Source of the DNA: an uncultured Bdellovibrionales bacterium
GTDB lineage: Bacteria; Patescibacteriota; Minisyncoccia; Moranbacterales; DUUL01
Reading direction: 5' to 3'
NCBI GenBank assembly: GCA_964421125.1
Contig: CAYQVD010000001.1
Span: forward strand, 56,680 to 120,679
DNA: 64,000 nucleotides
Shown here: one piece after another, positions 1-64,000 of the stretch
Numbering within the stretch: the first letter of the stretch is position 1
Layout: the number at the start of each line of letters is the position of its first letter
Made by a program: the position numbers and the translations under genes
The notes under the pieces: model-generated
The model's input: only the letters and a program-made list of their open reading frames with translations
Database searches by the model: none
Told to the model about the DNA's origin: nothing

Positions 1-2
1 AA

Positions 3-557
3 TTTATCCTTCATGGAGGAGGAACAAGAAAAGACTCCATTAAAAATAAAACATTTTTCCAACAAATAGCCTCTACTTCAAAAGGCGGTGATCTTTTAAT
101 TATATGCTTTGCTCGACCAAAAAAAGAATGGAAAAAACACTTTGAGAATGAACAAAAAAAATTCTCACATATAAGAGGTACATTAAATTTCATTCTCGCC
201 GATGATAAACCAAAAAAATTCCGCCAGCAAATAGAGTCAGCAAATGCAATTTACATCAAAGATGGCAATGACGCTTTATTACAAAAAAAAATTAAACCTA
301 TTGAAGATTTTGAAGAACTAATCCAAGGAAAAACAATCGCCGGATCATCTGCAGGAGCAAACCTCTTGTCAAAATACTACTATTCAACAGATAACTGTCG
401 AATCGAAGAAGGTCTAGGAATTTTACAGATAAAATTATTTACTCACTATTTTCCAAATCGCAGAACCGAATTAAGAGAACTATTTGGCTATAAAGACGAT
501 CTTGAAATCGTTAGTCTTCTTGAAACAGATTTCACAATAATAGACATTCGATCCTAA
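3..557 (+). CDS. Partial CDS (5' end outside window); S51 peptidase family (peptidase E / cyanophycinase-like) protein, C-terminal part
   Basis: Frame continuous from the window start to the stop at 555-557. Translation contains ILHGGG near the start and GSSAGANLL, which resembles the S51 nucleophile-Ser motif (GxSAG). Confidence 0.45.
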   Translation, partial: FILHGGGTRKDSIKNKTFFQQIASTSKGGDLLIICFARPKKEWKKHFENEQKKFSHIRGTLNFILADDKPKKFRQQIESANAIYIKDGNDALLQKKIKPIEDFEELIQGKTIAGSSAGANLLSKYYYSTDNCRIEEGLGILQIKLFTHYFPNRRTELRELFGYKDDLEIVSLLETDFTIIDIRS

Positions 558-679
558 AAGAAAAAAGGAGGCAAACAATAACGCAAATATTTCTTGCGTT
601 TTTATATACAAAAAATAAAACTATATTTTTTTCTATTTATATGTTATATTAGAAAAATTAAACGCAAATTATAAAATAA

Positions 680-1108
680 ATGAAAAATTCTGATTATAGA
701 AAATCTATTGGATTAATGATGATGACAATTCTTTTGTTGTTTGCTGGATTTTTCTTAACAATGCTCTTATTGTTATTTATCTTAAATAGTGAACTAGGAG
801 ATATCTATTGGGGAATTATTTTACCAATTTTCGCTTTTATTATAATAATCATCTTCATTTTTGCATTCACCCTATATCTTGCAAGTTGGATTTATTTTGT
901 AAAAACGAAAAGATACAGCAGATGGCTTGGTCTTCTCGGACTTATTCCTATCATTGGTCCATTGTTTTTAATAATAATAAAAAACAACTCTCATCAAGAG
1001 GAAGAGCAAGAAAAAAAAGAGAGAATTTATATTATAATTACTGCTATTATTGGAATGGTCATTCCAATAATTGTAATTTTTTCTGCCTTCTTTTTTTGTC
1101 ATCGTTAA
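680..1108 (+). CDS. Hypothetical small integral membrane protein (about 4 TM helices)
   Basis: 142-aa ORF dominated by hydrophobic helices. No recognisable family. Confidence 0.4.
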   Translation: MKNSDYRKSIGLMMMTILLLFAGFFLTMLLLLFILNSELGDIYWGIILPIFAFIIIIIFIFAFTLYLASWIYFVKTKRYSRWLGLLGLIPIIGPLFLIIIKNNSHQEEEQEKKERIYIIITAIIGMVIPIIVIFSAFFFCHR

Positions 1109-1359
1109 AAAAAGAAATAAAAAATATAAATCAAGATACATATTTATCAGAAAGCAAAATCAATGCTACCGTTAAGGGCGTGCATCATGAAAAAAAATGA
1201 AAAAAAATGCAAGAAAATATAAACTCTTTAATAAATTTGATGCCTCTTTTGCATCATTTTTTTAAAAAAACAATCAACGATCTTCTTTTTTGTTTATTAT
1301 ATTGAAAATCTTTTTAACTCATGTTATAATTAAATTGTTATCTTAAATCAAATAAAAAA

Positions 1360-2742
1360 ATGAAAAATAAAAAAATAATATCAATAAGTGCTCTTTTCTT
1401 TATAATTGCTTCAATTTTTTTACTATCAGGATGTCTTAAGGGAGGGAATACTATTAACTATGAGATGAATTTGGAAGTCTGGGGTTTTATTGATGATTCT
1501 GATGCTTTTAAGGAAATAAATAAAAATTATAAAACTCTTTCCCCTCAAATTAAACAACTTCAATACAAAAAAGTTTCATCAAACGTAGAAGAATTTGAAA
1601 AAGAATTAATAAATGCAATTGCAAGTGGAAAAGGACCAGATATAATTTTCTTTCACAGTTCATGGTTATTAGACCATACTGATAAAGTCGCTCCTCATCC
1701 ACAATCAGCTCAATACCTAAATCAATTTAATAAAAAATTTATTGACGTTGCATCTACTGACTTCATTAACAATGATGAAATCTATGCGATGCCTCTTTAC
1801 TCTGACACTCTTGCCCTTTTCTATAATAAGGATATTTTTAATCAAGAAGCCTTCACAAAAGCACCTGAGACCTGGGAAGAAGTCGTGGAATATACCAGAA
1901 AAATTACTAAACTTGATCAAAATGGAAACTTCTCTCGATCCGCAATAGCACTCGGAAGATCAAATGCTCCAGGTAGTATAAATCGTGCCTCCGACATTAT
2001 TAATCTTCTTTTCATGCAAAATGAAATTAAAATTCTTAATGAAGAAGGAACAAGAACTGAATTTGACAGAGTTGTTTTGAGCTCATCACTACTCGATTTC
2101 TACACTAAATTCGCAAAAAATTCACCTTTTTACACCTGGAATTCAAAAATGGAAAACTCTATAGACAGTTTTCGTTTTGGTAAAACAGCTATGATGATTA
2201 ATTATTCTTACATGGCAAATCGATTAAGAGAAACTGATCCAAAATTTAATTTTGAAATCGCCCCTGTCCCACAAGTTGATCTAGAAAATAAAGTAAACTA
2301 TGCAAATTACTGGGGGCTTGCAGTAGTCAAGAATAAAGCACTAGTTCCAGAAACACCTAATCAGATTATTAATTACACAAATAAAGACCGGATTAAAGAA
2401 TCTTGGAAATATATTAAATACGTAACAATGGGAACTATTACCAATAAAGAAGGACAAGAAGTTTCTCCAACTCCTGATCCAACAAAAAGTTATCTTGAAC
2501 TAACTAAAAAACCTACTGCCCGAAAAGATTTAATTGAAGAACAAAAAAATGATCCCGAACTTGGAATTTTCGCAGTACAAGCTCTTACCGCAAAATCATG
2601 GCAAGGTCCAAGCGATGCTGTAACTGAACCCATTTTCAATGAAATGATCGACAATGTTGTTTCAGGGAAATTAATCGCAAGAGATGCCATTAAGACAGCA
2701 GCCTCTAGAATTAATATAATATTAAGAGATTTAAAAAAATAA
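1360..2742 (+). CDS. Extracellular solute-binding lipoprotein (ABC transporter substrate-binding protein, family 1 / sugar-type)
   Basis: N-terminal signal peptide with lipobox (LLSGC). MalE-like motif GKGPDIIFFHSSW. Typical 460-aa length. Confidence 0.65.
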   Translation: MKNKKIISISALFFIIASIFLLSGCLKGGNTINYEMNLEVWGFIDDSDAFKEINKNYKTLSPQIKQLQYKKVSSNVEEFEKELINAIASGKGPDIIFFHSSWLLDHTDKVAPHPQSAQYLNQFNKKFIDVASTDFINNDEIYAMPLYSDTLALFYNKDIFNQEAFTKAPETWEEVVEYTRKITKLDQNGNFSRSAIALGRSNAPGSINRASDIINLLFMQNEIKILNEEGTRTEFDRVVLSSSLLDFYTKFAKNSPFYTWNSKMENSIDSFRFGKTAMMINYSYMANRLRETDPKFNFEIAPVPQVDLENKVNYANYWGLAVVKNKALVPETPNQIINYTNKDRIKESWKYIKYVTMGTITNKEGQEVSPTPDPTKSYLELTKKPTARKDLIEEQKNDPELGIFAVQALTAKSWQGPSDAVTEPIFNEMIDNVVSGKLIARDAIKTAASRINIILRDLKK

Positions 2743-2746
2743 TCAC

Positions 2747-4411
2747 ATGATCTCAAAAAAATCATTTTCACTTTTCTTTATCGGATTTTCATTGTTATTT
2801 TTCTTATTTGGAACAGTCAATAATACTAATGCTGCAATAATAGGTGAAGATTGTAATGAAGAAAACTCTTGTACAGACGGAACTTATTGCCTTTCTGCAT
2901 ATTGTAGACCTGCATTCAATGGAGGACTCGGAGATGAATGCAATCCAACCGAAGAAATGCCAGCTGGAACAGTTTGTTCTGATGGAATAAGTTTTTGTTA
3001 TGAAGGCAAATGTGCAGAAAAATGTGTTGTTGCTTATGGAAATTTATGTCATACGAATGATCCTTCAATAAGATGTTACCCATCAAAAGAAAATACCCAA
3101 GTTTCAATTTGTAAAACAAAATCATCAATTAATTGGATTGGCGCTCCATGTGGAATTGACATAGGAACTTTTTGTAAAAAAGAAGACCATGATCCCGTTT
3201 CTGGAGAAAAGACCTGCGGACCAGGCCTTGACTTTGCTTGGAGAGGATTTTTTATGTGTAGCCCAACAATAGGAACAGAAACTGAACCAAGTGTTAATCT
3301 CTCATGTTGCAAACCAGCATCGGAGACAGCAAAAGTACCTTGCCCTGATCTTAAATATGGAGCACTTTGTGCTAATAATAATGGATATTGTTATGATGGA
3401 TTGTGTGAACCTGAACCAGGAAAAGAAGTAGGTGCTTTATGCGGAAACGATGGAGGAACTTGCCAAGGAGACCCAGGATGGACTGAAATTTGTCCAGGAA
3501 TGACGACTTGGGATAGTGTTTCAGGAAGAGATTGCGATAAAACTGCATCAGGGCAAGAACTTAATTGTTGCATAGATAACAATTACCTACCTGACAGTAC
3601 TTGTGTTAATAAAACAAATGGTGAATCATGCGGTAATGGTGGTTATTGTTATGATGGAATATGCTCTGAATTCGGACTAGGCACCTTAGATGAGAAATGC
3701 GGAGCTCATGACGGACACTGTGTTATTGGAATAAAAGAGAATAATATTTGGTCATGCCCAGAAAGTGCTCCGCAAAGAGACAATGCGGAAAGAAAATGTG
3801 ATATAGGAAGTGATCCAGATAATAACCCAATTCTTTGTTGTACAATTCCTCCTACTGCTTCTCCTACTCCAACCCCAAACCCAATTAACATATCAGATTT
3901 CAATCCTACATACAAAGCATGTGCAGGAACTCAGCCAAGAGAAGGAATTGTGGGAGGAATGGGAATGTTTAGCGGATCAATTGTCCCTTGTGGAAGAAGT
4001 TGTGATGACCTCGGAACTCCAACCAACGAAATGAAAGAATGCACAATTTGTCATTTCATTCTGATGGGGAAAAGAATTTATGACCTAGTTCTTTCTTTGC
4101 TTATTATTGTTTCAATTGTTATGCTTACAGCCAGTGGAATTCTTTACATGTTTTCTGGAGCCAATCCAGAACTAAATTCTACTGCTAAAGAAATTGTTAC
4201 CAAAACACTAATTGGCTTTGCCTTATTCCTAGGAAGCTGGTTGATAGTCAGCACGATTCTTATTCTCATTTCTTATAATAGTGCCTTCTTGGGAACTGGA
4301 GGAAAATGGTATAATTTCTCTTGTGACACTACTAGCAAATTTCAAGCTAAAGATGACCAAGGGAATCAATCATGGCAAAACCCAAACAACTTAAATATCC
4401 CTGTCAATTAG
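2747..4411 (+). CDS. Secreted Cys-rich repeat protein fused to a C-terminal TrbC/VirB2-like pilin hairpin (two TM helices)
   Basis: Signal peptide followed by repeated GYCYDG(L/I)C Cys-rich modules and a Pro/Thr linker (PTASPTPTPNP). The C-terminal hydrophobic hairpin (LVLSLLIIVSIVMLTASGILYMFSGANPELNSTAKEIV...FALFLGSWLIVSTILILISY) is of the same type as the downstream pilin genes. Confidence 0.6.
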   Translation: MISKKSFSLFFIGFSLLFFLFGTVNNTNAAIIGEDCNEENSCTDGTYCLSAYCRPAFNGGLGDECNPTEEMPAGTVCSDGISFCYEGKCAEKCVVAYGNLCHTNDPSIRCYPSKENTQVSICKTKSSINWIGAPCGIDIGTFCKKEDHDPVSGEKTCGPGLDFAWRGFFMCSPTIGTETEPSVNLSCCKPASETAKVPCPDLKYGALCANNNGYCYDGLCEPEPGKEVGALCGNDGGTCQGDPGWTEICPGMTTWDSVSGRDCDKTASGQELNCCIDNNYLPDSTCVNKTNGESCGNGGYCYDGICSEFGLGTLDEKCGAHDGHCVIGIKENNIWSCPESAPQRDNAERKCDIGSDPDNNPILCCTIPPTASPTPTPNPINISDFNPTYKACAGTQPREGIVGGMGMFSGSIVPCGRSCDDLGTPTNEMKECTICHFILMGKRIYDLVLSLLIIVSIVMLTASGILYMFSGANPELNSTAKEIVTKTLIGFALFLGSWLIVSTILILISYNSAFLGTGGKWYNFSCDTTSKFQAKDDQGNQSWQNPNNLNIPVN

Positions 4412-4433
4412 AATTTTTTCTCAATAAAAAAAT

Positions 4434-5039
4434 ATGAAATTAAAAACAATTTATTACAGCTTGCTATTAATTTTTTTTTCACTCAGTGCAGGAATCACAA
4501 ATGCCGCTGGTTCTAATTACAACTATACAAACCCTCTCAAAGTGGACAGTATGACAGCCTGGCTTTCCGGAATTCTCGCTGGCCTTCAAGGAGTTGTCGG
4601 AATTATTGCAGTCATGATGCTGGTACTAGCAGGAATAATTTATATCGCCGCTGGAATAAATTCAAACTGGATGATACTAGCAAAAAACATGGCGACTTGG
4701 GCAATCATTGGCTTCGCTATTGTTGTTGCCGTTCCTTCATTACTAAAAGAAATTTACGACATCTTCAATACTAACCCTACAACTTCTCCTGATATCATTA
4801 AAGAAGCCAATTTTTTTAGAGACATCTTATTAAATGTTCTGCGATTCCTTCTGACAATCATTGGAGTTTTTGCTCTTATTAGTTTTGTGATTGCTGGATT
4901 CAAATACCTCACATCTGGTGGAGACCAAGGTAGAGCTGATAGTGCAAAAAAAATGGTTTTCTATTCCATCATCGCTGTTCTAGTATCAGGATCTGGAGTT
5001 ATCATCATTCGTCAAATCTTCAAAATCCTTGAAGGATAA
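4434..5039 (+). CDS. Pilin-like protein with two tandem TrbC/VirB2-type hairpin domains
   Basis: Signal peptide followed by two copies of the [TM]-[loop with AAG/GG and basic/acidic residues]-[TM] unit. Similar to the single-domain pilins downstream. Confidence 0.55.
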   Translation: MKLKTIYYSLLLIFFSLSAGITNAAGSNYNYTNPLKVDSMTAWLSGILAGLQGVVGIIAVMMLVLAGIIYIAAGINSNWMILAKNMATWAIIGFAIVVAVPSLLKEIYDIFNTNPTTSPDIIKEANFFRDILLNVLRFLLTIIGVFALISFVIAGFKYLTSGGDQGRADSAKKMVFYSIIAVLVSGSGVIIIRQIFKILEG

Positions 5040-5053
5040 TTTAAAATAAATTT

Positions 5054-5662
5054 ATGAATAAAAAAATACTTTACGGGGGAATAATCTTTTTTGTTTTGTT
5101 TTTTGTAACAAACATTTCCATCGCAGCCGATTACATTGTTGAGTTTGGTAGTCCCTTCGGTATTTCAACAGTAGAAAACTTTTTCCTAACAATCATTGAA
5201 AATCTTAAAAACTTGGTTGTCTTAATTGCAATTCTTTTTATTGTAATTGGTGGACTTTTCTATATCACCGCCGGAGAATCTAGTGAAAGAATCACTACTG
5301 CTAAAAAAATATGGACAGGCTCAATTATCGGCCTTTCACTTGCCCTGCTTGCTCCAACTTTTCTTAGAGAAATCCAACATACTTTTCTTAAAGATAAAAT
5401 TCTTAAAACCGATATCAATCAACTACTTAGCTTAAGTGCTATCATCACAAACGTCCTGACGTTCCTGTTGTCAATTGTTGGAATTCTAGCTATAATAAGT
5501 TTAGTGATAAGTGGACTGACTCTGATATTCTCTTTTGGAGACACTTCAAAAGCAGAGAAAGCAAAAGAAATGATCAAATGGTCTCTTGTTGGACTAGCTC
5601 TTTCCGGAGCATCAGTTATCATCGTAAGACAAATTGCTGATTTCATTCTGACAAAACCATAA
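5054..5662 (+). CDS. Pilin-like protein with two tandem TrbC/VirB2-type hairpin domains (paralog of 4434..5039)
   Basis: Same architecture as 4434..5039: ...IVIGGLFYITAGESSERITTAKKIW... and ...ISGLTLIFSFGDTSKAEKAKEMIKWSLVG... Confidence 0.55.
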   Translation: MNKKILYGGIIFFVLFFVTNISIAADYIVEFGSPFGISTVENFFLTIIENLKNLVVLIAILFIVIGGLFYITAGESSERITTAKKIWTGSIIGLSLALLAPTFLREIQHTFLKDKILKTDINQLLSLSAIITNVLTFLLSIVGILAIISLVISGLTLIFSFGDTSKAEKAKEMIKWSLVGLALSGASVIIVRQIADFILTKP

Positions 5663-5721
5663 TCAACTCCATAAGAAAAGTTCAAAATAAATAAAAAATA
5701 AACTAGAAAGGCGGTGAAAAA

Positions 5722-6090
5722 ATGAGTATTACAACTAAAAGAATTTTATCCTTTGTTTTCCTATTTGCTATTATGGGACTACCATTGCTAGCAGGAGCAC
5801 AACTTAACGTTGACTCCACTGAAATGGCTAACTCACGTCTAAGCAATATCACATTCTATGATCTACTAGTAACTGTCATGAATTGGTTATTAATAGTTAT
5901 AACTGTTCTAGCTGTTATTGGTTTTATTGTATCTGGAGTATATTTTATCACTGCCGCTGGAACCGGAAAAGTAGAAGACGCAAAACATTGGTTAACTTAT
6001 TCAATTATCGGAATAATCGTAGCCTTAATTGGATTCATCATCGTTAGACTTATCGATAGTCTTGTCGCTGGAAAGGCTTCATACACATAA
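5722..6090 (+). CDS. TrbC/VirB2-like (T4SS-type) pilin-family protein
   Basis: 122 aa: signal peptide, then a two-TM hairpin ...NWLLIVITVLAVIGFIVSGVYFITAAGTGKVEDAKHWLTYSIIGIIVALIGFIIV. Close paralog of the next gene. Confidence 0.65.
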   Translation: MSITTKRILSFVFLFAIMGLPLLAGAQLNVDSTEMANSRLSNITFYDLLVTVMNWLLIVITVLAVIGFIVSGVYFITAAGTGKVEDAKHWLTYSIIGIIVALIGFIIVRLIDSLVAGKASYT

Positions 6091-6105
6091 GTCTTCAATT
6101 GTTTT

Positions 6106-6158
6106 ATAAAACAAAACAAAACAGGTCCACTCGGACTTGTTTTGTTTTGTTTTTTTAA
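6106..6158 (+). terminator. Rho-independent terminator (about 19-bp stem, one mismatch, loop ACTC, followed by a T-run)
   Basis: aaacaaaacaaaacaggtcc-actc-ggacttgttttgttttgttt followed by ttttt. Confidence 0.7.
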
Positions 6159-6200
6159 TTATAATAAGAAAAACGATGTAAAAAATAAAAAACAATAAAA

Positions 6201-6578
6201 ATGAACATCTTCACAAAAAAAATTATATCCTTTATTTTTTTAATTTCAATTATGAGCATTCCTATGATTGCCATAGGTTTTGACACAGATTTACAAGAAC
6301 TTAAAGATTCGAAGCTAAGTAGTAAAAGTATTCAGGCAATAATTATAGTCACCATGAATTGGTTGCTAACAATAGTAACCGTCCTAGCTGTTATCGGATT
6401 TATTATATCTGGAGTATATTTTATTACTGCCCAAGGAAGCGGGGAAATAGAAGAAGCAAAGAGCTGGATGATTTATTCAATTATTGGAATCGTTGTGGCA
6501 CTTATTGGATATATCATCATCAACCTTGTTAACAGCCTACTCCTAGGAAATGCCACTCAAACAATAGTAATCCCTTAG
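6201..6578 (+). CDS. TrbC/VirB2-like pilin-family protein (close paralog of 5722..6090)
   Basis: ...TMNWLLTIVTVLAVIGFIISGVYFITAQGSGEIEEAKSWMIYSIIGIVVALIGYIII, near-identical to the hairpin of the upstream gene. Confidence 0.65.
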   Translation: MNIFTKKIISFIFLISIMSIPMIAIGFDTDLQELKDSKLSSKSIQAIIIVTMNWLLTIVTVLAVIGFIISGVYFITAQGSGEIEEAKSWMIYSIIGIVVALIGYIIINLVNSLLLGNATQTIVIP

Positions 6579-6669
6579 ACTCCTTAATAAACAGTCATAC
6601 TTAAATAAATCCAAATAAATAATTGTTTTGTTTTATGAAAAATGATAGAATATCAATAATAGAGAAAAA

Positions 6670-7011
6670 ATGATAAAGACAATTAAATACAATTTAATAT
6701 TAGCTGTTCTTTGGTCAAATAAAACTCTTGCGCAATTTATTGAACCAGAGAATAAAACAACTTCTTCGACAACTAAATCATCTTCCATAGATATTAATTT
6801 TCTCATAGAAGTTGTCACCCTCCTCTTTGCTTTTGTTTTTATTATCTCTATTATTGGATTTCTTTTTTCTGGACTCAAGTTCATGACCGCTGGAGGGTCA
6901 GAATCAGTTCTTGAAAGCGCTCATAAAACTTGGATAGCTTCACTAACAGGATTAATTGTTTCCTTATTAGGATACATAATGATATACATATTAAAAATGA
7001 TTTTTCTTTAA
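6670..7011 (+). CDS. TrbC/VirB2-like pilin-family protein
   Basis: 113 aa: signal peptide and a two-TM hairpin with GLKFMTAGGSESVLESAHKTW in the loop. Confidence 0.5.
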   Translation: MIKTIKYNLILAVLWSNKTLAQFIEPENKTTSSTTKSSSIDINFLIEVVTLLFAFVFIISIIGFLFSGLKFMTAGGSESVLESAHKTWIASLTGLIVSLLGYIMIYILKMIFL

Positions 7012-7026
7012 ACATAAATAAAAAAC

Positions 7027-7422
7027 ATGAAAAATAAAAAAATAATTTTATTGTCTCTTATCACCATCTTTTTAACATTAGCCTCAACTGCTCTTGCACA
7101 AGAGATTAATGCAGGTGTTATCAGTGGTATTAAGTCAGTTGGTTTTATTGCTGCTGTAGGAGCCCTTATAGCTTTCGTCCCTTTTGCATCAGCTTCTTCT
7201 GTCCTAGGAACACTACTAAACTGGCTACTTTCAATTTTCACTTTCATTGCTGTTATTTCTTTTATTATAACTGGAATAATGTTTATATTTTCTGGTTCAA
7301 ACCCCGAACTAAAAACACAAGCAAAATCTGGCCTAGTTTATTCAATTATTGGAATTGCTATTGGAATTTCAGGCTGGATAATCCTTGGTACAATAGCTAA
7401 TCTTATGGGAGGTTCTATATAA
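7027..7422 (+). CDS. TrbC/VirB2-like pilin-family protein
   Basis: Signal peptide (ASTALAQE cleavage-like site) followed by ...LLNWLLSIFTFIAVISFIITGIMFIFSGSNPELKTQAKSGLVYSIIGIAIGISGWIIL. Confidence 0.6.
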   Translation: MKNKKIILLSLITIFLTLASTALAQEINAGVISGIKSVGFIAAVGALIAFVPFASASSVLGTLLNWLLSIFTFIAVISFIITGIMFIFSGSNPELKTQAKSGLVYSIIGIAIGISGWIILGTIANLMGGSI

Positions 7423-7436
7423 ATAAAATCTTAAAA

Positions 7437-7838
7437 ATGAAACTATTTAAAAACATTGCAACCCCTCTTTTATCAACAATCACTTTTTTCGCAACAACAC
7501 TTTATGTAAAAGCAAGTTGGACGGCAGGAATGGAAGTAATCAATAACCCCCTTGAAGTAACTCTTCCTGGAGGATCCTTTGCTCCAGGCCCTATTTGGAT
7601 TTTACTATCACTCTTTCTATGGTTATTAAAAATATTTATGATACTAGGAGTAATTTCCTTTGTAATAGCTGGAATTGTATTTCTAGTTTCTACTGTTAAT
7701 CCAGAATTAAGGGAAAGAGCTAAGAACATTGTCACTTACTCAATCATTGCAATCATTATTGGATTCTCTGGAATTCTTATTCTAGTAACTATCCTCTCCA
7801 TTCTTACCGGTGCATCAGGAATAGATTACTTATTATAA
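7437..7838 (+). CDS. TrbC/VirB2-like pilin-family protein
   Basis: ...LWLLKIFMILGVISFVIAGIVFLVSTVNPELRERAKNIVTYSIIAIIIGFSGILIL. The NPEL motif is shared with 7027..7422 and 2747..4411. Confidence 0.55.
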   Translation: MKLFKNIATPLLSTITFFATTLYVKASWTAGMEVINNPLEVTLPGGSFAPGPIWILLSLFLWLLKIFMILGVISFVIAGIVFLVSTVNPELRERAKNIVTYSIIAIIIGFSGILILVTILSILTGASGIDYLL

Positions 7839-7853
7839 ATAAAAATAAATAAT

Positions 7854-8411
7854 ATGAAAATCGGATCACTACGTTTCTTGTTAATTATAGGAATTATTTT
7901 TACTTCTTTTGCAATTTTTTCAGGCAATGCTCTTGCTCAAGTTTGCATTGGAGATAATGGAAGCGATGGAGCTTGTGAATTCGGATGGTGCAGTGATGGG
8001 GAGAATATAGGAGATTCTGGAGATGATTGTGATATGGGGGATGTTTGCTGTGGGACAATTGGAGGAGGTAATACTGGAGGTAATACTGGAGCAACATCTG
8101 GTGTTCCTGTTGATTTAATCCCTGAAGGTCTTGGATTACCTGATCCCGGATTAACGAGTGGAGATCAAAGTGGAATTGAAGTGATACTCCTTGCTCTCTT
8201 GAATTGGCTCTTAATCATTTTCCTTATTGTATCTCTGATTGCTTTTATCATAACAGGGTTAATGTATCTTCTCGCAATGGGAAACTCCAGAACTGTCTTA
8301 ATGGAAAATGCAAAGAATTATTTCTATTATGCGGTGATAGCCCTGTTAGTGACTGGCTCAGGACTAATTATCGTTAATGTTATCAACAACTTTCTCAACG
8401 CAAGCCTTTAA
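7854..8411 (+). CDS. Pilin-family protein with an N-terminal Cys/Gly/Asp-rich module
   Basis: Signal peptide, then CIGDNGSDGACEFGWCSDGENIGDSGDDCDMGDVCCGT, a Gly/Thr linker and a pilin hairpin ...LLNWLLIIFLIVSLIAFIITGLMYLLAMGNSRTVLMENAKNYFYYAVIALLV. Confidence 0.6.
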   Translation: MKIGSLRFLLIIGIIFTSFAIFSGNALAQVCIGDNGSDGACEFGWCSDGENIGDSGDDCDMGDVCCGTIGGGNTGGNTGATSGVPVDLIPEGLGLPDPGLTSGDQSGIEVILLALLNWLLIIFLIVSLIAFIITGLMYLLAMGNSRTVLMENAKNYFYYAVIALLVTGSGLIIVNVINNFLNASL

Positions 8412-8440
8412 AAATTTTCATCATAACATTCTTAACAAAA

Positions 8441-8466
8441 AAGACACCAGAAGGTGTCTTTTTTTG
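8441..8466 (+). terminator. Rho-independent terminator closing the pilin array
   Basis: agacacc-agaa-ggtgtct followed by ttttttt. Confidence 0.75.
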
Positions 8467-8492
8467 AACTACAAACCATTACAATTTCATTA

Positions 8493-9494
8493 TCAAACTG
8501 ATTTTTCTATTAAATCCTTAGCCTTAACTAAAATAAAATTCCTTCTAGGTTCCGGTAAAAAAATTAAAGCCTGATCACTAATTCTAATATCAGCACCGGA
8601 CTTTTTTGTTTTTGGATTATTTTTGATTTTTAAAATCATAAATTTCTTTGCTAATTTATTTAAAAAATTGGCAACTCCAATTTTTTCCAAGAAAACTTCT
8701 ATATAAAAAGAAAATTTTGAAATATTTTTTGATTTTTTGATTTTATTACTTTCAATTAAATCAGACTGAAAATTTGGTAAAAATGCTTTATTTTTAAAAT
8801 CATTTAATTGATAAAAACGTCTAGCTGTATCATGACCAACCATCCAAAAAGAAAATGCAATTTCATTGGAAATAAAAATACCATCTTCTTCAAAAATAAG
8901 TCCCTCCTCAGTCAAATAATGATTTAAACAAAATCTATCTTTAACCATCTTCCCATGTCTCCTTTTTCCAAACAAACTTAAAGTTAACGACAAAAAAAGT
9001 CTTCCCAGCCAAATATAATCCTTTTTAACTATTACTAAAAGATCCCAATCACTTCCATGGTTAGAGTTTTTCATTGCCAACGTTCCATTAAAAATGACCG
9101 CTCGTAAAAATGGAATATTACGAAAAAGTTTATTCCACTTTATTATTTTTTTAATTTTTGTTATCGAAATTTTTTGTTTCAAAATTCGATTTTGAAAAAA
9201 ATCAGGTTCCTCCCTTCCCATTTTCCAAAAACCTTTTTGGAATGAAAGAAATAATCTTTCTTCTAATTCTCTTAGTGCTTCAATGACATCAATAAGCTCA
9301 CAACATTCTCTTCTCCCTTTAATGTCAATATAATGCCTCCAAACCTCAAAAGTCGTTGGAGTAAAATCCATCGCATTTAAATAAGCGACTGTAAATAGAA
9401 CGTTTTTATTAAGAGGATTCATAAAATTATTTAGTAATTCATATACATCCTTTCTGTCACAGTTGAAATATAGATAATGTATTTTCAAAAGCAT
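8493..9494 (-). CDS. Predicted nucleotidyltransferase-domain protein (Pol-beta superfamily NTase motif)
   Basis: 333-aa ORF containing FNGTLAMKNSNHGSDWDLLVIV, which fits the hG[GS]-x9-13-DhD NTase signature. No further family assignment possible. Confidence 0.4.
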   Translation of the reverse strand: MLLKIHYLYFNCDRKDVYELLNNFMNPLNKNVLFTVAYLNAMDFTPTTFEVWRHYIDIKGRRECCELIDVIEALRELEERLFLSFQKGFWKMGREEPDFFQNRILKQKISITKIKKIIKWNKLFRNIPFLRAVIFNGTLAMKNSNHGSDWDLLVIVKKDYIWLGRLFLSLTLSLFGKRRHGKMVKDRFCLNHYLTEEGLIFEEDGIFISNEIAFSFWMVGHDTARRFYQLNDFKNKAFLPNFQSDLIESNKIKKSKNISKFSFYIEVFLEKIGVANFLNKLAKKFMILKIKNNPKTKKSGADIRISDQALIFLPEPRRNFILVKAKDLIEKSV

Positions 9495-9541
9495 GACGTT
9501 CTGATAGAATTTTTTGAGAAGAAGTGTTATCCATTTAAGAA

Positions 9542-9620
9542 TCTGATGTGCAGATAATGTATTTTCGAGGATCTCGCCATTTTGATGGCGTTGCGAGAAA
9601 ATACATTATCTGCACATCAG
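9542..9620. repeat. Long inverted repeat (about 23-bp perfect stem, about 30-nt spacer containing a second 6-bp hairpin) between the uvrA stop and the NTase-like gene start
   Basis: tgatgtgcagataatgtattttc ... gaaaatacattatctgcacatca. The spacer contains cgccat-tttg-atggcg. Confidence 0.6.
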
Positions 9621-9666
9621 CACTATACCATATTTAAGTAAGATAAAAATACGTTATCTACATCTC

Positions 9667-12525
9667 TTATTTCAAAAGCATCCCAGTTGGTGTCTTCTTG
9701 TTCTTTAGTGAATCAGGAGTACCTTCAAAAACCACCTGTCCTCCCTTAACTCCTCCCTCTGGACCTAATTCTATCACCCAATCACATACTTTTGCAACAT
9801 CAAGATTATGCTCAACAATCAATACCGAATTCCCTACTTTAATTAAACTATTTAAAAGTTTAAGTAATTTTTCAGTATCATTGAAATGAAGTCCGATAGT
9901 TGGTTCATCTAAAACATATAAACAATTTCCTTTAGATTTTCGAGAAAGTTCTGTCGCCAATTTCACCCTCTGAGCCTCACCTCCAGAAAGACTCATAGCA
10001 TTTTGACCCAATTTAAGATAATCAAGCCCCACATCACACAAGCATTTCAATTTCCCTCTAATAGTTTCATTAGCATGAAAAAAATGATACGCGTAACCAA
10101 CATTCATATCTAATATATCCGCAATATTTGCACCATGATATTCAATTTCAAGAACCTTTTTATTATACCTTTTACCCTGGCAATGAGGGCAAACAGAAAA
10201 AACATCATCAAGAAGTCTCATTTCTATTTTAACCACTCCATCTCCCTGGCAATATTCACAACGTCCACCTCTCATGTTAAAAGAAAAGTGACTTGCTTTA
10301 TATCCTCTTTTTTGAGCCTCTTCTGTCTTAGCAAATAATTCTCTAATATAACTAAAAACACCAGTGTAAGTTGCTGGATTAGAACGAGGAGATTTTCCAA
10401 TTGGTGCTTGATCCACGACAACAATCTTAGAAAGATTTTTAAATCCTTCAATTCTTTTGTGTTTTCCAGGCTCTTCCTGTGTTCTTAAAAACTTCTTTCT
10501 AATTCCCTTGGAAATAATATCATTCACCAATGAACTTTTTCCTCCGCCAGAAACTCCAATAACAGCTACCATACAATTTAAAGGAATCTCTAGATCAATA
10601 TTTTTCAAATTATTTTGAACTGCCCCAATAACTTTTATAGATTTACTTTTATCTACATTATTATTAGCAATTTTATATTTTTTCTTATTATACAAATAGA
10701 GAGCTGTTTCACTTTTTGATTTTTTTAATTTTTCGAGAGTTCCTTCAAAAATCACGTTTCCTCCTTTTTCACCAGCTCCCGGACCAAAATCAACAATATA
10801 ATCAGCTGCCTTTATAATGTCCCTATCATGCTCAACAACCACAACAGAATTACCATTGTCACGTAACTTATTTAAAGTTTTGACCAACTTTATCGTGTCA
10901 CGACTATGTAAACCAATTGATGGCTCATCAAGAACGTATAAAATTCCACTCAGTCCACTATAAAGTTGTGATGCAATTCTAATTCTTTGAAACTCTCCTC
11001 CAGACAACGTTCTACAACTTCTATCAAGGGTTAAATAATCAACGCCAACTTCCTGAAGAGGCTTGAGACGATTAATAATTTCTTCTATTAAAAAAGTTGC
11101 CGCCTTTTCATTAGCTTTTTTATTTTTTTCTTTTATTAACTCACCATTTTTTTCTTTAAGAAAAATAATTAAATCATTAAGTTCAAGATTAACATAATCA
11201 CTAATATTTCTACCAAAAACTTTGACAAAAAGATACTGTCGTTTGAGCCTATGACCCTCACAATCAGGACAAACACTAACGCTCATATACTTTTCTAGCT
11301 CACTCTTTGAAAAAAGTGATTCAGTTTTTTTATATTTATTTTCAATATTTTTTAATAAACCTTCAAAACCAATATCCCTCTTTCCTTTTTTAGTTTTTAT
11401 TTCAAAATCTTCATTAACTCCAAAATACAATAATTCCAACACTTTATTGCTAAGTTTTTCAACTGGAACTTTTAAGGAAAATTTATATTTTCTACTTAAT
11501 CCTTTTAAAAGTTGTTGTTGAAAATTATCTCCATCTGTTCTCCCTCCCATTTTTGTCCATGGAGCAATTGCTCCTTCTGCTAATGATAATTTCTTATTAG
11601 GAATAATTCTTTCTTTATCGGCCATCATAACTTCTCCTAGTCCTCCGCACCTCGTACAAGCTCCTTCAGGAGAATTAAACGAAAAATTTCGAACAGAAAA
11701 ACCATTAGCACGGTTTAAACAATTTGAACAAACATATTCATTACTAAAAATCAATTCTTCTTCATTATCAATTAAAATATTTGCAGTTCCTTCTGAAAAT
11801 TTTATTGCTGTCTGCAAAGAATCAATTATCCTCTCTCTATCAAAATGACCCTTATTAATTATAACCCTATCAATAACAACTTCAATCAAAGAATTCGGAT
11901 TAATTTTATCTAAATTATCTTTTGCTTCTATTATTGTTAATATTCTCTCCTTATTCAAACGAATTTTTGAGTAACCTAGATTCTCAATAGCCTTAATTTT
12001 TTCTCCAATACTTTTTTGGTCCTTATTCCAAGTTGAAGTAATAATTATATAAGTCCCTTCCTCAAGCTTTTTAATTTTATCAACTATTGTTTCCACAGAA
12101 CTTTTCTTCATTGGCAAATTACAATTTTCACAAAACGGTTCACCTGTAATAGCAAACAGAGAACGAAATAAATCATATATCCCCGTAATTGTCCCAACAG
12201 TAGAACGAGGATTACTTATTCCGCTTTTTTGACTAATAGCAATCGCCGGTGGAAGATTATTTATACTTTTAACTTTTGGTTTTTTAGCTGAATTTAGGAA
12301 AAAATAAGCATGATTTGAAAGATTTTCCATATATCGTCGATGACCCTCAGCATACAAAGTATCAAAAGCCAAAGATGACTTACCGCTACCAGAAACACCT
12401 GTAATAACAACGAACTTATTCTTCGGAATATCAATATCAATATTATTAAGATTATTCTCAGAAGCACCACGAATTTTTATTCTATTAGTATTTTGCATGT
12501 AAATAAGTAAACGATTAACTTCCAA
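9667..12525 (-). CDS. uvrA: Excinuclease ABC subunit A (UvrA)
   Basis: 952 aa with two ABC ATPase modules (Walker A GVSGSGKSSL and GVSGGGKSSL; signatures LSGGEFQR and LSGGEAQR) and Zn-finger Cys pairs. Confidence 0.95.
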   Translation of the reverse strand: MEVNRLLIYMQNTNRIKIRGASENNLNNIDIDIPKNKFVVITGVSGSGKSSLAFDTLYAEGHRRYMENLSNHAYFFLNSAKKPKVKSINNLPPAIAISQKSGISNPRSTVGTITGIYDLFRSLFAITGEPFCENCNLPMKKSSVETIVDKIKKLEEGTYIIITSTWNKDQKSIGEKIKAIENLGYSKIRLNKERILTIIEAKDNLDKINPNSLIEVVIDRVIINKGHFDRERIIDSLQTAIKFSEGTANILIDNEEELIFSNEYVCSNCLNRANGFSVRNFSFNSPEGACTRCGGLGEVMMADKERIIPNKKLSLAEGAIAPWTKMGGRTDGDNFQQQLLKGLSRKYKFSLKVPVEKLSNKVLELLYFGVNEDFEIKTKKGKRDIGFEGLLKNIENKYKKTESLFSKSELEKYMSVSVCPDCEGHRLKRQYLFVKVFGRNISDYVNLELNDLIIFLKEKNGELIKEKNKKANEKAATFLIEEIINRLKPLQEVGVDYLTLDRSCRTLSGGEFQRIRIASQLYSGLSGILYVLDEPSIGLHSRDTIKLVKTLNKLRDNGNSVVVVEHDRDIIKAADYIVDFGPGAGEKGGNVIFEGTLEKLKKSKSETALYLYNKKKYKIANNNVDKSKSIKVIGAVQNNLKNIDLEIPLNCMVAVIGVSGGGKSSLVNDIISKGIRKKFLRTQEEPGKHKRIEGFKNLSKIVVVDQAPIGKSPRSNPATYTGVFSYIRELFAKTEEAQKRGYKASHFSFNMRGGRCEYCQGDGVVKIEMRLLDDVFSVCPHCQGKRYNKKVLEIEYHGANIADILDMNVGYAYHFFHANETIRGKLKCLCDVGLDYLKLGQNAMSLSGGEAQRVKLATELSRKSKGNCLYVLDEPTIGLHFNDTEKLLKLLNSLIKVGNSVLIVEHNLDVAKVCDWVIELGPEGGVKGGQVVFEGTPDSLKNKKTPTGMLLK

Positions 12526-12688
12526 GAATTATACATGATTTTTTTCTATTAGTAAACCCTCAAGCATACCTTCATAAAAAGAATTAAAAAATAATTAAAA
12601 CGCATTATATAAATTTACACATCTTAAACAACAAAAAATCCTCACACCTGGCAAGGACTTTTGTATAGAAAATCTATTAAAGTAAAAA

Positions 12689-12931
12689 CTATTTTTTCTT
12701 TTTAGTAGCTTTTCTTTTTTTTGTCTTCTTAGCTGTCTTCTTTTTTGGAGTAGCTTTTCTTTTTTTTGTCTTCTTAGCTGTCTTCTTTTTTGGAGCAGCT
12801 TTTTTCTTGGTAACTTTTTTAGTAGCTTTCTTTTTAGAAGTTTTTTTAGCTACTCTTTTTTTTGGAGCAGCTTTTCTTTTTGTTGTTTTTTTAGCAGTTT
12901 TTTTCTTCTTCTTAGTTGGCATAAATTTCAC
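12689..12931 (-). CDS. Lys/Ala-rich histone H1-like basic protein (KKxAKKTxKRKA repeats)
   Basis: 80-aa ORF that is almost entirely K/A/T. Strong RBS (gaaaggaaggtgaaatttATG). Internal DNA repeats of about 33 bp encode the peptide repeats. Resembles bacterial Hc1/H1-like nucleoid proteins. Confidence 0.55.
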   Translation of the reverse strand: MKFMPTKKKKKTAKKTTKRKAAPKKRVAKKTSKKKATKKVTKKKAAPKKKTAKKTKKRKATPKKKTAKKTKKRKATKKKK

Positions 12932-13032
12932 CTTCCTTTCTATTTTAATTTTTTATTTTATTTTTTTAAGCATAACTGAATTATAAAGCAAAAATTAAAT
13001 TGTGCAAACATTTTTTAAAATACAAAACCCCG

Positions 13033-13056
13033 ATCATTGTCGGGGCTTCGCATTTT
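13033..13056 (-). terminator. Hairpin terminator downstream of the acidic-protein gene (ccccga-tcattg-tcgggg followed by a U-run on the minus strand)
   Basis: Plus strand reads aaaaccccgatcattgtcggggcttcgcatttttt. The stem has T-rich runs on both sides. Confidence 0.5.
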
Positions 13057-13100
13057 TTGTTAGCTAGCAACAAAAAATATCAAAAGAGCTAATATATATC

Positions 13101-13760
13101 TTATAAATCAGAAACTCTCGCTGAATATTTCTTTAGATTTTCTAGTTGATTCTCATTTAACGTTTTTGATTTCTCGATTGAATTTTGAATCAATTCCTTA
13201 GAAAAACTAATTTCCCCACCAACAGCAAGAGATCCAGAATGATTTACATTTTTCCTTAGATAATCTTCAATGTAAATCTTATGTTCAGCAGTCAAACTGG
13301 AATCATTGTTTTTCTCTAAATAATCCCTTAATGCTTGTCGAGAAAGCGTAGTTACGCTATCTCCAGAAACAGCTGTAACAACAAATGCTTCATCAGTTTC
13401 TTCACTAGTTGTTTCAATAACATCCTCAACTGAATCAATAACTTTAACATCTTCAACTTCTTCTTTTTCAGTTTCAGCAATAACATCAGGAGCAATTTCT
13501 TTATCAACATCTTCAACCATAACATCCTCGTTCTCAACATAAACATCTTCTCCTTCTATCTCTTCATCATCAATATCTTCTATTGCAATATCTTCTTCGC
13601 TCATAGAATCATTTCCTCGATTTGAGTAAGAATAAATTCCACCAGCAATAGCAATTACAATTAGAACAGAAATGATAATTCGTATGTTATCTTGTAACCA
13701 GTTTTTTAGTTTCCCTCCAGTCCCTAAATCTTCTTGAACTTCCTGATTTTCTTGTTCCAT
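13101..13760 (-). CDS. Hypothetical membrane-anchored acidic (Glu/Asp-rich) protein
   Basis: One N-terminal TM helix (IRIIISVLIVIAIAGGIYSY) followed by a long D/E-rich low-complexity region. RBS aaaggcaggtg. Confidence 0.5.
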   Translation of the reverse strand: MEQENQEVQEDLGTGGKLKNWLQDNIRIIISVLIVIAIAGGIYSYSNRGNDSMSEEDIAIEDIDDEEIEGEDVYVENEDVMVEDVDKEIAPDVIAETEKEEVEDVKVIDSVEDVIETTSEETDEAFVVTAVSGDSVTTLSRQALRDYLEKNNDSSLTAEHKIYIEDYLRKNVNHSGSLAVGGEISFSKELIQNSIEKSKTLNENQLENLKKYSARVSDL

Positions 13761-13912
13761 AATTTCACCTGCCTTTCTAGATTCAATGAGTCATTAAGCA
13801 CTGAGCTCAACTCTCATAAAATTAATTTTTAATGTTCTAACGCTTAAAAGCGCCTTTATCTCATGTTAGCAAAAAAAACTATAACGTCAACCATTGACAA
13901 AAATGATAATCT

Positions 13913-14650
13913 CTAGAAAAAAATTTGACTGCTTAAAATATTTTCTAATGCCAATTGAGTAATTTTTTCCAATTGATTTAATTCGCTTTCTTTAACTAAA
14001 ACTTTTTGTACAATATCCCAATCTTTCTTAACAACAAGACGAAGAATTTTAATCACTGCTTGATCTATTTTAATCTTCTTGATATTCACGTTAGCACCAC
14101 AAGAATTACAATAAGTTTCTAAAGACGAACAAAACCAAAAATTATGATTCTCTAAAGAAAACTTTTTCTGACATCCAGAACAACAAAATAATTCTGGCTG
14201 ATTTCCAAATAAATACATTGTTTTCCAAATCAAATACATTCTCATTAAACGCATTCTTTCCCAACTAAGATCTTGAACTGACATTTCTTCTAAAAATTCC
14301 GTAATCAAATTAAAAATCTCTTGTTGCTGATTACTGCTTTCTAGAAAAGAATGTTTGAATATTGAAAAAATTGGTTTAACAAATTTAATTCTATCAAGAT
14401 CATTTTTAATCCTAATATACTGATTATGGATAATCACCCCTGTCACCCGATCCAAAGACTTCCCTTTAACTAGAAATATTTCCGAATGAGTCAGGGGTTC
14501 TAAACCACTAGATAATTTAGCCGTTGGTTTCCGTACTCCTTTTGCTAAAACGCTAGTTTTCCCAAAATCACAAGAAAAAATATCATAAATTCGATCAAAT
14601 TCATTAACCTCTCTGGAATTCAAAATAATTGCTTCTGTTTTATAACTCAT
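13913..14650 (-). CDS. recO: DNA repair protein RecO
   Basis: N-terminal OB-fold region (AIILNSREVNEFDRIYDIFSCDFGKTSVLAKGVRKP) and C-terminal Cys4 zinc motif (CSGC...CNSC). Confidence 0.75.
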   Translation of the reverse strand: MSYKTEAIILNSREVNEFDRIYDIFSCDFGKTSVLAKGVRKPTAKLSSGLEPLTHSEIFLVKGKSLDRVTGVIIHNQYIRIKNDLDRIKFVKPIFSIFKHSFLESSNQQQEIFNLITEFLEEMSVQDLSWERMRLMRMYLIWKTMYLFGNQPELFCCSGCQKKFSLENHNFWFCSSLETYCNSCGANVNIKKIKIDQAVIKILRLVVKKDWDIVQKVLVKESELNQLEKITQLALENILSSQIFF

Positions 14651-14780
14651 TCAGACTTACAATAAAAATTTTAATATATATTTTAATATATATTAAAATA
14701 CATACTTAAACAATAAAAAGTATTGCCAAAAATAAAAATTTATGTTATCTTGACTCTTGTATTGAATTTGAAATTTTTAT

Positions 14781-14855
14781 GGCCTCATCGTCTAGTGGTT
14801 AGGACGCCAGGTTTTCATCCTGGTAACAGGGGTTCGATTCCCCTTGAGGCTACCA
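14781..14855 (+). tRNA. tRNA-Glu (anticodon UUC)
   Basis: Cloverleaf: acceptor GGCCTCA, anticodon arm ccagg-TTTTCAT-cctgg (anticodon TTC), T-loop GGTTCGATTCC, 3' CCA encoded. Confidence 0.85.
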
Positions 14856-14947
14856 CTTATAAAAACACTATTAGATTATCTGGTATTGTTTTTTGTTAAA
14901 TATAAATTCTTGCAATTTTACAATTATTAAATTATATTGAGTATATT

Positions 14948-15029
14948 GCCGGAGTGGTGAAATTGGTATACACGCTTGGCTTAGGACCAAGTGGGGCAAC
15001 CCGTGGAGGTTCAAGTCCTCTCTCCGGCA
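14948..15029 (+). tRNA. tRNA-Leu (anticodon UAG), type II with long variable arm
   Basis: Acceptor GCCGGAG/CTCCGGC, anticodon arm cttgg-CTTAGGA-ccaag, long variable arm, T-loop GGTTCAAGTCC, discriminator A. Confidence 0.85.
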
Positions 15030-15050
15030 CATAAAAGTAAGATAAGATAG

Positions 15051-16007
15051 ATGGAAAAAATAACCTTCTCTTCTAAAGAAAAAATCAGAATTGACAAATA
15101 CTTATCCGATAAAAATCCCGGCATTTCTCGCCGGGTTTTTAAAAACGCCATTGAAGAAGGCAATGTTTTAATAAATAACAAAAAGGTTTCTTCAAGCTAC
15201 AAACTAAAGCAGGATGATGAAATAATTACTCTCCAAGAAATTAAAAAAGAAATCATAGTGAAAGAAATTCTTCCGAATAAAGACATTACTTTTGAGATTA
15301 TTTTTCAAAACAAAGATTTTTTAGTTCTTAATAAAAAGCCTGGAATATCTATTCACCCTTCAGACAAAGGCGAACAAGACACTCTTGTTAATGGACTAAT
15401 TCACCAATTTCCAGGAATCAAAAATGTTGGTGAAGATTCTTTGCGTCCTGGAATTGTGCATCGTCTCGATAAAGACACTTCCGGTATTATGATTGTCGCT
15501 TTAAATCAAAAAAGTTTTGCTTACTTTAAAAATCTTTTTCAAAATAGAACTATTCAAAAAACTTACCTTGCAATTATTTGGGGGGAAATTAATCAAAAAT
15601 CAGGAACTATTGAATCATATATAGGAAAATCTAACAAAAACCCTTCTAAACAAGCCACGAGCGACTCTCCTCATAAACTTATTAATCCTAAAAGCGCAAA
15701 AACTTCTTATAAAGTATTAAAAATTAAAAACAACATGAGCTTAATTAAAGTTAAACTAGAAACCGGAAGAAAACATCAAATTCGCATCCATTTTCATTCT
15801 CTTGGACATCCAATTGTTGGTGATAAAAAATACTCCACTAAAGAAGGAAATAAATTAAACAAAGAATTTGAAAATATGATGCTTCATGCCTTTAAAATTG
15901 AATTCATTGACCCTGACAACAAAAAGTATTCTTTTTCCGCACCAATCCCTAGTTATTTCCCTATTAAAACAAGCCATCCTCTTGACCAAAGCATAAAACT
16001 AAGCTAG
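15051..16007 (+). CDS. rluD: RluA-family 23S rRNA pseudouridine synthase (RluD-like) with N-terminal S4 domain
   Basis: S4-like N-terminus. Catalytic motif [14 protein letters not shown] (conserved Asp). 318 aa. Confidence 0.8.
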
Positions 16008-16053
16008 GCTAGGGGAAGTTTTAAAAACATTTAATGACAATAATTCGAAAAAT

Positions 16054-16506
16054 ATGGACCAAAAAATAATTGATTTTAATAAATCACAACAAAACAAATC
16101 AATGCCGGAAATTCAAACCGGTGATATTGTTCGTGTTCACAAGAAAATTACAGAAGGAGATAAGGAAAGAGTTCAAATTTTTGAAGGACTTGTTATCGCT
16201 ATTAAGGGAAAACAAAGCTCTTCTCCGATGATTACCGTTCGAAGAAATTCTAAGGGAATTGGAGTTGAAATAACAATTCCAATGTTTTCACCTTCTATTG
16301 AAAAAATTGAGATTCTTCGTCACAGTAAAGTGCGTCGATCAAAGCTTTACTACATGAGAGACAGAGCTGGAAAAGCAGCTAAAATGCAAGTAAAAGAACT
16401 AAGTGAAAAAGAAGAAAACCAAGCTGAAGAATTAAATAAAAAACCAGAAGAAGAAACTTCTAAGAAAAAAACAGAAGAAATTAAAAAATCTCTTGAAAAA
16501 AAATAA
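16054..16506 (+). CDS. rplS: 50S ribosomal protein L19 with a Lys/Glu-rich C-terminal extension
   Basis: [31 protein letters not shown] ... ITVRR ... [11 protein letters not shown] matches L19. RBS present upstream. Confidence 0.9.
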
Positions 16507-16603
16507 GCATCTTAAATTGCTTGAAACAACTCGATGATGGCCTCGCAACCAGAGGACTGGTGCGGGGTAAAAATTTAGCTTTTTAGAAAAACAAAACCAA
16601 CAA

Positions 16604-16687
16604 GGGAATGTGGTGAAACTGGTAGACACGCAAGCTTGAGGGGCTTGTCCTCGCAAGAGGGTGGGAGTTCAAATCTCCCCATTCCCA
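16604..16687 (+). tRNA. tRNA-Leu (anticodon GAG), type II
   Basis: Acceptor GGGAATG/CATTCCC, anticodon arm caagc-TTGAGGG-gcttg, long variable arm, T-loop GAGTTCAAATCTC. Confidence 0.85.
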
Positions 16688-16779
16688 CAATATTAATTGG
16701 TTTCAGCAATAACCTGCCTCGACTGGCAAGACGGGCTGATTTATTGTGTGGTCGAAAGTCCCTCTCGAGACACAAAAAT

Positions 16780-16803
16780 ATCCCGTATAAACGGGATTTT
16801 TTG
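16780..16803. terminator. Rho-independent terminator (atcccgt-ataa-acgggat followed by TTTTTT), probably bidirectional
   Basis: Perfect 7-bp stem with a T-run on the plus strand. A-run on the other side. Confidence 0.75.
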
Positions 16804-16826
16804 ATACAAGAATTATATAAATATAT

Positions 16827-17777
16827 TTAAAAAATAGAAAAAAGTTTTCCGATATAGAAAACGTAAAATATTATCAAAAGCCCTCCTTCCCACCTTGTAA
16901 TCTTTCTATCCTGAGTAATAAATAAATACAAAAGAGTTGCAATAACCATCATAGGAAGACCAAAAATTAAAATATCTTTTGATACGACAACGGATCCAAC
17001 AAGAGCTGAAACGCCAAGAACACCAAATAAATTAAAAATATTTGAACCTAAAACATTTCCAACAGCAATCTCAGCCTTTCCTTTTAACGCCGCTCTAATA
17101 CTAACCACTAACTCAGGCAAAGACGTTCCAAGAGCCACTGCACTAGCCGCAATAATTGCTTTACTAATTCCCAGCATTCCAGATAAAATCACCACAGATT
17201 CAACTGTGTATCTAGCTCCAAAGTAAATAAAGACCATACTAACTAAAAGAATAAAGATATGCTTCTTGTTTAATTTTCTTTTCACAACCTTCTTCTTTTT
17301 GTGAGACTTTTCTTTAACATCTTCATTACTTGATGTGATAGTGTAAAGCAAGTAAACAAGAAGGCCAGCTAAACATAAGATTCCCTCAAAAATAGTCACT
17401 CTTCCATCAATCATCATCATAGCAACTAAAAAGGTTGAACCAACAAACAAAGGCAAATCAACGCTTATCAGCTCATGATCAATTTTTAATTTTTTAGCTA
17501 CTACAGCTGTTACTCCTAGAATTAAAAAAATGTTCGTAATATTTGAACCTATTATATTTCCAACTGCAATTTCAGAAGATCCTCCTAGGACAGCAATAAC
17601 TGACGAAATCAACTCAGGCAAAGATGTTCCAAGAGCTACAATCGTAACCCCAACAATAAAAGAAGGAAGTCCAAAAAAAGAACCAATTGCTTCAGCAGAA
17701 TCAGTAAAATAATCAGCTGCTTTAACTAAAACAGCAAGACTTACAATAAAAATCAATACCCAAATAAAAATTGTCAT
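16827..17777 (-). CDS. Ca2+/cation antiporter, CaCA family (YrbG-like Na+/Ca2+ exchanger)
   Basis: Two internal alpha-repeats: GNIIGSNITNIFLILGV and GNVLGSNIFNLFGVLGV; GTSLPEL(I/V)S occurs twice. About 10 TM helices. Confidence 0.8.
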   Translation of the reverse strand: MTIFIWVLIFIVSLAVLVKAADYFTDSAEAIGSFFGLPSFIVGVTIVALGTSLPELISSVIAVLGGSSEIAVGNIIGSNITNIFLILGVTAVVAKKLKIDHELISVDLPLFVGSTFLVAMMMIDGRVTIFEGILCLAGLLVYLLYTITSSNEDVKEKSHKKKKVVKRKLNKKHIFILLVSMVFIYFGARYTVESVVILSGMLGISKAIIAASAVALGTSLPELVVSIRAALKGKAEIAVGNVLGSNIFNLFGVLGVSALVGSVVVSKDILIFGLPMMVIATLLYLFITQDRKITRWEGGLLIIFYVFYIGKLFSIF

Positions 17778-17819
17778 TTTTGTTTTTTCTATTAAATAAA
17801 ACTCCTGCTTTGCTTAAAA

Positions 17820-18887
17820 TTAGTTTTCATTCTCTAGAACCAAATCTCCCTGAGATGTAACTGAATCAGCCTCAACTTCTTTATTAATAAGTTCCTCGTT
17901 TTTCTCTGTTACTTTTTCTTGTGAAACTTCAATTCCTTGCATTTTCTTCACCCACCAAATAACCACATCTTGAGACCAAAGAGAAATAAAAGATTTTAAT
18001 AACAAAAAGATTACGATGATTATTATACCAGAAATAACCATTAAAAATATCCCCAAAGGTTTCAACGCAAGCATAATCGCAAATGACAAGCCAATTAAAA
18101 CTACAGAAATAATACCAATCACAACCATCCCAATAACTCCTCCAACCATGCTAATTAAAATATTTATTAGTATAATTTTAAAAGTTTCCATCTTATTGTT
18201 CTTGATAAGAAAATAACTTGTTTTAATAACAGTTAACCAATTCATATCTCCAAGGGAAACAAAGACGACTCCAATTCTTCTAATAATACTAACAACTATA
18301 ATAGAAAGAATAAAAATCACAAAAAATGCCACTCCTAACAAAATTGCCAACACTATTAATACAATACCTCCACTAAATGCCATTCCAGCTCCAATGAAAA
18401 GTGCAATGATAATCATAGCTATAACGAAAGACATCATTATTCCGATACCCACTAGAAAAATAATCAAATCTAGCTTAATAATTTCAATAAACCTTGATTT
18501 TCCTTGTTCCCAAATATCTCGATGTTTTGCTTTTGAATTTTCATTATTTTGAAGACGATCTAACGCTCGAATCACTCCAGGACGAACAATTGTTGAAAAA
18601 ATCCAAAAAACAATTCCAATCAAAAATCCTATTCCAATTGCAATTGGAATTATCCACCAAAATTCAGCTAGTGCACTTCTTTCTTCTATTTCCGGCGAAT
18701 TACCTATGTTTGAAAAAAAACCACCACCACCTGCTGTCAAAAAAATTCCCCAAATCCAAAGAGTTTTATTTTTCCAAATTCTCTGAAAAGCACCACTAAG
18801 AGCATCAAAATAGCCATATGGTTGTTGACCTTGCTTTTGATTACCAGACTGAACACTATTTGGTTGTGCTTGCATTTGATTTTCCAT
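17820..18887 (-). CDS. Hypothetical polytopic membrane protein with Gln-rich N-terminus
   Basis: 355-aa ORF with multiple TM helices. No recognisable family. Confidence 0.45.
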   Translation of the reverse strand: MENQMQAQPNSVQSGNQKQGQQPYGYFDALSGAFQRIWKNKTLWIWGIFLTAGGGGFFSNIGNSPEIEERSALAEFWWIIPIAIGIGFLIGIVFWIFSTIVRPGVIRALDRLQNNENSKAKHRDIWEQGKSRFIEIIKLDLIIFLVGIGIMMSFVIAMIIIALFIGAGMAFSGGIVLIVLAILLGVAFFVIFILSIIVVSIIRRIGVVFVSLGDMNWLTVIKTSYFLIKNNKMETFKIILINILISMVGGVIGMVVIGIISVVLIGLSFAIMLALKPLGIFLMVISGIIIIVIFLLLKSFISLWSQDVVIWWVKKMQGIEVSQEKVTEKNEELINKEVEADSVTSQGDLVLENEN

Positions 18888-18994
18888 ATTTTTATTTTAT
18901 AAGTAATTTTATTTAATTTATTCTAACACATTTTGTTTAATTTAGAAAATTATAATTTTTGATAGTATTCTTAATTCAAAATAATGTATTATGG

Positions 18995-19132
18995 AAATTC
19001 AGCATATTTATTTTTTGAACGTAATGGCTTTGATAAGAATAACAACGATATTAAGTAAAATACAGTCTTTAGCTACACTAATATTTCAAAGCAATGATAA
19101 ATTCAGTGAAAAAAATAAATATGCTGAATTTC
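18995..19132 (+). repeat. Intergenic conserved element, copy A (upstream of trpS), bounded by a perfect 20-bp terminal inverted repeat
   Basis: 5' arm gaaattcagcatatttattt pairs with 3' arm aaataaatatgctgaatttc. Internal conserved motifs tttgaacgtaatg and gataaattcagtgaaaaaaataaatat are shared with the copies at 26468 and 27750. Confidence 0.7.
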
Positions 19133-19215
19133 AAACAAATAAAATTAAAATTATTGCTAAAACAATATTAATCGATTAATATATAATAAGGAATAATAAC
19201 TTATTTAAAAAATTT

Positions 19216-20259
19216 ATGTCAAAAAAGACCATCTTTTCAGGAATTCAACCATCAGGAAATCTTCACCTCGGAAATTACCTTGGGGCTGTTAAAAACTGGG
19301 TAGAACTTCAAGAGGAGTACACTTCAATTTTTTGTGTGGTTGATCTTCATGCTATCACTATACCACAAGAACCAAAATTTCTTCGAAAAAAAACCATTGA
19401 AATTGCAAAAACTTATTTAGCTGCCGGAATTGACTCAGAAAAATCAACTCTTTTCGTTCAATCTCACATTCCACAACACACTGAATTAATGTGGATTTTG
19501 AATACAATTACAAAAATTTCTGAATTAGAAAAAATGACTCAATATAAAGATAAAGCTCGACGTGGTATTAAAAAATGGAAAAATGATAAGGGAGAAGAAA
19601 TTAAAAGAAAAGTCATTTCAAAAGAAGAATATACAAGTGCTGGTCTTCTTAATTATCCAATTCTAATGGCTGCTGACATTCTTCTCTATAACACCGAGGT
19701 TGTTCCTGTTGGTGAAGATCAGGTGCAACACATTGAGATTGCAAGAGATTTAGCTAAAAGGTTTAATCACAAGTTCGGAGAAACTTTCACAATTCCAAAA
19801 GCATTTCTTAAAGAAGAAGGAATGAGAATTATGGGACTAGATGATCCAACTAAAAAAATGTCTAAATCAGCTGATTCGAAATATAACCGAATTGAATTAC
19901 TTGATTCGCCAGAAGAAATCAAAGAAAAATTTATGAAAGCTGTTACTGATAGTGGATCTAATATTGAATATTCTGATGATCGACCAGCTTTGAAAAACTT
20001 GATTAACATTTTTTCTTCTGTTACTGAAAAAAGTACTGAAGAGATTGCCAGTGAATATAAAGATAAGGGATATAAAGAACTCAAAGAGTCTCTCACAGAT
20101 GCAGTAATTGAATTTCTAAAGCCTTTTCAAGAAAAATACAACGAACTTCAAGATGAAGATGTTTTGAAAATTCTCAATCAAGGAGCAAAAAAGCTTGAGC
20201 CAATCGCCCAAGCTAAAATAAAAGAAGTGAAAGAAAAAGTTGGATTTATCATTAATTAA
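19216..20259 (+). CDS. trpS: Tryptophanyl-tRNA synthetase
   Basis: Class I motifs: HIGH-type region GIQPSGNLHLGNYLGA and KMSKS. 347 aa. Confidence 0.92.
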   Translation: MSKKTIFSGIQPSGNLHLGNYLGAVKNWVELQEEYTSIFCVVDLHAITIPQEPKFLRKKTIEIAKTYLAAGIDSEKSTLFVQSHIPQHTELMWILNTITKISELEKMTQYKDKARRGIKKWKNDKGEEIKRKVISKEEYTSAGLLNYPILMAADILLYNTEVVPVGEDQVQHIEIARDLAKRFNHKFGETFTIPKAFLKEEGMRIMGLDDPTKKMSKSADSKYNRIELLDSPEEIKEKFMKAVTDSGSNIEYSDDRPALKNLINIFSSVTEKSTEEIASEYKDKGYKELKESLTDAVIEFLKPFQEKYNELQDEDVLKILNQGAKKLEPIAQAKIKEVKEKVGFIIN

Positions 20260-20263
20260 AAAA

Positions 20264-20752
20264 TTAATACTTTCTCTTTTTGATTACAACTAGTAATAAG
20301 AATGGAACTAAGGCCCAAATGAATCTTGCTAAATCTGAAACGAAAAGCTGTTGAGGAAAAGGCGTAAAGAATTCACTAATTTCTTTTGCTGAAATCCAAG
20401 TTAAGACTAAGCTAAGAGATAGACCAACGATAGCAAGTGCAATCACTAAAGTTTGTGCCCAAATAACAATTTTTCTTCCATGAAAATTAAGACCAAAAAC
20501 TTTTTTCATCATCCAAAAAACAATTGCAATTATTACAAGAAAATAAATTGCTCTAAAATTAATATCTTCGGGAAGAAAAAAAGATGACAGAGAAATCACA
20601 TAAGCAACGTAAACAGAAAGCAACAAGGAACCAAGATTTTTCTTTTTAATTAAAAAAATCAAAGCGACGCTGATTACTAAAAAAACTATCAATAGCCAAA
20701 TATCACCCGCATATTGACTTGGAATACCAATGTTAATTAAAAAATCTATCAT
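20264..20752 (-). CDS. Hypothetical small membrane protein
   Basis: 162-aa ORF with 4-5 TM helices, convergent with trpS. Confidence 0.4.
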   Translation of the reverse strand: MIDFLINIGIPSQYAGDIWLLIVFLVISVALIFLIKKKNLGSLLLSVYVAYVISLSSFFLPEDINFRAIYFLVIIAIVFWMMKKVFGLNFHGRKIVIWAQTLVIALAIVGLSLSLVLTWISAKEISEFFTPFPQQLFVSDLARFIWALVPFLLLVVIKKRKY

Positions 20753-20917
20753 TTTATTTTTGTTTAATTTTATTTAAAAAATTCTAAAGTAAATAATTTA
20801 TTGTTATTATAATCCTAAATGCGATTTTTTTCAAACACAATGTCTGAATTTATTTTTTTTAAGAGGAAATACTCTATAATACTAACAATAATCCACTACT
20901 AGTAGCTATAAACATTC

Positions 20918-23900
20918 ATGGTTATGAACAAGAAAAAGACAATTATTGATGCTGGGGTTGGACACATTAATATTTATTTTTTTGATACCCAAAATAAAAA
21001 AACAGAGAATGTTTTAATTACTGGTAATGATGACCTCCGAATACTTTTTCAAAAATATGATATTTTTGAAAAAATTAAAGACACCGATGTTTTTATAACT
21101 GGAAAACTAGCCAATATTGTTAAAAAAATTGTTAAAAAAGGAAATATTATTTTGCCAGTAGCAGCTCTCTGGGAAGCTGGAAAAAAATTGATGCATCAAA
21201 ATGAAAACAAAGACATTGAAGAGCTAGCTATTATTGACCTATCTGCTTCTGGATATTTACTAATTGGGATTGATAAAAAAGGAAATCTAAAAAACGATAC
21301 TCTAATAACTAATCCTCACTGTGGAGCTGGTAGTGGTGTAAACTTAGACCGAGTGTTACAAAAATTAGCAATCAAAAGAGATGGCGTAGATAAACTACTT
21401 TCGCAATATCTTGGAAAAAATAATAAAGAAGAAAGAGAAAAAATCAACATCAGAGCTGATCGTTGCGGTGTTTTTAGCTCTTCTGCTACTATATCTGACA
21501 AAAATCAAGGAATTCCTTTATCCTTTGCCCTAGCTACCACCATAAAATCAGAAGTGATAAAAACTTGCACAAAACTTCCAGAAAGATTTGAAAAGGTATA
21601 TTTGACAGGACGTGTTTTCAATTGGCAATTTGCCAGAGAATGCGCTCAGGACTATTTGAAAAAGAAAGGAACAAAAATAATTGAGCTTGATAAAGATAAT
21701 GATCTTTCCATTACTGGAACACTTGAACTTTCCAAAAAAGTGAAAAATGAAAATTTTAACAACGGAGAAACTGAATTAAAAAAAGAAGAAAAATTAGAAG
21801 AATTTCCCTCTTTTAAGTCAATTAAAAACAAACACGAAAAATCTAATTTATATAAAAGATTAGAAAGTGAACATATATCAGAATTGCAAGCTGACAAATT
21901 TGAAACAACCCCAGTGTATCTAGGCTTAGATGTAGGCTCAACCATGGCAAAGCTGGTAATATGCGATCAAAATGAAAATATTCTTCTTATAGACTCTTAT
22001 GGTAATTCTGGAGATACTATTGATACTGTAAAATCAATTTTCAACAGCTTAAAAAATAAAAACGTTCACAAGCTTCAAATATTAAACATTGGAATTACTG
22101 GAAGCGCCAGATATCAAGTTGAACAATCAATAACACAAATTTATCCTCAATTAAAAGATAAGGTTTCAGTTTTAGTAGAAAATTATGCTCATGCTCGAGG
22201 ATCAATTGATTATGCTCGAAATCATATTAAAACACTGAAAGAAAAAGGCATAAAAGATATTAATAACAAGTTTTGTATTCTAGTTGACATAGGAGGAGAG
22301 GACACTAAATTATCAACAATTACTTTAGAAAAAGGAGAGCTTTTTGATAATGTCATGAATGTAAAATGTTCAGCTGGAACTGGCAGTCTAATGGACACCC
22401 TCACTTCTCTGTTTGGAATGGACAATGTTGAAGAAGCTTGTAATCTAGCCTTTAATGCTGAAAAATCATATGCCATAAATGCTACTTGTGCAGTATTTTT
22501 AATGGAAAATGCTAGAAAATTACAGGCTCAAGGATATCCAAAAAATGAAATTCTAGCTTCAGCTAATTGGGCAATTGTAGAAAACATGGCTAGAAGCCTT
22601 TGGGGTCAAATTGATTTACCAAAAAATGCTATCACACTATTGCATGGTCAAACTATGCTCTCTGAACCTCTTCCTCTTGCTGTTTGTAATAGACTACAAG
22701 AATTTACCAATTCAAAAAATTACTGCCTAGTCCCTCCTTATCCAGGACATCGAGCTTGTATTGGACTAATAAAATCTCTGTCTAAAGATAATACAAATGA
22801 AACAAAAGAAATAATTTTACAAAGTTTTATTGAAAAAAAATTCTCAAAAAAAGTTATAGTTTGCAATGGCGTAGCCTGTGGAGATCGTAATGCACGTTGC
22901 AATAGAACTTTATTAAGTTGTACTAATGATAATAATGAAAAATTTAGTTTCACTCTCGGTGGTTGTACAGCTGTAAATGAACTTCTTAATAAAAAAGTAA
23001 AGCCTAATAAAAAACCAATTGATTCCTATAAAGAATTATGGAATTTCATTGATTCTCATCATCCAACAACAGAAGATAAAAATAGATTAATAATTCCAAG
23101 GAGCTTTGCCGTAAGTGAGTGGGCATATTTTTTATCTCAAATTTTTGAAGATATTGGAATAAAAACACATGTAGACAATGTGCAAGAAAAAGATATTCTA
23201 AATGCACAACCACTTTTCAATATCGACACTTGCGCCCCTCATATTGGAGCAGTTGGTCAATATAGACGATTAGCGAATGAACCACACGGAATGATTTTAG
23301 CCCCTCAAATTACCTTTTTACCTACTAATAAAAAAAGCCTAGGAAGAACCTGTACTCTTAATCAAGGAGGAATAGCCACAGCAAAAAACTTAGCTACCCT
23401 AAAAAACAAAAATTCTAAATTCCATTTATTTAGCATGAATCTTAGCGAACTAGATTCTAAAAAAATCAGCAACAACATTTTTCATCAATTGAAACCAGTT
23501 CTTAATTACTACAAAAAAAATATTAGTCGTAAAAGCTTTGAAAAATCAGTAACCAACGCACTTAAACTTAACGATAAACTCAAAAATGCAGTAGCAGATA
23601 AAGCAGCCATCTTTGCAGAAAAAGCTCTAGCAGATAACAAACAAATCGCGTTAGTCGTTGGACGTGAATACATCCTAAATCCAGGAATATACGACAGCCA
23701 CGCTGGAAGACTACTACGAGATAAGGGAATGCTAGTTTTACCTTCCTATGTTTTTGACGTGGAACTAGATGATGATTTCAAACACATCTACTGGAAAAAT
23801 CCTCACACAATCACAAGTATTGTTAAATATGTTTCCCAAAACAACTTAAGCAAAAAAATAAAAAATTTGAAACTTAAAAAAGTTTTTGAAAAAATTGAAT

Positions 23901-25555
23901 CAAATAATAATAATCAATACCCTATTGTTCAAGTATCAACTTTTCGCTGTGGACCAGACAGTGCTACTTCTCATCTTATTTCAGAAATAACAAAAAAAAG
24001 ACCGTTCCTGTTGATTCAATCTGACGCTATCATTAAAGAATTGGCTCATCTGGAAAACAGAGTTAATACCCATATAAAACAAATAGAACAAGACCTTCAC
24101 TCAAAACTTTTAGATGAAGAAAATGAAGATTTTGAAATTAAAATCTTGGAAAACTTTCAAAATACTCAAGATATTGATAAGGAAACGGATGTAATTTATT
24201 TTCCGACACTTGGAGACAATAGGACAATTTCCTCTGTCGTTAGATCCATTGGATTTACTTGTATTGATAATTTTAATGACGAAAGCTATAATCTCTCAGA
24301 CCTTATAAAAGAAGGTCGAAAATATGCCGGCGACTCCATTTGCGCTCCACTCGCAGCTGTCTTTGGAGATACCATTAGAGCAGTTGAAGATTTTAAAAAA
24401 AGAAAAGACAATAATGATCCTTTGTTTATAAATAAAAAACGAGTTTTAGTCTTTAATAACAAAGGAACTGGTCCATGCAGACAAGGTCAATATAGTGAAG
24501 TACACAAATTACTTGCTCATCAAAAATATTCAAACTCAGAAGATCAAAATCTTCTTAAATTCCTAGTTAGCGATGAAAGAAAGGGTTATAATTTCGGTGT
24601 TGACAAGGCAATTCTAATTCGAGCATTCAAAGGCGGAATACTTCAAGGTGTTCTTCATCAAATATTATTTAATTTTGGTTCAAGTTGCAATAACTTAAAA
24701 GAATACAAAGTATTTAAAGAAGAATTTAAATATCTTAAAAAGAAAATATTCAAAATTCAAGAAAATACAAAACCAAATGAAAAATTCCTAGAAAAGACAA
24801 ATCTTATTCAAAAAATACCACTGATTAATGAAATTATTAAATATTATGGTTATGGCCTTAATAATAAAAATATAGAAAAAGAACTTTCAAAATTTACCGA
24901 TAAATGGAAAAGGCAAATAAGAATAAAAACAAAAGATATTATCAAAATCCACATTGAAGGAGAAGCCTATTTACGTATAGCTCAAAGTGAAGAAGTTTTT
25001 AATAATCTATTATCAACTCTCGGTTTTAATAAATTTAACCTTGAATACACTCCGGTTTGGTCCTATCTTGAATACATTCTTTTAAATCAAATAAATATTG
25101 AAAAAGAAAAAATCAGCAATGACAAAACATTCAAAAACATCTTTAATTCCAGTAAAAAAATCATGAAACTAAATCTTGCTCATTTTTTCATAAGAAATAT
25201 CTTAGCAAAACCACTTTACAAAGCAGTGAAAATAAAAGTTCCTGAATCAATGAAGAAAATTTTAGAATTATCAAAAAAAATAATCCCAACGCTACAACCA
25301 GCAGGAGAGCTAACTCCCTACGTAGGAGAAGCTATTCATAAACTTGAAAATGACACAGACCTACTCCTTAATATTGCTCCGGAAGGCTGTATGGTTTCTT
25401 CTATGGGAGAAGTTTTAACTCCGAAAATATTAAACTATACTAAAAACAAAGGAGGAATTCAAAATTTATTCTCTCAAGACGGAGAAATTAACGATGAAAT
25501 ATTAACGACTGCACTCTTGAAAATACTCGGACCTGAAAAATTCTATAAAAAATAA
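20918..25555 (+). CDS. Giant CoA-substrate-specific enzyme activase-like protein: two BcrAD/BadFG (HgdC-type) ATPase domains fused to a 2-hydroxyacyl-CoA dehydratase D-component-like (DUF2229/HgdB-like) domain
   Basis: 1545 aa. N-terminal region has NPHCGAGSGVNLD; second ATPase has LGLDVGSTMAKLV, DIGGEDTKL and KCSAGTGSLMD (both resemble the activase CAAGTG cluster-Cys motif). Downstream FRCGPDS and CGDRNARC are typical of dehydratase-like partner domains. Confidence 0.55.
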   Translation: MVMNKKKTIIDAGVGHINIYFFDTQNKKTENVLITGNDDLRILFQKYDIFEKIKDTDVFITGKLANIVKKIVKKGNIILPVAALWEAGKKLMHQNENKDIEELAIIDLSASGYLLIGIDKKGNLKNDTLITNPHCGAGSGVNLDRVLQKLAIKRDGVDKLLSQYLGKNNKEEREKINIRADRCGVFSSSATISDKNQGIPLSFALATTIKSEVIKTCTKLPERFEKVYLTGRVFNWQFARECAQDYLKKKGTKIIELDKDNDLSITGTLELSKKVKNENFNNGETELKKEEKLEEFPSFKSIKNKHEKSNLYKRLESEHISELQADKFETTPVYLGLDVGSTMAKLVICDQNENILLIDSYGNSGDTIDTVKSIFNSLKNKNVHKLQILNIGITGSARYQVEQSITQIYPQLKDKVSVLVENYAHARGSIDYARNHIKTLKEKGIKDINNKFCILVDIGGEDTKLSTITLEKGELFDNVMNVKCSAGTGSLMDTLTSLFGMDNVEEACNLAFNAEKSYAINATCAVFLMENARKLQAQGYPKNEILASANWAIVENMARSLWGQIDLPKNAITLLHGQTMLSEPLPLAVCNRLQEFTNSKNYCLVPPYPGHRACIGLIKSLSKDNTNETKEIILQSFIEKKFSKKVIVCNGVACGDRNARCNRTLLSCTNDNNEKFSFTLGGCTAVNELLNKKVKPNKKPIDSYKELWNFIDSHHPTTEDKNRLIIPRSFAVSEWAYFLSQIFEDIGIKTHVDNVQEKDILNAQPLFNIDTCAPHIGAVGQYRRLANEPHGMILAPQITFLPTNKKSLGRTCTLNQGGIATAKNLATLKNKNSKFHLFSMNLSELDSKKISNNIFHQLKPVLNYYKKNISRKSFEKSVTNALKLNDKLKNAVADKAAIFAEKALADNKQIALVVGREYILNPGIYDSHAGRLLRDKGMLVLPSYVFDVELDDDFKHIYWKNPHTITSIVKYVSQNNLSKKIKNLKLKKVFEKIESNNNNQYPIVQVSTFRCGPDSATSHLISEITKKRPFLLIQSDAIIKELAHLENRVNTHIKQIEQDLHSKLLDEENEDFEIKILENFQNTQDIDKETDVIYFPTLGDNRTISSVVRSIGFTCIDNFNDESYNLSDLIKEGRKYAGDSICAPLAAVFGDTIRAVEDFKKRKDNNDPLFINKKRVLVFNNKGTGPCRQGQYSEVHKLLAHQKYSNSEDQNLLKFLVSDERKGYNFGVDKAILIRAFKGGILQGVLHQILFNFGSSCNNLKEYKVFKEEFKYLKKKIFKIQENTKPNEKFLEKTNLIQKIPLINEIIKYYGYGLNNKNIEKELSKFTDKWKRQIRIKTKDIIKIHIEGEAYLRIAQSEEVFNNLLSTLGFNKFNLEYTPVWSYLEYILLNQINIEKEKISNDKTFKNIFNSSKKIMKLNLAHFFIRNILAKPLYKAVKIKVPESMKKILELSKKIIPTLQPAGELTPYVGEAIHKLENDTDLLLNIAPEGCMVSSMGEVLTPKILNYTKNKGGIQNLFSQDGEINDEILTTALLKILGPEKFYKK

Positions 25556-25604
25556 AGAACTATTCCTACTTACTAGATTATCTCCTTTTGCTATATCTTA
25601 AAAA

Positions 25605-26453
25605 ATGCTTATGGAAAACATATTAACTTTCTGGCAAAACATTCCTTACAATATCAGTGAAATCGCTTTTTCAATTGGCCTTTTTCAAATAAAATGGTAT
25701 TCGATTTCCTACGTTCTCGTAATCTTAACAATTGCATTACTTTTATGGTGGAGAATTAATAGAAATGAACTTCCAGAAATAAAAACATCTAAAGAAAAGT
25801 TTTCTCAAGATCTTCTTGATATCGGAATTTTCACTTTCCTTGGAGTTCTTTTGGGTGCTAGAATTGGATATGCTTGTTTTTATGATCAATCTTTATTATT
25901 CTCAAATATTTCACAACTCTTCAATCCATTCGAAAATGGTCAATTTATCGGCATCTACGGGCTTTCTTTTCATGGAGGATTAATTGGTTCCGCTCTCACA
26001 GGATTTGCAATAATTAAATTTAAAAAATATTCATTTCTACCAATCGCAAACTTTGTCATTCCAGCAATTCCTTTAGGTTATTTCTGGGGAAGAATCGGAA
26101 ACTTTCTTAATAAAGAACTTATTGGGAGAGTAACTGACTCTCTAATCGGAATGAATTTCTCAGAAAATTTCCAGAGAGTACTTTTAAATCATCCCTCCCA
26201 ACTCTACGAAGCACTGGGAGAAGGACTGTTAATCTTTCTTATTCTTTGGCCAATTCGAAATCATTTAGTTTTCAAAAAATATCTTTTTGCAATATTCCTA
26301 ATTCTCTATGGAACAATTCGCTTTATTATCGAATTTTTCCGACAACCAGAAATCACCTTCAATTGGTTGACAATGGGTCAAATTTTGTGCTTTGCTATGA
26401 TAATAACTGGAATATTTATAATATTTTTCTCTTTCAAGATAAGAAAAAATTAA
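25605..26453 (+). CDS. lgt: Prolipoprotein diacylglyceryl transferase
   Basis: Lgt signatures: W..Y..YVL near the N-terminus, GLSFHGGLIGSAL, GRIGNFLNKELIGR. Confidence 0.85.
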   Translation: MLMENILTFWQNIPYNISEIAFSIGLFQIKWYSISYVLVILTIALLLWWRINRNELPEIKTSKEKFSQDLLDIGIFTFLGVLLGARIGYACFYDQSLLFSNISQLFNPFENGQFIGIYGLSFHGGLIGSALTGFAIIKFKKYSFLPIANFVIPAIPLGYFWGRIGNFLNKELIGRVTDSLIGMNFSENFQRVLLNHPSQLYEALGEGLLIFLILWPIRNHLVFKKYLFAIFLILYGTIRFIIEFFRQPEITFNWLTMGQILCFAMIITGIFIIFFSFKIRKN

Positions 26454-26467
26454 AACAATCCAGAAAA

Positions 26468-26601
26468 GATTTAATATATTTATTTTTTGAACACAATGGT
26501 TTCGAGAAGAAAGATAAATTTAGCCAGCAAATTAACGCCTTTAATCATTTAAGGATTAAAAGCAAAGATAAATTCAGTGAAAAAAATGAATATATTAAAT
26601 C
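26468..26601 (+). repeat. Intergenic conserved element, copy B (upstream of tsaD), closed by a 19-bp inverted repeat (18/19)
   Basis: gatttaatatatttatttt ... aaaatgaatatattaaatc. Internal ttgaacacaatgg and gataaattcagtgaaaaaaatgaatat. Confidence 0.65.
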
Positions 26602-26631
26602 TTAACACTCTTGATTTACGGTAATAACTAT

Positions 26632-27732
26632 ATGAAAATCCTCGCCATCGAAACTTCTTGTGATGAAACCGCTGCTTCAGTCATTTCCTTTTTACAAGAT
26701 AAAATAGACATTCAATCAAATATTGTTTCATCTCAAATAAAAATCCACGCTGAGTGGGGTGGTGTTGTGCCAAATCTAGCTGCTCGAGAACATCTTAAAA
26801 ACATCATACCCGTTATTAATGAGTCGCTCGATCAATCCAAAACAACTCTCGAAGAAATTAATCTCATTGCTGTCACTTATGGACCAGGACTTATCCCTGC
26901 TCTTTTAATCGGAACAAGTGCCTCAAAAACATTAAGCTATTTTTCTAACAAGCCCTTAATTGGAATAAATCACGTCGAAGCTCATGTTTATGCAAATTAT
27001 TTTTCTGAAAACAAAAAACTTTTAAATGATTTTGAATTCCCGATTCTCGCGCTTATTGTTTCTGGTGGTCATACTCAACTAATATTAATCAAGGATCATC
27101 TTAAATATAAAATAATCGGAGAAACCCAAGATGATGCCATCGGAGAAGCCTTTGATAAGATAGCAAAAATTCTTAAACTTGGATATCCTGGTGGACCAAT
27201 CATCTCAAAACTTGCTGATGAAACAAAAAACAAAGAAGTTGATTTAATTAAAAATACTGAAATAAAAAAACTTTTCGAAAACCTAAAATTTCCTCGACCA
27301 ATGATTGGATCAGGAGATTTTAATTTTTCTTATTCTGGACTCAAAACTTCTGTAATGTATTTTTTCAAAAAACTAACAACCCTATCTCCATCAGAAAAAG
27401 ACTTGGAAGTTAGCAAAAAATTAATAGCAAAATATTTTCAAGAAGCTGCCGTAGAAATTTTAATAAAAAAATCTCAAAAGGCTATTGAAGAATACGACGC
27501 AAAAACTTTTCTTCTTGCAGGAGGAGTGGCTGCTAATTCATATTTACGAAATCAAATTTCAGAAAATATTAAAATTCCTTTTCATTTTCCACCACTCGAA
27601 CTTTGCGGAGATAACGCCGCCATGATCGCCATCTCTGCCTATTACCAATATCAAAATCTTTCTAAAAAAGAAAAAGCTAATTTAACGAGCAACTGGAAAA
27701 CCCTCGAAGCAGATTCTAACTTAAGATTGTAA
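26632..27732 (+). CDS. tsaD: tRNA N6-adenosine threonylcarbamoyltransferase TsaD (Kae1/Gcp family)
   Basis: MKILAIETSCDETAASV start is typical of TsaD (the ORF-track start at 26611 is probably an upstream in-frame extension). Metal-binding His motifs (INHVEAH). About 366 aa. Confidence 0.9.
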   Translation: MKILAIETSCDETAASVISFLQDKIDIQSNIVSSQIKIHAEWGGVVPNLAAREHLKNIIPVINESLDQSKTTLEEINLIAVTYGPGLIPALLIGTSASKTLSYFSNKPLIGINHVEAHVYANYFSENKKLLNDFEFPILALIVSGGHTQLILIKDHLKYKIIGETQDDAIGEAFDKIAKILKLGYPGGPIISKLADETKNKEVDLIKNTEIKKLFENLKFPRPMIGSGDFNFSYSGLKTSVMYFFKKLTTLSPSEKDLEVSKKLIAKYFQEAAVEILIKKSQKAIEEYDAKTFLLAGGVAANSYLRNQISENIKIPFHFPPLELCGDNAAMIAISAYYQYQNLSKKEKANLTSNWKTLEADSNLRL

Positions 27733-27749
27733 TTCTAAATAACGAAAGG

Positions 27750-27844
27750 GTTGATATGTTTATTTTTTGAACGTAATGATATCAATTTAGATGACTCCAA
27801 AAAAAGGAAAATAAATTCAGTGAAAAAAATAAACATATCAACTC
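27750..27844 (+). repeat. Intergenic conserved element, copy C (upstream of miaA), closed by a perfect 19-bp inverted repeat
   Basis: gttgatatgtttatttttt ... aaaaaataaacatatcaac. Internal gaacgtaatg and aataaattcagtgaaaaaaataaacat. Confidence 0.7.
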
Positions 27845-27869
27845 TTTATAAATCCTTCATTTATTAAAT

Positions 27870-28805
27870 ATGAAAAAAATTCCTGTCATCCTCGGACCAA
27901 CATCTTCTGGGAAATCAGAAATTGCTGTAAAATTAGCAAAGCATTTTAATGGTGAAATTATTTCGACTGATTCAAGACAAATATACAAAGATATGAATCT
28001 TGGAACTGGAAAAGTTAAAGGAGAATGGATTAATAAGAATGATGAAAAAATATATTCATACAAAAACACCCCTCATCACTTAATTGATTTCGTTAGCCCA
28101 AAAGATGATTATAATGTTTCGCATTTCAAAAAAGATGCTAAGAAAAAAATTACTGAAATTCTTCAAAGAAAAAGAATGCCAATTCTTTGCGGAGGAACCG
28201 GCTTTTGGATTCTTTCATTAATTGATAATTTAAATTTTCCAAAAGTAGAACCTGATCTAACTCTAAGAAAAGAACTAGAGAGAAAATCAAATGAAGAACT
28301 TTTAGAATTACTTGAAAAACTTGATCCAGAAAGAGCCAAAACTGTTGATTCAAAAAATAAGATTCGCTTGATCCGAGCAATTGAGATTGCTAAAAAACTC
28401 GGAAAAGTTCCGAAAGTAGAAATGTTTCCAGAAAAAACCCCTATCTTCGAATTTGAAAATGAAAAAGTTCCTTTTATTCAAATCGGCATTGACTGGCCAA
28501 TTAAAAAACTTTCAGAAAAAATAAAAGATCGACTTGACGATCGATTTCAAGCTGGAATGATTGAAGAAATTAAAATGCTACAAGAAAAATATCAAATTAG
28601 TCTTGAAAAAATTCAGTCTTTCGGCCTAGCTTACCACTGGATTCCAGAATTCATAAAAGGAAACATTTCAGAAAAAGAATTGCGAGAAAAAGTCTATTTT
28701 GCCGAACGAGGCTATGCCAAACGCCAAAAAACCTGGTTTAAAAGAGATGAAAGAATCATCTGGAAAAATGATACTAAAAAGATTATAAAATTAATAGAAA
28801 AATAA
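27870..28805 (+). CDS. miaA: tRNA dimethylallyltransferase
   Basis: P-loop ILGPTSSGKSE, then STDSRQIYKDMNLGTGK, characteristic of MiaA. 311 aa. Confidence 0.9.
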   Translation: MKKIPVILGPTSSGKSEIAVKLAKHFNGEIISTDSRQIYKDMNLGTGKVKGEWINKNDEKIYSYKNTPHHLIDFVSPKDDYNVSHFKKDAKKKITEILQRKRMPILCGGTGFWILSLIDNLNFPKVEPDLTLRKELERKSNEELLELLEKLDPERAKTVDSKNKIRLIRAIEIAKKLGKVPKVEMFPEKTPIFEFENEKVPFIQIGIDWPIKKLSEKIKDRLDDRFQAGMIEEIKMLQEKYQISLEKIQSFGLAYHWIPEFIKGNISEKELREKVYFAERGYAKRQKTWFKRDERIIWKNDTKKIIKLIEK

Positions 28806-28830
28806 AAACACCATTGAGGGTGTTTTTATT
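28806..28830 (+). terminator. Rho-independent terminator of miaA
   Basis: aacacc-attgag-ggtgtt followed by tttatt. Confidence 0.7.
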
Positions 28831-28835
28831 GAAAT

Positions 28836-28911
28836 GAGCCACCTATCGGAATCGAACCGATGACCTACTGTTTACAAGACAGTCGCTCTAGCCATCTGAG
28901 CTAAGGTGGCC
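28836..28911 (-). tRNA. tRNA-Thr (anticodon UGU)
   Basis: Reverse complement ggccaccttagctcagatggctagagcgactgtCTTGTAAacagtaggtcatcggttcgattccgataggtggct. Anticodon loop CTTGTAA. Confidence 0.8.
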
Positions 28912-28942
28912 TTCTAATTTTTAAATAATAATTAAAACTTAA

Positions 28943-29029
28943 ATGGTGGGCCGGAACGGATTCGAACCGCCGTAGACGTAAGTCGCCTGATTTACAGTCA
29001 GGTGCATTTGACCACTCTGCCACCGACCC
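28943..29029 (-). tRNA. tRNA-Tyr (anticodon GUA), type II, CCA encoded
   Basis: Reverse complement gggtcggtggcagagtggtcaaatgcacctgaCTGTAAAtcaggcgacttacgtctacggcggttcgaatccgttccggcccacca. Long variable arm, typical of bacterial tRNA-Tyr. Confidence 0.8.
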
Positions 29030-29127
29030 ATATATTTGGTAACCATTAAAACAACTTTTCAAAAAACTTACACATCATAATTACATCACAATAACATCCA
29101 TTTAACTATAATAAAACTCCTCTGTCA

Positions 29128-29190
29128 ATCACGAGCCCACGAGCAGAATCGAACTGCTGACCTCATCCTTACCATGCCTGCCCGCCAATG
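29128..29190 (-). pseudogene. Truncated tRNA-like remnant (3' two-thirds resembling the adjacent tRNA-Thr(GGU), with no D-arm) in the position occupied by glyT in thrU-tyrU-glyT-thrT clusters
   Basis: Reverse complement gcgggcaggcATGGTAAGGAtgaggtcagcagTTCGATTctgctcgtgggctcg. The T-arm and anticodon-loop sequence are conserved with the neighbouring tRNA-Thr. Only about 10 nt lie 5' of the anticodon arm, and the acceptor stem cannot pair. Confidence 0.4.
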
Positions 29191-29194
29191 CTTG

Positions 29195-29266
29195 AGCCCG
29201 GGAAGAGAATCGAACTCTTAACCTCTTCCTTACCATGGAAGCGTTCTGCCACTGAACTACCCGGGC
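29195..29266 (-). tRNA. tRNA-Thr (anticodon GGU)
   Basis: Reverse complement gcccgggtagttcagtggcagaacgcttccATGGTAAggaagaggttaagagttcgattctcttcccgggct. Acceptor GCCCGGG/CCCGGGC. Confidence 0.8.
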
Positions 29267-29414
29267 ATTTAAAGCTAAAGCAGGCGAGGATGCGCTCTAC
29301 TGACTGAGTTACGTGAACATTTTTACATCAACCCTTTTATTATCTGAAAACACCAACAATACTAAACTCCCTTCTTTTAAATTAATAACTAAAAAATAAT
29401 AATTAGTAATTAGT

Positions 29415-30491
29415 CTACCCCATTCTTTTCAATAATTTTATTTTCTCCAGTTTTCTTTTCGCATCAATATCTCTAAGATGAACTCTTAAAATTTGCCTGT
29501 AACATTCTTCTGCATCTGAAAAATTTTTCATTTTTATATATAACTCTCCTAATGCTCTATAATTTTCCATGTCCTTAGGAGTGTTGGCAATTTTTTGAAC
29601 AATTTTTTTCTCAAGAATTGAACGATCCACCCCAATCTCATCATCAATATCAATTTCTTTCTTAGTAACAGGAACAACTTCCTTGATTAAATTATCATTA
29701 TTATTCAATCCATAATCCGCTTCTGTCACATTAACAATTCCATCAGAAAATGACTCATCCTGATCAAAATTTTCTTCTTCAATATCATCATCTTCCACAT
29801 TCGCTTTCTTGAATTTTTTTCTAAATTTTCCAAAAATTCCCACTGCTGTTGATAAAGAGAACTTCCCCTTCCTTTCTACGTCCTCTAATTCTTCGGCTTT
29901 TTGAACCTCTTCAGAGAAAAATGATTCGATTTTGTCATCTGTTTCAATTAACTCATCGTCATTTTCTTCTTCAATTGCCACAACGACAGACTTATTTCTT
30001 GTTTCAGGTTCTTTTTTAACGCCTTCTGTTATAACAATTTCCTCTTTAACCACGGCAATATCTTCATTAGCAAAAATATCTTTTTTAATATCAATTTCCA
30101 CTTCCTTATTTGAGTCATCTTCTATTATTTTTTCGAGACTTTGTTCTTCCGCTTCGATTAACTCTTTCTTAACTTCAATCTCTCGAGATAATTCATCTCC
30201 TCCGTTATTCCCCTTTTTCATTTTTAAAACCCAAAAATGAATAAGATGTAAAAATTGCTTAATTTTCTTAAGAATAACTTCTATCAAACAAAAAAATCCA
30301 TTCTTAAAAACCTTTCCTCCTTTATAAAACATTCCTTTAAATTTTTCAATTGCCTTCTCATCATTAATATCCCTGTTACTTTTAGTTTTATCTTGACTAA
30401 ATTTTCTAATTTCAGGCAAATGTTTTCCGACGATATAAATAATAACGCCAAGACTCACAAAGATTAAAAATGGTAAAATATATTCCAGCAC
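29415..30491 (-). CDS. Hypothetical membrane-anchored protein with acidic repeats and C-terminal TPR-like motif
   Basis: N-terminal TM (ILPFLIFVSLGVIIYIV), a long E/D-rich middle region, and a C-terminal ALGELYIKMKNFSDAEECYRQIL TPR-like helix pair. Confidence 0.45.
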   Translation of the reverse strand: MLEYILPFLIFVSLGVIIYIVGKHLPEIRKFSQDKTKSNRDINDEKAIEKFKGMFYKGGKVFKNGFFCLIEVILKKIKQFLHLIHFWVLKMKKGNNGGDELSREIEVKKELIEAEEQSLEKIIEDDSNKEVEIDIKKDIFANEDIAVVKEEIVITEGVKKEPETRNKSVVVAIEEENDDELIETDDKIESFFSEEVQKAEELEDVERKGKFSLSTAVGIFGKFRKKFKKANVEDDDIEEENFDQDESFSDGIVNVTEADYGLNNNDNLIKEVVPVTKKEIDIDDEIGVDRSILEKKIVQKIANTPKDMENYRALGELYIKMKNFSDAEECYRQILRVHLRDIDAKRKLEKIKLLKRMG

Positions 30492-30502
30492 TATTTTTAA
30501 AA

Positions 30503-31306
30503 TTAACTTTTAGCTTTAATAACTTTAATCTCCTTATTTTCAACACTTACAATACTACCATCACCAATTTTGACTTTAACTTTTTGACTAATCGGATTTA
30601 CTTCCAAAACTTTTCCTTCAATTTTTCCCGCTTTTACTTGATCGTCTCTTTTCGGCATTTCTCTGAGCATTTCTTCGTATTGCTCCGCTTCATATGCTAA
30701 ACAACACATTAATCTTCCACAAACCCCAGAAATTCTTTCCGATCCACGATGAGAAATCAATTGACATCGTGCCATTTCAGTTGAAATACTCTTCAAGTTT
30801 CCAGGGAACTTCTTACAACAAAGTTCTCGACCACAAACTCCACACCCACCAATTTTTCGAGCCTCATCTCGTGATCCAATTTGTTGGAAACGAACTGATT
30901 TATGAAATTGAGCAGATAATTTCTTAACAAAATCACGAAAATCAATTCTGCCATCTGCAATAAAAACTGCTACTATTGAACTACTATCTAAACTTAAACA
31001 AACTTCCACCATCTTCATCGGCAAATTCAATTCTCGCGCTTGTTTTTTAATGTCATTAAGATACTCTTTTTCTTTTTTTTCATTATTAAGAATTATCTGA
31101 TGATCCTGAGCATTTGCTTTTCGAACAACTCTTCCAGCAGACTCTCCTCCTTCAATATTTTTATCCACAAAAAGGACTTTGCCCAGAAAAGTCCCTCCCC
31201 ATTCATGCTGAATAACAACCCAATTATTATTTTGAATTCCTTTTATTCCACAAAATACATTTTTTGGCTGATCCCAATCAAAAAGCCTAACAATCATTTG
31301 ATTCAA
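30503..31306 (-). CDS. PSP1 C-terminal domain protein (YaaT/RicT family)
   Basis: Conserved PSP1 Cys motifs GGCGVCGRELCC and GVCGRLMCC. 267 aa. Located downstream of tsf in the same orientation. Confidence 0.75.
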   Translation of the reverse strand: MNQMIVRLFDWDQPKNVFCGIKGIQNNNWVVIQHEWGGTFLGKVLFVDKNIEGGESAGRVVRKANAQDHQIILNNEKKEKEYLNDIKKQARELNLPMKMVEVCLSLDSSSIVAVFIADGRIDFRDFVKKLSAQFHKSVRFQQIGSRDEARKIGGCGVCGRELCCKKFPGNLKSISTEMARCQLISHRGSERISGVCGRLMCCLAYEAEQYEEMLREMPKRDDQVKAGKIEGKVLEVNPISQKVKVKIGDGSIVSVENKEIKVIKAKS

Positions 31307-31312
31307 TTAAGA

Positions 31313-31891
31313 TTAAATCTCCATTCTTAAAAATTCTCCAACTTGAATATTCTCTCCAAGTTTAGCAATTTTTTCTTTTACATAATCCTCAATAATCATA
31401 TCAGGATTTTTAACAAAAGATTGAGTCATTAAAGCATTTTCTTTTCTAAATTTATCTTCTTTTCCAGCAAGTGCCTTCTCAGCAATATCTTCTGTTTTCC
31501 CATCTTCAATTAAATCTTTTTTCCAATCCTCTTTTTGCTTCTCAATTTCTTCAGTAGGCACATCCTCAGGTTTCAAATATCTTGGATTCATTGCAACAAT
31601 CTGCATTGCAATGTCTTTTGCTAATTCCTGAAATTCTTCATTCTTAGCAACAAAATCAGTTTCACAGAAAACTTTTACAAGTCCAGCAATTTTTCCATTA
31701 CCATGAGTATAAGACATTATAACTCCTTCTCGAGCCTCTCTATCTCCCTTTTTTTCAGCTTTTTCTAATCCCTTTTTTCGTAAAAGTTCAATTGCCTTTT
31801 GTTCATCTCCGCCAGCTTCATCAAGAGCCTTTTTAGTATCAACAACTCCAGCACCAGTTTTTTCACGAATCTTTTTTATTGCTTCTATCAT
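31313..31891 (-). CDS. tsf: Translation elongation factor Ts (short form)
   Basis: MIEAIKKIREKTGAGVVDTKKAL (UBA-like N-terminus) and dimerisation-region motifs. The true start is probably the Met at 31891, not 31933. Confidence 0.88.
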   Translation of the reverse strand: MIEAIKKIREKTGAGVVDTKKALDEAGGDEQKAIELLRKKGLEKAEKKGDREAREGVIMSYTHGNGKIAGLVKVFCETDFVAKNEEFQELAKDIAMQIVAMNPRYLKPEDVPTEEIEKQKEDWKKDLIEDGKTEDIAEKALAGKEDKFRKENALMTQSFVKNPDMIIEDYVKEKIAKLGENIQVGEFLRMEI

Positions 31892-31952
31892 GATTATTTC
31901 GAAACTGATAAACTGTTTTAAAAAACAATTCACCTGTTTATTAATTTTTTAT

Positions 31953-32819
31953 TTATTCTTTGTCCGACGTAGCTTTGGCGGAGTCAGATTTATCTATAGA
32001 TTTTTTTGAAACAGTCTCTTCTTTAACTTCAACTTTCCCTGCCTTAAGTATTCTGCATAGAAAAATCTCTAGAATATATTTCAAAGATGAAACTGCGTCA
32101 TCGTTAGCAGGAATAGCATAATCAACTAAATCAGGATTACTATTACTGTCAACAAGTCCAATGATTTTTACTCCAGCCTTTCGAGCTTCTTTCAAAGCAA
32201 TATTGTCCTTGTTAATATCAAGAATAAAAACAGCTTCAGGAATTTTTTTCATACCCAAAAGACCACCGATTTTAACTTCTAACCCGTCTAATTCTTTTGT
32301 AAGTTTTAATCTCTCAAGTTTTGTTAAGTAAGAAAATTTTCCCTTCTCTAATCCATCTCTGTTTTCTTCAAGATATTTAATTCTTTTGGAAATAACTCCA
32401 AAATTAGTAAAAGTTCCACCAATCCATCGCTCATTCACGTATGGCATTTTCAATTCTTCTCCAACTTTCCAAACCAATTCTTTCGCTTGCTTCTTGGTTC
32501 CAACAATCATAACTTTCCCATTCTTCTTAATAATCTCTTCAAAAACTTTTAATGCTTTTTCATACATTTCAAGACTTTTTTCAAGATTGATAATGTGAAT
32601 TCCGTTTCGAACACCAAAAAGATAATTAGTCATCTTTGGATTCCATCGCGATTTTTTTTGTCCAAAATGAACACCTGCCTTCAAGAGTCCTTCAAGAGTC
32701 AATTCACAATTTTCCTTATCAAGCTCTAAAGTTTGTGTTCTTTGTGGGCTCAATAGAGCCTTTTCCTCTACCTGCTCTTCTTTTTTTTCCTCTGCCTCAT
32801 TCACTTCTTTTTCTGTCAT
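31953..32819 (-). CDS. rpsB: 30S ribosomal protein S2 (with N- and C-terminal low-complexity extensions)
   Basis: LLKAGVHFGQKKSRWNPKM..., GIHIINLEKS, FVDSNSNPDLVDY-type core. rpsB-tsf gene order conserved. Confidence 0.92.
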   Translation of the reverse strand: MTEKEVNEAEEKKEEQVEEKALLSPQRTQTLELDKENCELTLEGLLKAGVHFGQKKSRWNPKMTNYLFGVRNGIHIINLEKSLEMYEKALKVFEEIIKKNGKVMIVGTKKQAKELVWKVGEELKMPYVNERWIGGTFTNFGVISKRIKYLEENRDGLEKGKFSYLTKLERLKLTKELDGLEVKIGGLLGMKKIPEAVFILDINKDNIALKEARKAGVKIIGLVDSNSNPDLVDYAIPANDDAVSSLKYILEIFLCRILKAGKVEVKEETVSKKSIDKSDSAKATSDKE

Positions 32820-33101
32820 GTTTATTCCTTAATTAATTATCACCTACTTGGCTTTCAAAGTCTGGCTAGACTTTTAACTCTCGGAAAAATCTCTCATATT
32901 AAATGAAAGACAGGAAATCCGGCCACCAAATATGTTTATTTAATATGAAGCCAATGACTTCATATCAACCCTTAATTTAGCATGTATTTTTTTGAATGTA
33001 AAGACCGTAATTAGTTGTTAGTTGTTAATTTAAAACAAAAAACTACCCTTTTTATTTAAAATACGCTAAAATTAAGATATTAATCTTTATAAATTAAATA
33101 A

Positions 33102-33410
33102 ATGGAACAATTAGATCTACCAGGGTTTGGACCGCTTAAAGAAGAAAAGTTAACTTGGGGACCAATTAATTTTGAAACTTTTGAAAAAATAGATCCGGAT
33201 GATTATCACTCTGAGTTTAAGGATGTTAAGATTGAATTTAAGGAGGGCCAATGGTTTATTGACGATAATGAAAAACCAGTTGAATTCGAAGAAATGCAAA
33301 AGATTCTTAAGTCGACAAATAAAGGCTTAGCATTTGCCCTTAGAGATAAAAAATTTAAAAGAATTTATTCTTATCTCGAAGAAAAAAATAAGCATAAATC
33401 CCAAAATTGA
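33102..33410 (+). CDS. Hypothetical small acidic protein
   Basis: 102-aa ORF. Its upstream region carries a degenerate copy of the conserved intergenic element (32975..33085). Confidence 0.35.
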   Translation: MEQLDLPGFGPLKEEKLTWGPINFETFEKIDPDDYHSEFKDVKIEFKEGQWFIDDNEKPVEFEEMQKILKSTNKGLAFALRDKKFKRIYSYLEEKNKHKSQN

Positions 33411-33495
33411 CATTTTTTCTTCTAAATGCTAACTTTTCTAAAGATTAAGTCTACAAAACTGTACGCTTAAATTTAATAATTTAACGCTTCTTGTT

Positions 33496-33571
33496 CCGCA
33501 AACATCTAAGACGACGAAGTCGTCCCCATGAAAATGGGGATCCAGCTTTTTCCTTGTCTTATCGTTTGCGG
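33496..33571 (+). promoter_or_regulatory. Structured 5' leader of pnp: 8-bp closing helix (ccgcaaac / gtttgcgg) enclosing two adjacent hairpins (gacgac-gaa-gtcgtc and cccca-tgaaaa-tgggg)
   Basis: Nested complementary segments read directly from the sequence, 20 nt upstream of the pnp start. Confidence 0.4.
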
Positions 33572-33591
33572 GCCAGGGAAACAAAAAAATA

Positions 33592-35703
33592 ATGTTAGAA
33601 GCAAAGAAGTTTTCCACTGAAATTGCTGGAAAACAACTTGTTGTTGAAGCAGGTCTTTTGGCTCAACAAGCTGGTGGTTCTGTAACAGTGCGTTATGGAG
33701 ACACCATGGTACTTTCAACTGCCACTATGAGCAGTCGAAAGGTAACTGAAATCGACTATTTTCCTTTAATGGTTGATTATGAAGAAAAGTATTATGCTGC
33801 TGGGAAAATTAAAGGATCTCGATTTATCAAAAGAGAAGGACGACCTTCTGATGATGCTGTTTTAACATCACGTCTTATCGACCGAACAATTCGGCCTCTT
33901 TTTGATGAAAGAATGAGAAATGAAGTTCAAGTAATTGCAACTGTTCTCTCAATTGATCATGAAAATGACCCAGATCTAGTTGCTTTGATTGCTGCATCTC
34001 TTGCGATTGGAATCTCAGATATTCCATGGGCTGGTCCAGTAGCTGCAGTTCGAATTGGAAAAAATGGGGAAGAGCTAGTTACAAATCCTCTAATGGAATC
34101 ATATCCTGATTCACAACTTAATTTACTTGTTTCTGGAACAGAAGAACGAATCAATATGATGGAGGCTGGAGCAAATGAATTACCAGATTCAGAAATGTTT
34201 GAAGCAATCAAACAAGCTTTTGATGTGATCAAAGAAATTGCTGTTTTTGAAAAGAAAATTATCAAAGAAATTGGAAAAGAAAAAGCTCAAATTGAATTCA
34301 TTGAACCAGAAAAAGACTTTAAAAAGGGAATTATTTCATTCCTTGACAATGAAGGACTTGAAAATGCTTTTTATACTAAAGAGAAAAAAGAGCAAGATGA
34401 AAAAATGGGTGCCATCAAAGAAAAAATGGGTGAATATCTTACAGACAAATTTACTGACGAAGATGAGTTGGCAAAAAAGAAAGCAGAAGCTGATCTTGTT
34501 TTTGAACAATACCTTAATGATGTTCTTCACCGAAGAATTCTTGAAAAAGATGAACGACCAGATGGACGAAAACTTGATGAAGTTCGATCAATTGATTGTC
34601 AAACCAATCTTCTTCCAAGGACTCATGGTTCTGGACTTTTCACTCGAGGTGACACTCAAGCCTTGACTGTAGCAACTCTTGGAGCTCCTGGAGCAGAACA
34701 AATTGTTGATACTATGGAAGCAGATGAAAAGAAACGATATATTCATTATTACAACTTCCCTCCATACAGTGTTGGAGAAGTTCGATTCCTTCGAGGACCA
34801 GGACGAAGAGAAATTGGTCATGGAGCTCTTGCAGAAAAAGCTCTTATTCCAATGATTCCTTCAAAAGAAGAATTTCCATACACTATTCTTTTAATGAGTG
34901 AAATTCTTGGATCAAACGGTTCATCATCAATGGCATCCACTTGTGGTTCAACTCTTGCATTAATGGACGCTGGAGTGCCAATCAAGAAACCTGTTAGTGG
35001 AATCGCTATGGGAATCGTGACTGGAGAGAAAGGAGAATTCAAAGTGCTTTCAGATATCCAAGGACCAGAAGATCACTGGGGAGATATGGACTTCAAGATC
35101 GCTGGAACAAAAGATGGAATCACTGCAATGCAACTTGATGTGAAGATTGATGGAATCACTCCTGATATGGTTGAAAAAGTTTTCTCACAAGCCTATGACA
35201 ACCGAGTCTTCATTCTTGGAAAAATTGCTGAAACTCTTGAGGTACCGAAGAAAAAACTTTCTCCATATGCACCAAGCATCATCACAATCAACATTAACCC
35301 TGACAAAATCAGAGACGTCATCGGACCAGGTGGAAAAATGATTAATGAAATCATTGATACTACTGGAGTTGAAATCGATATCGAAGACGATGGAAGTGTT
35401 TTCATTACCGCTAAAGATGGAGAATCTGGACAACAAGCCAGAGAATGGGTTGAAAAGCTTACCAAGGAAGTTCAGATTGATGAAATCTATGATGGGAAAA
35501 TTGTAAAAATCATGGACTTCGGAGCTTTCACTGAAATTCTTCCAGGTCGAGACGGACTTATTCATATTTCTGAAATTTCAGATAAGCGTGTTGAAAAAGT
35601 TGAAGATCATTTGAAAGTTGGACAAATCGTTCAAGTAAGAGTCAAAGAAGTTGACCCTCAAGGAAAGATCAGTCTTACTATGAAAAATGTAAACAAAGAA
35701 TAA
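33592..35703 (+). CDS. pnp: Polyribonucleotide nucleotidyltransferase (PNPase)
   Basis: 703 aa with two RNase PH domains and C-terminal KH and S1 domains (GKMINEIIDTTGV; S1 IYDGKIVKIMDFGAF). Confidence 0.95.
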   Translation: MLEAKKFSTEIAGKQLVVEAGLLAQQAGGSVTVRYGDTMVLSTATMSSRKVTEIDYFPLMVDYEEKYYAAGKIKGSRFIKREGRPSDDAVLTSRLIDRTIRPLFDERMRNEVQVIATVLSIDHENDPDLVALIAASLAIGISDIPWAGPVAAVRIGKNGEELVTNPLMESYPDSQLNLLVSGTEERINMMEAGANELPDSEMFEAIKQAFDVIKEIAVFEKKIIKEIGKEKAQIEFIEPEKDFKKGIISFLDNEGLENAFYTKEKKEQDEKMGAIKEKMGEYLTDKFTDEDELAKKKAEADLVFEQYLNDVLHRRILEKDERPDGRKLDEVRSIDCQTNLLPRTHGSGLFTRGDTQALTVATLGAPGAEQIVDTMEADEKKRYIHYYNFPPYSVGEVRFLRGPGRREIGHGALAEKALIPMIPSKEEFPYTILLMSEILGSNGSSSMASTCGSTLALMDAGVPIKKPVSGIAMGIVTGEKGEFKVLSDIQGPEDHWGDMDFKIAGTKDGITAMQLDVKIDGITPDMVEKVFSQAYDNRVFILGKIAETLEVPKKKLSPYAPSIITININPDKIRDVIGPGGKMINEIIDTTGVEIDIEDDGSVFITAKDGESGQQAREWVEKLTKEVQIDEIYDGKIVKIMDFGAFTEILPGRDGLIHISEISDKRVEKVEDHLKVGQIVQVRVKEVDPQGKISLTMKNVNKE

Positions 35704-35732
35704 TCTATTTTACAAAAATAGAAGCATAGAAA

Positions 35733-35768
35733 AAAGCGGTCGATGATTTTCATCAGACCGCTTTTTGA
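35733..35768. terminator. Bidirectional rho-independent terminator after pnp
   Basis: aaaaaagcggtc-gatgattttcatca-gaccgcttttt. The stem has A- and T-runs on either side. Confidence 0.75.
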
Positions 35769-35793
35769 TTATTTATTTCCTCCTTTCTTTTTA

Positions 35794-36510
35794 TTAGAAT
35801 TCAAACATCCAAAAGACCGTCGGATTTATCTCCCATCCATATCTGGATCCGAAGAAATCATGAGTGATTTCGACCTCTGATCCAATTGCAGATTGACTCA
35901 AAAATCCTTTCGGGAAGAAACTCGACATTTTCAAGCGAATTTGTGGCTCGGAAATGAAAACAGAGCCACTATCACTTTTCCAATAATCAGCAAATCCCGG
36001 CTGGGAAAATTTTAACCCATAGACTTCAAAATTCTCACACCATTTCAAAGTAAAATGATATGAATCATCTTGTCCAATTTGATCTCGCAAATATGCAGAA
36101 AAACTCAACATATCCAACCACAAATCCAAGTCAGCAGAAAGTCCCCAAAGAAAAACTCGACCGAAAACATCCTTGTCGCTGTCATTATACTGTCCAGCGA
36201 TAAAAGATTCTTTAATGAAACCGATCGGCACGTGAATTCCAAATATCTTACCTACACTTAGATAAGTATGATACTCGAAATACATAGACTCTGCCTCGGT
36301 CTTAAACTCATCTTTTCCAGCAAGATCCAAGAAAAAATAGTTTTTCCCATAATCCCACTTTGAAAAGTGGTCGACGGTTAAAGTGAAAACCTTCTGATTC
36401 CCCGGATCCCGATCAACTTCCATGTGAAATTGAACAGAGCCTCCGGCGAAACAATTACCAGAAAATAAAACTATCACAATCACCAGTAAAACTAATTTTA
36501 CTTTTTTCAT
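35794..36510 (-). CDS. Secreted protein with beta-strand periodicity and C-terminal aromatic residue (outer-membrane beta-barrel-like). Start taken at MKKVKLVLLVIV
   Basis: Signal peptide MKKVKLVLLVIVIVLFSGNCFA. Alternating hydrophobic pattern throughout. Ends ...TVFWMFEF (terminal Phe). The ORF-track start at 36570 adds 20 aa upstream. Confidence 0.4.
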   Translation of the reverse strand: MKKVKLVLLVIVIVLFSGNCFAGGSVQFHMEVDRDPGNQKVFTLTVDHFSKWDYGKNYFFLDLAGKDEFKTEAESMYFEYHTYLSVGKIFGIHVPIGFIKESFIAGQYNDSDKDVFGRVFLWGLSADLDLWLDMLSFSAYLRDQIGQDDSYHFTLKWCENFEVYGLKFSQPGFADYWKSDSGSVFISEPQIRLKMSSFFPKGFLSQSAIGSEVEITHDFFGSRYGWEINPTVFWMFEF

Positions 36511-36523
36511 CTTGACTCTCCTT

Positions 36524-36883
36524 TTATCTTTTTTCAATTTTATACCAAAAACCCATAATTCTTTTTGCAATTCCTTTTGTAAAACTCTGGATATCTTTGA
36601 TCAGCTTCCATAGCTGTTGTTCTCTTCCCAACAAGATAGCAACAACTAAAATTAGATAGAAATAGGCTAAAATCAAAATAATGCCTTGTCCAAATATCAA
36701 GAAAAAATTCCCAATAAAGCAAAATTTGATAAAAAATAAAGTACAAGCCAACGCTCTGGCAATCACATCTCCCATTTCAATGTCATCTACACGCTTCCTT
36801 TCTTTGATTTTCATTATTTGCTTTAGAAATCCCCAACTAAAAAGAAACGATGCTACTAGAAAATATATATCGGAAATAATCAC
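36524..36883 (-). CDS. Hypothetical small membrane protein
   Basis: 119-aa ORF with 3 TM helices. Confidence 0.3.
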   Translation of the reverse strand: MIISDIYFLVASFLFSWGFLKQIMKIKERKRVDDIEMGDVIARALACTLFFIKFCFIGNFFLIFGQGIILILAYFYLILVVAILLGREQQLWKLIKDIQSFTKGIAKRIMGFWYKIEKR

Positions 36884-37064
36884 AATAAACCCCTTTTATT
36901 ATTATTTAATTGTTAAATAACAGTAACGCTTCACTCTAGCGCACTGAAAGTTTTTTACAAATTTGTCAAAATATTTTTGACTTTTCTCTTTAAATTTACT
37001 ATAATTGCTATACATAAGGTTATTTTACAGCATTTATCTGTCAAAATAATTTGGTGACAAAATT

Positions 37065-37805
37065 ATGAACTATCTCAAAGAACTGCAAAAATTAGGCTTA
37101 AAGAAAAATGAGGCGCAAGTTTATCTGGCCGGACTTAAGCTTGGTCCGACGATTATTTCAAATATCGCCCAAGAAACCAGCTTAAAAAGGACTAATATTT
37201 ATGCTTTAATTAATGTATTAATGGAAAAAGGCTTATTTAAACTAAAAGAGTCCGAGTTTAAGAAATACTACTGTGCTGAATCGCCTAAAAACCTCAAAAA
37301 TCTTGTTGAACAGCAAACTGATCAAATAATCAATTTGCTTGAATCTAAAGTAGAGAAGCATAAAAATACTGGCACCAATGAAGTTCTTCATTTTAAAGGA
37401 GTTGGCGGAATGAAAAATGCTTTCATGTCAATGCTTAATGATTTAAGAAAAGGAGATTTTTACTATGTAGTTAGTGACGGAAACAGATGGTATAACACAG
37501 ACCCAAAATTCTTCAAAAAATTCATGCGAAAAAGAGCTAAGAAAAATTTAGATTTAAGATTAATTTTAGTAGATAATGAATTTGGAAGACATTCTCTTAA
37601 ATACCAAAAAAACTACGGCAAAAAAGTAAAACTTCTACCTAAAGGAAGCGAGCTCAATGTCAATTTAGTTTTTAATCCGAATCGGGTTCTCACTCATCAA
37701 CTCACAGGAAATCGCATAACAACAATTTTAGAAAGTCCCGAAGCTGCTCTAGCGCAAAAACAAATTTTTGATATTGCATGGGAGAATCTAAAAACATCTG
37801 AATAA
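37065..37805 (+). CDS. TrmB-family transcriptional regulator (N-terminal winged HTH)
   Basis: LGLKKNEAQVYLAGLKLGPTIISNIAQETSLKRTNIYALINVLMEKGLF matches the TrmB N-terminal HTH pattern. Confidence 0.6.
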   Translation: MNYLKELQKLGLKKNEAQVYLAGLKLGPTIISNIAQETSLKRTNIYALINVLMEKGLFKLKESEFKKYYCAESPKNLKNLVEQQTDQIINLLESKVEKHKNTGTNEVLHFKGVGGMKNAFMSMLNDLRKGDFYYVVSDGNRWYNTDPKFFKKFMRKRAKKNLDLRLILVDNEFGRHSLKYQKNYGKKVKLLPKGSELNVNLVFNPNRVLTHQLTGNRITTILESPEAALAQKQIFDIAWENLKTSE

Positions 37806-37887
37806 AATTTAAAATAATTTCTTTTTTTATTGTTTTTGTGTTACAATGTTTTTACTATTTTGAAAAACAAAAATTAACTTTAAAAAA

Positions 37888-39300
37888 ATGTTTGGAAACA
37901 AAAAAACAAGTGCTTCAAGTGACAACGATATTCAGCTAACAACTCGCTCAATGAAAAGTGATCTTGAAGGTGATTCTAGTAAAAAATTTGTAGAAAAAGA
38001 AAGAAAACCTCTTTCGAAAGCTCCTGAGAGAAAGAAGGAGTTAGAGATTCACAAAAAACCAGAAATTAAAAAAGTTCCAGAACCAATTGCAACACCAGCG
38101 AAAAGCTTTGATCTACCAACCAAAAAACCCCTTAGATCTACCACTCAGCCACAAATCAAAGAATCTGGAGAATTTAAACTGCCAACAGATTTTCCTGCTG
38201 CCAACAAAATGCCTGCCAAAACAACAGTTGACAAGTCACTTGAAAAACAATTCGGGGATAAGAAAGAAAAAACTCACGCTAATGATTTTTCTCCAGAAAA
38301 TAAGTCAAAGGAAGAATTTCCAAAAAATCCAATAATTAATCCTAAAAAAGAACCTGTACAAAGCGCTAAATTAAAACCAATAAACCCTGCTCTAAAGAAA
38401 GACTATGATAAATTCTTTAAAGATAAAATTAGTCCACTTCCAGAAAAGGAAAACAAAAATAGTTCATCAAGCATGATTCTAGTAATCATCCTTGTGATTG
38501 TTTTAATTATCGCAATTGCCTCTGGAACGTACTATTACTTTTTTGTAATCAATAAACCCGTAACACCAACTGAATTACCAATTATATCCGATCCAACACC
38601 AATCTTCCCTGTTGATTCAACGCCGGTTCAACCCCCTAAAGAACCTCTTCCAATCGTTTTAACAGAAGCAAGTGAGATGATAATAACTGCCGAAAAAGAT
38701 ACAAGAGTTATTTTTTTCGACCCTCAAAATTCTGAAAATCTCATCTCTGGATTCTATTCCATTGAGAATGAAGAAGGGCTACTAATGAATGTCAAAGACC
38801 TTTCAACTTTATTAAACATTCAAATGCCAGAATCTATTGAAACTGCTTCACAAAATGCATGGATTTACTACGATGCAACAATCACACCAAAAATTAGCCT
38901 TGTAATTAAGATTGACTCCAAAGATACATACGAAGTGAAAAATTCTATTATGAATATTGAAAATAATCTTCCAATTATGTTTTCAGGACTTTACTCAGCT
39001 CCTATTGATAAATATTCAACAGGGGAAACAGTAATCTTTAAAGATAGTTTTGAAAATTTAAATTTTCGATATTACAATATTTCAACAACTCCGTCTGACT
39101 TAAAATCGCTTGATTGGGGAATAATTAATAACGATACTATTTTAGTTTTTGCTACATCAAAAGAAATGGCTTCAACTATCTCAAATCAATTATTGATCAA
39201 TGATATTCCAAATAATACAACTAAGGAGGTTATATTAGAGAATACCCCTGAGGATGTTACTCCCGGAGATATTCTTGAAAATGAAGCAGTTGTGGATTAA
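37888..39300 (+). CDS. Membrane-anchored (single TM, Lys/Pro-rich cytoplasmic N-terminus) protein with extracytoplasmic domain; paralog A
   Basis: TM ILVIILVIVLIIAIASGTYYYFFV. The C-terminal 80 aa are identical to those of 39543..40583. Confidence 0.55.
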   Translation: MFGNKKTSASSDNDIQLTTRSMKSDLEGDSSKKFVEKERKPLSKAPERKKELEIHKKPEIKKVPEPIATPAKSFDLPTKKPLRSTTQPQIKESGEFKLPTDFPAANKMPAKTTVDKSLEKQFGDKKEKTHANDFSPENKSKEEFPKNPIINPKKEPVQSAKLKPINPALKKDYDKFFKDKISPLPEKENKNSSSSMILVIILVIVLIIAIASGTYYYFFVINKPVTPTELPIISDPTPIFPVDSTPVQPPKEPLPIVLTEASEMIITAEKDTRVIFFDPQNSENLISGFYSIENEEGLLMNVKDLSTLLNIQMPESIETASQNAWIYYDATITPKISLVIKIDSKDTYEVKNSIMNIENNLPIMFSGLYSAPIDKYSTGETVIFKDSFENLNFRYYNISTTPSDLKSLDWGIINNDTILVFATSKEMASTISNQLLINDIPNNTTKEVILENTPEDVTPGDILENEAVVD

Positions 39301-39402
39301 TTGTGGATAACTTTCAATGAAAATATCACGACTTTGCATTAAAAAGTTTTTGCAAAAACTTCGAAATGCCATTGTTTAAAAGCATTATCAGGTAAATTAA
39401 GT
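39085..39402 (+). repeat. 318-bp direct repeat, copy 1 (3' end of paralog A plus about 100 bp of 3' flank), identical to 40368..40685
   Basis: Base-for-base identity read directly, including a 16-bp perfect palindrome agtttttgcaaaaact at 39345..39360. Confidence 0.8.
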
Positions 39403-39542
39403 AAAAAAAGAACCAGAAACCAAAGCAAAACCCTTATTCCTTGAGACATGGGGATGTGAGAAAAGAAATGAACGAGAAAATGAACTAATTAGAGTGATTA
39501 AAAAATTAATACAAGAAGAGGAGGAGAAATTAAAACATAATC

Positions 39543-40583
39543 TTGCTAAAAAAATTAAGAGAAGAAAAAAATATGAATCATAAAGTTATTAACCCAGAAA
39601 GTGCTCGAAATAATACTATGAAAGAAAAACCGCTAACAATTACTAAAAATAAAACATTATCTAGTTCAAGGGAAACCATTACTCCTGCATCCAAAGACTA
39701 TGATAAGTTTTTCAAAGACAAGATTAAAAAATCTCCAGAAAAAGAAGAAAAAAATGCATCATCAAGTCTCACTCTTATTATTATTCTTATAGTTATTTTA
39801 ATCATTACAATTGTTTCTGGCTTTTATTATTATTTCTTTGTGCTCAGTAAGACACCAATTCCAGTTAAGCCACCAATTACCATTGAACCAGATCTAAATT
39901 TTCCAGTTGAGCCACTGGCTGAAAAAGCTTTTCCTTTTGTATTGACAAACTCACCTGAAATAGTACTAACTACTAAAAATGACATTAAGGTTATTTTATT
40001 CGACCCTCAAAATCCTGAGAATCTTACATCTAACTTCTATTCCATTAAAAACGAAGGAGGCATGGCAATGAACATCAAGGAACTTTCACTTCTCCTTGGA
40101 ATTCAAATACCCGAAATTATTAACGCCACACCTGAAAACACTTGGATTTATTATAACTCATCAGCAACGCCTGAAATTAGCCTTGTTATTGGTATTGATA
40201 TAGAAGATGCCGTGGAAATAAAACAATCAATCCTGAAAATGGAAAACGAACTTCCAAAGATGATGTCGGGTTTATATTCAACTCCTATTATTGAATATCT
40301 AATTGAGAAAACATTGTTATTTAAGGATAGTTCTGATGATCAAGCTTTCCGATATTACAATTTTGCAACAACTCCGTCTGACTTAAAATCGCTTGATTGG
40401 GGAATAATTAATAACGATACTATTTTAGTTTTTGCTACATCAAAAGAAATGGCTTCAACTATCTCAAATCAATTATTGATCAATGATATTCCAAATAATA
40501 CAACTAAGGAGGTTATATTAGAGAATACCCCTGAGGATGTTACTCCCGGAGATATTCTTGAAAATGAAGCAGTTGTGGATTAA
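39543..40583 (+). CDS. Membrane-anchored protein, paralog B (tandem duplicate of 37888..39300)
   Basis: Same TM and ectodomain architecture (KDYDKFFKDKI...SSS-TM). C-terminus identical to paralog A. The true start may be the Met at 39573. Confidence 0.55.
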   Translation: MLKKLREEKNMNHKVINPESARNNTMKEKPLTITKNKTLSSSRETITPASKDYDKFFKDKIKKSPEKEEKNASSSLTLIIILIVILIITIVSGFYYYFFVLSKTPIPVKPPITIEPDLNFPVEPLAEKAFPFVLTNSPEIVLTTKNDIKVILFDPQNPENLTSNFYSIKNEGGMAMNIKELSLLLGIQIPEIINATPENTWIYYNSSATPEISLVIGIDIEDAVEIKQSILKMENELPKMMSGLYSTPIIEYLIEKTLLFKDSSDDQAFRYYNFATTPSDLKSLDWGIINNDTILVFATSKEMASTISNQLLINDIPNNTTKEVILENTPEDVTPGDILENEAVVD

Positions 40584-40685
40584 TTGTGGATAACTTTCAA
40601 TGAAAATATCACGACTTTGCATTAAAAAGTTTTTGCAAAAACTTCGAAATGCCATTGTTTAAAAGCATTATCAGGTAAATTAAGT
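40368..40685 (+). repeat. 318-bp direct repeat, copy 2
   Basis: Identical to 39085..39402. Palindrome agtttttgcaaaaact at 40628..40643. Confidence 0.8.
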
Positions 40686-40692
40686 GAAAGAA

Positions 40693-40721
40693 TTGACCGT
40701 TGCCTCAAAAAATGCTATAAT
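40693..40721 (+). promoter_or_regulatory. Near-consensus sigma70-type promoter: -35 TTGACC, 17-bp spacer, extended -10 TGcTATAAT
   Basis: ttgacc gttgcctcaaaaaatgc tataat, read directly. No protein-coding ORF of 60 aa or more follows for about 470 bp. Confidence 0.55.
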
Positions 40722-40727
40722 AGACAT

Positions 40728-41160
40728 GTAAGTTAGTTCTTTAGAAAAAATCTGACATTTCATGGGTTGCAATGAACTTCAGCGAGATGAACTCCAGCCA
40801 CGATTTCCCCCTATTCGTGACTGGAATTCATCTTACTGTTTCATTTCATCTTTAAAAACAAAAATAAAAAAAGATCACCCAAAAACAAAAACAAAAATTG
40901 AGTAAAATCATGAAATGGTTAGATGAAACATCACTTAATTAAGTGATACCTCCCAATCTTGATATTAAAAAACTTAGTATTATATTTTGTTTTCGGACGA
41001 AATAAATCTATTTTAAATCAAGACTGGTACCGGTGGCGCTAGCCACATATTAATTTTTTTGGGCTCAGCGCCCCGGTTTCCTTACTAAAACCAAAATGCA
41101 CCGGTTACAGATTCAGACAAGAACGACTCACTTGAGGCCGTTTTTTTTATTAAACTTTTC
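40728..41160 (+). ncRNA. Candidate noncoding transcript or long structured leader. AT-rich 5' part, then a GC-rich 3' part with stable hairpins and three palindromic CCGGT sites, ending in a T8 run
   Basis: Predicted from the upstream promoter. Contains gtggc-gcta-gccac and gggc-tcagc-gccc hairpins, ACCGGT at two sites, and tttttttt at 41149..41156. Only 51-aa and 10-aa ORFs without RBS. Confidence 0.35.
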
Positions 41161-41191
41161 AATATATTTAAATTAATGCTATAATATTAAT

Positions 41192-42976
41192 ATGACAAAT
41201 ATACATATAGAAAGAAAAATTGAAGTTAATCGTTGGTTAATAAAAGCTCGTTGGTTTTACGGATTTGGTATTTTTTTAATTGGTATTGTTTCAAAAATTC
41301 TTAGTAACTCTAATGTAAACTTCTCGGTTATCAACATGCTTACATTGATAATAGTTTTTACTTTAATTAATGTTGTTTTTGAAATATCCTTTCGTCAGAT
41401 TCGCAAAAAACGCTCTATCCGAGGATTAAACATCCTCAGTTTTTCTCAAATGGCCGTTGAACTTGGGATCCTGCTTATTGTAATGCATTCCGCTGGAGGA
41501 GTAGAAAGCATTGGAATTACATTCTTTTTCATACCAATCGTTTCTGCTTCCTATTTATTCAGTGCTAAAGGTTCAATAATAACTGCTATTGCTTCAACCG
41601 TCCTTGTTAATGCCTTAGTAACATTAGAGTACTTTGAGATCATTCCCCACGTAGCAAGATACAACACTCCTTCTCCTGAGCTAAACAGCCTAGCTCTATC
41701 CTTAACTATAACCATAACAATTTCAATATTTTATCTAATAATAGGAGTCTATAGTGGATATGGAGCAAAACTTCTCTTTAAACGAGAAGAACTTCTGGAA
41801 AATCAAAAAAAGCAACTTAGTAAAAAAACTAAACTTCTCTCCAATCGTGAAAAAACTTTGTCCAATATAAACGCTGAATTAACTGAAGAAAAAAACAAGA
41901 TAGGATCAATTGTTGCCAACTTTACTGGTCCGATTATATTTATAAATAGTAAAAAAGAAATTGGGCTTATCAATCCATCTGCAAAGGAAGTTTTAGGAAT
42001 TAGCGAAAATGATTATGGTGTAAAAATTTCATCTAAAAATAACTACAGCTTGGATAATTTTAATAAGCTAATAAAAAATGAATTTGAAATTCAAAGTCAT
42101 GAAGGAGAAATGGATGAAAACAACAAACCAATTGAGGAAGTTGAAATTAAATATGAGGATCAAACTAAAACATATAAAGTAATAACCACTTCTGTATGTC
42201 GAGGGAAAGACAAGGATGCTTGTTATGGATTTCTAAAAATATTCTATGACTTAACTCGAGAAAAACAAATTGATAAACTAAAATCAGAATTTATCTCCAT
42301 TGCCGCTCATCAACTTAGAACGCCTCTCTCTGCAATTAAATGGGTAATCAAGATGATTCTAGATAAAGACGTTGGACCTCTTAACAAAGAACAATCTGAA
42401 TTACTTGAAAAGGGGTACAAAAGCAATGAAAGAATTATTGAGTTAGTAAATGACCTTTTGAATGTTTCAAGAATCGAAGAAGGAAGATTTGGTTATGATT
42501 TCAATATGTGTGATCTTCAGGAAATTCTTGACATTGTTACAGAAGACACTGAAAGATTTATCGCAAAAAATCATCAAAAATTTCTCATTAATAAACCAGA
42601 GAATCTACCAAAAATCTATATGGACAAAGAACGAGTTCTTTTGATTATTCAGAATCTTCTAGATAATGCAGTAAAATACACTCCAGAGTTTGGCAAAATT
42701 GAAATTAATATAAAAAAACAAAATGATGAATTTATTGAAATTTCTGTTCAAGATAACGGAGTTGGTGTACCTGAAGAAGATAAAATTAAATTATTTTCAA
42801 AATTTTTCCGAGCAAAGAACGTAATACGAATGGAGACCGAGGGAAGTGGACTCGGATTATTCATTGCTAAAAACATCGTAGAAAAACATCACGGTCAAAT
42901 ATCTGTTGAAAGCAGAGAAGGAAAAGGAACAACGGTTAGTTTTACATTGCCTCTCAAAAAGAGTAACATGGAATAA
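41192..42976 (+). CDS. Membrane-bound sensor histidine kinase (6-TM sensor domain, coiled coil, PAS-like, HisKA, HATPase_c)
   Basis: H-box FISIAAHQLRTPLSAIKW; N, G1 and G2 boxes (LLDNAVKYT, DNGVGV, GSGLGLFIAKNIV). Extended -10 TGcTATAAT ends 5 nt before the ATG, so the mRNA is possibly leaderless. Confidence 0.85.
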   Translation: MTNIHIERKIEVNRWLIKARWFYGFGIFLIGIVSKILSNSNVNFSVINMLTLIIVFTLINVVFEISFRQIRKKRSIRGLNILSFSQMAVELGILLIVMHSAGGVESIGITFFFIPIVSASYLFSAKGSIITAIASTVLVNALVTLEYFEIIPHVARYNTPSPELNSLALSLTITITISIFYLIIGVYSGYGAKLLFKREELLENQKKQLSKKTKLLSNREKTLSNINAELTEEKNKIGSIVANFTGPIIFINSKKEIGLINPSAKEVLGISENDYGVKISSKNNYSLDNFNKLIKNEFEIQSHEGEMDENNKPIEEVEIKYEDQTKTYKVITTSVCRGKDKDACYGFLKIFYDLTREKQIDKLKSEFISIAAHQLRTPLSAIKWVIKMILDKDVGPLNKEQSELLEKGYKSNERIIELVNDLLNVSRIEEGRFGYDFNMCDLQEILDIVTEDTERFIAKNHQKFLINKPENLPKIYMDKERVLLIIQNLLDNAVKYTPEFGKIEINIKKQNDEFIEISVQDNGVGVPEEDKIKLFSKFFRAKNVIRMETEGSGLGLFIAKNIVEKHHGQISVESREGKGTTVSFTLPLKKSNME

Positions 42977-43016
42977 ATCTCTACGAATTAAACTAAAATA
43001 AATTTAAAATAAAGAA

Positions 43017-44237
43017 ATGGAATTCTCCTTTTTGTCTTTTGTTCATTTTTTAAGTCTGGCAACTTTTTTGTTTTTTACTGTCTTCATCTTACACAAAGAC
43101 CTAAAAAGCACCCTTAACAGAATAACAGCCGCATATCTTGCATGTTTTGTGGTTTGGAGTGCAGGGATGTTTTTTATTAATAACACAGGAACAACTTATG
43201 AGGGAGCTATCCTGGCTAATAAATTTGATTCCTTTGGATGGATCTCTTTTCCTGCCTTCTTTTTTTGGTTTACCTTAGTTTTCATTAAAAACAAAAGGTT
43301 TTTAGAAAAAATATATAGCGCAATAATACTTTTCATTCCAACTATTTTCTTTATTTTTCAGCAATTGCAAGGAAAATTAATTTATACTTTTGAAAAAACT
43401 TCCTATGGTTGGTCTCATGTATGGTCTAATTCTATTTATACTTATCTATTTTATTTTTATTACACCCTTTTTACCTTAATTCCAATATATTTATTAATTA
43501 AGTATTATAAAAAATCTTCATCTGTAATAAAAAGAAAGCAAGCAAAAATAATCATCATTTCATCAATTATTCCTTTAACAATTGGGACTCTTACAAATGT
43601 TATTTTTCAAGAATTTGGTTTTCATAAAATCCCCTCAGTTGCTGATGTCTCTGCTCTTTTTTGGTCTTTTGGAATTGTCTACGCTGTAGTTAAATATAAA
43701 TTTCTTGGAATTACACCAGTAACTGCTGCAGAAAACATCATAGAAACTATGTCAGATGCTCTTATTTTAATAAATCTACAAGGGGAAATAAATACCATTA
43801 ATAAAGCTACGCTACAGCTTTCTGGTTATAGTGAAAAGGAAATAAAAGAGATAGGATTAAATGGACTTTTCATGGAAGACAATTTCAGTGAAATGATTAT
43901 AAATAAGGCTATTAATGGATTAACAATTAATAATTATAATTTACTACTAATAACAAAAAAAGGAAACAATATTCCAGTTATATTCTCAAACTCCCTACTA
44001 AAAAATAAAGAAGGTCACATAATAGGAATTACTTGTATTGCAAAAGATATTACTAAACTTAAAAAAACAGAAGAACAACTAGAAAAAAGAGCCTGGGAAT
44101 TAGAAACTAAAATCAAAGAATTAGAAAAAATACAAAAATTAACTATTAATAGAGAATTTAAAATGATTGAGTTAAAAGAAGAAAATAAAAATCTTCGAGA
44201 AAAGATTGAAGTGCCCAAAAAAACAACTAACCAATAA
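43017..44237 (+). CDS. Integral membrane sensor protein (7 TM) with cytoplasmic PAS domain and coiled coil, no output domain
   Basis: N-terminal polytopic region, then ENIIETMSDALILINLQGEINTINKATLQLSGYSEKEI...GHIIGITCIAKDITKLKKTEEQL (PAS signature). Confidence 0.6.
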   Translation: MEFSFLSFVHFLSLATFLFFTVFILHKDLKSTLNRITAAYLACFVVWSAGMFFINNTGTTYEGAILANKFDSFGWISFPAFFFWFTLVFIKNKRFLEKIYSAIILFIPTIFFIFQQLQGKLIYTFEKTSYGWSHVWSNSIYTYLFYFYYTLFTLIPIYLLIKYYKKSSSVIKRKQAKIIIISSIIPLTIGTLTNVIFQEFGFHKIPSVADVSALFWSFGIVYAVVKYKFLGITPVTAAENIIETMSDALILINLQGEINTINKATLQLSGYSEKEIKEIGLNGLFMEDNFSEMIINKAINGLTINNYNLLLITKKGNNIPVIFSNSLLKNKEGHIIGITCIAKDITKLKKTEEQLEKRAWELETKIKELEKIQKLTINREFKMIELKEENKNLREKIEVPKKTTNQ

Positions 44238-44262
44238 ATATTATAATCTTTATTTCAAAAAA

Positions 44263-44865
44263 ATGCTTAATAAAAAAATAGTCAATAATTTATTAAAAAG
44301 TATCAAAGGCGATGTTCGTGGTGTTGTTTTTAAAACTGATGCAGAATTTATTAAAGAAAAATTCGGAGAAGAAGGACTCGAAAAACTTCAAAGTGCGGCT
44401 AAAAAGATGGATATTCCAATCGACTATAAAGGAGAAATTAACGCTACAAGATGGTATCCGCTAAGCTGGAGAGTTCTTTCAATTCTCCTCATCCAAGAAG
44501 TATTTGGTTGGAACGATGAAAAAATAATTGAAATGGGAGAAGCTGCCCCCAAATACTCTTTTATAATAAAGACTCTTTTGCGATATTTTTTATCACTTGA
44601 GAAAACTTTTTCTGAAATTTCAAAATATTGGGATGAACATTATTCTGTTGGCAAACTAGTTGTTCCTGATCCAACCGTAGTTAATGAAAATTATCTCCTT
44701 TTTTATTTAAAGGACTTTAAGGTACATCCAATTATGTGTGAATATTATAAAGGATACTTTCTGTCTGTTTGTAAGTTAATAATCAAATCAGAAAATATGG
44801 TTATAGAAGAAACCAAATGTATGTTTAAAGGAGATGACTATCATGAATTTAAAATAACTTGGTAA
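44263..44865 (+). CDS. Small cytoplasmic protein of unknown function (about 200 aa), first of two tandem paralogs inside the kinase island; possibly a ligand-binding accessory (V4R/H-NOX-like is only a guess)
   Basis: Paralog of 44872..45477 (shared WxPxxxxV/I, FxWNxxxIIxMG, HPxxxxxxxG motifs). Start taken at MLNKKIV to avoid overlap with the upstream gene. Confidence 0.4.
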   Translation: MLNKKIVNNLLKSIKGDVRGVVFKTDAEFIKEKFGEEGLEKLQSAAKKMDIPIDYKGEINATRWYPLSWRVLSILLIQEVFGWNDEKIIEMGEAAPKYSFIIKTLLRYFLSLEKTFSEISKYWDEHYSVGKLVVPDPTVVNENYLLFYLKDFKVHPIMCEYYKGYFLSVCKLIIKSENMVIEETKCMFKGDDYHEFKITW

Positions 44866-44871
44866 AATAAA

Positions 44872-45477
44872 ATGGAAAAATTACACTTTAAAAGCTTCAA
44901 GAAAGAATTTGCAGATATAAATAAACTAAAAGGAGAAGAACGCGCTTTAGATCTGAAATACGTAACTGAATATGTTAAAAAGAAGGAAGGAGAAGTAAAA
45001 TACAATCTTCTCTTGAAAAAACTTAAAAAAATTGGCTTTATTTTGCCCGAAATAAATGAATCAGACAAAATGGATTGGATTCCTATGAAGATCCCTGTAT
45101 TTTTTGTTATAGCTAGTGCAAAATTTTTCAATTGGAACCGTCAAAATATAATTAACATGGGACGTAATTTCATAACTTTTTCACCGCTACTTAAAATATT
45201 TATAAAATATTTTATTTCTCCAGAAAAAACACTTGGATCAGGAGCTGAAAATTGGAAAAAGCATTACACACTAGGAGAATTAGAACTTGTTAAATATAAC
45301 GAGCAAGAGAAAGAAATTGTCCTTCATATTAAAAATTTTAAAACTCATCCAGTAGATTATATTTTTATAATTGGATCTCTTGAAAAAATGGGTGAACTTT
45401 CCTTAGGTCTTAAAAATATTAAAGGAGAAGGAGTCCAAAGAGATGCTTATTATGAAATTATCTTTCACTGGAATTAA
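44872..45477 (+). CDS. Small cytoplasmic protein, second tandem paralog
   Basis: 201 aa. Aligns with 44263..44865 (NWNRQNIINMGRNF versus GWNDEKIIEMGEAA; FKTHPVDY versus FKVHPIMC). Confidence 0.4.
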   Translation: MEKLHFKSFKKEFADINKLKGEERALDLKYVTEYVKKKEGEVKYNLLLKKLKKIGFILPEINESDKMDWIPMKIPVFFVIASAKFFNWNRQNIINMGRNFITFSPLLKIFIKYFISPEKTLGSGAENWKKHYTLGELELVKYNEQEKEIVLHIKNFKTHPVDYIFIIGSLEKMGELSLGLKNIKGEGVQRDAYYEIIFHWN

Positions 45478-45492
45478 TCAATACAAAAAATA

Positions 45493-47094
45493 ATGAAAAA
45501 CCAACAGGATAAATTATCTCAACAAATATATGAAGACATAGAAAGTCTAGAAAAATATATAGAAGAATTTTCGTTCTTTCTTCCTCTTGCAGTCTGCACT
45601 ATAAATCCAAGAAAAGTTATTGTTGATATTAATGAATCTACTAAAAAAATTACAGGTTTTACAGAGATTGATCTTATTGGAGAATATGCCAGCAAACTAT
45701 TTGAAAATAAATCCTTAATTGATGCCTTCTTAAAGGAAGTAATAGAAAAAGAAATTCTCAAAAATAAAGAAATGGTCCTCATTACCAATAAAGGTGAAAA
45801 AATTTCCGTTAATGCATCTGTCGCCAAACGAACAGATCGTGAAGGAAACTTTATTGGATTCTTTTTAGCTATTTCAGATATAACAGAAATAAAAAAACTT
45901 CAAGAAGGATTGGAAGATAAAGTTGCCAAAAGAACAAAAGAATTAGAAAGAACAAAAAAATCTCTAATTAACATGCTTGAAGATACTGAAGACGCAAGGA
46001 AAAAAGTTGAAGATGAAAAGAATAAAACGTCTGCAATTCTTTCAAATCTCGTTGACCCTATAATAGTAGTAAATGAAAATGGGTTAATAATACTACTTAA
46101 TCCAGCAGCTAAAAACGTTCTTGGTTTAAGTGATAATAATCTTGGACAAAAAGCCTTTAGTGATGATAATCTTTCAATGAATAACTTTCACAAAATTGCC
46201 CGAAAAGATTTTGAAGTTAAGGAAGTAATTAGTCCTGATTCAAACGAAGAGAATAACAACGAGGAATTAATTATAAAAAATGGTGACAAGGAATCAATTT
46301 ACAAAGTAATAACAGCTAAAATCTTTGATAGAGACATCTACCTAGGAACCATGAAAATATTTCACGACCTCACTCGAGAAAAAGCAATCGATCAAATGAA
46401 GTCAGAATTTATTTCCATTGCTGCCCATCAGCTAAGAACGCCTCTCTCTGCAATTAAATGGATACTTAAAATGGTTTTAGATGGAGATAGTGGAAAATTA
46501 AATGAGGAACAAAAGGAGTTACTTGACAAGGGCTATAAAAGTAATGAAAGAATTATTGGATTAGTAAATGATCTTCTTAATGTTTCTAGAATTGAAGAAG
46601 GAAGATTTGGTTATAACTTTGACATGTGTGATCTTCAAGAAATAATTGATATTGTTAAAGATAACACCAAGAATCTTATAAAAAAGAACAGTCAAACGTT
46701 TAAAATTACTAAGCCTCTCAATTTACCAAAGGCTTATATTGACAAAGAACGAATTTTACTAGTCCTGCAGAATCTTGTTGATAATGCCATAAAATATACT
46801 CCAGAATTTGGAAAAATTGAAATTATCATTAAAAAACAAAAAAACAAATTTCTTGAAATCTCTGTTAAAGACAATGGGGTTGGTGTTCCAGAAAAAGATA
46901 AGGTTAAGTTGTTTACAAAATTTTTTCGAGCAACCAACGTAATGCGAATGCAAACTGAAGGAAGCGGTCTTGGATTATTTATTGCAAAAAATATTATCGA
47001 AGAACATAAAGGAAGAATTTACATCGAAAGCGAGGAAGGAAAAGGAACAAAAATAAATTTTACATTGCCCTTAAAAAGTAGTAAAATAAAGTAA
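45493..47094 (+). CDS. Cytoplasmic sensor histidine kinase (PAS, PAS-like, HisKA, HATPase_c); C-terminal 250 aa paralogous to 41192..42976
   Basis: Identical H-box FISIAAHQLRTPLSAIKW. Catalytic domain about 80% identical to the first kinase. Confidence 0.85.
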   Translation: MKNQQDKLSQQIYEDIESLEKYIEEFSFFLPLAVCTINPRKVIVDINESTKKITGFTEIDLIGEYASKLFENKSLIDAFLKEVIEKEILKNKEMVLITNKGEKISVNASVAKRTDREGNFIGFFLAISDITEIKKLQEGLEDKVAKRTKELERTKKSLINMLEDTEDARKKVEDEKNKTSAILSNLVDPIIVVNENGLIILLNPAAKNVLGLSDNNLGQKAFSDDNLSMNNFHKIARKDFEVKEVISPDSNEENNNEELIIKNGDKESIYKVITAKIFDRDIYLGTMKIFHDLTREKAIDQMKSEFISIAAHQLRTPLSAIKWILKMVLDGDSGKLNEEQKELLDKGYKSNERIIGLVNDLLNVSRIEEGRFGYNFDMCDLQEIIDIVKDNTKNLIKKNSQTFKITKPLNLPKAYIDKERILLVLQNLVDNAIKYTPEFGKIEIIIKKQKNKFLEISVKDNGVGVPEKDKVKLFTKFFRATNVMRMQTEGSGLGLFIAKNIIEEHKGRIYIESEEGKGTKINFTLPLKSSKIK

Positions 47095-47123
47095 AATAAA
47101 TAACTACAATAAAAAATAAACAA

Positions 47124-47966
47124 ATGGAAAATAAAACAGCAAGAATACTTTTAGTAGAAGACGAAGAAGCGTTAGCAGATGTTCTTGAAGCTAAACTAAA
47201 AAAAGAAGGACATGAATTAAAAGTATCCTACAACGGAGAAGATGGTTATGAACAAATCAAAAATTGGAAGCCTGATTTAATCCTGCTCGATATTGTAATG
47301 CCAAAAATGGATGGGTATGAAGTTCTTGAAAAAATGAATGAAGAAGGAATTAAAATTCCAGTAATTATTATTTCAAACTCTGGTCAACCAGTTGAAATTG
47401 AAAAAACAAAGAAACTAGGAGCAATTGATCATTTAATCAAAACTCAATTTGATCCAAAAGAAGTTGTGGATAAAGTTCAAAAATATTTAGTATCTTCTAG
47501 TAAGAATTCGGGTCAAGAAGAATCCAATGCTTCAATAGAAGAAGAAGTTATCCAACCTCGAAAAGAAGAAGGAGCAAAAAAAAGCATCAATATTAAGGTA
47601 ATGCTAGTTGAAGATGATTCTTTTTTGAGAGATATTTGTGCTAAAAAATTGAGCAAGGAAGGATTTGAAGTTTATGAAGCAATCGACGGCGAAGAAGCAT
47701 TAAAAATTGTTGATAAAGTTAAACCAGATATTGTACTTCTAGATATTATACTCCCTGCTATTGATGGATTTGAAGTGCTTGAAAAAATTAGGAGTAATCC
47801 AAATCCAGAAACTCAAAAAGTTCCAATTATTATGCTTTCAAATCTTGGGCAAAAAGATGATATTGAAAAAGCTTTGAAAATTGGAGCCAATGACTATCTC
47901 GTAAAAGCCCACTTTAATACTGAAGAGATTATCGATAAAATCAAAAAAGAACTTGGGAAAGAATAG
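47124..47966 (+). CDS. Response regulator with two tandem receiver (REC) domains and no output domain
   Basis: ILLVEDEEALADVL...LDIVMPKMDGYEVL and VMLVEDDSFLRDIC...LDIILPAIDGFEVL. Both have the phospho-acceptor Asp context and conserved Lys (LIKTQF / LVKAHF). Confidence 0.85.
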   Translation: MENKTARILLVEDEEALADVLEAKLKKEGHELKVSYNGEDGYEQIKNWKPDLILLDIVMPKMDGYEVLEKMNEEGIKIPVIIISNSGQPVEIEKTKKLGAIDHLIKTQFDPKEVVDKVQKYLVSSSKNSGQEESNASIEEEVIQPRKEEGAKKSINIKVMLVEDDSFLRDICAKKLSKEGFEVYEAIDGEEALKIVDKVKPDIVLLDIILPAIDGFEVLEKIRSNPNPETQKVPIIMLSNLGQKDDIEKALKIGANDYLVKAHFNTEEIIDKIKKELGKE

Positions 47967-47991
47967 TTAAAAAATCAGATTCATATATCAA

Positions 47992-48017
47992 AAAAACGCC
48001 TTCAAGGCGGTTTTTTG
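47992..48017. terminator. Bidirectional rho-independent terminator (between the response regulator and convergent ileS)
   Basis: aaaaacgcc-ttcaa-ggcgg followed by tttttt. Confidence 0.7.
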
Positions 48018-48041
48018 ATATAACTAAACTGACAATTAAAA

Positions 48042-51000
48042 TCAACTTTTCAACCAAAAATTGATTTCTATACCATCAATTTTTACTTGTTTTTCAATGT
48101 CAGCTTCTGGTTTTTGATTGCCAGCTTTTCCAAGCTTGATTGCTAATACTTCCTTGGAAATTTCTGTCTTAAACTTTTCAAAAATTTCTTCCCCACCTTT
48201 ATAAAAGACCTCTATCCGATCATCAATCTGAAAATCAGCTTCTTTTCGAGCTTGTTGAATGTGACGAATAAGCTCTCGCATCTGACCTTCGATTTTGAGT
48301 TCAGGGGTAATTGTTGTAATAACTCCTAAAACTGCTATTTCAAAAAAATCAACAGTGGGAGTGTCTCCTTCATTAGATGGCTCACTTTTAACCCCCAAAG
48401 AAATTGCGACATCATTAGACTCTTTAATTTCATTAACCCTCGTAATGAGCTTAACATTTAACTCTTCTTTTATGATGTCGTTAATTTCATTGTTTAATTT
48501 TTCAATAATTTGAACTTCTGAAAGTGGTTGCCTGACTTTTATTTTCTGAGATGCTCGCACCTCTAACCCCCTCTTAACCAATTCTCGCGCAGAAGCCATC
48601 TCCTCGTTCAATTCCTTGTTAATCATTTTCTTATCAGCAATTGGGAAATCACAAAGGTGGACAGATTCTCCCTCTGTTAAATTTCTATAAATTTCTTCGG
48701 AGATGAAAGGAGCGAATGGTGCTAAAACCTTTGAAAATTCAGTCAGAACTGTCCAAAGCGTTTGATAGGCATCATTCTTGTCGTCATCACTTTCACTTTT
48801 CCAAAACCTCTTTCTACTTCTCCTGATATACCAATTAGAAAGATTGTCAACAAATTGTGGGAAAAATCTAGTTGCTTTATTCAACTCATATTTCTCCATC
48901 GCTGAATCAACATCTCGAATCAACATATTTAATTCTGATAAAATCCATTTATCCAATAAGTTTTTTGGTTCAACTTTTTCTCCTGGAGTCCAGTTATCAA
49001 TGCTGGCATAAAGAGTGAAAAATGAATAAGAATTTTGAATCATTCGAAACATCCCTCGAGAAAATTCAGAAAGCTCTTTTTCTGAAAAATTCAAATTCTG
49101 AGCACGAACAACTGGCGAATGAAGAAGATAAAATCTCAAAATATCTGCTCCGTATTTTTCAATCATCTCGGTTGGATCTGGATAATTCTGAAGTTTTTTT
49201 GCCATTTTCTTTCCATCTTCCGCCAAAACAATTCCATTCACAATTACATTTTGAAAGGCTTTTTTGTCAAAAATCCCAACAGCAATAGCGTGAAGATAAT
49301 AAAACCATGCCCTGGTTTGATCAATCCCTTCAGCAATAAACTCGGCTGGGAAACTTTTTTCAAATTTTTCTTTATTTTCAAACGGATAATGTACCTGAGC
49401 ATATGGCATTGAACCACTGTCAAACCAGGTATCCAATACATCTGGAATTCTTTTCATTTCTTTTTTACATTTTTCACAAGGAAAGGTAATCTCATCAACT
49501 ACATGCTTGTGAAGATCTTTAACTTTCTTACCACTCAAGTCTTCAAGCTCCTTCGCACTTCCCAAGACTTTCATTTCTCCACATTCACACTTCCAAATCG
49601 GCATTACAGATGCCCAATAACGCTGACGACTGATTGACCAATCTCTCGCTCCTTCAAGCCAGTTACCCCAACGACCTTCTTTAATATTATCAGGTTCCCA
49701 ATTAAGCTCCTTAGCATGTTCTAGCATTTTTTCTTTAATTTTTGTAATCGCCACAAACCAAGAAGATGTCGCATAATTTATCAAAGGCGTATCACACCTC
49801 CAACAATGCGGATAGCTATGTTCGTATTTCTTTTTTGAAAAAAGAAGGCTATTGTGTGCAAGATATTTAATAATTTCAATATCGGTTTTCTGATGATCAT
49901 CGCGAGGCTTCACTGAAAGTCCTGCAAAATCTTTAGCTTCAGCTTTAATCGCTCCATTCATTCCAACGTGCTGAATAAAGGGTAAGTTATTTTCTTTTCC
50001 AAAATTCATATCATCTTCACCAAAAGCAGGAGCGATATGAACAACTCCAGTCCCTTCTTCAGTCGTCACAAAATCTCCTGCATAAATCTTCCAACCATTT
50101 TCTTTATTTTCTAAACTATCTTGACTTGAATAATAATCAAAAAGAGGCTTATAATTCAGACCAATCAATTCTTTCCCTTTAATTTCAATTACAAAATCAT
50201 AATTCTTATCATTAAAAACCTCATTAATTCTATCTTTTGCTAAAATATAAAAATCATTTTCATGTTTTACTAAAAAATATTTAACATCTTTGCCAATAGC
50301 CAATGCAACATTTCCAATCAATGTCCATGGAGTAGTTGTCCAAGCCAAAACATAAACTCGTGGAGGACTTTTTTCTGTTTCCTCATCCGCTCTTTTTGCC
50401 TTATCCTTAAGATAAGATTTTATAGCATTTTCCGTCGGCTCGTAATCTATTTCGGGCAAATTATCAAAAGAAAACCATTCAATCTTTTCTGTTTCATCAG
50501 GCACTAAATTTTCTGGTTCACCTTTTATCCTGGTTAGATAACAAACTGTATCAAAAAGTCGTCCTTCTATAAACTCTGGATTGTGAATAATTGGCTCTGC
50601 TAATTCAATATTAACCCCTAGTTCTTCTTTTATTTCTCGTTCAAGTGCTTGACGAAAAGTCTCTCCTTCATCAACTTTACCCCCAGGCATAGCCCAAGTT
50701 TCTCGACGTCTGTCCTCTTTACGACGAATAAGTAATATCTCATCTTTATCATTAAAGATAAGCGCACCTACCCCTCGGCCAGTTTTACCCTTACAATATT
50801 TTAATTCAAATTTAGATATTACAGAAAGATCCTTAATATCTTTATATCCTTCTGAAATTTCAGTTTGCGAAAGAGTTGTTTCACATCGAGGACAAATATG
50901 CATCGACCGATATCCCTCATAAATCAGATCTTTTTCATAAAGCTTTTTGAACACCCACCAAACTGATTCCATATATTCAAGGTCCATAGTTTTATAACTA

Positions 51001-51437
51001 TTGTCCATATCAGCCCAACGTCCCATTTTCTCAATAACCTTTTCCCATTCTTCCACATAGCCCAAAACCTTAGTCCGACAGGTTTCATTGAACTTTTCTA
51101 CTCCCAATTCTTCAATTTCCTTTTTATTAGAAATTCCAAGGTCTTTTTCTGCAATATTTTCAATTGGTAATCCATGACAATCCCAACCCCATCGACGTTC
51201 CACTCGAAAGCCTTTCATTGTCCAATAACGCGGGATAACATCTTTCATGGTACTTCCTACAATATGACCATAATGAGGAGCTCCTGTTGCAAAAGGAGGG
51301 CCATCATAGAAACTATAGAGCTTTTTCTCACTTCTTTGTTCCACAGACTTCTCAAAAGTTTTATTTTCTTTCCAATACTCAGTTTGCTCATTTTCCATTT
51401 CTGAATATTTCCTTCTTGTATCTACTGGTTTGAACAT
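48042..51437 (-). CDS. ileS: Isoleucyl-tRNA synthetase (type 2, eukaryote/archaeal-like) carrying an embedded Nudix hydrolase domain
   Basis: N-terminus MFKPVD...EYWKENKTF; HIGH region YDGPPFATGAPHYGH; editing domain AWTTTPWTLIGN and TGVVHIAPAFGEDD; KMSKS variant GKKMAKKLQNYPDP. Residues about 216-345 insert GALIFNDKDEILLIRRKED...PGGKVDEGETFRQALEREIKEELGV (perfect Nudix box). Confidence 0.9.
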   Translation of the reverse strand: MFKPVDTRRKYSEMENEQTEYWKENKTFEKSVEQRSEKKLYSFYDGPPFATGAPHYGHIVGSTMKDVIPRYWTMKGFRVERRWGWDCHGLPIENIAEKDLGISNKKEIEELGVEKFNETCRTKVLGYVEEWEKVIEKMGRWADMDNSYKTMDLEYMESVWWVFKKLYEKDLIYEGYRSMHICPRCETTLSQTEISEGYKDIKDLSVISKFELKYCKGKTGRGVGALIFNDKDEILLIRRKEDRRRETWAMPGGKVDEGETFRQALEREIKEELGVNIELAEPIIHNPEFIEGRLFDTVCYLTRIKGEPENLVPDETEKIEWFSFDNLPEIDYEPTENAIKSYLKDKAKRADEETEKSPPRVYVLAWTTTPWTLIGNVALAIGKDVKYFLVKHENDFYILAKDRINEVFNDKNYDFVIEIKGKELIGLNYKPLFDYYSSQDSLENKENGWKIYAGDFVTTEEGTGVVHIAPAFGEDDMNFGKENNLPFIQHVGMNGAIKAEAKDFAGLSVKPRDDHQKTDIEIIKYLAHNSLLFSKKKYEHSYPHCWRCDTPLINYATSSWFVAITKIKEKMLEHAKELNWEPDNIKEGRWGNWLEGARDWSISRQRYWASVMPIWKCECGEMKVLGSAKELEDLSGKKVKDLHKHVVDEITFPCEKCKKEMKRIPDVLDTWFDSGSMPYAQVHYPFENKEKFEKSFPAEFIAEGIDQTRAWFYYLHAIAVGIFDKKAFQNVIVNGIVLAEDGKKMAKKLQNYPDPTEMIEKYGADILRFYLLHSPVVRAQNLNFSEKELSEFSRGMFRMIQNSYSFFTLYASIDNWTPGEKVEPKNLLDKWILSELNMLIRDVDSAMEKYELNKATRFFPQFVDNLSNWYIRRSRKRFWKSESDDDKNDAYQTLWTVLTEFSKVLAPFAPFISEEIYRNLTEGESVHLCDFPIADKKMINKELNEEMASARELVKRGLEVRASQKIKVRQPLSEVQIIEKLNNEINDIIKEELNVKLITRVNEIKESNDVAISLGVKSEPSNEGDTPTVDFFEIAVLGVITTITPELKIEGQMRELIRHIQQARKEADFQIDDRIEVFYKGGEEIFEKFKTEISKEVLAIKLGKAGNQKPEADIEKQVKIDGIEINFWLKS

Positions 51438-51544
51438 AGTTTTAATTACTAAAAATTAACTAACATAAATATTTCTCAATTCACAATTTTCAAACTACCC
51501 ATTGGAAATTGTAAAATGAAAATTTCGTCCACTTTTTTATCAAA

Positions 51545-51800
51545 AGACTGTAACTATTTACTGTTTAAATAAAAAATCCCAAAGCCTAAAAGACTTAAGG
51601 ACGATTTTCACCGTGGTACCACCTTATTTCAGTTATTAATTGATAGTTAATAGTTTTTAGAAGAAATCGAAAAACTAACACTATAAACAATAACCCTCAA
51701 TTAACGGCTATTACGGGCTTACCCGGTGAGTTCTACTTTTCTATTTAAAAAATTTCTTCTCACAGCTCCAGAGTGATAACTCTATCTTCGCTTTTATTAA
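51545..51800 (-). promoter_or_regulatory. T-box riboswitch-like leader of ileS (Ile specifier)
   Basis: Minus-strand RNA contains AAGGUGGUACCACGG, matching 13 of the 15 positions of the AGGGUGGUACCGCGG core of the AAUUAGGGUGGNACCGCG consensus; the UGGU bulge would pair with a 3' ACCA (discriminator A). F-box CCGUUA lies about 95 nt upstream. A stem AGAG-UUAUCA-CUCU presents AUC followed by A (Ile specifier). Further GUGAG/CUCAC helix. Downstream hairpin CCUUAAGUC-uuuua-GGCUUUGGG followed by a U-run. Confidence 0.55.
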
Positions 51801-51922
51801 TTTATATCTCTATCTTACAAATAAAACAATAAAATTGCAAGAAGAAAATAAAACTGGTAAAATAATCGTATAGATGGAGGCTCGCCCAAAGAGCTTTTCT
51901 GAATAAAAATTAATCTAAAAAA

Positions 51923-52276
51923 ATGATAGATCCAACAACACTAGAAGAACTCAAGCAAAGTCTTTTGGATGAAAAAAAGAAACTTAAAGATGAACTCGGG
52001 TTAATTGCAAGCAAAGAAGGAGGAGATGATTATGAAACAAAATTTGAAGACTTAGGCAGAGATGAGGAAGATAATGCCGAAGAAATTGAAGAATACACTA
52101 ATAAAATGGGAATAACAGAAACTCTTGAGAAAAAACTAAAAGAAATTAACGATGCACTTAATCGAATGGAAAGTGGAACTTACGGAATTTGTGAAAATTG
52201 TTTGAAGGAAGAAATTCCCCTAGATAGATTAAAAGCTTACCCTGCAGCAAGTACTTGCTTAAAATGTCAAAAATAA
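51923..52276 (+). CDS. DksA/TraR-family C4-type zinc-finger protein
   Basis: Coiled-coil N-terminus and C-terminal CENCLKEEIPLDRLKAYPAASTCLKC, matching the DksA/TraR CxxC-x17-CxxC finger. Confidence 0.7.
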   Translation: MIDPTTLEELKQSLLDEKKKLKDELGLIASKEGGDDYETKFEDLGRDEEDNAEEIEEYTNKMGITETLEKKLKEINDALNRMESGTYGICENCLKEEIPLDRLKAYPAASTCLKCQK

Positions 52277-52279
52277 TTT

Positions 52280-52702
52280 TTGAAAATGAGAAATTGGCCT
52301 TATCTACTATTAGCAACTTCTCTGTTAATTATTGATCAGATACTAAAAATTTTATCAATAAAAAACACCTTTCCAGAAATGGGAGGGTTTCTGGTTAGCT
52401 TCTGCAATCCCAATCTTGCATGGAACATTCCAGTGAATGAAATCTTTTTTTGGATCGCTTGGATTATTATTGTCTTTCTAATTATTTATAATCTCAAAAA
52501 GTCTTTCAATATTTTTCTGCTAATCGTTCTCTTTGGAGCAATTTCAAATATTATTGATAGAATATTGGGAGGTTGTGTTATTGATTATATAAATATTCCT
52601 TATTTTCCAGCCTTTAATCTTGCTGACGTAATGATAACAGGTGGAATTATCCTCTTTTTAATTCAAAATGTTTTCTGGAAAAATAAAAATAATTCAAAAT
52701 AA
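52280..52702 (+). CDS. lspA: Lipoprotein signal peptidase (signal peptidase II)
   Basis: 4 TM. Conserved FNLADVMITGG (catalytic Asp region) and N-terminal DQILK region. 140 aa. Confidence 0.75.
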   Translation: MKMRNWPYLLLATSLLIIDQILKILSIKNTFPEMGGFLVSFCNPNLAWNIPVNEIFFWIAWIIIVFLIIYNLKKSFNIFLLIVLFGAISNIIDRILGGCVIDYINIPYFPAFNLADVMITGGIILFLIQNVFWKNKNNSK

Positions 52703-52727
52703 CATTCAGTTGTTGATAGAAACAAAA

Positions 52728-52751
52728 AGCCCGAAATATTCGGACTTTTTT
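52728..52751 (+). terminator. Rho-independent terminator after lspA
   Basis: aagcccgaa-ata-ttcggact followed by ttttt. Confidence 0.6.
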
Positions 52752-52769
52752 ATACAAAATTTCTAAAAT

Positions 52770-54530
52770 CTAACCACCGAAAATATGCTTCCATAAAACT
52801 CTCTCTAATCTTGCAGGCGCTTTTTCTGTTTTTTCTTTTTCAGCTTTGTCCTCAGCAACATCAATTCCAATCTTTTCTTCTACTATATCGACCTCTTCTA
52901 TTCCCTCTAGTTCCTCATTATAACTCTTTTTAGTCTTATCTTCTTTTTCGTTATAATTTATAAATTTTTCTCTTGGATAAATCTCCCAGACAGCAATTGT
53001 TCCAACTTTATATGAATCACCAAAATCAAAATAATCAACATAACGATTCGAAATCTTCTTAGCTTCATCGGTTGCTGTTGCAATTGAAAAATAAATGCAC
53101 CCTTCTTTATCCTCTATTGATTTACTCATTCTATCATATTCTATATCAGGATAATAAACATCAAAAATATATTCATAAGAACGCTTGTAATCAGCTCCAA
53201 CATAAAAGCACACCCTTTTCCCTGACTCCCTTCCTTTTTCAGCCATGAGTTCAGCTGCTTTTTTTATTTGACCAAAAGTTTTTCCATCATCTTGTTTAAT
53301 AAAAATATGCCTAGTCACATGTGAAATGTCTTGTGTTCCCAGATAATCAAACCACATCTTTATCCCACTTAAATTCATAAGCAAAATAACAATAAAAGAA
53401 GCATAGGCAACCACAGATAAGAATTTATAACCGAAGCCTTCTACTACTTTCAATGTTGTTCCCCAGAAAATAAATGGTAAAACAGCAATTGGCATGAAAA
53501 ATCTTGGCTTCAAACTAATATTGGTTTTTATTTGTAAAATTATAAAAACAAAAAACCAAATTAAAACTAAATAAATAAATGGTCTTGATTTTTTTTCCTT
53601 TTTCCAAAAATAAATTAATGCTGTTATTCCAGCTACCACGAGAAACGCTCCTAACCAAGCAGAAACGACACCTTCTTTGTGACCAAAAGAAGTTAAAAAC
53701 ATAAAAAGAGAAATAGCAATAATCTTACAAGTTTCAAAAAATCCCAACGCCTGATCTCCCGTTTTTGCAGTAATCGCATAAATAAACTGTTTCAAATTAT
53801 CGCCACTGGTATAAAAATCGCTCAAAAAAACTGGGATATAAATAAAAATTCCCGTAGCTACTGCCCCCACCCAATATTTCCAATTAATTTTTCTTGGAAA
53901 ATAAAGAACCCAAAATAAAGCTGCCACAATTGGAAATCCAACAAAAGCAACAAAATGAAGCTGACTAACAATAGCGTAACTCAGTCCAGCTAAAACCAAC
54001 CACCATCCTGCTTTTTTTCCATCTAACTCCTTATAGGATTTTAATAATGAAAGCGAAAAAAGTAATCCCCAAAATGGAATTTGATTTGGATTCCAAGCAA
54101 AACGAGAATACTGCGTAATTATAAAAGAAAAACTATAGAGAATCGTTATCAAAATAGAAATTCTTTTTGAAAAAAATATTCTAAGAAAAATAAAAAATAT
54201 TGGGATTGTTAAAAGAGAAAACAATAAATCCGGAAATGCAAAAACATGTGGCTCCACACTATTAAAAAGCTTGGCAGAAATATATTCCTCGTAATAGAAG
54301 ATCGGACCAAGTCTCAAAAAGGTTCCTGCTGCTCTTGGTCCCAATAAAGAAAGTTCTCCTGGACCATTCTCAAAGGCTGATACTGCTAACTTTGCATCCC
54401 TTACTTGATCAGCCTTAAAATAAAGCCAATCACTAAAATTGTAAGTCCTTAAAACAAAGGCTCCTAAGATTATTAAAACAAAAACTATTACTAACCAATG
54501 TTTTTTTGTAAAATCTAAAATTTTTTCCAT
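52770..54530 (-). CDS. GT-C fold glycosyltransferase, ArnT/PMT-like (family 39/83-type), paralog 1
   Basis: About 12 TM N-terminal domain with first-loop motif FKADQVRDAKLAV (ArnT-like DEAR-type loop) and RFAWNPNQIPFWGLL, plus a soluble C-terminal domain. 586 aa. Confidence 0.65.
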   Translation of the reverse strand: MEKILDFTKKHWLVIVFVLIILGAFVLRTYNFSDWLYFKADQVRDAKLAVSAFENGPGELSLLGPRAAGTFLRLGPIFYYEEYISAKLFNSVEPHVFAFPDLLFSLLTIPIFFIFLRIFFSKRISILITILYSFSFIITQYSRFAWNPNQIPFWGLLFSLSLLKSYKELDGKKAGWWLVLAGLSYAIVSQLHFVAFVGFPIVAALFWVLYFPRKINWKYWVGAVATGIFIYIPVFLSDFYTSGDNLKQFIYAITAKTGDQALGFFETCKIIAISLFMFLTSFGHKEGVVSAWLGAFLVVAGITALIYFWKKEKKSRPFIYLVLIWFFVFIILQIKTNISLKPRFFMPIAVLPFIFWGTTLKVVEGFGYKFLSVVAYASFIVILLMNLSGIKMWFDYLGTQDISHVTRHIFIKQDDGKTFGQIKKAAELMAEKGRESGKRVCFYVGADYKRSYEYIFDVYYPDIEYDRMSKSIEDKEGCIYFSIATATDEAKKISNRYVDYFDFGDSYKVGTIAVWEIYPREKFINYNEKEDKTKKSYNEELEGIEEVDIVEEKIGIDVAEDKAEKEKTEKAPARLERVLWKHIFGG

Positions 54531-54752
54531 TTTTAAATACTTTTAAAATACTTCCTATAAATTAACTCTGATTAATTTTTTTATAAAAATTTAGGGCGTA
54601 GCTACTTGATACTCTAGTTGAGTATTTCTTAAATTTATCTTTTTATATCTAGATAAGCCTTGAAAGTCAAGCGGAGTGGTTCCTGAATTTTTTAAAAAAA
54701 TTGATTAGAGTTAATAATTTCAATTTGAATTACTCTAAGACAATGTTCCTTC

Positions 54753-55874
54753 TTAAAGACGCCAAACCACCTTAGTAACTAATATAAAATTAATTGCTGT
54801 AGCCGCAATTACTCCCAAAAAAGCAGCAATTACATAATGAAAACCTAAGTATTCCATTGTTCCAGCAAAAACTAGCCAATTAAATATAATTGAAAAGAAA
54901 GAAATTAAATAATACAAAGTCACTCTTCGTAGGCTTTCTTTTTGAGTTGATGACCTTTTATCACTATAAGTAAATAAAGTATTAAAAATATAATTAGTAA
55001 AAATTGATAAAACAACTGCGATTGCCCATGCAAAATGCTCACCAAAATCATAAAACTCTACAAGTAAATATAATATACCAATATTTACAATTACTCCGCT
55101 TCCTCCAACAATACAAAATTTAATAAATCTTCCAGCCTCAGGAACAGTTAGAAAAATATGCCAAAGATGCTTAAAAAATTCCAATCCTTGCTTAAGAGTT
55201 GCCTTGCTATCATCGTTTTCTCGAACAAGAAATGTGTACGGAACCTCAACCGTCTTACTAACATTAGCTCTCATCAAAACCTCAACTAAAATTTTAAATC
55301 CCTTAGGAGAAAGATTCACATTGTCTAAAATGCTTTTCTTAAAAAGAAAAAATCCTCCTAACGGATCAGATGTCTTTCTGGTTGGAATAAAGAGAATTTG
55401 GGTAAAATATTTAAAGCCCAAAGAAACTGCTCGACGATAAATACCATAGAAAGTTTTTAAACTCCCTAATCCTTCGGCACTTCCGCCTTTAATATATCTA
55501 GTTGCAACGGAAAGATCCGCATCTTCTTCAATAATTTTCTTATAAAGTTCTGGAATTGTACTTGGTGGATGTTGTAAATCACTATCCATACAACAAATAT
55601 ATTTTCCCTGGGCTTTTTTAAACCCCTCTATGAATGCAGTTGCCAAACCCGTTCGATTCTCTTTTGAACGATGAATTGTATTAATTTCTAATTCTGGATT
55701 CTCTCGTTTTTGTTTTTCAATTTCTTCCGGAGTATCATCACTACTGTCATCAACAAACAAAACATCAAAAGAAACATATCTTCCCTTCATCACGTTTTTT
55801 ATATCTTGCAAAATAGGTCCCACATTCCCTTTTTCATTGAATGTAGGCAGAATAATAGTTAAATCCTTTTCCAT
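54753..55874 (-). CDS. Family 2 glycosyltransferase (polyprenyl-phosphate sugar synthase, DPM1/ArnC-like) fused to a C-terminal GtrA-like membrane domain
   Basis: LTIILPTFNEKGNV, FVDDSSDDT and DSDLQHPP (GT-A DxD region). Four C-terminal TM helices typical of GtrA. Confidence 0.75.
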   Translation of the reverse strand: MEKDLTIILPTFNEKGNVGPILQDIKNVMKGRYVSFDVLFVDDSSDDTPEEIEKQKRENPELEINTIHRSKENRTGLATAFIEGFKKAQGKYICCMDSDLQHPPSTIPELYKKIIEEDADLSVATRYIKGGSAEGLGSLKTFYGIYRRAVSLGFKYFTQILFIPTRKTSDPLGGFFLFKKSILDNVNLSPKGFKILVEVLMRANVSKTVEVPYTFLVRENDDSKATLKQGLEFFKHLWHIFLTVPEAGRFIKFCIVGGSGVIVNIGILYLLVEFYDFGEHFAWAIAVVLSIFTNYIFNTLFTYSDKRSSTQKESLRRVTLYYLISFFSIIFNWLVFAGTMEYLGFHYVIAAFLGVIAATAINFILVTKVVWRL

Positions 55875-55891
55875 CTTTTTTAAAATAAAGA

Positions 55892-57733
55892 TTAATCACC
55901 AAAAACATCTTTCCAAATGAGTCTTCCTGTCTTTTCACTTTCTTCACTTTCCGGATTATCCTCAAAATTATCATCTTTTTTTTCTTTTGAAAAAATCACT
56001 TGTTCTTTTTCAATTTTTATTTTAATAAACTGATTCACCTTATCTTTCGAAACGTTCATTTTAAAAACCACCAATTGTCCAATTTCTTTCGATGAAACAA
56101 CTTCTGCATAATTCTTTATGTCCTTAGAAACAGAACCCAATCCACCACTAATTGTGTTAATAGCAAAAATTTGATCATAATTCAACAACTCACTAGTTCC
56201 ACTAAGATGATCTGCGTCACCTTTTAAGTTTTTTATTTTTTCTTGATTTATTAGGTAAATCAAGGGTTGCTTGTATTCTGCCTTTGAATAAAATGCTATT
56301 TCATCCCCCTTGTGATTTTCTTTAATATAATCGACTACCCTCTCAAGTTGCCCTAATGTAACTCCATCTTCTTTTTTAAGAATAAAATCTCGATCCGTTG
56401 GAAAACTTTGCTTTTGAGAAATATATTGATCCTTAAACCAAGCAGTTGTTCCATATACATTCATTAAAAGAAAAACAATAAAAATTATTATGGTTAAAAT
56501 TAAACCTACGCTTCTTTCTTTTAATTTTTTCTGAAAAAAACTAAACCAAAAACCTAAAACGATGAAAGGAATTGGGAAAACTACTACAAAATAACGTGGT
56601 CTCAATTGATAAGAAGTCGAAATCGTTATCAAAAAAAACATCCCAATCCAAATTGGCATCAAGAGTAAGAAGTCTCTTTTATTTTTATTTTTTATTTTTT
56701 TTCTTCGCCATAAAGAAAAAACAATCCCACTGGCCATTAAAAATAAACCCAATCCCACTGGGTATGGATCAGATTTTTTACCACTTCTGGTCCAAAAAGA
56801 AGTTGCAATTAAATTATAATTCTTTCCCTGCTCCCTGAAATTTCTCAACACCTTCTCCCCAAAAGTCTTGTCGTCTCTTGGCTTTTCCGAAAAAGCCCCA
56901 ATAAAATTTTTCGTATTACTCCAATTAGTCCTGCTATCGCTTATAATAACTGGAACATAAACTAAACTAAAAATAAATAATGGAACTAATATGTACCCAA
57001 TAGTTTTTTTATTAAAAACATTTTTAATCTTATCTAAAAACTCTCTTATTTTCCAAGGCTCTAAATAAAAGAAAAAATAAACTGCCGTTATTGCAATCAA
57101 GCTAAAAAAAGCAAAAAAATGGTATTGAGTAGCAATTGCAAAAGATAAGGACCAAACAACTAACCAACTAAGTCTTTTTTTATAATCATTGGTTCGCATT
57201 GTCATAAACATCCCCAAGAAAGTCAACAACATTAGGAAAGGAACTGTATTAGGATTCCAAGCAAAACGAGAATATTGAATTATCAAGAAAGAAAAAGTGT
57301 AAAGAGCTGTTATCAATAAAGAGTTTGATCGATTGAAATACAATCTTAAAAATAAAAATAAAAGTGGAATTGTCAAAATGGCGAACAACAAATCAGGGTA
57401 AGAAAAAACTTCTGGTGCAGTCGAATTAAATATTGCTCCGGAAAGATACTGGGAATAATAAAAAGCTGGTCCCAATCGCAGATAATCATCACCAACTTGA
57501 GTTGCCCGAGGCCCTAAAAGAGGAAGATATTCAACTCCTTTTTCAATCGCTTCCGCTGTAACCATAGCATCACGAGCCTGATCCCACTTGAAAAATAGCC
57601 AATCATGATGTTGATAAACTCTTAAAAAAATTCCAAATAAAAAAATAACCAGAAATAAAAAACCTGTTATTTTTTTACTATCGTTGATTTTATCGTAAAT
57701 ATTTTTTAGCATCTTTTTATTTTGAATAAACAA
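55892..57733 (-). CDS. GT-C fold glycosyltransferase, ArnT/PMT-like, paralog 2
   Basis: FKWDQARDAMVTAEAI and RFAWNPNTVPF, same architecture as paralog 1. 613 aa. Confidence 0.65.
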   Translation of the reverse strand: MFIQNKKMLKNIYDKINDSKKITGFLFLVIFLFGIFLRVYQHHDWLFFKWDQARDAMVTAEAIEKGVEYLPLLGPRATQVGDDYLRLGPAFYYSQYLSGAIFNSTAPEVFSYPDLLFAILTIPLLFLFLRLYFNRSNSLLITALYTFSFLIIQYSRFAWNPNTVPFLMLLTFLGMFMTMRTNDYKKRLSWLVVWSLSFAIATQYHFFAFFSLIAITAVYFFFYLEPWKIREFLDKIKNVFNKKTIGYILVPLFIFSLVYVPVIISDSRTNWSNTKNFIGAFSEKPRDDKTFGEKVLRNFREQGKNYNLIATSFWTRSGKKSDPYPVGLGLFLMASGIVFSLWRRKKIKNKNKRDFLLLMPIWIGMFFLITISTSYQLRPRYFVVVFPIPFIVLGFWFSFFQKKLKERSVGLILTIIIFIVFLLMNVYGTTAWFKDQYISQKQSFPTDRDFILKKEDGVTLGQLERVVDYIKENHKGDEIAFYSKAEYKQPLIYLINQEKIKNLKGDADHLSGTSELLNYDQIFAINTISGGLGSVSKDIKNYAEVVSSKEIGQLVVFKMNVSKDKVNQFIKIKIEKEQVIFSKEKKDDNFEDNPESEESEKTGRLIWKDVFGD

Positions 57734-57810
57734 TAACTAAACATATCATTGCTTTATTATCGCAAAAAATAAGATTTTTATCAATGTCTTCTTTTTTCTT
57801 TTATTATTGA

Positions 57811-59397
57811 CTAGAAAGAACCCTTCCAAACAGTTATTAATCCAAATTGTGCCCCTTTTTCTAAATTTATCAAAACCCCTTTCTTAGAAAATTTATCACT
57901 TATTTTATCTAATGAATTGCCATTATGATCGACGATGAATATATCACAATTATCAGCCAATTCCGTTTCTATAGTTTTATTTATACGTTTTGCATTAAAA
58001 TCAGGATAATTTCTATTAAAAATAAACTTGTAAGAAGCAAGATAAGTTGAAGGACTATTGAAGCAAACTTTGTTTCTCCCAGATTCCTTCACCATCCAAT
58101 CAACGGCATTTTCCATTTCTCCATAAACAATAAAGTCATTTTGCATTAAAGATGTACTTGAAATCGTTCTACTAAGCGCAATCTCACTATTTTGATTCTC
58201 CAGTCCTTCATACCAATTAAAAATAGCACTTAGATTTAAAATGATAATAATTCCACAAACAAAAACTGATATTACTCTTCCCGTCTTATTCTTCCAGATA
58301 CTGAAAATTAAAATTGATAAAAGTATATATGGAAGAAAAAAGGCAGAAAACCAAAACCTGGGCTGATTAATCTTGAAAGCAAGACTATAATTTAAAACAA
58401 AAAATACTAAAAACCAAATTAAAATCAAAGAAAGAAAGCTTCTGGGAAGTAAGGGCTTTCCATTGCCATCCTTCTCGTCTCTTTTCCACAAAATAACTCC
58501 CACTACAACTGAAGCTAAAATAATCAAACAACTAAACCATTTTATATTTTCAACCTCTTTGTCATTAACAGAAAGGATAATTAGAGAGTAATATTTTCCA
58601 TACTGTTCTACTGTTTTATGTGCTTTCTCGAAAAATCCTCGCTCTTCTGTTTTCACGCTAAAAGCTTTAGTAAATTCTTTCACATTACTTCCATGCATAT
58701 TTATATCATAAGCAATCAACGGTGAGTACACTGCAATCAAAATTAAAACTGCTCCAATCCAATATTTCCAATTCACCTTCACTGGACGATAAAATGCCCA
58801 AAAAATCAAAGCGACCAGAGGGAATCCTAGCAAAGGAAACGTATGAAGTTGACTAGCGACACCATAACTCAAACTAGCAACAAGCAACCACGTGCCTGCC
58901 TTATTTTTATTTTTTTCAAAAACAACCTTATATATACTCAAAATGAATAAAAGTCCCCAAAAAATTATTGCATTAGGATTCCACGAGAATCTGGCATATT
59001 GTGCCATAAGATAAGAAGAAGCAAGCACGGCAGTGACCAAAAGACTTTGTCCTTTTGAAAAAAAATGTCTAAGAAAATAATAAAAAAGAGGTATTGAAAG
59101 AATAAGAAAAAAGAAATTAGAAAAAGCAAAAACGTCTGGTGAGTCAATACCAAAAATTAATCCTGATGCATACTCAAAATAATAGGAAACTGGCCCTAAA
59201 TGAAAATTAGTTCCACCTGCTTTTGGCCCTAATAGTGGAAGATTTTTAACGCCATCTTCTATCGCCACCACGGAATTTTTTGCATTTCTTGCTTGATCAG
59301 CCTCAAAATAAAGCCAATCATGAAAATTATGTATTCTGATAAAAATTGCAACAACCACAATAGCCAACAACACTAAAAAATGCCAATTTTTTTTCAT
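57811..59397 (-). CDS. GT-C fold glycosyltransferase, ArnT/PMT-like, paralog 3
   Basis: FEADQARNAKNSV and RFSWNPNAIIFWGLLF. 528 aa. Confidence 0.65.
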   Translation of the reverse strand: MKKNWHFLVLLAIVVVAIFIRIHNFHDWLYFEADQARNAKNSVVAIEDGVKNLPLLGPKAGGTNFHLGPVSYYFEYASGLIFGIDSPDVFAFSNFFFLILSIPLFYYFLRHFFSKGQSLLVTAVLASSYLMAQYARFSWNPNAIIFWGLLFILSIYKVVFEKNKNKAGTWLLVASLSYGVASQLHTFPLLGFPLVALIFWAFYRPVKVNWKYWIGAVLILIAVYSPLIAYDINMHGSNVKEFTKAFSVKTEERGFFEKAHKTVEQYGKYYSLIILSVNDKEVENIKWFSCLIILASVVVGVILWKRDEKDGNGKPLLPRSFLSLILIWFLVFFVLNYSLAFKINQPRFWFSAFFLPYILLSILIFSIWKNKTGRVISVFVCGIIIILNLSAIFNWYEGLENQNSEIALSRTISSTSLMQNDFIVYGEMENAVDWMVKESGRNKVCFNSPSTYLASYKFIFNRNYPDFNAKRINKTIETELADNCDIFIVDHNGNSLDKISDKFSKKGVLINLEKGAQFGLITVWKGSF

Positions 59398-59406
59398 ATA
59401 ATTTAA

Positions 59407-61161
59407 TTACTTTTTGTAAGGTGGGGATTGAAGCAATTCTCCCCATGTCTCTGCTCTCATTCTTGTTTCACTCTCTCTTGTTTTAACTCCTTTTTCTTTA
59501 GAATTAATCTTTAATTCGTCCTTTAATTCAAATTCCCAAATCGTTAATGCGTCGATTTTTTTTGAGTTTTTAATTTTAAAATTACCAAAAACATCTTCAT
59601 CGATATCTTTTACTCCCTTTGTAGTTCTTCCAATAATAAAATATAAACAATCCGAATAAGCATCGGCATAACTGAAACGACTAAGTATAATGTTTGGATA
59701 ATTCACATCCCTAATAAACTCAAACCCTAAATTATATTGATAATTTGAATTACGTAAACACACCTTTTTTTCCTGAACTTCAGCTTGCTTAGCAATGTAA
59801 TCAAAAGATTTCTCCATTTGACTAAATGTTATCATCTCTCCATGAGGACCAAGCTTTAAATTACGATTATATTTAAACTCATCTTTTTTATTATCACCTT
59901 TTAATGCATCATGCCAAGAATATGAAGCTTGAAAGTTAAAAAATAGAAGAACAATTGTAACAATCAACATTGTTATAACTCCGATCATTTTAAATTTAAT
60001 TTTTTCTAGTAATGAGAACCAAATTCCTACCATAATAAAAACCAAAGGGGATATGCTTACAAAATATCTCATATTATCCAACTTACCGTAGATCTTAAAA
60101 AATATAACAAAATTACATATCGACCAAAGCAAAATTATAGACAAAAGAATTTTTTGATTTTTAAATAAAACTACAGACTTATTTTTGAAGAATAAAAATG
60201 CAACAAAAATAATTGAACTCATAAAAAAAATCCCTCCAACTCTTTCTACTGAACCGATTTCTCTTTCATGAAAAGAAGTTAAATTAAATCCAAAGAATTC
60301 TCCAAATCGATCATATGTTTTTGAAACTTTTTTCAAGAAAGGTTTATTTTCTTTTTGCTCTCTGGTTATTGCAACTAAAAATCTCTTGGAGTTATCCCCG
60401 TTATTCTTAATTTCACTAGCAATCATGGGTAAACTAAAAACTAACACCAAGAGAGCTGAAGTCAACCAAAATTTCTTTGAAATTTTAGAACAACGAATAA
60501 AAAATAAAAAGTAAATAGTAAAAAGAGTAAATACTACAAATGCAACAAAATGTAACTGAGAAATAATAACCAGACTCAAAACAGTTAAAATTAACCACCA
60601 CCCTCTTTTTTCGTCTCTTAATTTAAGCAATTTAAACAAACTCAAAACTAATAATATCTCCCAAAAAAATAATTGGTTTGGATTCCAATTAAAACTTGAG
60701 TACATTAAATTAAAAAAAGAAAATGCAAAAAGTGCTGTTATTAAGAGGCTATTTTTTCTAGAAAAAAACTGAATACTCAAATAATAAAATAATGGAATAG
60801 ATAAAATGAACATTAATGCGTCCGGTAACGCAATTACCCAAGGTTGAAAGCTTTTAAAAATAAAAGCGAAAAATAATTGAGTATAATAATAAAAAGGACC
60901 AATATGCAAAGTGTCTCCACGAGAATTTACATCTCCCTTAATATAAGCCAAGTCAATTTTAGGTCCTAATAACTTAATAGAGCCAACTCCCCTCTCAAAA
61001 ACTTCCTTAACATGAAAAGCATCCCTTGCTTGATCTGCTCTAAATAAAAGACCAGAAGACAAGCTTAAGAAGTGAATAAAGCTTGCAATTAAAATAATCC
61101 CTATTAAAACATGCCAATGCCAATGTCTTTTAATATGATCAATTAACTTTCCTTTAAACAT
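59407..61161 (-). CDS. GT-C fold glycosyltransferase, ArnT/PMT-like, paralog 4 (more divergent)
   Basis: FRADQARDAFHV and SFNWNPNQLFFWE. 584 aa. Confidence 0.6.
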   Translation of the reverse strand: MFKGKLIDHIKRHWHWHVLIGIILIASFIHFLSLSSGLLFRADQARDAFHVKEVFERGVGSIKLLGPKIDLAYIKGDVNSRGDTLHIGPFYYYTQLFFAFIFKSFQPWVIALPDALMFILSIPLFYYLSIQFFSRKNSLLITALFAFSFFNLMYSSFNWNPNQLFFWEILLVLSLFKLLKLRDEKRGWWLILTVLSLVIISQLHFVAFVVFTLFTIYFLFFIRCSKISKKFWLTSALLVLVFSLPMIASEIKNNGDNSKRFLVAITREQKENKPFLKKVSKTYDRFGEFFGFNLTSFHEREIGSVERVGGIFFMSSIIFVAFLFFKNKSVVLFKNQKILLSIILLWSICNFVIFFKIYGKLDNMRYFVSISPLVFIMVGIWFSLLEKIKFKMIGVITMLIVTIVLLFFNFQASYSWHDALKGDNKKDEFKYNRNLKLGPHGEMITFSQMEKSFDYIAKQAEVQEKKVCLRNSNYQYNLGFEFIRDVNYPNIILSRFSYADAYSDCLYFIIGRTTKGVKDIDEDVFGNFKIKNSKKIDALTIWEFELKDELKINSKEKGVKTRESETRMRAETWGELLQSPPYKK

Positions 61162-61177
61162 AAAAATATTCTATTTT

Positions 61178-62230
61178 TTAATCATCATCCTCAGCTATCT
61201 TTTTCCCATCAAGACAACTCATCTCCTCAGGAACTAATTCAAAAGACTGATACTCAGAGTCACTCTTACTATTCATTTCTGGATTATAATAAGAAACAAC
61301 ATTTACATCATCATTATCAATTAAAATCTCACTAAAAACTCCATCGTCTTTAAACTGATATTCTTTTTTTAGACCCCTGTTTGCCTTCCAAAATCCCTGT
61401 GAAACATAATAATCTACACCATTTTCATTAAGATAACAAAACCTCTCAGTATGACCCGAAAAAACTGCTCTGACTTTATTTTTAGAAAACAAATCTCTTA
61501 ACTCCATGCCTCCAATAAATAATTCATCTTGAGTCTTTTTTTCCTCTATAATTAAAGGCTGATGAACAAAAACTACCTTTTGATACTCTTTTGATTCTAA
61601 TAATAAATTTTCCAACCAAATCATTTGAACTGGGTCAATAAATCCTGGATAAAATTCATTTTCCGGACTAGTATTGAAAGACTCACCTTCTTCAGCAGGC
61701 TTATTATTACCATCTAAAACAATAATTCTATAACCATTCATATCAAAATAATAATAAGGTTTTTCATAGCCGACCAAGTCAAGCCAAGTTTTCTTAATAA
61801 AACCTCTTGTTTCATGATTACCTAAAACATGATATTTAGGAGCTTTTACTTGATTATAAAAATTAAGTGCTTCAACAAAAGTTTCCTGACTACGATCATC
61901 TTTACCATCAATAAAGTCTCCATTTTCAATAACAAAATCTGGATTAAATATATTATTCATCCTATCAACAAAAGCTTCTAATGGTTTTTCGCATCGCCAA
62001 TTAAGTTTCCATTCTCCGGTGTCTTTATTTAGATTTGCATAACAATGAGCATCTGTTATAAAACCAATTTTTAAAAGACTTGTTTGAGTTTGATTATTTT
62101 CTTCTTTAATTAAAATATTCTTGTTTAAATCTTTATTATTTATTTTTAAAAACATAAAAATAAGAACTCCAGCCACTATTAAAATTGTCATTAAAATAAT
62201 ATTTTTATGTATTTTTTTCATTTTTTTCAT
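61178..62230 (-). CDS. Membrane-anchored metallophosphoesterase (calcineurin-like phosphoesterase)
   Basis: N-terminal TM. Motifs GFITDAHC, ENGDFIDGKDD, LGNHE, SGHTE match the metallophosphatase signature blocks. Confidence 0.7.
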   Translation of the reverse strand: MKKMKKIHKNIILMTILIVAGVLIFMFLKINNKDLNKNILIKEENNQTQTSLLKIGFITDAHCYANLNKDTGEWKLNWRCEKPLEAFVDRMNNIFNPDFVIENGDFIDGKDDRSQETFVEALNFYNQVKAPKYHVLGNHETRGFIKKTWLDLVGYEKPYYYFDMNGYRIIVLDGNNKPAEEGESFNTSPENEFYPGFIDPVQMIWLENLLLESKEYQKVVFVHQPLIIEEKKTQDELFIGGMELRDLFSKNKVRAVFSGHTERFCYLNENGVDYYVSQGFWKANRGLKKEYQFKDDGVFSEILIDNDDVNVVSYYNPEMNSKSDSEYQSFELVPEEMSCLDGKKIAEDDD

Positions 62231-63285
62231 TAATCTTGAAAAGGTAATGTTTTGTTATTACAAACTACCGTATCTTGATTTATTTTTATTGACTGATAAT
62301 CATCTTCTTTTCCATCACTAAAAAACATTTCGATTTTGATTTCATCATCTTTATTTATAGTCACTTGATAAAAATTTCCTTTGTCCTTATATTGATCCTC
62401 CTTATTAAGACGAGGATTCTTCTTATGAAAACCTTGAAATGTAAAATATTTAACTCCATCAATATCAATATCACAAAGTTCTTCTATGTGACCTGAAAAA
62501 ACAGCCTTTACTTCATATTTTGAAAAAAGACTTCTTAAAGGCTTTGGATTAATAAAAAGATCGCCACGTATCTCTCCAATTGTTTCATCTAGAGGTGGTT
62601 CGTGAATAAAAACAATCTTTTTAAAATCTTCTGATTCATCCAAAACATTCTCGAGCCATCTCATTTGTTCATCATCCATTAGGCCTTTATAAGAATGAGG
62701 CTCCATTTCAGGTTCCATGTCAACTATTTTCTGAGAATCATCAACATCCTCATAAGTATTATTACCATCTAAAACTATAAATCTGTAATCTTTAAAATCG
62801 AAATAATAATACGTTCTCTTGTTTTCAGTAATCTCCATCCATCTTTCCTTGGTAAAATTATTCGTTTCATGATTACCTAAAACATGAAATTTGCGAACTT
62901 TAATTTTATCATAAATATTTTTAGCCTCTAAAAACCCATCTTCTTTTAATTTGTCTCTTCCATCAACCAAATCTCCTCCCTCAATCACAAAATCAGGATT
63001 AAATTCATTATTCATTTGATTAACAAAAGTCTCCAATGGTCGAGAACATCTCCAATTAACCTCCCAATCATCTAAATCTTTATTGAACTTTGAATAGCAA
63101 TGAGCATCTGTTATAAAACCAAAACGCACAGATTCATCTTGTCTAATGTTTTTAAAATAAACAAATAATCCATAACTAACAAGAAAAACTATTCCAATAA
63201 AAATCAAAAGACCAACAATCCTTTTAAGATTTTTGTTTCGAGTCTGGTTTTTATCTATCTGAGTGTCGCCTTTTTTAATTTCCAC
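62230..63285 (-). CDS. Membrane-anchored metallophosphoesterase, tandem paralog
   Basis: GFITDAHC, EGGDLVDGRD, LGNHE, SGHIE. About 40% identical to the downstream copy. Confidence 0.7.
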   Translation of the reverse strand: MEIKKGDTQIDKNQTRNKNLKRIVGLLIFIGIVFLVSYGLFVYFKNIRQDESVRFGFITDAHCYSKFNKDLDDWEVNWRCSRPLETFVNQMNNEFNPDFVIEGGDLVDGRDKLKEDGFLEAKNIYDKIKVRKFHVLGNHETNNFTKERWMEITENKRTYYYFDFKDYRFIVLDGNNTYEDVDDSQKIVDMEPEMEPHSYKGLMDDEQMRWLENVLDESEDFKKIVFIHEPPLDETIGEIRGDLFINPKPLRSLFSKYEVKAVFSGHIEELCDIDIDGVKYFTFQGFHKKNPRLNKEDQYKDKGNFYQVTINKDDEIKIEMFFSDGKEDDYQSIKINQDTVVCNNKTLPFQD

Positions 63286-63288
63286 TTC

Positions 63289-63993
63289 CTATTTCTTATT
63301 ATTTATATCGCTATTTCTCCATCTCCAAATCTCTAACTGCTTATTAGCATAACTACTATCAACTTCTTCAAATTTCTCTTCTATATAATCCAATGCATCT
63401 CCATCTATATAAAAACTTCTAGAAAAAATCAGCCAGACATCCTTATATTCTTTTTGCGCATCCAACACCATGTTTAATGTAAGTTCATAACCCTCTTTTT
63501 CATTATAATTAATTAAATCGACATAAAAGCCATTAAAATAATAATCCTTAGAAGGAATATTTCGAATAATCAAAACACTCTTGTAATCACGATGATTTAA
63601 AAAATATTGAGAAACTTCACGATAGTTAGAGTAATTCCAACTTTTCACATTACCATAAAAACTGTCCTTTGAATAAAAAAATGAAAAGTTAAAAATGAGA
63701 ATTAAAAACAAAGCTATTAATCCCCAAAAATGCTTACGGGAACTATCAAAAACTTTGTCAGCAATAATCTTTGCAACATAAAAAATACCACTGGAAATAA
63801 TAATGATTTTAAATGGTTGAGTGAAAACAATATACTGATTACCTGGCTCCCTCCTCCAAATCATAATTGCTAAAAATAAAACAACTATATATGAAACTAC
63901 TATCCAAACCCCCGCCTTAAAATGATTTTTAATTAAATAATAAGAACCTATCAAAAAGAATACTATTGCTAAAAGCATATTGCTATAATCCAA
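63289..63993 (-). CDS. Hypothetical membrane protein (start uncertain or near the window edge)
   Basis: 234-aa ORF with 4-5 TM helices. The first codon in the track corresponds to TTG, so the true start may lie outside the window. Confidence 0.35.
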   Translation of the reverse strand: MDYSNMLLAIVFFLIGSYYLIKNHFKAGVWIVVSYIVVLFLAIMIWRREPGNQYIVFTQPFKIIIISSGIFYVAKIIADKVFDSSRKHFWGLIALFLILIFNFSFFYSKDSFYGNVKSWNYSNYREVSQYFLNHRDYKSVLIIRNIPSKDYYFNGFYVDLINYNEKEGYELTLNMVLDAQKEYKDVWLIFSRSFYIDGDALDYIEEKFEEVDSSYANKQLEIWRWRNSDINNKK

Positions 63994-64000
63994 TGTAACT

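What the first reader, a model, noticed from the sequence alone, without database searches (positions are those of the whole stretch)
2747..8411. Nine-gene tandem array of TrbC/VirB2-like pilin-family genes, with no secretion ATPase or channel genes in the window
Nine consecutive plus-strand ORFs all encode a signal peptide plus a two-TM hairpin of the conjugative-pilin type. The hairpin loops contain recurring A(A/G)G and NPEL...AK motifs. Neighbouring copies are clear paralogs (5722 and 6201 are near-identical in the hairpin). No VirB4, VirB6, VirD4 or PilB/PilC genes are seen in this window, so the pilins appear encoded apart from any machinery. Such arrays have been noted in CPR genomes, but the size and diversification of this one are notable.
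Basis: partly seen in the sequence, partly recalled or inferred. Interest (0 to 1): 0.55.

Follow-up and report, generated by a model that had tools for sequence, protein, structure and literature searches.

The report
Patescibacterial VirB2-like pilin gene array
Nine neighbouring genes in an ultrasmall (CPR/Patescibacteria) bacterium encode variants of a small membrane-hairpin "pilin" of the type IV secretion family; such arrays, often far from the secretion machine, were catalogued in 2025, so this is a new example of a known kind.

Summary
Nine consecutive + strand ORFs lie exactly at 2747-8411, and all are paralogs. Each has a Sec-type signal peptide and a helix-loop-helix membrane hairpin. 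Two corrections: ORF2 and ORF3 each carry two hairpins (11 in all), and ORF4/ORF5 are 53-58% identical, not near-identical.

All nine hit Pfam PF18895 (T4SS_pilin). Four are above the gathering score, three just below and two weak. TrbC/VirB2 (PF04956) is passed only by ORF3. No VirB4, VirB6, VirD4 or PilB/C gene lies in the 64-kb window, within 10 kb beyond its right end, or within 10 kb of related arrays.

This is published: Quinonero-Coronel et al. 2025 report 441 VirB2 arrays of 2-11 genes in Patescibacteria, with pilins near virB4 in only 1,135 of 1,948 assemblies. Wang et al. 2023 showed such an array to be essential.

What I add, all inferred:
- The paralogs are old and keep their positions across species.
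- The ORF4 slot has a conserved promoter-like site in five loci and a terminator hairpin in all eight, so it may be the major pilin.
- A carbohydrate-type solute-binding lipoprotein and the Cys-rich "head" pilin ORF1 are gained or lost together.

Whether this genome has a T4SS could not be tested.

The parts
1302..1330 (+). Promoter-like site (TTGAAA-17-TGtTATAAT, 11/12) 30 nt before the solute-binding-protein gene. A terminator-like hairpin at 1238-1256 precedes it.
   Evidence: consensus match only. The region as a whole is not enriched in such matches (37 found vs 35.7 expected).
1360..2742 (+). Solute-binding lipoprotein (SBP_bac_1, carbohydrate/MalE-UgpB-like, lipobox LLSGC). It ends 4 nt before ORF1 and is probably co-transcribed with it. 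No ABC permease or ATPase gene was found among the window ORFs scanned.
   Evidence: Pfam PF01547 at 1.9e-20. NCBIfam gives only distant MalE/UgpB-type hits. Orthologs (47-55% identity) or Pfam SBP_bac_1 genes lie next to the ORF1 ortholog in 9 other loci. Both genes are missing together in L029.
2747..4411 (+). ORF1, the 'head' pilin. Signal peptide aa 1-29. Cys-rich ectodomain (44 Cys in the protein; repeated C..G.(Y/F)CY(D/E)G.C modules at aa 77, 208 and 295). Pro/Thr linker about aa 367-378. Conserved core GSIVPCGRxCD...NE..CTxCHF at aa 410-437. Hairpin about aa 437-517. Tail with a conserved W..F.C.
   Evidence: PF18895 at 25.8 bits. Family alignment A2. Hairpin HMM 79.9 bits. The ectodomain has only 3 other clusters among 1.84 billion representatives. 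The AlphaFold2 model is poor, pLDDT 54.
4434..5039 (+). ORF2, a double-hairpin pilin (two PF18895 stretches, four TM helices).
   Evidence: PF18895 at 52.5 bits with 2 stretches. HMM domains at aa 36-114 and 121-201. Reciprocal-best orthologs in 7 loci at 38-49% identity. 60% identical to the L029 ortholog.
5054..5662 (+). ORF3, a double-hairpin pilin. It is the only ORF above the TrbC/VirB2 gathering score.
   Evidence: PF18895 at 64.5 bits, PF04956 at 32.1 bits (cut-off 27.9), DUF6112 at 26.3 bits. Orthologs found.
5468..5496 (+). Promoter-like site TTGTCA-17-TATAAT (11/12) inside the 3' half of ORF3, ending 226 nt before the ORF4 start codon.
   Evidence: The same hexamers occur at the equivalent place in L016, L018 and L029, and as TTGTCA..TATTAT in L017. 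Function is inferred, not shown.
5722..6090 (+). ORF4, a single-hairpin pilin and candidate major subunit.
   Evidence: PF18895 at 24.0 bits. 53% identical to ORF5. Orthologs in all related arrays. Flanked by the conserved promoter-like site and terminator hairpin.
6108..6153 (+). Intrinsic-terminator-like hairpin (20-bp stem, T-run) 18 nt after the ORF4 stop codon.
   Evidence: dG about -30 kcal/mol. A hairpin with a T-tract of different sequence follows the ORF4 ortholog in all 7 other loci examined.
6201..6578 (+). ORF5, a single-hairpin pilin. It is a duplicate of the ORF4 slot, and the duplication is shared with L029.
   Evidence: PF18895 at 29.0 bits.
6670..7011 (+). ORF6, a single-hairpin pilin and the weakest Pfam hit. 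Its mature N-terminus QF(I/V)E.P is conserved in orthologs.
   Evidence: PF18895 at 12.0 bits. Local hairpin HMM 82.4 bits (the model was built from the window's own hairpins, this one included). Orthologs in L016, L018, L027 and L029.
7027..7422 (+). ORF7, a single-hairpin pilin with the NPEL loop.
   Evidence: PF18895 at 32.7 bits, TrbC at 25.4 bits. AlphaFold2 model of aa 50-131 has pLDDT 86.7 and helices at domain residues 7-39 and 44-79.
7437..7838 (+). ORF8, a single-hairpin pilin with the NPEL loop.
   Evidence: PF18895 at 25.6 bits. 39% identical to ORF7. 59% identical to its ortholog in L029.
7854..8411 (+). ORF9, a pilin with a Cys-rich (6 Cys) and Gly-rich N-terminal extension of about 70 aa.
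   Evidence: PF18895 at 16.5 bits. Hairpin HMM 88 bits (the model includes this sequence). Orthologs L018_13674 (7 Cys) and L029_13452 (13 Cys).
8437..8464 (.). Hairpin AAAAAAGACACC-AGAA-GGTGTCTTTTTT between the end of ORF9 and the convergent 333-aa gene (8493-9494, - strand). It is the likely end of the transcription unit.
   Evidence: RNAfold of the 3' flank.

Best explanation
The region is a chromosomal cluster of nine paralogous genes for VirB2-like pilins of the Patescibacteria type (Pfam PF18895). The organism is a low-GC, Moranbacteria-like member of the CPR.

Shown here:
- Each product has a Sec signal peptide and one hairpin of two long hydrophobic helices joined by a short loop with a conserved Ala-Lys. 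ORF2 and ORF3 have two such hairpins.
- The gene order is: Cys-rich head pilin, two double-hairpin pilins, then single-hairpin pilins. It is conserved gene by gene in related species.
- No secretion ATPase or channel gene lies nearby.

Inferred:
- The proteins are inserted by Sec, cleaved, and stored in the membrane as N-out/C-out hairpins.
- A VirB4-type T4SS encoded elsewhere (in this class usually near dnaA/dnaN) extracts and polymerises them into a heteromeric pilus or stalk used in the epibiotic interaction with a host cell.
- ORF4 (with its duplicate ORF5) is the abundant major subunit, because it has its own conserved promoter-like site and terminator.
- ORF1, co-inherited with a solute-binding lipoprotein, displays a fast-evolving disulfide-rich ectodomain as a tip or adhesin-like subunit.
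- The remaining paralogs are differentiated minor subunits.
For: - Family: PF18895 hits in all nine ORFs, four above the gathering score. TrbC/VirB2 is above its cut-off for ORF3. NCBI names close homologs 'pilin'.
- Shape: two-helix hairpin model with pLDDT 86.7. Signal peptidase I sites in all nine. The Cys-rich parts lie N-terminal of helix 1 and in the C-terminal tail, which fits an N-out/C-out topology.
- Literature: PF18895/PF04956 pilins occur in 1,948 Patescibacteria assemblies that have VirB4, and are near virB4 in 1,135. There are 441 arrays of 2-11 genes (PMC12102498). The pilin array inside the T4SS cluster of Southlakia epibionticum is essential (PMC10633639; PMC12857230). virB4 in Paceibacteria is usually near dnaA/dnaN.
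- Differentiated subunits: ORF1, 2, 3, 4, 6, 7 and 9 have reciprocal-best orthologs in the same order in L016 and/or L018, several of them in further loci too. ORF2-9 all have orthologs in order in L029. ORF2 is 38-49% (60% in L029) identical to its orthologs but 32% to its paralog ORF3.
- ORF4 unit: the promoter-like TTGTCA-17-TATAAT lies inside ORF3 in 5 loci. A terminator hairpin follows the ORF4 ortholog in 8 of 8 loci, with unrelated stem sequences. The same slot was duplicated independently in L018.
- SBP-ORF1 module.
Against: - No T4SS ATPase or channel gene was seen anywhere I could look: the window, 10 kb beyond its right end, and 10 kb around arrays in L016, L018, L021-L024 and L029.
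- There is no detectable similarity to structurally solved pilins. The profile against PDB sequences found nothing. hhalign against A. tumefaciens VirB2 gave probability 1.6%. Foldseek found nothing with E<1, because a two-helix hairpin is too generic.
- No filament has yet been shown for any Patescibacteria T4SS; the literature calls it a possibility.
- Promoter and terminator calls are consensus matches only, and promoter-like sites are not enriched in the region.
- The roles assigned to individual paralogs are inference.
Confidence: 0.6

Rival explanations
1. The array is a variation repertoire. The paralogs would be interchangeable alternative major pilins, expressed one at a time or mixed, to evade host defences or to match different host strains. 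This has been proposed for virB2 paralog arrays of Bartonella and Anaplasma and suggested for Patescibacteria.
For: Identity between paralogs is low (15-58%). The literature makes this suggestion (PMC12102498). The ORF1 ectodomain evolves very fast: only 3 other clusters among 1.84 billion representatives, and ectodomain lengths differ among orthologs (167-1034 aa). The ORF4 slot has duplicated repeatedly.
Against: Each paralog has its own ortholog in the same position across species, and is more similar to that ortholog than to its neighbours. The fixed architecture of head, two double hairpins and singles is conserved. No recombination repeats or silent-cassette features were found beyond the ORF4/5 duplication, which is 73% identical at the DNA level. 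Copies from five other assemblies are identical, or 99.6% for the partial SBP copy in L001.
Confidence: 0.15
2. The proteins are small bitopic or hairpin membrane proteins that merely share the PF18895 hairpin. They would act independently of any T4SS, for example as membrane anchors that display ectodomains (ORF1, ORF9) on the cell surface, or as envelope-organising proteins working with the adjacent solute-binding lipoprotein.
For: No T4SS gene lies within reach in this or related loci. The hairpin fold is generic and has no significant structural or sequence match to solved pilins. Hydrophobic hairpins also give sub-threshold hits to unrelated families such as TctB and CrgA. The cluster is linked to an SBP rather than to machinery.
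Against: PF18895 genes lie next to virB4 in 1,135 assemblies, and are essential inside the T4SS cluster of S. epibionticum. ORF3 passes the TrbC/VirB2 model. Several ORFs give E values of 1e-5 to 1e-6 against a Mycoplasma ICE 'pilin-like conjugal transfer protein' model, though below its cut-off. The conserved loop Ala-Lys and Gly in all 11 domains point to a shared specific function.
Confidence: 0.15
3. The proteins are T4SS components but do not form an extended pilus. In this single-membrane cell they would build only a short channel or stalk segment across the wall, in the way VirB2 is also needed for the translocation channel itself in Gram-negative systems.
For: Gram-positive-type (MPF-FATA) systems, to which the Patescibacteria VirB4 is related, normally lack pili. 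No pilus has been imaged, and reviews call it a possibility. Fused double hairpins (ORF2, ORF3) and bulky ectodomains would be unusual in a helical pilus lattice.
Against: Nothing direct. The number and conservation of distinct subunits, and a candidate highly expressed major subunit, fit a polymer better than a fixed-stoichiometry channel.
Confidence: 0.1

Closest known systems
VirB2-like pilin arrays of Patescibacteria (Pfam PF18895 T4SS_pilin; Quinonero-Coronel et al., Microb Genom 2025, PMC12102498)
   Same: Same Pfam family. Tandem chromosomal array of divergent paralogs. Nine genes lies inside the published 2-11 range. Identities of 15-58% compare with the published mean of 25% and maximum of 54%. 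Location away from virB4 is common (813 of 1,948 assemblies). Monoderm CPR host.
   Different: [quoted passage not shown] I did not find the following in the parts of that paper I read or keyword-searched (section 13 part 1, section 14, and searches for 'fused', 'fusion', 'cysteine', 'solute-binding'): fused double-hairpin pilins, the Cys-rich head pilin with its SBP partner, the position-by-position orthology, and the separate promoter/terminator of one slot.
Essential pilin array in the T4SS cluster of Ca. Southlakia epibionticum ML1 (SEML1_0006-0019; Wang et al., Cell 2023, PMC10633639)
   Same: Several structurally similar, sequence-divergent VirB2-like pilins encoded in a row in a Patescibacterium. 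This is the only system with functional (Tn-seq) evidence.
   Different: There the six pilins sit inside the T4SS gene cluster. Here nine genes sit among housekeeping genes with no machinery within at least 55 kb on the right side. The class is different (Saccharimonadia). Sequence similarity to the Southlakia proteins was not tested.
TrbC/VirB2 conjugative pilins of Gram-negative T4SS (PF04956; A. tumefaciens VirB2, PDB 8cue/8exh; RP4 TrbC)
   Same: A signal peptide followed by a two-helix hydrophobic hairpin of about 70 aa with a short polar loop. ORF3 passes the Pfam model (32.1 bits).
   Different: Eight of the nine ORFs are below the PF04956 cut-off. There is no detectable similarity to the VirB2 sequence itself (hhalign probability 1.6%). 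The mature proteins are longer (about 92-107 aa). The host has a single membrane. Cyclisation and lipid binding are unknown.
virB2 paralog arrays of Bartonella and Anaplasma phagocytophilum
   Same: Tandem amplification and divergence of the pilin gene of a T4SS.
   Different: Those are canonical MPF-T systems of intracellular Gram-negative pathogens and are thought to serve antigenic or host variation. Here the paralogs are ancient, keep their positions across species, and differ in architecture.
Mbov_0395 family pilin-like conjugal transfer protein of Mycoplasma ICEs (NCBIfam NF045849)
   Same: A small hairpin protein of a monoderm (MPF-FATA-type) conjugation system. ORF3, 5 and 7 align over nearly the whole 80-position model with E values of 7e-6 to 3e-5.
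   Different: All scores (12-26 bits) are below the curated cut-off of 40, so membership is not met. The similarity may partly reflect hydrophobic composition.

Membership tests
Pfam PF18895 T4SS_pilin (Patescibacteria VirB2-like pilins) | Match to the family HMM at or above the gathering score (26.6 bits) | tested here: met
   ORF2 52.5, ORF3 64.5, ORF5 29.0 and ORF7 32.7 bits are above the cut-off. ORF1 25.8, ORF8 25.6 and ORF4 24.0 are just below. ORF9 16.5 and ORF6 12.0 are weak. The sub-threshold ORFs are clear paralogs of the passing ones (BLASTP E about 1e-5 to 1e-47).
Pfam PF18895 T4SS_pilin (Patescibacteria VirB2-like pilins) | Sec signal peptide followed by a helix-loop-helix hydrophobic hairpin | tested here: met
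   Hydropathy, signal peptidase I sites, AlphaFold2 hairpin with pLDDT 86.7.
Pfam PF18895 T4SS_pilin (Patescibacteria VirB2-like pilins) | Occurrence in a Patescibacteria genome, often as tandem arrays of divergent copies | tested here: met
   The closest S2 and pilin homologs are named Patescibacteria or Moranbacteria. Nine genes, 15-58% identity, against published arrays of 2-11 genes.
Pfam PF18895 T4SS_pilin (Patescibacteria VirB2-like pilins) | A T4SS (VirB4, TrsD, VirB3, VirB6) encoded in the same genome | not testable with these tools
   Only the 64-kb window and 10 kb beyond its right end (L006) could be read. The long source contigs were not returned. None of these genes lies within the window.
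TrbC/VirB2 conjugative pilins (Pfam PF04956) | Match to the PF04956 HMM at or above the gathering score (27.9 bits) | tested here: inconclusive
   Only ORF3 passes (32.1 bits). ORF7 reaches 25.4. The other seven have no reported hit.
TrbC/VirB2 conjugative pilins (Pfam PF04956) | Detectable sequence or fold similarity to experimentally solved pilins (VirB2, TraA, etc.) | tested here: not met
   The profile of 11 hairpins against PDB sequences found no pilin. hhalign against VirB2 gave probability 1.6%. Foldseek against PDB found nothing with E<1; the only pilin listed was the A. pernix conjugation pilus at E 4.7.
TrbC/VirB2 conjugative pilins (Pfam PF04956) | Polymerisation into an extracellular filament by a T4SS; pilin processing or cyclisation | not testable with these tools
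   Needs imaging or biochemistry.
Type IV pilus (T4P) pilins (PilA-type) | Class III signal peptide with the G|F(T/M)LxE prepilin peptidase site and a single N-terminal hydrophobic helix | tested here: not met
   The N-termini are classical Sec signal peptides with AxA-type sites, and the proteins have two C-terminal TM helices. There are no T4P Pfam hits.
Mbov_0395 family pilin-like conjugal transfer protein (NCBIfam NF045849) | Score at or above the curated cut-off (40 bits) | tested here: not met
   The best score is 25.7 bits (ORF3). ORF2, 4, 5, 7 and 8 give 12-25 bits.

The most novel reading that the evidence does not exclude
The array would encode an ordered, heteromeric T4SS pilus with fixed roles for its subunits. 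ORF4 would be the separately transcribed major subunit. ORF2 and ORF3 would be fused double-hairpin adaptor subunits. The tip module would be the fast-evolving disulfide-rich head pilin ORF1 together with its co-inherited carbohydrate-type solute-binding lipoprotein. This would link the Patescibacteria T4SS pilus physically to capture or uptake of host-derived molecules, rather than to DNA or effector export.
Probability: 0.12. Interest if true: 0.7.

Novelty: new member of a known kind. Interest (0 to 1): 0.3.

Why it matters
The T4SS and its pilin array are essential for the one genetically tractable Patescibacterium, and their function is an open question. By itself this locus adds only one more example. 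The comparative pattern around it gives concrete, testable hypotheses about how the many pilin paralogs divide their labour. That pattern has four parts: position-specific orthologs, a candidate major pilin with its own promoter and terminator, fused double pilins, and a head pilin that is gained or lost together with a solute-binding lipoprotein. It also bears on whether the structure is tied to nutrient acquisition.

Tried and rejected
- Foldseek of the ORF7 hairpin model against PDB gave only generic helical hairpins with E>1, which is uninformative.
- The profile of the 11 hairpins against PDB sequences and hhalign against the PDB-verified A. tumefaciens VirB2 showed no detectable similarity.
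- The AlphaFold2 model of ORF1 with its 10 homologs had pLDDT 54 and a largely unmodelled ectodomain. Its Foldseek search was meaningless.
- An exhaustive HMMER search with the ORF1 ectodomain found only 3 other clusters, so the ectodomain cannot be assigned to any family.
- PHROGs gave no hits, so a phage origin was rejected. The flanks are housekeeping genes, so the locus is not a plasmid or ICE.
- I tried to recover the source contig or assembly to look for VirB4. Look-ups of four window proteins returned only short contigs or a 96.7-kb ENA contig starting at about window position 40,545. The long contigs (up to 121,930 bp) were never shown. One look-up found nothing because the gene call differs.
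- The first genome-contig scan, with ORF1 alone, found nothing. The second, with the family alignment, gave 15 loci.
- I looked for T4SS genes in the flanks of related loci and found none.
- T4P pilins were considered and rejected because the signal peptide is of the wrong type.
- I considered whether the SBP adjacency is mere synteny. It survives inversion and relocation of the rest of the array (L017, L019, L020) and is lost together with ORF1 in L029. I therefore keep it as a lead, not a conclusion.

Full report
**Observation.** The ORF listing shows nine consecutive + strand ORFs with exactly the limits given: 2747-4411 (554 aa), 4434-5039 (201), 5054-5662 (202), 5722-6090 (122), 6201-6578 (125), 6670-7011 (113), 7027-7422 (131), 7437-7838 (133) and 7854-8411 (185). 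The gaps are 14-110 nt.

All nine are homologous to one another. BLASTP E values run from about 1e-5 to 1e-47, and the hairpin domains are 15-58% identical. An HMM built from the hairpins finds these nine ORFs and nothing else in the window.

Every product begins with a Sec-type signal peptide with an AxA-like cleavage site, followed by two long hydrophobic helices. An AlphaFold2 model of the ORF7 domain is a confident two-helix hairpin (pLDDT 86.7). In the loop's 'AK', the Ala is invariant and the Lys is present in 10 of 11 domains. A Gly in helix 1 is also invariant.

Three details need correcting:
- ORF2 and ORF3 each contain two hairpins, so there are 11 domains.
- ORF4 and ORF5 are 53% identical overall (58% in the hairpin, 73% at the DNA level over 216 nt). 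They are not near-identical.
- ORF1 is mostly a Cys-rich ectodomain (44 Cys in the protein), and ORF9 also has a Cys/Gly-rich extension.

**Family.** Pfam PF18895 'Type IV secretion system pilin' matches the hairpin of all nine ORFs. ORF2, 3, 5 and 7 are above the gathering score of 26.6 bits. ORF1, 4 and 8 are within 3 bits of it. ORF6 and ORF9 are weak.

TrbC/VirB2 (PF04956) is passed only by ORF3 (32.1 vs 27.9 bits); ORF7 reaches 25.4. NCBI's pipeline names close homologs 'pilin'. NCBIfam gives sub-threshold but full-length matches to a Mycoplasma ICE 'pilin-like conjugal transfer protein' model (12-26 bits against a cut-off of 40).

Direct comparison with experimentally solved pilins fails. 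A profile of the 11 hairpins finds no pilin among PDB sequences. hhalign against the PDB-verified A. tumefaciens VirB2 gives probability 1.6%. Foldseek returns only generic helical hairpins with E>1. Membership of the Patescibacteria pilin family is therefore well supported. Kinship with canonical VirB2 rests on the Pfam profile alone.

**Surroundings.** Pfam scans of about 40 other ORFs show ordinary chromosomal genes:
- a solute-binding protein directly upstream;
- UvrA, RecO, RluD-type pseudouridine synthase, ribosomal protein L19, a class I tRNA synthetase, Lgt, TsaD and MiaA;
- EF-Ts, ribosomal protein S2 and PNPase;
- histidine kinases and IleRS;
- LspA and a row of PMT-type glycosyltransferases.

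There is no VirB4, VirB6, VirD4, PilB or PilC. The ORFs without Pfam hits contain no Walker-A motif. GC is about 31% and the cumulative GC skew falls monotonically, so no replication origin is in the window.

A 96.7-kb ENA contig overlapping the right part of the window shows another 10 kb. It holds a type I restriction-modification system, a Rep protein, a serine recombinase and MgsA, again without a T4SS. The closest named ribosomal protein S2 homologs, and the records holding related pilins, are 'Patescibacteria group', Moranbacteria/Moraniibacteriota and Paceibacterota. Several related MAGs carry the title 'uncultured Bdellovibrionales', which looks like a mislabel given their content.

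**What is known.** Quinonero-Coronel et al. (Microb Genom 2025, PMC12102498) searched 3,035 Patescibacteria genomes with PF04956 and PF18895. They found VirB2-like pilins in 1,948 assemblies that also have VirB4, near virB4 in only 1,135. [quoted passage not shown] In Paceibacteria, virB4 tends to lie near dnaA/dnaN.

Wang et al. (Cell 2023, PMC10633639) showed by Tn-seq that the pilin series inside the T4SS cluster of Southlakia epibionticum is essential. A 2025 review calls the possibility of a pilus in these monoderms intriguing but unproven (PMC12857230).

A nine-gene array away from the machinery is therefore inside the published range.

**What related loci add.** ORF1 has only about ten homologs among 5.8 billion clusters, all with PF18895. 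Its ectodomain alone finds three other clusters among 1.84 billion representatives. The conserved part of the family is 'SPxEG..GGF..F.GSIVPCGRxCD...NE..CTLCHF', then the hairpin, then 'KWYEFxCDT'.

A scan of GTDB genomes with that alignment, plus look-ups of homologs, gave loci L009-L032. In them my hairpin HMM shows the same architecture again and again: a Cys-containing head pilin, two double-hairpin pilins, then three to five single-hairpin pilins (L016 seven genes, L018 eight, L017, L019, L020, L027, L029).

ORF1, 2, 3, 4, 6, 7 and 9 have reciprocal-best orthologs in the same order in L016 and/or L018. The closer relative L029 has orthologs of ORF2 to ORF9 in order at 51-69% identity. ORF2 is 38-49% identical to its orthologs in the more distant loci, but only 32% to its neighbour ORF3.

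The paralogs are thus old and individually conserved. Only the ORF4 slot duplicates: ORF4/ORF5 here and in L029, and an independent duplication in L018. This argues for differentiated subunits rather than interchangeable variants.

**Expression signals (consensus matches, inferred function).**
- A promoter-like site at 1302-1330 precedes the SBP gene, which ends 4 nt before ORF1.
- A TTGTCA-17-TATAAT site lies inside ORF3 at 5468-5496. It recurs at the same place in L016, L018 and L029, and as TTGTCA..TATTAT in L017.
- A 20-bp hairpin with a T-run follows ORF4 at 6108-6153. A hairpin with a T-tract of unrelated sequence follows the ORF4 ortholog in all seven other loci.
- Another hairpin closes the cluster at 8437-8464.

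I read this as ORF4 being a separately and strongly expressed gene. That is the usual signature of a major pilin. It is an inference only.

**The SBP-ORF1 pair.** The upstream gene (1360-2742) is a distant MalE/UgpB-type solute-binding lipoprotein with lipobox LLSGC. No ABC permease gene was found among the window ORFs scanned.

Its ortholog, or a gene with the same Pfam SBP_bac_1 domain, abuts the ORF1 ortholog in L009/15, L011/14, L016, L018, L019, L020, L030 and L031. One gene lies between them in L017. This holds even where the rest of the array is inverted or moved.

In L029 the array starts directly after the ortholog of the 142-aa membrane protein (window 680-1108). The SBP and ORF1 are both missing there. 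More distant Cys-pilins (L010, L021-L024) are not next to such an SBP. The two genes therefore behave as one module in this sub-clade. What the SBP does there is unknown.

**Mechanism.**
- Shown: family membership, topology-compatible features, conserved architecture, and separation from machinery.
- Inferred: Sec insertion and cleavage give a membrane pool of N-out/C-out hairpins. A VirB4-type T4SS encoded elsewhere polymerises them into a heteromeric pilus or stalk for host interaction. ORF4/5 would be the major subunit, ORF1 an adhesin-like head, and the rest minor subunits.
- Confidence: about 0.9 for the family assignment and about 0.6 for the whole statement.
- Rivals: a variation repertoire (0.15), T4SS-independent membrane or display proteins (0.15), and a channel-only role (0.1).

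**Verdict.** The feature is real, correctly read, and already of a known kind, so it is a new member. Interest is low to moderate. The comparative leads are the only parts that go beyond what I found published. They are position-specific orthology, the ORF4 transcription unit, double-hairpin pilins and the SBP-head-pilin module.

Noticed in passing
window 1360-2742 with 2747-4411; loci L009, L011, L016-L020, L030, L031; absent in L029: A carbohydrate-type solute-binding lipoprotein with no ABC permease gene among the window ORFs scanned. It is always adjacent to the Cys-rich head pilin, and the two are gained or lost together.
   Followed up: partly
window 39083-39402 and 40366-40685: A 320-nt perfect direct repeat. 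It covers the last ~220 nt (about 70 codons) plus about 100 nt downstream of two paralogous single-pass membrane-protein genes (37888-39300 and 39543-40583) that are otherwise only about 66% identical at the DNA level. This suggests recent gene conversion or an assembly artefact.
   Followed up: partly
window 48042-51437 (- strand): The isoleucyl-tRNA synthetase-like protein (1131 aa) carries a NUDIX hydrolase domain (aa 219-331, E 1.3e-23) inserted within the catalytic tRNA-synt_1 region.
   Followed up: no
window 20918-25555 (+ strand): A very large (1545 aa) BadF/BcrA-type ATPase fused to a CoA-enzyme-activase domain (DUF2229). This is unusual for a reduced genome.
   Followed up: no
L006 1-10000 (DNA just beyond the right end of the window): Type I restriction-modification M and S subunits, a Rep-like protein, a large serine recombinase and MgsA. 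This may be an integrated mobile element next to the window.
   Followed up: no
window 52770-61161 (- strand): Four large polytopic membrane proteins, three with PMT-type glycosyltransferase hits, plus a GT2-GtrA enzyme, followed by two paralogous metallophosphoesterases (61178-63285). This is a surface-glycosylation cluster.
   Followed up: no
ORF2, 3, 4, 5, 7 and 8 (window 4434-7838): Sub-threshold but nearly full-length matches to NCBIfam NF045849, a pilin-like conjugal transfer protein of Mycoplasma ICEs. This hints that small VirB2-like proteins may not be wholly absent from monoderm (MPF-FATA) systems.
   Followed up: partly
L014-L017, L019, L026 (record titles): Several MAGs that carry Patescibacteria-type pilin arrays, some with the same SBP gene upstream, are titled 'uncultured Bdellovibrionales bacterium'. 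This is probably a taxonomic mislabel in the records.
   Followed up: no
L011 5902-7485; L021 3137-6241: In relatives, Cys-rich ectodomains are also fused to other pilins: the double-hairpin ORF2 ortholog (527 aa, 42 Cys) and a 1034-aa pilin with 66 Cys. Ectodomain-pilin fusion is therefore a recurrent theme in this clade.
   Followed up: partly

Follow-up and report, generated by a model that had tools for sequence, protein, structure and literature searches.

TrbC of RP4, VirB2 of the Ti plasmid and TraA of the F plasmid share one plan: behind a signal peptide lies a hairpin of two helices whose ends both face outside. Pilin arrays have been published for Patescibacteria: 441 of them, with 2–11 genes each, were surveyed, and many are not near virB4 (Quinonero-Coronel et al. 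2025, PMC12102498). PrgB-type adhesins were not detected in the Patescibacteria dataset of the survey, VirB5 was present in a single genome, one with a Gram-negative-type T4SS, and no major pilin genes were found for other Gram-positive T4SS (PMC12102498). For Southlakia epibionticum, such arrays are essential (Wang et al. 2023, PMC10633639). The T4SS together with the pilin array is essential for the epibiotic life of the one genetically tractable Patescibacterium, and the system is not known to have an adhesin. A T4SS-type pilus was still only a possibility in a December 2025 review, and Patescibacteria have so far not been observed to carry one.

In this study, a 64-kb stretch of DNA (the window) from an ultrasmall Patescibacterium of the candidate phyla radiation (CPR) was analyzed; all features given below lie on the + strand. 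The organism was assigned by ribosomal protein S2, for which the closest named matches were 'Patescibacteria group bacterium' (82%) and Candidatus Moranbacteria (51–66%). The window contained a cluster of nine closely spaced pilin genes in one orientation. The genes at its two ends encode the decorated proteins p554 (2747..4411, 554 aa) and p185 (7854..8411, 185 aa, 6 Cys), and the seven pilins between them contain zero Cys. Two of these seven, p201 and p202 (4434..5662), have two tandem hairpins each, with two PF18895 stretches apiece. The other five were single-hairpin plain pilins according to PF18895 matches and alignments: p122 (5722–6090), p125 (6201–6578), p113 (6670–7011), p131 (7027–7422), and p133 (7437–7838). 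p202 passed PF04956 TrbC/VirB2 at 32.1 bits (cut-off 27.9), p131 reached 25.4 bits, and p554 and p185 had no match to this family. p185 was closely related to its paralogues p131, p122, and p125, with the LNWLL motif common to them, and its type was kept as the final gene of the pilin array in the related loci L015, L016, and L017.

A solute-binding lipoprotein (SBP_bac_1, Pfam PF01547, 74.6 bits; lipobox LSGC) is encoded at 1360..2742, and an exact look-up of this protein gave no match. Its stop codon lies 4 nt ahead of the p554 start, and the two genes form a cassette. The pair of SBP and decorated pilin recurred in the related loci L004 and L006 and was missing as a unit from the otherwise syntenic locus L015; a scan of genome contigs yielded 5 loci only. 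A promoter-like site before the SBP gene (TTGAAA-17-TATAAT with an extended -10 TG, 1302..1330) had 11 of 12 consensus matches, although it came from a consensus scan alone, in which the total site count was not above that of shuffles. An operon SBP-p554-p201-p202-p122 may begin at this site. A terminator-like hairpin with a 20-bp stem was located between p122 and p125 (6108..6153) by the consensus scan only. A mobile element or plasmid origin of the locus was ruled out by the housekeeping-gene flanks and by synteny of the locus in relatives.

The p554 reading frame was uninterrupted. Because the exact protein recurred on contigs of at least three independent samples, p554 is not an assembly artefact, and a pseudogene was ruled out by the same observation. 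The order of its parts is Sec signal peptide, Cys modules, Pro/Thr linker, conserved stub, two-helix hairpin, and tail; hydropathy and the AF2 helices both showed two transmembrane helices, separated by a short loop, behind a signal peptide. The signal peptide comprises aa 1–29 (2747..2833), with a hydrophobic segment at aa 5–27 and a cleavage site read from the sequence after ...NNTNA and before A. Of the 44 Cys of p554, 43 precede the first transmembrane helix, and 38 sit in repeated 4-Cys and 6-Cys modules.

The N-terminal modules, delimited by Cys spacing (2852..3310), are three 4-Cys modules (aa 36–122) and the first of the 6-Cys modules, which is divergent and has CC at its end (aa 135–188); the AF2 confidence was below 50 in this region. 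Repeat unit 2 (aa 199–275, 3341..3571) contains 10 Cys, in a 4-Cys GYCYDGLC hairpin and a 6-Cys module ending in CC. Repeat unit 3 (aa 286–365, 3602..3841) is a 10-Cys unit of the same kind with GYCYDGIC, and was also seen as a DNA repeat. The repeat pattern is [C-x8-C-x5/6-C-x4-C] + [C-x6-C-x9/11-C-x13-C-x10/12-CC] with a period of 86 aa (258 nt), and units 2 and 3 aligned with z = 5.3 against shuffles. The modules are followed by the Pro/Thr-rich linker IPPTASPTPTPNP (aa 367–379, 3845..3883; sequence-read). A first-pass annotation of this DNA had named GYCYDGLC, GYCYDGIC and this linker, which were found at aa 213–220, 299–306, and 367–379, respectively. It had also described a module stretch of about 380 aa; the modules were as described, and the stretch was shorter, about 337 aa (aa 30–366). 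The 70 aa after it (aa 367–436) are the linker and the Cys-containing stub of the hairpin core.

The core stub of p554, predicted to be extracellular (aa 385–436, 3899..4054), was recognized from invariant columns in alignments of relatives. It contains C392, the segment EG..GG..F.GSIVPC415GRxC419, and, where TM1 begins, C432-T-I-C435-H436. The pilin hairpin (aa 437–511, 4055..4279) consists of TM1, a short loop (GANPE..AK), and TM2. The C-terminal tail, likewise predicted to be extracellular, has the conserved motif LG.G.KWY.F.C526.T.S.F and extends with the stop codon over 4280..4411. AF2 placed helices at aa 5–26, 428–472, and 474–511, with the hairpin pair at pLDDT of about 80; the full-length model had a pLDDT of 53, which is too poor for reading a stub-tail disulfide.

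p185 is simpler. Its Sec signal peptide (aa 1–28, 7854..7937) is a hydrophobic segment over the same residues, with a cleavage site read from the sequence after ...GNALA and before Q. A single 6-Cys module, C-x9-C-x4-C-x12-C-x5-CC by Cys spacing (aa 31–66, 7944..8051), holds the previously noted motif CIGDNGSDGACEFGWCSDG...CDMGDVCC. It is followed by a Gly/Asn/Thr-rich linker with a GLPDPG motif conserved in the alignment of relatives (aa 67–104, 8052..8165), and by the pilin hairpin with the stop codon (LNWLL...AK..., aa 105–185, 8166..8411).

The relationship of the two hairpins to the plain pilins of the array was investigated with profiles. PF18895 T4SS_pilin matched p554 at aa 443–504 with 25.8 bits (E 1.1e-5) and p185 at aa 105–177 with 16.5 bits (E 0.009); neither attained the 26.6-bit gathering cut-off. 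Four close relatives (P0003, P0006, P0008, and P0009) exceeded this cut-off with 26.7–32.2 bits, and 109 of 126 core relatives matched at E ≤ 0.001. In hhalign comparisons with the plain pilins, the p554 core profile had a probability of 97.8% (E 7.3e-13, 72 columns) and the p185 family one of 99.1% (E 6.9e-19, 77 columns), with the caveat that profile-profile scores can be inflated by hydrophobic helices. The motif series G...GxNPE..AK...YSIIG was common to decorated hairpins and plain pilins. Since both hairpins are homologous to the neighboring plain pilins and were aligned with them, the C-terminal segments are not unrelated membrane anchors, and the fusion of Cys modules to pilin hairpins proposed in the first-pass annotation was confirmed. 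In the favored reading, p554 and p185 are probably VirB2-like (PF18895) pilin paralogues of a Moranbacteria-like Patescibacterium with acquired N-terminal modules, which would be exported by Sec, rich in disulfides, and connected to the hairpin through flexible linkers of low complexity.

The same annotation had suggested EGF, anaphylatoxin-like, or knottin folds for the modules. No match on the p554 and p185 ectodomains was found in Pfam, NCBIfam, or PHROGs, and among PDB sequences the core profile and the ectodomain gave chance matches only. The AF2 model of the Cys module was confident and all-beta (pLDDT 84.3, pTM 0.73). These three folds were rejected because Foldseek of the model against the PDB found nothing (best E 0.35, TM about 0.1). 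The 10-Cys unit appears to be a small disulfide-rich domain that is seemingly undescribed. Comparison of p185-type with p554-type 6-Cys modules by hhalign gave a probability of only 30–78%, too low to establish that the two types share an origin.

The sole fold resemblance of the modules was a weak, noise-level one to beta-defensins, whose Cys framework is C-x4-8-C-x3-5-C-x9-13-C-x4-7-CC. The framework of p185 (C-9-C-4-C-12-C-5-CC) is close to this consensus, and the p554 units (C-6-C-9/11-C-13-C-10/12-CC) have longer loops. It is conceivable that the modules are defensin-like antimicrobial or toxin peptides, carried as a polyprotein on a pilin and released by proteolysis against the host bacterium. 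This is very improbable. The modules are not cationic like beta-defensins and big-defensins but acidic, with net charges of -27 over 337 aa in p554 and -14 over 79 aa in p185. They are also tandemly repeated and tethered to a membrane hairpin, and the disulfide connectivity of the trans-defensin fold (C1-C5, C2-C4, C3-C6) would be putative for them. No bacterial trans-defensins have been reported (PMC11561630).

The hairpin core, PC...CxxCH-TM1-TM2-W..F.C, defines a family of great size: the profile of this one core type matched 19,590 cluster representatives. Among the sequences examined, 118 of 145 CxxCH-bearing proteins (about 80%) had more than 60 extra residues at the N- and/or C-terminus. 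The decorations include Cys modules, adhesin-type domains (CARDB, VWA, fn3, TSP3, NHL, Ig-like, and dockerin in Pfam), and peptidoglycan hydrolases (SLT, SLT_3, 3D, and NlpC/P60 in Pfam); a LAS-peptidase-like domain also occurs. All Pfam-recognized decorations have extracellular functions. The segment that joins decoration and core is P/T-rich in p554 and consists of (GD)n, poly-Ser, or GGN in relatives. Modules appear and vanish on different paralogues: p201 is plain in the window, whereas its orthologues in L004 and L006 carry 6-Cys modules, and the p185 orthologues P0012–P0016 have two 6-Cys modules each, against one in the window. The earlier remark that such fusions are unusual for VirB2-type pilins holds against characterized VirB2, TrbC, and TraA and against published Patescibacteria arrays, but not within the lineage, where about 80% of the 145 closest CxxCH-bearing proteins are decorated. 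No paper on decorated pilins was found in the literature; the architecture seems to be common in the lineage and unpublished.

The Cys of the core were conserved in a manner that suggested disulfides. Of 143 relatives, 142 had the tail Cys, always 90 residues after CxxC. Some minimal core members contain no more than 4 Cys in all, which would force their tail Cys into a bond across the hairpin or with another subunit. Within the p554 family, it could pair only with a Cys just before TM1, and both extracellular ends would thus be stapled together. Such a staple can be likened to the head-to-tail cyclization of TrbC and VirB2 and, if true, would be a second, independent means of tying pilin ends. 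Alternatively, the conserved Cys might bind a metal or heme, as a zinc site formed by C415-x3-C419 and C432-x2-C435 or a c-type heme site at CxxCH, in a redox- or metal-sensing hairpin. The two Cys pairs are indeed spaced like zinc knuckles, and 145 of the 152 relatives had the CxxCH motif, whose His hardly varied. However, the second Cys of the first pair was missing in 61 of 142 relatives, which leaves them without a four-Cys zinc site. The window showed no genes for cytochrome c maturation, Patescibacteria usually have neither heme synthesis nor respiratory chains, and the tail Cys gives an even Cys total that fits disulfides. Metal or heme binding was therefore considered most unlikely.

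We propose, with a probability of about 0.5, that p554 and p185 are module-bearing minor pilins that co-assemble with the plain pilins and serve host-surface binding or spacing. After cleavage of the signal peptide, the Cys modules would be outside the cell, TM1 would run from outside to inside, and a short cytoplasmic loop would lead to TM2, which would return to the outside with a short tail. Only a minor-subunit role is plausible, because a 340-aa decoration on each subunit would be sterically difficult. p554 and p185 would join the seven plain pilins of the array, and their modules would stand out from the surface of a T4SS-type filament or of a membrane-proximal pilin assembly. There they could act as host-surface binders or spacers in place of VirB5- or PrgB-type adhesins. 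As the cells are monoderm and lack an outer-membrane core complex, the bulky decoration would be spared passage through a narrow channel.

A rival reading is that the pilin-derived hairpin is a mere membrane anchor, by which p554, p185, and the wider PC...CxxCH family display modules or cell-wall enzymes and never polymerize. Many enzyme domains of the core family (SLT, 3D, NlpC/P60, and LAS-peptidase-like) would function just as well on a membrane tether, and the conserved Cys stub and tail distinguish this core from ordinary pilins. T4SS machinery was absent near the array: VirB4, VirB6, and VirD4 were missing from the 64-kb window, from the 8 kb preceding it, and from syntenic loci in relatives. 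In the related locus L007, a plain core protein is located beside SLT_2 and VWA genes, outside a pilin array. Against a simple anchor, the genes of p554 and p185 are co-oriented inside an array of plain pilins, to which p185 is closely paralogous (p131, p122, and p125, with LNWLL), and the loop motif GxNPx..AK, common to pilins, would be needless. Proteins with 2 to 7 concatenated hairpins also suggest lateral hairpin assembly: relatives with 6–7 hairpins exist in the core family and, with the double hairpins of p201 and p202, argue that hairpins may pack side by side. The anchor was regarded as a plausible but somewhat unlikely explanation.

Decorated pilin paralogues are tangible candidates for the components by which the Patescibacteria T4SS touches its host, and may supply the surface-binding parts that the secretion system seems to lack. 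A broader and rather doubtful extension is that the VirB2-like hairpin serves as a general display scaffold: decorated subunits and plain pilins would build a joint filament that binds and opens the host wall, a disulfide staple would replace cyclization, and the SBP-p554 pair would couple the filament to host nutrient capture. If true, thousands of lineage-specific proteins hang disulfide-rich modules (possibly of beta-defensin fold), adhesin domains, and hydrolases on this hairpin, and a decorated T4SS-type filament is possible only because monoderm cells have no outer-membrane channel.

The array of the window was consistent with published Patescibacteria arrays in being a chromosomal tandem of divergent two-helix paralogues with PF18895 and low paralogue identity, in the same phylum, with nine genes here. 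The published pilins are described as small, without mention of extra domains, whereas two of the nine pilins here are decorated, two are double hairpins, and the array is not beside virB4. With TrbC, VirB2, and TraA, the proteins have the plan of signal peptide and hairpin in common, p202 passes the profile of that family, and the predicted disulfide would tie the ends as cyclization does. Those known pilins are 70–120 aa long, have no appended domains, and traverse an outer-membrane core complex, which monoderm Patescibacteria lack; in TrbC and VirB2 a dedicated peptidase closes the ring through a peptide bond, in contrast to the predicted disulfide of the p554 family. The VirB5 tip protein and PrgB-type adhesins are similar in the proposed role as extracellular binding element of a T4SS filament or channel, but they are separate proteins rather than pilin fusions and have no sequence or fold relationship to the modules. 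Bulky minor pilins of type IV pili, such as CofB and TcpB, have a large additional domain on an anchor of pilin fold and are incorporated at low copy for binding. They are alike in concept, although they belong to type IV pili and not to a T4SS, have another pilin fold, and carry the extra domain at the C-terminus, while that of p554 and p185 is N-terminal.

Nine genes in the same orientation (+) and with tight spacing occupied positions 2747-8411, and all of their products matched Pfam PF18895 (T4SS_pilin). Named by length in amino acids, they were p554 (2747-4411), p201 (4434-5039), p202 (5054-5662), p122 (5722-6090), p125 (6201-6578), p113 (6670-7011), p131 (7027-7422), p133 (7437-7838), and p185 (7854-8411). 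p201 and p202 (4434-5662) were covalent double-hairpin pilins, and p202 also passed the TrbC/VirB2 model PF04956. Among database relatives, P0071 and P0073 (606 and 552 aa) were "poly-pilins" with 6-7 concatenated hairpins per polypeptide. No T4SS machinery genes were found within the window, 8 kb upstream of it, or at the loci of syntenic relatives.

The G+C content of the window was about 31%, and the rest of it held tRNAs and housekeeping genes, such as those for UvrA, PNPase, IleRS, TsaD, and Lgt. Since the nearest named ribosomal protein S2 sequences were from "Patescibacteria group bacterium" (82%) and "Candidatus Moranbacteria" (51-66%), the source organism is, by its sequence, a monoderm member of the candidate phyla radiation (CPR). 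The provisional IleRS, a class I aminoacyl-tRNA synthetase of 1131 aa (48042-51437, -), had an inserted NUDIX domain at aa 219-331 (Pfam E 1.3e-23), an unusual architecture. An 80-aa ORF at 12689-12931 (-) consisted almost entirely of Lys/Ala/Thr repeats (KKTAKKT...) and resembled histone H1-like or nucleoid proteins. Three PMT/PMT_2-like membrane glycosyltransferases in a run, a GT2-GtrA gene, and an unannotated 528-aa gene lay at 52770-61161 (-); speculatively, these glycosyltransferases could glycosylate surface proteins, for example pilin Pro/Thr linkers.

p554 contained 44 cysteines, 43 of them ahead of the first membrane helix; p185 contained six, and the seven pilins lying between them contained none. 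At least three independent samples yielded this same 554-aa product. In p554, a Sec signal peptide (aa 1-29) preceded three 4-Cys modules, one divergent 6-Cys module, and a 10-Cys unit present in two clear copies (aa 199-275 and 286-365) with GYCYDG(L/I)C; the linker IPPTASPTPTPNP came next. The unit had the form [C-x8-C-x5/6-C-x4-C][C-x6-C-x9/11-C-x13-C-x10/12-CC], and the consensus of units aligned from nine relatives was C..K.DG..C...G.CY..KC.T..G..GE.CG.....C...C...GR.C....L.CC. Pairwise alignment of the two copies gave z = 5.3 against shuffles. The duplication appears to be old, because recurrence in the DNA was limited to short motifs at 258-nt spacing. The first-pass annotation had given the Cys-rich part about 380 aa; the modules are real, and their span is about 337 aa, the last ~50 aa before the hairpin being conserved core. 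p185 carried, as that annotation had described, a module ahead of its hairpin, a single 6-Cys module C-x9-C-x4-C-x12-C-x5-CC at aa 31-66; a Gly/Asn/Thr linker came after it. The p185-type and p554-type 6-Cys modules had a common framework (hhalign 30-78%, homology unproven). The AF2 model of p554 aa 197-368 was confident and all-beta (pLDDT 84.3, pTM 0.73), and searches of the modules against Pfam, NCBIfam, PHROG, and PDB sequences gave no match. A minor alternative is that the modules are released as defensin-like toxins; the defensins reported from bacteria are cis-defensins only (PMC11561630).

In direct alignment, the p554 hairpin and those of its neighbours had in common a G in TM1, a GxNPE...AK loop, and YSIIG in TM2. 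Profile-profile comparison with the nine plain hairpins gave a probability of 97.8% for the p554-family core (E 7.3e-13, 72 columns) and 99.1% for the p185 family (E 6.9e-19, 77 columns). p185 stood close to its paralogues p131, p122, and p125, with which it had the LNWLL motif in common. One relative is already called "pilin" by NCBI. AF2 predicted two long helices in p554 (428-472 and 474-511, pLDDT ~80). The C-terminal segments of p554 and p185 thus align with the neighbouring pilins, and the proposed fusion of Cys-rich modules to pilin hairpins is confirmed at the sequence level. The best-supported reading is that p554 and p185 are pilin paralogues showing disulfide-rich modules on the outer face. 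The data are also compatible with the main rival explanation, in which the hairpin has been reduced to a mere membrane anchor.

The relatives of p554 had a common core of EG..GG..F.GSIVPCGRxCDD..T..E..CTLCH, TM1, GN..., AK, TM2, and LG.G.KWY.F.C.T.S.F. A core profile search found 19,590 cluster representatives at E <= 1e-3, of which 3,678 reached E <= 1e-10. Among the sequences examined, 145 proteins had the CxxCH motif, and these were scored for decoration, defined as more than 60 extra aa outside signal peptide and core: 30 were decorated N-terminally only, 57 C-terminally only, and 31 at both ends, while 27 were undecorated. By these counts, decoration of the pilin-like proteins is the rule, not the exception, within the core subfamily. 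Such fusions, first annotated as unusual, are so relative to characterised pilins and not within this subfamily (118/145 decorated). Core relatives had up to 64 cysteines. Pfam recognised a minority of decorations: peptidoglycan hydrolases (SLT x3, SLT_3, 3D, and NlpC/P60), adhesion-type domains (CARDB x3, VWA, fn3, TSP3, NHL, Ig-like, and dockerin), and one glycoside hydrolase (GH52). A recurrent C-terminal domain (P0003, P0009, P0022, P0023, and P0031) matched the Sonic hedgehog N-domain weakly (E 0.06); since the zinc ligands S.HY.G...D and H.H.S line up, it is a putative LAS-type metallopeptidase. p554 was without this domain. Cell-wall enzyme domains (LAS/hedgehog-like, 3D, SLT, or NlpC/P60) stood at the C-terminus of many core relatives, including these five and P0007. 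VirB1 is often absent from Patescibacterial T4SS loci, and the fused enzymes might substitute for it. In a Patescibacteria MAG (L007, 5040-6528), a plain core protein came directly after a VWA protein and a transglycosylase (SLT_2), with pilM and pilO of the type IV pilus nearby; this context differs from that of the pilin array.

The p185 orthologues P0012-P0016 had two modules each versus one in p185, and were always last in the array, adjoining a convergent gene and uvrA. At loci L004 and L006, the p201 orthologue carried 6-Cys modules and a (GD)n linker, whereas p201 in the window was undecorated; gain and loss of modules has thus affected different paralogues. A solute-binding lipoprotein (SBP) gene (1360-2742; SBP_bac_1, lipobox LSGC) ended 4 nt upstream of p554. 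The pair (1360-4411) was adjacent in three genomes, lying beside gyrA in L004 and L006. Locus L015 lacked exactly this pair and was otherwise syntenic through to uvrA (CSD, MacB, ECF sigma, the orthologue of ORF 680-1108, and the p201 orthologue onwards), so SBP and p554 act as a cassette of two genes. For the orphan SBP, the window showed neither an ABC permease gene nor an ATPase gene. Consensus scans found a promoter-like site ahead of the SBP gene and, between p122 and p125, a strong terminator-like hairpin at 6108-6153 (perfect-looking 20-bp stem, AAAACAAAACAAAACAGG..., then a T run), which may split the array into two transcription units. The MAGs holding L004/L009 and L006/L008 (GCA_964393045.1 and GCA_964602335.1) are titled "uncultured Bdellovibrionales bacterium"; they had Patescibacteria-type decorated pilins and neighbouring genes similar to those of the window, and the title is probably a taxonomic mislabel or binning error.

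VirB2-like pilin arrays of 2-11 genes are known from 383 Patescibacteria assemblies; PrgB-type adhesins were undetected in the Patescibacteria dataset of that survey, and pilins are absent from other Gram-positive T4SS (PMC12102498). The pilin array is essential in Southlakia (PMC10633639), and a December 2025 review still treated the Patescibacterial T4SS pilus as only a possibility (PMC12857230). No description of pilins with appended modules was found in the literature searched on Patescibacteria/CPR pilins, including these three papers. The pilin family itself is known; its decorated form is widespread and, as far as found, undescribed. p554 and p185 would most likely be minor subunits co-assembling with plain pilins, and could supply binding or spacer functions otherwise missing from the T4SS. 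Bulky decorations would be sterically possible, because a monoderm CPR cell has no outer-membrane core complex.

The CxxCH motif (p554 aa 432-436, 4040-4054) lay at the start of TM1 and was found in 145 of 152 relatives, with a near-invariant His. In form it is the same as the attachment motif for c-type heme. Binding of metal or heme by the cysteines is a minor alternative to their predicted role in disulfides. The tail cysteine of p554, C526, followed TM2 exactly 90 residues downstream of CxxC and was kept in 142 of 143 relatives. Some minimal core members had four cysteines in the whole protein, those of PC, CxxC, and the tail. If the cysteines are oxidised, as expected extracellularly, the tail cysteine must pair with a pre-TM1 cysteine or with another subunit. 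The full-protein AF2 model was uninformative for these segments. A staple through the tail cysteine would fix the N- and C-terminal ends on one side, the outside. In function, this predicted N-to-C disulfide staple recalls the way in which TrbC/VirB2 pilins are cyclised head to tail.

What the first reader, a model, noticed from the sequence alone, without database searches (positions are those of the whole stretch)
18995..19132. Conserved intergenic element with covarying terminal inverted repeats, copy A upstream of trpS
A 138-bp element is bounded by a perfect 20-bp inverted repeat (gaaattcagcatatttattt / aaataaatatgctgaatttc). The same internal motifs (TTGAAC[GA][TC]AATG near the 5' end, GATAAATTCAGTGAAAAAAAT(A/G)AA near the 3' end) recur at 26468..26601 and 27750..27844. 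In each copy the outer half of the inverted repeat is different but perfectly self-complementary (CAGCAT/ATGCTG versus TAATAT/ATATTA versus GTTGATATG/CATATCAAC). That is compensatory variation, the signature of a conserved long-range helix (RNA or cruciform) rather than of fixed transposon TIRs. All three full copies sit 35-100 nt upstream of the start codons of tRNA-related genes (trpS, tsaD, miaA) in sense orientation. The central part is variable in length (45-85 nt).
Basis: seen in the sequence. Interest (0 to 1): 0.75.

Follow-up and report, generated by a model that had tools for sequence, protein, structure and literature searches.

The report
Covarying long-stem intergenic hairpin repeats
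An uncultivated Patescibacteria (CPR) genome carries at least 11 dispersed copies of a 95-145-nt hairpin whose 20-26-bp stem differs in every copy but stays paired around an invariant core; this is a new family of structured intergenic repeats, not a leader RNA specific to tRNA-related genes.

Summary
Three copies (18994-19132, 26466-26603, 27745-27847, all + strand) share invariant motifs next to a 23-24-bp terminal helix whose outer part differs between copies but remains paired.

A metagenome scan found 8 more copies on other contigs, probably from the same genome. Two relatives (80% TsaD identity) carry a copy between lgt and tsaD with a completely different stem. Across 13 copies, 14 of 28 pairs show compensatory changes and 97% of cells are paired. 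Wobble pairs favour the + (sense) strand. No Rfam family matches.

The 5'-UTR riboswitch reading does not hold:
- Four copies lie antisense between co-directional genes.
- At two to three loci a terminator and/or a promoter-like site separates the element from the downstream gene.
- More distant relatives have a tight lgt-tsaD-miaA operon with no element.

Orientation instead follows the replication-type strand asymmetry in 8 of 9 loci. Neighbours are modestly enriched in aminoacyl-tRNA synthetase genes.

Best reading: a lineage-specific palindromic repeat family of the CREE/ERIC/RPE kind, kept under in-place selection as a single-strand hairpin that a protein recognises. RNA is the more likely form. 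Its function is inferred, not shown.

The parts
18994..19132 (+). Copy A, long form (139 nt). It lies between a divergent 355-aa gene of unknown function and trpS.
   Evidence: CM 130.8 bits. The 23-bp helix is perfect.
18994..19016 (+). Copy A 5' arm (GAAATTCAGCATATTTATTTTTT). It pairs with 19110-19132.
19017..19026 (+). Copy A invariant 5' core, GAACGTAATG. G19017/A19018 face A19109/G19108 as a tandem G.A. A19019-U19107 and C19020-G19106 pair. G19021/U19022 face A19105/C19104 as a 2x2 loop. AAU 19023-19025 pairs with AUU 19101-19103.
   Evidence: These positions are invariant in 13 of 13 copies, except that the two loop bases read AC in B and L169 and GC in L132.
19097..19109 (+). Copy A invariant 3' core, ATAAATTCAGTGA.
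19110..19132 (+). Copy A 3' arm (AAAAAATAAATATGCTGAATTTC).
26466..26603 (+). Copy B, long form (138 nt), between lgt and tsaD. Arms are 26466-26488 and 26581-26603. Cores are 26489-26498 and 26568-26580. It has one U.G wobble on the + strand.
   Evidence: (120.7 bits).
27745..27847 (+). Copy C, short form (103 nt), between tsaD and miaA. Arms are 27745-27768 and 27824-27847 (24 bp, one G.U). Cores are 27769-27778 and 27811-27823.
   Evidence: (94 bits).

Best explanation
This is a lineage-restricted family of palindromic intergenic repeats, the same general kind as Neisseria Correia/CREE, enterobacterial ERIC and Rickettsia RPE elements. There are at least 11 copies in what is probably one genome, a Moranbacteria-like Patescibacteria. 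Copies come in a short form (about 95-105 nt) and a long form (about 133-144 nt).

Shown: each copy is a single long hairpin. It has a 20-26-bp stem that is free to change sequence provided it stays paired. The stem closes on an invariant irregular helix: tandem G.A/A.G, then A-U and C-G, then a 2x2 loop, then AAU/AUU.

Inferred:
- The whole hairpin, stem included, is the repeated unit, because the outer stems still show residual similarity to one another.
- Copies are old paralogues. Their interiors have diverged heavily, yet stems stay 97% paired and the core stays identical, so each copy is under selection where it sits rather than decaying.
- The selected object is the folded + (sense) strand.
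- Most probably this is RNA, made by read-through or divergent transcription, with the invariant GA-rich loop plus a stem of fixed length serving as the recognition site of a protein. An RNase III-type processing, stability or insulation site is the most economical guess, as shown for CREE.

It is not a ligand- or tRNA-sensing leader of trpS, tsaD or miaA.
For: - Repeat family: 3 window copies, 8 on contigs of metagenome Ga0307992 carrying non-redundant housekeeping genes, and 2 in relatives.
- Structure: 14 of 28 pairs have compensatory changes, 97.4% of cells are paired, and 0 of 500 shuffles reach this. The RNAalifold consensus agrees. Folding z-scores are -6 to -7.
- Strand: sense-strand G.T wobbles outnumber A.C 10 to 3 raw. 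After discounting the frame-shifted end columns of L115 the count is about 9 to 2. This runs against the usual mutational bias expected for the C-rich strand on which the sense strand lies.
- Selection in place: the 20-nt 3' core is identical in all 11 copies of the genome. Cores are kept in the 80%-identity relatives while the stem sequence there is entirely different.
- Not a leader: context and orientation data.
- Not a known RNA: no Rfam hit at gathering threshold or at E up to 10, apart from chance long-hairpin miRNA precursor models.
- Analogy: CREE has two size classes, a conserved core, inverted repeats that form RNase III substrates in mRNA, and sometimes a promoter between the element and the gene (PMC2649163). 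Stem-loop repeat families are widespread in bacteria (PMC2267715).
Against: - There are no expression data, so RNA versus single-stranded DNA is undecided.
- Orientation is random with respect to flanking transcription: 4 sense and 4 antisense among copies between co-directional genes. It follows the GC3-skew strand in 8 of 9 loci, which is more typical of a DNA-level process.
- In L127 and L167 the element sits between a terminator and the next gene's start, so it may be poorly transcribed there.
- No partner protein (RNase III, transposase, Nop/Tas) was identified. None is encoded in the window.
- Stem perfection could partly come from template-switch correction of DNA quasi-palindromes rather than from selection.
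- That the nine contigs belong to one genome is inferred, not proven.
Confidence: 0.42

Rival explanations
1. Single-stranded-DNA hairpin element tied to replication. The sense strand folds as DNA and is recognised by a DNA enzyme or protein: a HUH-type or other hairpin-specific recombinase for mobility, or a host factor. Its orientation is set by, or selected relative to, fork direction, as with IS200/IS605 derivatives, REP/RAYT or integron attC sites.
For: - The sense strand is the C-rich (GC3-skew negative) strand in 8 of 9 loci, whatever the direction of the flanking genes.
- Both copies of a second hairpin family share that orientation.
- Orientation is random relative to transcription.
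- Presence among relatives is patchy.
- There are no TSDs.
- G.T wobbles and tandem G.A pairs are also tolerated in DNA hairpins (general knowledge).
Against: - 8 of 9 gives only p about 0.04 two-sided, and it was one of several tests tried.
- The sense strand lies on the presumed leading-strand template, which is the strand less exposed as single strand. This is opposite to IS200/IS605 behaviour.
- No conserved target tetranucleotide flanks the copies.
- There are no solo ends and no transposase in 532 kb of held sequence.
- No near-identical copies exist, as recent transposition would produce.
Confidence: 0.22
2. One reading: a cis-acting structured 5'-UTR RNA (riboswitch- or T-box-like) controlling tRNA-related genes.
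For: - Window copies lie 23-84 nt upstream of trpS, tsaD and miaA in sense.
- The L132 copy is upstream of dus and the L171 copy is 32 nt upstream of a NuoE-like gene.
- Neighbours are enriched in aaRS genes: 4 of 10 independent loci.
- The helix covaries.
Against: - Four copies are antisense to both neighbours.
- Promoter-like sites or a terminator lie between the element and the gene.
- Downstream genes are unrelated in function: dnaX, a TrmB-like regulator, NuoE-like, glycosyltransferases.
- aaRS neighbours stand in inconsistent geometry.
- The interior has no conserved pocket-like structure.
- There is no T-box or other Rfam match.
- The element is absent from the same operon in relatives.
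Confidence: 0.1
3. Dispersed snoRNA-like or tigRNA-like small RNA genes. The long stem would be a processing stem, and the stem-proximal conserved nucleotides would bind a Nop/L7Ae-type protein, as in the stem-loop TIGR-Tas units described in CPR bacteria.
For: - Stem-loop tigRNA units have palindromic stems that diverge between units. Conservation is confined to stem nucleotides next to box C/D, loops are variable or extended, and a CUU sits at the stem base (bioRxiv 10.64898/2026.09.09.750476; PMC12045711).
- Here the inner 10 bp of the stem and a GA-containing junction are invariant, the outer stem varies, and B, L127 and L132 start AAG... and end ...CTT.
- The host is a CPR bacterium.
Against: - The copies are not in a tandem array, and no Nop/Tas gene lies nearby.
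- The 14-nt box C-N9-box D intervals flush with the stems are absent. The segments beside the stems are constant rather than variable spacers.
- The junction lacks the 3-nt bulge of a k-turn (read directly from the sequence).
- No significant matches of the arms or interiors occur elsewhere; 12-15-mer matches are at noise level.
Confidence: 0.07
4. A conserved micro-ORF (...LFFERNG[FIL][EKD]K...) is the selected feature, and the hairpin regulates its translation.
For: Substitutions in AAT GGY WTY RAR AAG AAR RAY look codon-like, with third-position and conservative changes. In-frame ATG or TTG codons exist within 4-11 codons of the motif in A, C, L115, L116 and L127.
Against: - Six of 13 copies have no canonical in-frame start, and two more have one only far upstream (24 codons or more before the motif).
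- Stops fall at very different places, giving C-terminal tails after the motif of 7 to 75 residues.
- The would-be N-terminus is encoded by the covarying arm.
- The C/U changes also fit G-C to G.U exchange.
Confidence: 0.03

Closest known systems
Correia repeat-enclosed elements (CREE/NEMIS) of Neisseria
   Same: Dispersed intergenic element of about 100-155 bp with long inverted repeats around a conserved core. Two size classes. Found 5' of many genes, sometimes with the gene's own promoter lying between element and gene. The hairpin forms in mRNA and is an RNase III substrate (PMC2649163).
   Different: CREE termini are conserved in sequence and are flanked by a target duplication, and copy number is in the hundreds. 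Here the outer stem differs in every copy with compensatory changes, there is no TSD, there are about 11 copies, and no sequence similarity exists. RNase III cleavage has not been tested.
ERIC/IRU, YPAL and other stem-loop repeat families; Rickettsia palindromic elements (RPE)
   Same: Imperfect palindromes of about 70-170 bp in intergenic or transcribed regions. They occur in both orientations, have short and long variants, and are predicted to fold as one long hairpin (PMC2267715). RPEs are the analogue in reduced genomes (from my own knowledge).
   Different: There is no sequence relation. Those families keep a family-wide consensus along the whole stem. Here only the inner stem and the junction are fixed, while the remaining roughly 13 bp covary freely.
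Stem-loop TIGR-Tas tigRNA units of CPR bacteria
   Same: Same host group. Palindromic stems that diverge between units while the stem nucleotides nearest the functional core are conserved. Variable loops. CUU at the stem base in several copies (bioRxiv 10.64898/2026.09.09.750476).
   Different: Not arrayed next to a tas gene. No box C-9 nt-box D intervals. The regions next to the stem are invariant rather than being spacers. The element is 2-3 times longer.
Integron attC sites
   Same: Recognised as a folded single strand. The sequence is free but the palindromic structure is conserved, the central part varies in length, and orientation is linked to replication (from my own knowledge).
   Different: In attC the conserved R''/R' boxes lie at the base of the hairpin and nothing pairs beyond them. 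Here 23 bp pair outside the conserved core. There is no cassette array or integrase, and the flanking genes are essential housekeeping genes.

Membership tests
Any Rfam 15 family (including T-box, riboswitches, ribozymes, 6S, Y RNA) | Covariance-model score at or above the family's gathering threshold | tested here: not met
   One search gave only 6 tRNAs in the window., at E up to 10, gave only MIR812, MIR7504 and a snoRNA model at 20-25 bits against gathering scores of 60-83.
T-box leader | Sense position in the 5' UTR of an aaRS or amino-acid gene, with Stem I/specifier and a T-box terminator/antiterminator | tested here: not met
   No RF00230 hit. Copies next to aspS and proS are on the opposite strand, and the cysS copy is downstream of the gene.
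Classical MITE | Terminal inverted repeats conserved in sequence among copies | tested here: not met
   Outer stem positions vary with compensation. Only the inner roughly 10 bp are constant.
Classical MITE | Direct target-site duplication flanking each copy | tested here: not met
   Flanks of 12 copies show no shared or duplicated di- to 10-nucleotide.
Classical MITE | Multi-copy, dispersed, with presence/absence polymorphism between relatives | tested here: met
   At least 11 copies on 9 contigs. Absent or patchy in relatives.
CREE/ERIC-type palindromic intergenic repeats (a functional kind, not a homology family) | Intergenic single long hairpin of about 100-150 nt, both orientations, discrete size classes | tested here: met
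CREE/ERIC-type palindromic intergenic repeats | Transcribed, and processed or stabilised through the hairpin (RNase III or RNase E) | not testable with these tools
   No transcriptome or enzymology is available.
TIGR stem-loop tigRNA | Units in an array adjacent to (or inside) a tas gene encoding a Nop domain | tested here: not met
   Copies are separated by housekeeping genes. No Nop-domain protein appears among about 55 window ORFs or the neighbours of the other copies. The rest of the genome was not seen.
TIGR stem-loop tigRNA | Two box C (CNA) - 9-nt variable spacer - box D (YG) intervals flush with the stems | tested here: not met
   The sequence next to the 5' arm is the invariant GAACGTAATG, and next to the 3' arm the invariant ATAAATTCAGTG. 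Read against the TIGRFinder rules in bioRxiv 10.64898/2026.09.09.750476.
TIGR stem-loop tigRNA | Variable palindromic stem with a conserved stem-proximal core, and CUU at the stem base | tested here: inconclusive
   The conserved inner stem is met. ...CTT at the 3' end of the stem occurs in B, L127 and L132, and approximately in C and L167, but not in A, L133, L142, L163 or L169.
Integron attC | Conserved R''(RYYYAAC)/R'(GTTRRRY) boxes at the base of the hairpin, in a cassette array with intI | tested here: not met
   The conserved GAAC...GTGA lies 23 bp inside the stem. There is no array or integrase.
IS200/IS605-derived PATE | Subterminal hairpins at both ends, insertion 3' of a fixed tetra- or pentanucleotide, and a tnpA partner | tested here: not met
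   There is a single hairpin spanning the whole element, no conserved flanking tetranucleotide, and no Y1 transposase in the held sequence. A replication-linked orientation bias is present but of the opposite sense.

The most novel reading that the evidence does not exclude
The hairpins are not junk repeats. They would be a host-maintained system of about a dozen strand-specific hairpin signals, set in a fixed orientation relative to replication and preferentially beside translation and replication genes (four aaRS genes, tsaD, miaA, dus, dnaX, rnhA, rnhB). A dedicated CPR protein would read them through the invariant GA-rich junction. This could be either a dispersed, array-less relative of snoRNA-like/tigRNA guide or scaffold RNAs, or a new kind of replication-oriented DNA hairpin signal. 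A second family with the same architecture (window 54561-54715) would then be a parallel class of the same system.
Probability: 0.12. Interest if true: 0.8.

Novelty: new variant of a known kind. Interest (0 to 1): 0.45.

Why it matters
Structured non-coding elements of CPR/Patescibacteria are almost uncharted. This family gives an unusually clean natural covariation data set: 13 copies and 14 compensated pairs. It shows selection for a stem of fixed length but free sequence, joined to an invariant GA-rich junction, which is the signature of a specific protein partner.

If the replication-linked orientation and the aaRS neighbourhood hold up in complete genomes, the family would point to a new hairpin-reading system in reduced genomes. 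If they do not, it is still a well-defined new repeat family. That is useful for annotation, because gene callers already turn copy A into a 62-aa ORF. It also serves as a caution against inferring 5'-UTR regulators from a few sense-oriented copies.

Tried and rejected
- **Genome-contig scan.** That scan was wasted.
- **Other collections.** The viral-contig scan and the phage and plasmid BLAST searches returned nothing real.
- **Rfam.** Nothing at gathering threshold or at permissive E-values.
- **More copies in the window.** The CM search found no further full copies in the window or in relatives' contigs. It returned one weak possible distant member in a phage-like contig (L139/L161, 28 bits).
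- **Promoter inside the element.** TTGAAC as a -35 and TAAATT as a -10 have no partner hexamer at 16-18 nt in any consistent way (read by hand; scans).
- **K-turn, box C/D or sarcin-ricin reading of the junction.** The junction fits only a plain tandem G.A with no 3-nt bulge.
- **Insertion into pre-existing palindromes.** Rejected because the outer stems of different copies still resemble one another, so they belong to the element.
- **Arms or interiors as guides.** Matches of 12-15 nt elsewhere are at noise level.
- **Micro-ORF.** Half the copies have no start codon.
- **Strain variation.** The other assemblies of the locus are identical, so there are no informative SNPs.

Full report
**1. 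The observation.** The three elements are present as described. The two conserved motifs occur only in these three places in 64 kb, far above chance. Repeat finding recovers them as families D12, D14 and D16 and as the three longest inverted repeats, I1-I3.

Each copy folds into a 23-24-bp closing helix with z-scores of -6.2 to -6.9. Exact limits are A 18994-19132, B 26466-26603 and C 27745-27847. The downstream genes are indeed TrpS, TsaD and MiaA, and the gene upstream of B is Lgt.

**2. More copies.** TsaD and TrpS homologues place the organism in Patescibacteria, with the nearest named relatives being Moranbacteria-like. A two-motif pattern scanned over metagenome contigs gave 53 stretches. 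Eight of these are true copies with their own long helix, and all lie on contigs of one JGI metagenome, Ga0307992. Those contigs carry non-overlapping housekeeping genes with the same G+C and skew. They therefore probably belong to the same genome as the window, giving at least 11 copies. This is an inference.

Two relatives with 80% TsaD identity (L115, L116) carry a short-form copy between lgt and tsaD. Its stem is entirely different (CAGAAGAAATGATTATTTTT / AAAAATAATCATTTCTTCTG), but it keeps GAACGTAAT and ATTCAGTGAAAAAA. A covariance model found no further full copies in the window or in any held locus. Phage, plasmid and viral collections are negative.

**3. Anatomy.** Aligning 13 copies and consensus folding give the following layout:
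- P1, a stem of 20-26 bp. The inner roughly 10 bp are constant within the genome (TTTATTTTTT/AAAAAAATRAA) and the outer roughly 13 bp are variable.
- An invariant irregular junction, 5'-GAACGUAAU / 5'-AUUCAGUGA. It reads as a tandem G.A/A.G, then A-U and C-G, then a 2x2 loop, then three A-U pairs.
- An interior of about 53 nt (short form: C, L167, L115, L116) or about 86-92 nt (long form). The long form adds the conserved blocks TCTTTAGCYA and AAAGCAA.

Counting pairs shows 14 of 28 with changes on both sides and 48 such cells. 97.4% of cells are paired, against 83% in shuffles (0 of 500 reach it) and 41-53% when the partner column is slid. The outer stems of different copies still resemble one another, for example GAAATTCAGCATAT, GAAATGCAATATAT and AAGATACAATATAT. 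The stem is therefore part of the repeated unit and not derived from the insertion target.

Non-Watson-Crick cells are mostly G.T on the sense strand: 10 against 3 A.C raw, and about 9 against 2 once the shifted end columns of L115 are set aside. Because the sense strand is the C-rich strand, the usual replication-associated mutation bias would be expected to favour A.C instead. The asymmetry therefore points to selection on the folded sense strand. That step is inference.

**4. Context.** Neighbour genes were verified with Pfam.
- Four loci are sense between co-directional genes: B, C, L127 (GtrA-domain protein | DnaX) and L132 (CysS | Dus).
- Four loci are antisense between co-directional genes: L142 (two GT4 glycosyltransferases), L163 (ParB, a small ORF | RNase HI), L167 (RseP | ProS) and L169 (HD protein | RNase HII).
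- Three loci lie in divergent regions: A, L133 (AspS | TrmB-like) and L171 (unknown | NuoE-like).

In L127 a terminator-like hairpin precedes the element and an 11/12 sigma-70 consensus promoter follows it. In L133 a 10/12 promoter-like site follows the element. In L167 the element sits between the rseP terminator hairpin and proS. The 59 nt upstream of trpS in a relative with 74% identity aligns with the stretch between copy A and trpS, including -35/-10-like hexamers. In these cases the element is not obviously part of the downstream mRNA.

A relative at 58% TsaD identity has lgt-tsaD-miaA with 35- and 9-nt spacers and no element. L117 (81%) lacks copy B, L115 lacks copy C, and L174 (72% TrpS) shows at most a decayed trace upstream of trpS. 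There is no TSD and no conserved flanking tetranucleotide.

**5. Two unexpected regularities.**

(a) Third-codon-position GC skew of flanking genes depends strongly on strand. It is +0.35 to +0.66 for genes opposite to the element and -0.17 to -0.41 for genes co-oriented with it. The element's sense strand is the C-rich strand in 8 of 9 loci, with L171 the exception. My calculation gives two-sided p of about 0.04, and this was one of several tests tried.

(b) Four of 10 independent loci abut an aaRS gene (trpS, cysS, aspS, proS), and three more neighbouring genes modify tRNA (tsaD, miaA, dus). With about 3.5-5% of genes being aaRS, my binomial estimate is p of about 0.004 overall and about 0.015 for the 8 loci found after the hypothesis was stated. 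The geometry is inconsistent, however, and ileS in the window has no copy.

**6. Interpretation.** Three facts need explaining together:
- interiors have diverged heavily;
- stems are almost perfectly compensated;
- the mismatched junction is invariant, even in relatives where neutral DNA should be randomised.

Selection on each copy where it sits explains these best. Neutral decay of a selfish insert does not, and pure DNA quasi-palindrome correction would tend to erase the conserved mismatches.

The strand-specific wobble pattern indicates a folded single strand. I favour RNA recognised by a protein, with a stem of about 23 bp plus a GA-rich junction as the recognition site. An RNase III-type processing, stability or insulation site as in CREE (PMC2649163) is the most economical reading. 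My confidence is only about 0.4, because orientation ignores transcription and seems to follow replication. That keeps a DNA-level reading alive at about 0.2.

The riboswitch or leader model is down-weighted to about 0.1. The stem-loop TIGR-Tas parallel (PMC12045711; bioRxiv 10.64898/2026.09.09.750476) is striking in principle: it is in CPR, has variable palindromic stems with a conserved stem-proximal core, and sometimes has CUU at the base. It nevertheless fails the array, tas-adjacency and box C-N9-box D tests. A micro-ORF is unlikely.

**7. Novelty.** I found no Rfam family and no sequence relative in phage, plasmid or viral collections. My limited full-text searches found no description of it. 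It belongs to a known kind, the palindromic intergenic repeats. It differs in having a freely covarying stem around a fixed junction, no TSD, low copy number, a possible replication-linked orientation and an aaRS neighbourhood. I class it as a new variant of a known kind, of moderate interest.

Noticed in passing
window 54561-54715 (+); L163 1369-1528 (-): A second hairpin-repeat family with the same architecture. It has a 22-26-bp covarying terminal stem ending in T7/A7, which continues into roughly 20 more paired bases. The conserved cores are AAAAATTTAGGGCGTAGC... and ...AAGCGGAGTGGTTCCTGAATTTTTT. It lies antisense between PMT-like and GT2 glycosyltransferase genes. Both copies have the same orientation as family 1 on their contigs. 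There is no Rfam match and no hit in viral contigs.
   Followed up: partly
window 9543-9620: A perfect 24-bp inverted repeat (CTGATGTGCAGATAATGTATTTTC / GAAAATACATTATCTGCACATCAG) around a 30-nt loop that itself contains a GC-rich mini-hairpin. It lies between a 333-aa gene of unknown function and uvrA, both on the - strand.
   Followed up: no
window about 32977-33068 (+): A possible decayed family-1 copy in the divergent region next to rpsB. TTTAGCATGTATTTTTTTGAATGTAAAG resembles the 5' arm plus core, and a partly complementary AAAATACGCTAAA lies about 60 nt downstream. The 3' core is missing and the CM does not detect it.
   Followed up: partly
whole window and loci L127-L171: Very strong strand asymmetry at third codon positions: GC3 skew of about +0.4 to +0.6 on one strand and -0.2 to -0.4 on the other. 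Coding capacity in the window is nearly equal on the two strands, about 27.7 kb against 26.5 kb, so there is little gene-strand bias.
   Followed up: partly
L173 about 165-205 (trpS of a relative with 74% identity): The TrpS orthologue is 396 aa instead of 347. An in-frame GC-rich palindromic insertion (GCCCGCCTCGACTCGCGAAGACGACTCGTCGACGCGAGGCGGG) sits in an otherwise AT-rich gene. This is reminiscent of Rickettsia-type palindromic elements inside coding regions.
   Followed up: no
window 48042-51437 (-): The isoleucyl-type class I tRNA synthetase (1131 aa) carries a NUDIX domain inserted at residues 219-331.
   Followed up: no
window 20918-25555 (+): A 1545-aa fusion of a BadF/BcrA-type ATPase domain with a DUF2229 CoA-enzyme activase domain lies between the 162-aa gene and lgt. 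In relative L115 these two neighbours are adjacent, so the large gene is absent there.
   Followed up: no
window 2747-8411 (+): A cluster of paralogous small membrane proteins with T4SS-pilin (TrbC/VirB2-like) domains, repeated in tandem (repeat families D4, D7, D8).
   Followed up: no
window 12654-12952 (-): Tandem 45-nt repeats inside an 80-aa ORF on the - strand. Read from the DNA, the product should be very Lys/Ala-rich (repeat family D1).
   Followed up: no
window 18991-19179 (+): Gene callers in public assemblies annotate a 62-aa ORF that is simply copy A read through. It is probably a false gene.
   Followed up: yes
L139 82-180 (+) / L161 9030-9128 (-): A possible distant relative of the element in two other metagenomes, in a phage- or plasmid-like context. 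It reads TTTGAAAATATTTTTTT-GAACATAATGA...TTTCAGTG-AAAAAAATATCTTTAAA, with a 16-bp stem containing one mismatch. The CM gives 28 bits, E 2.5e-4, for the core only.
   Followed up: partly
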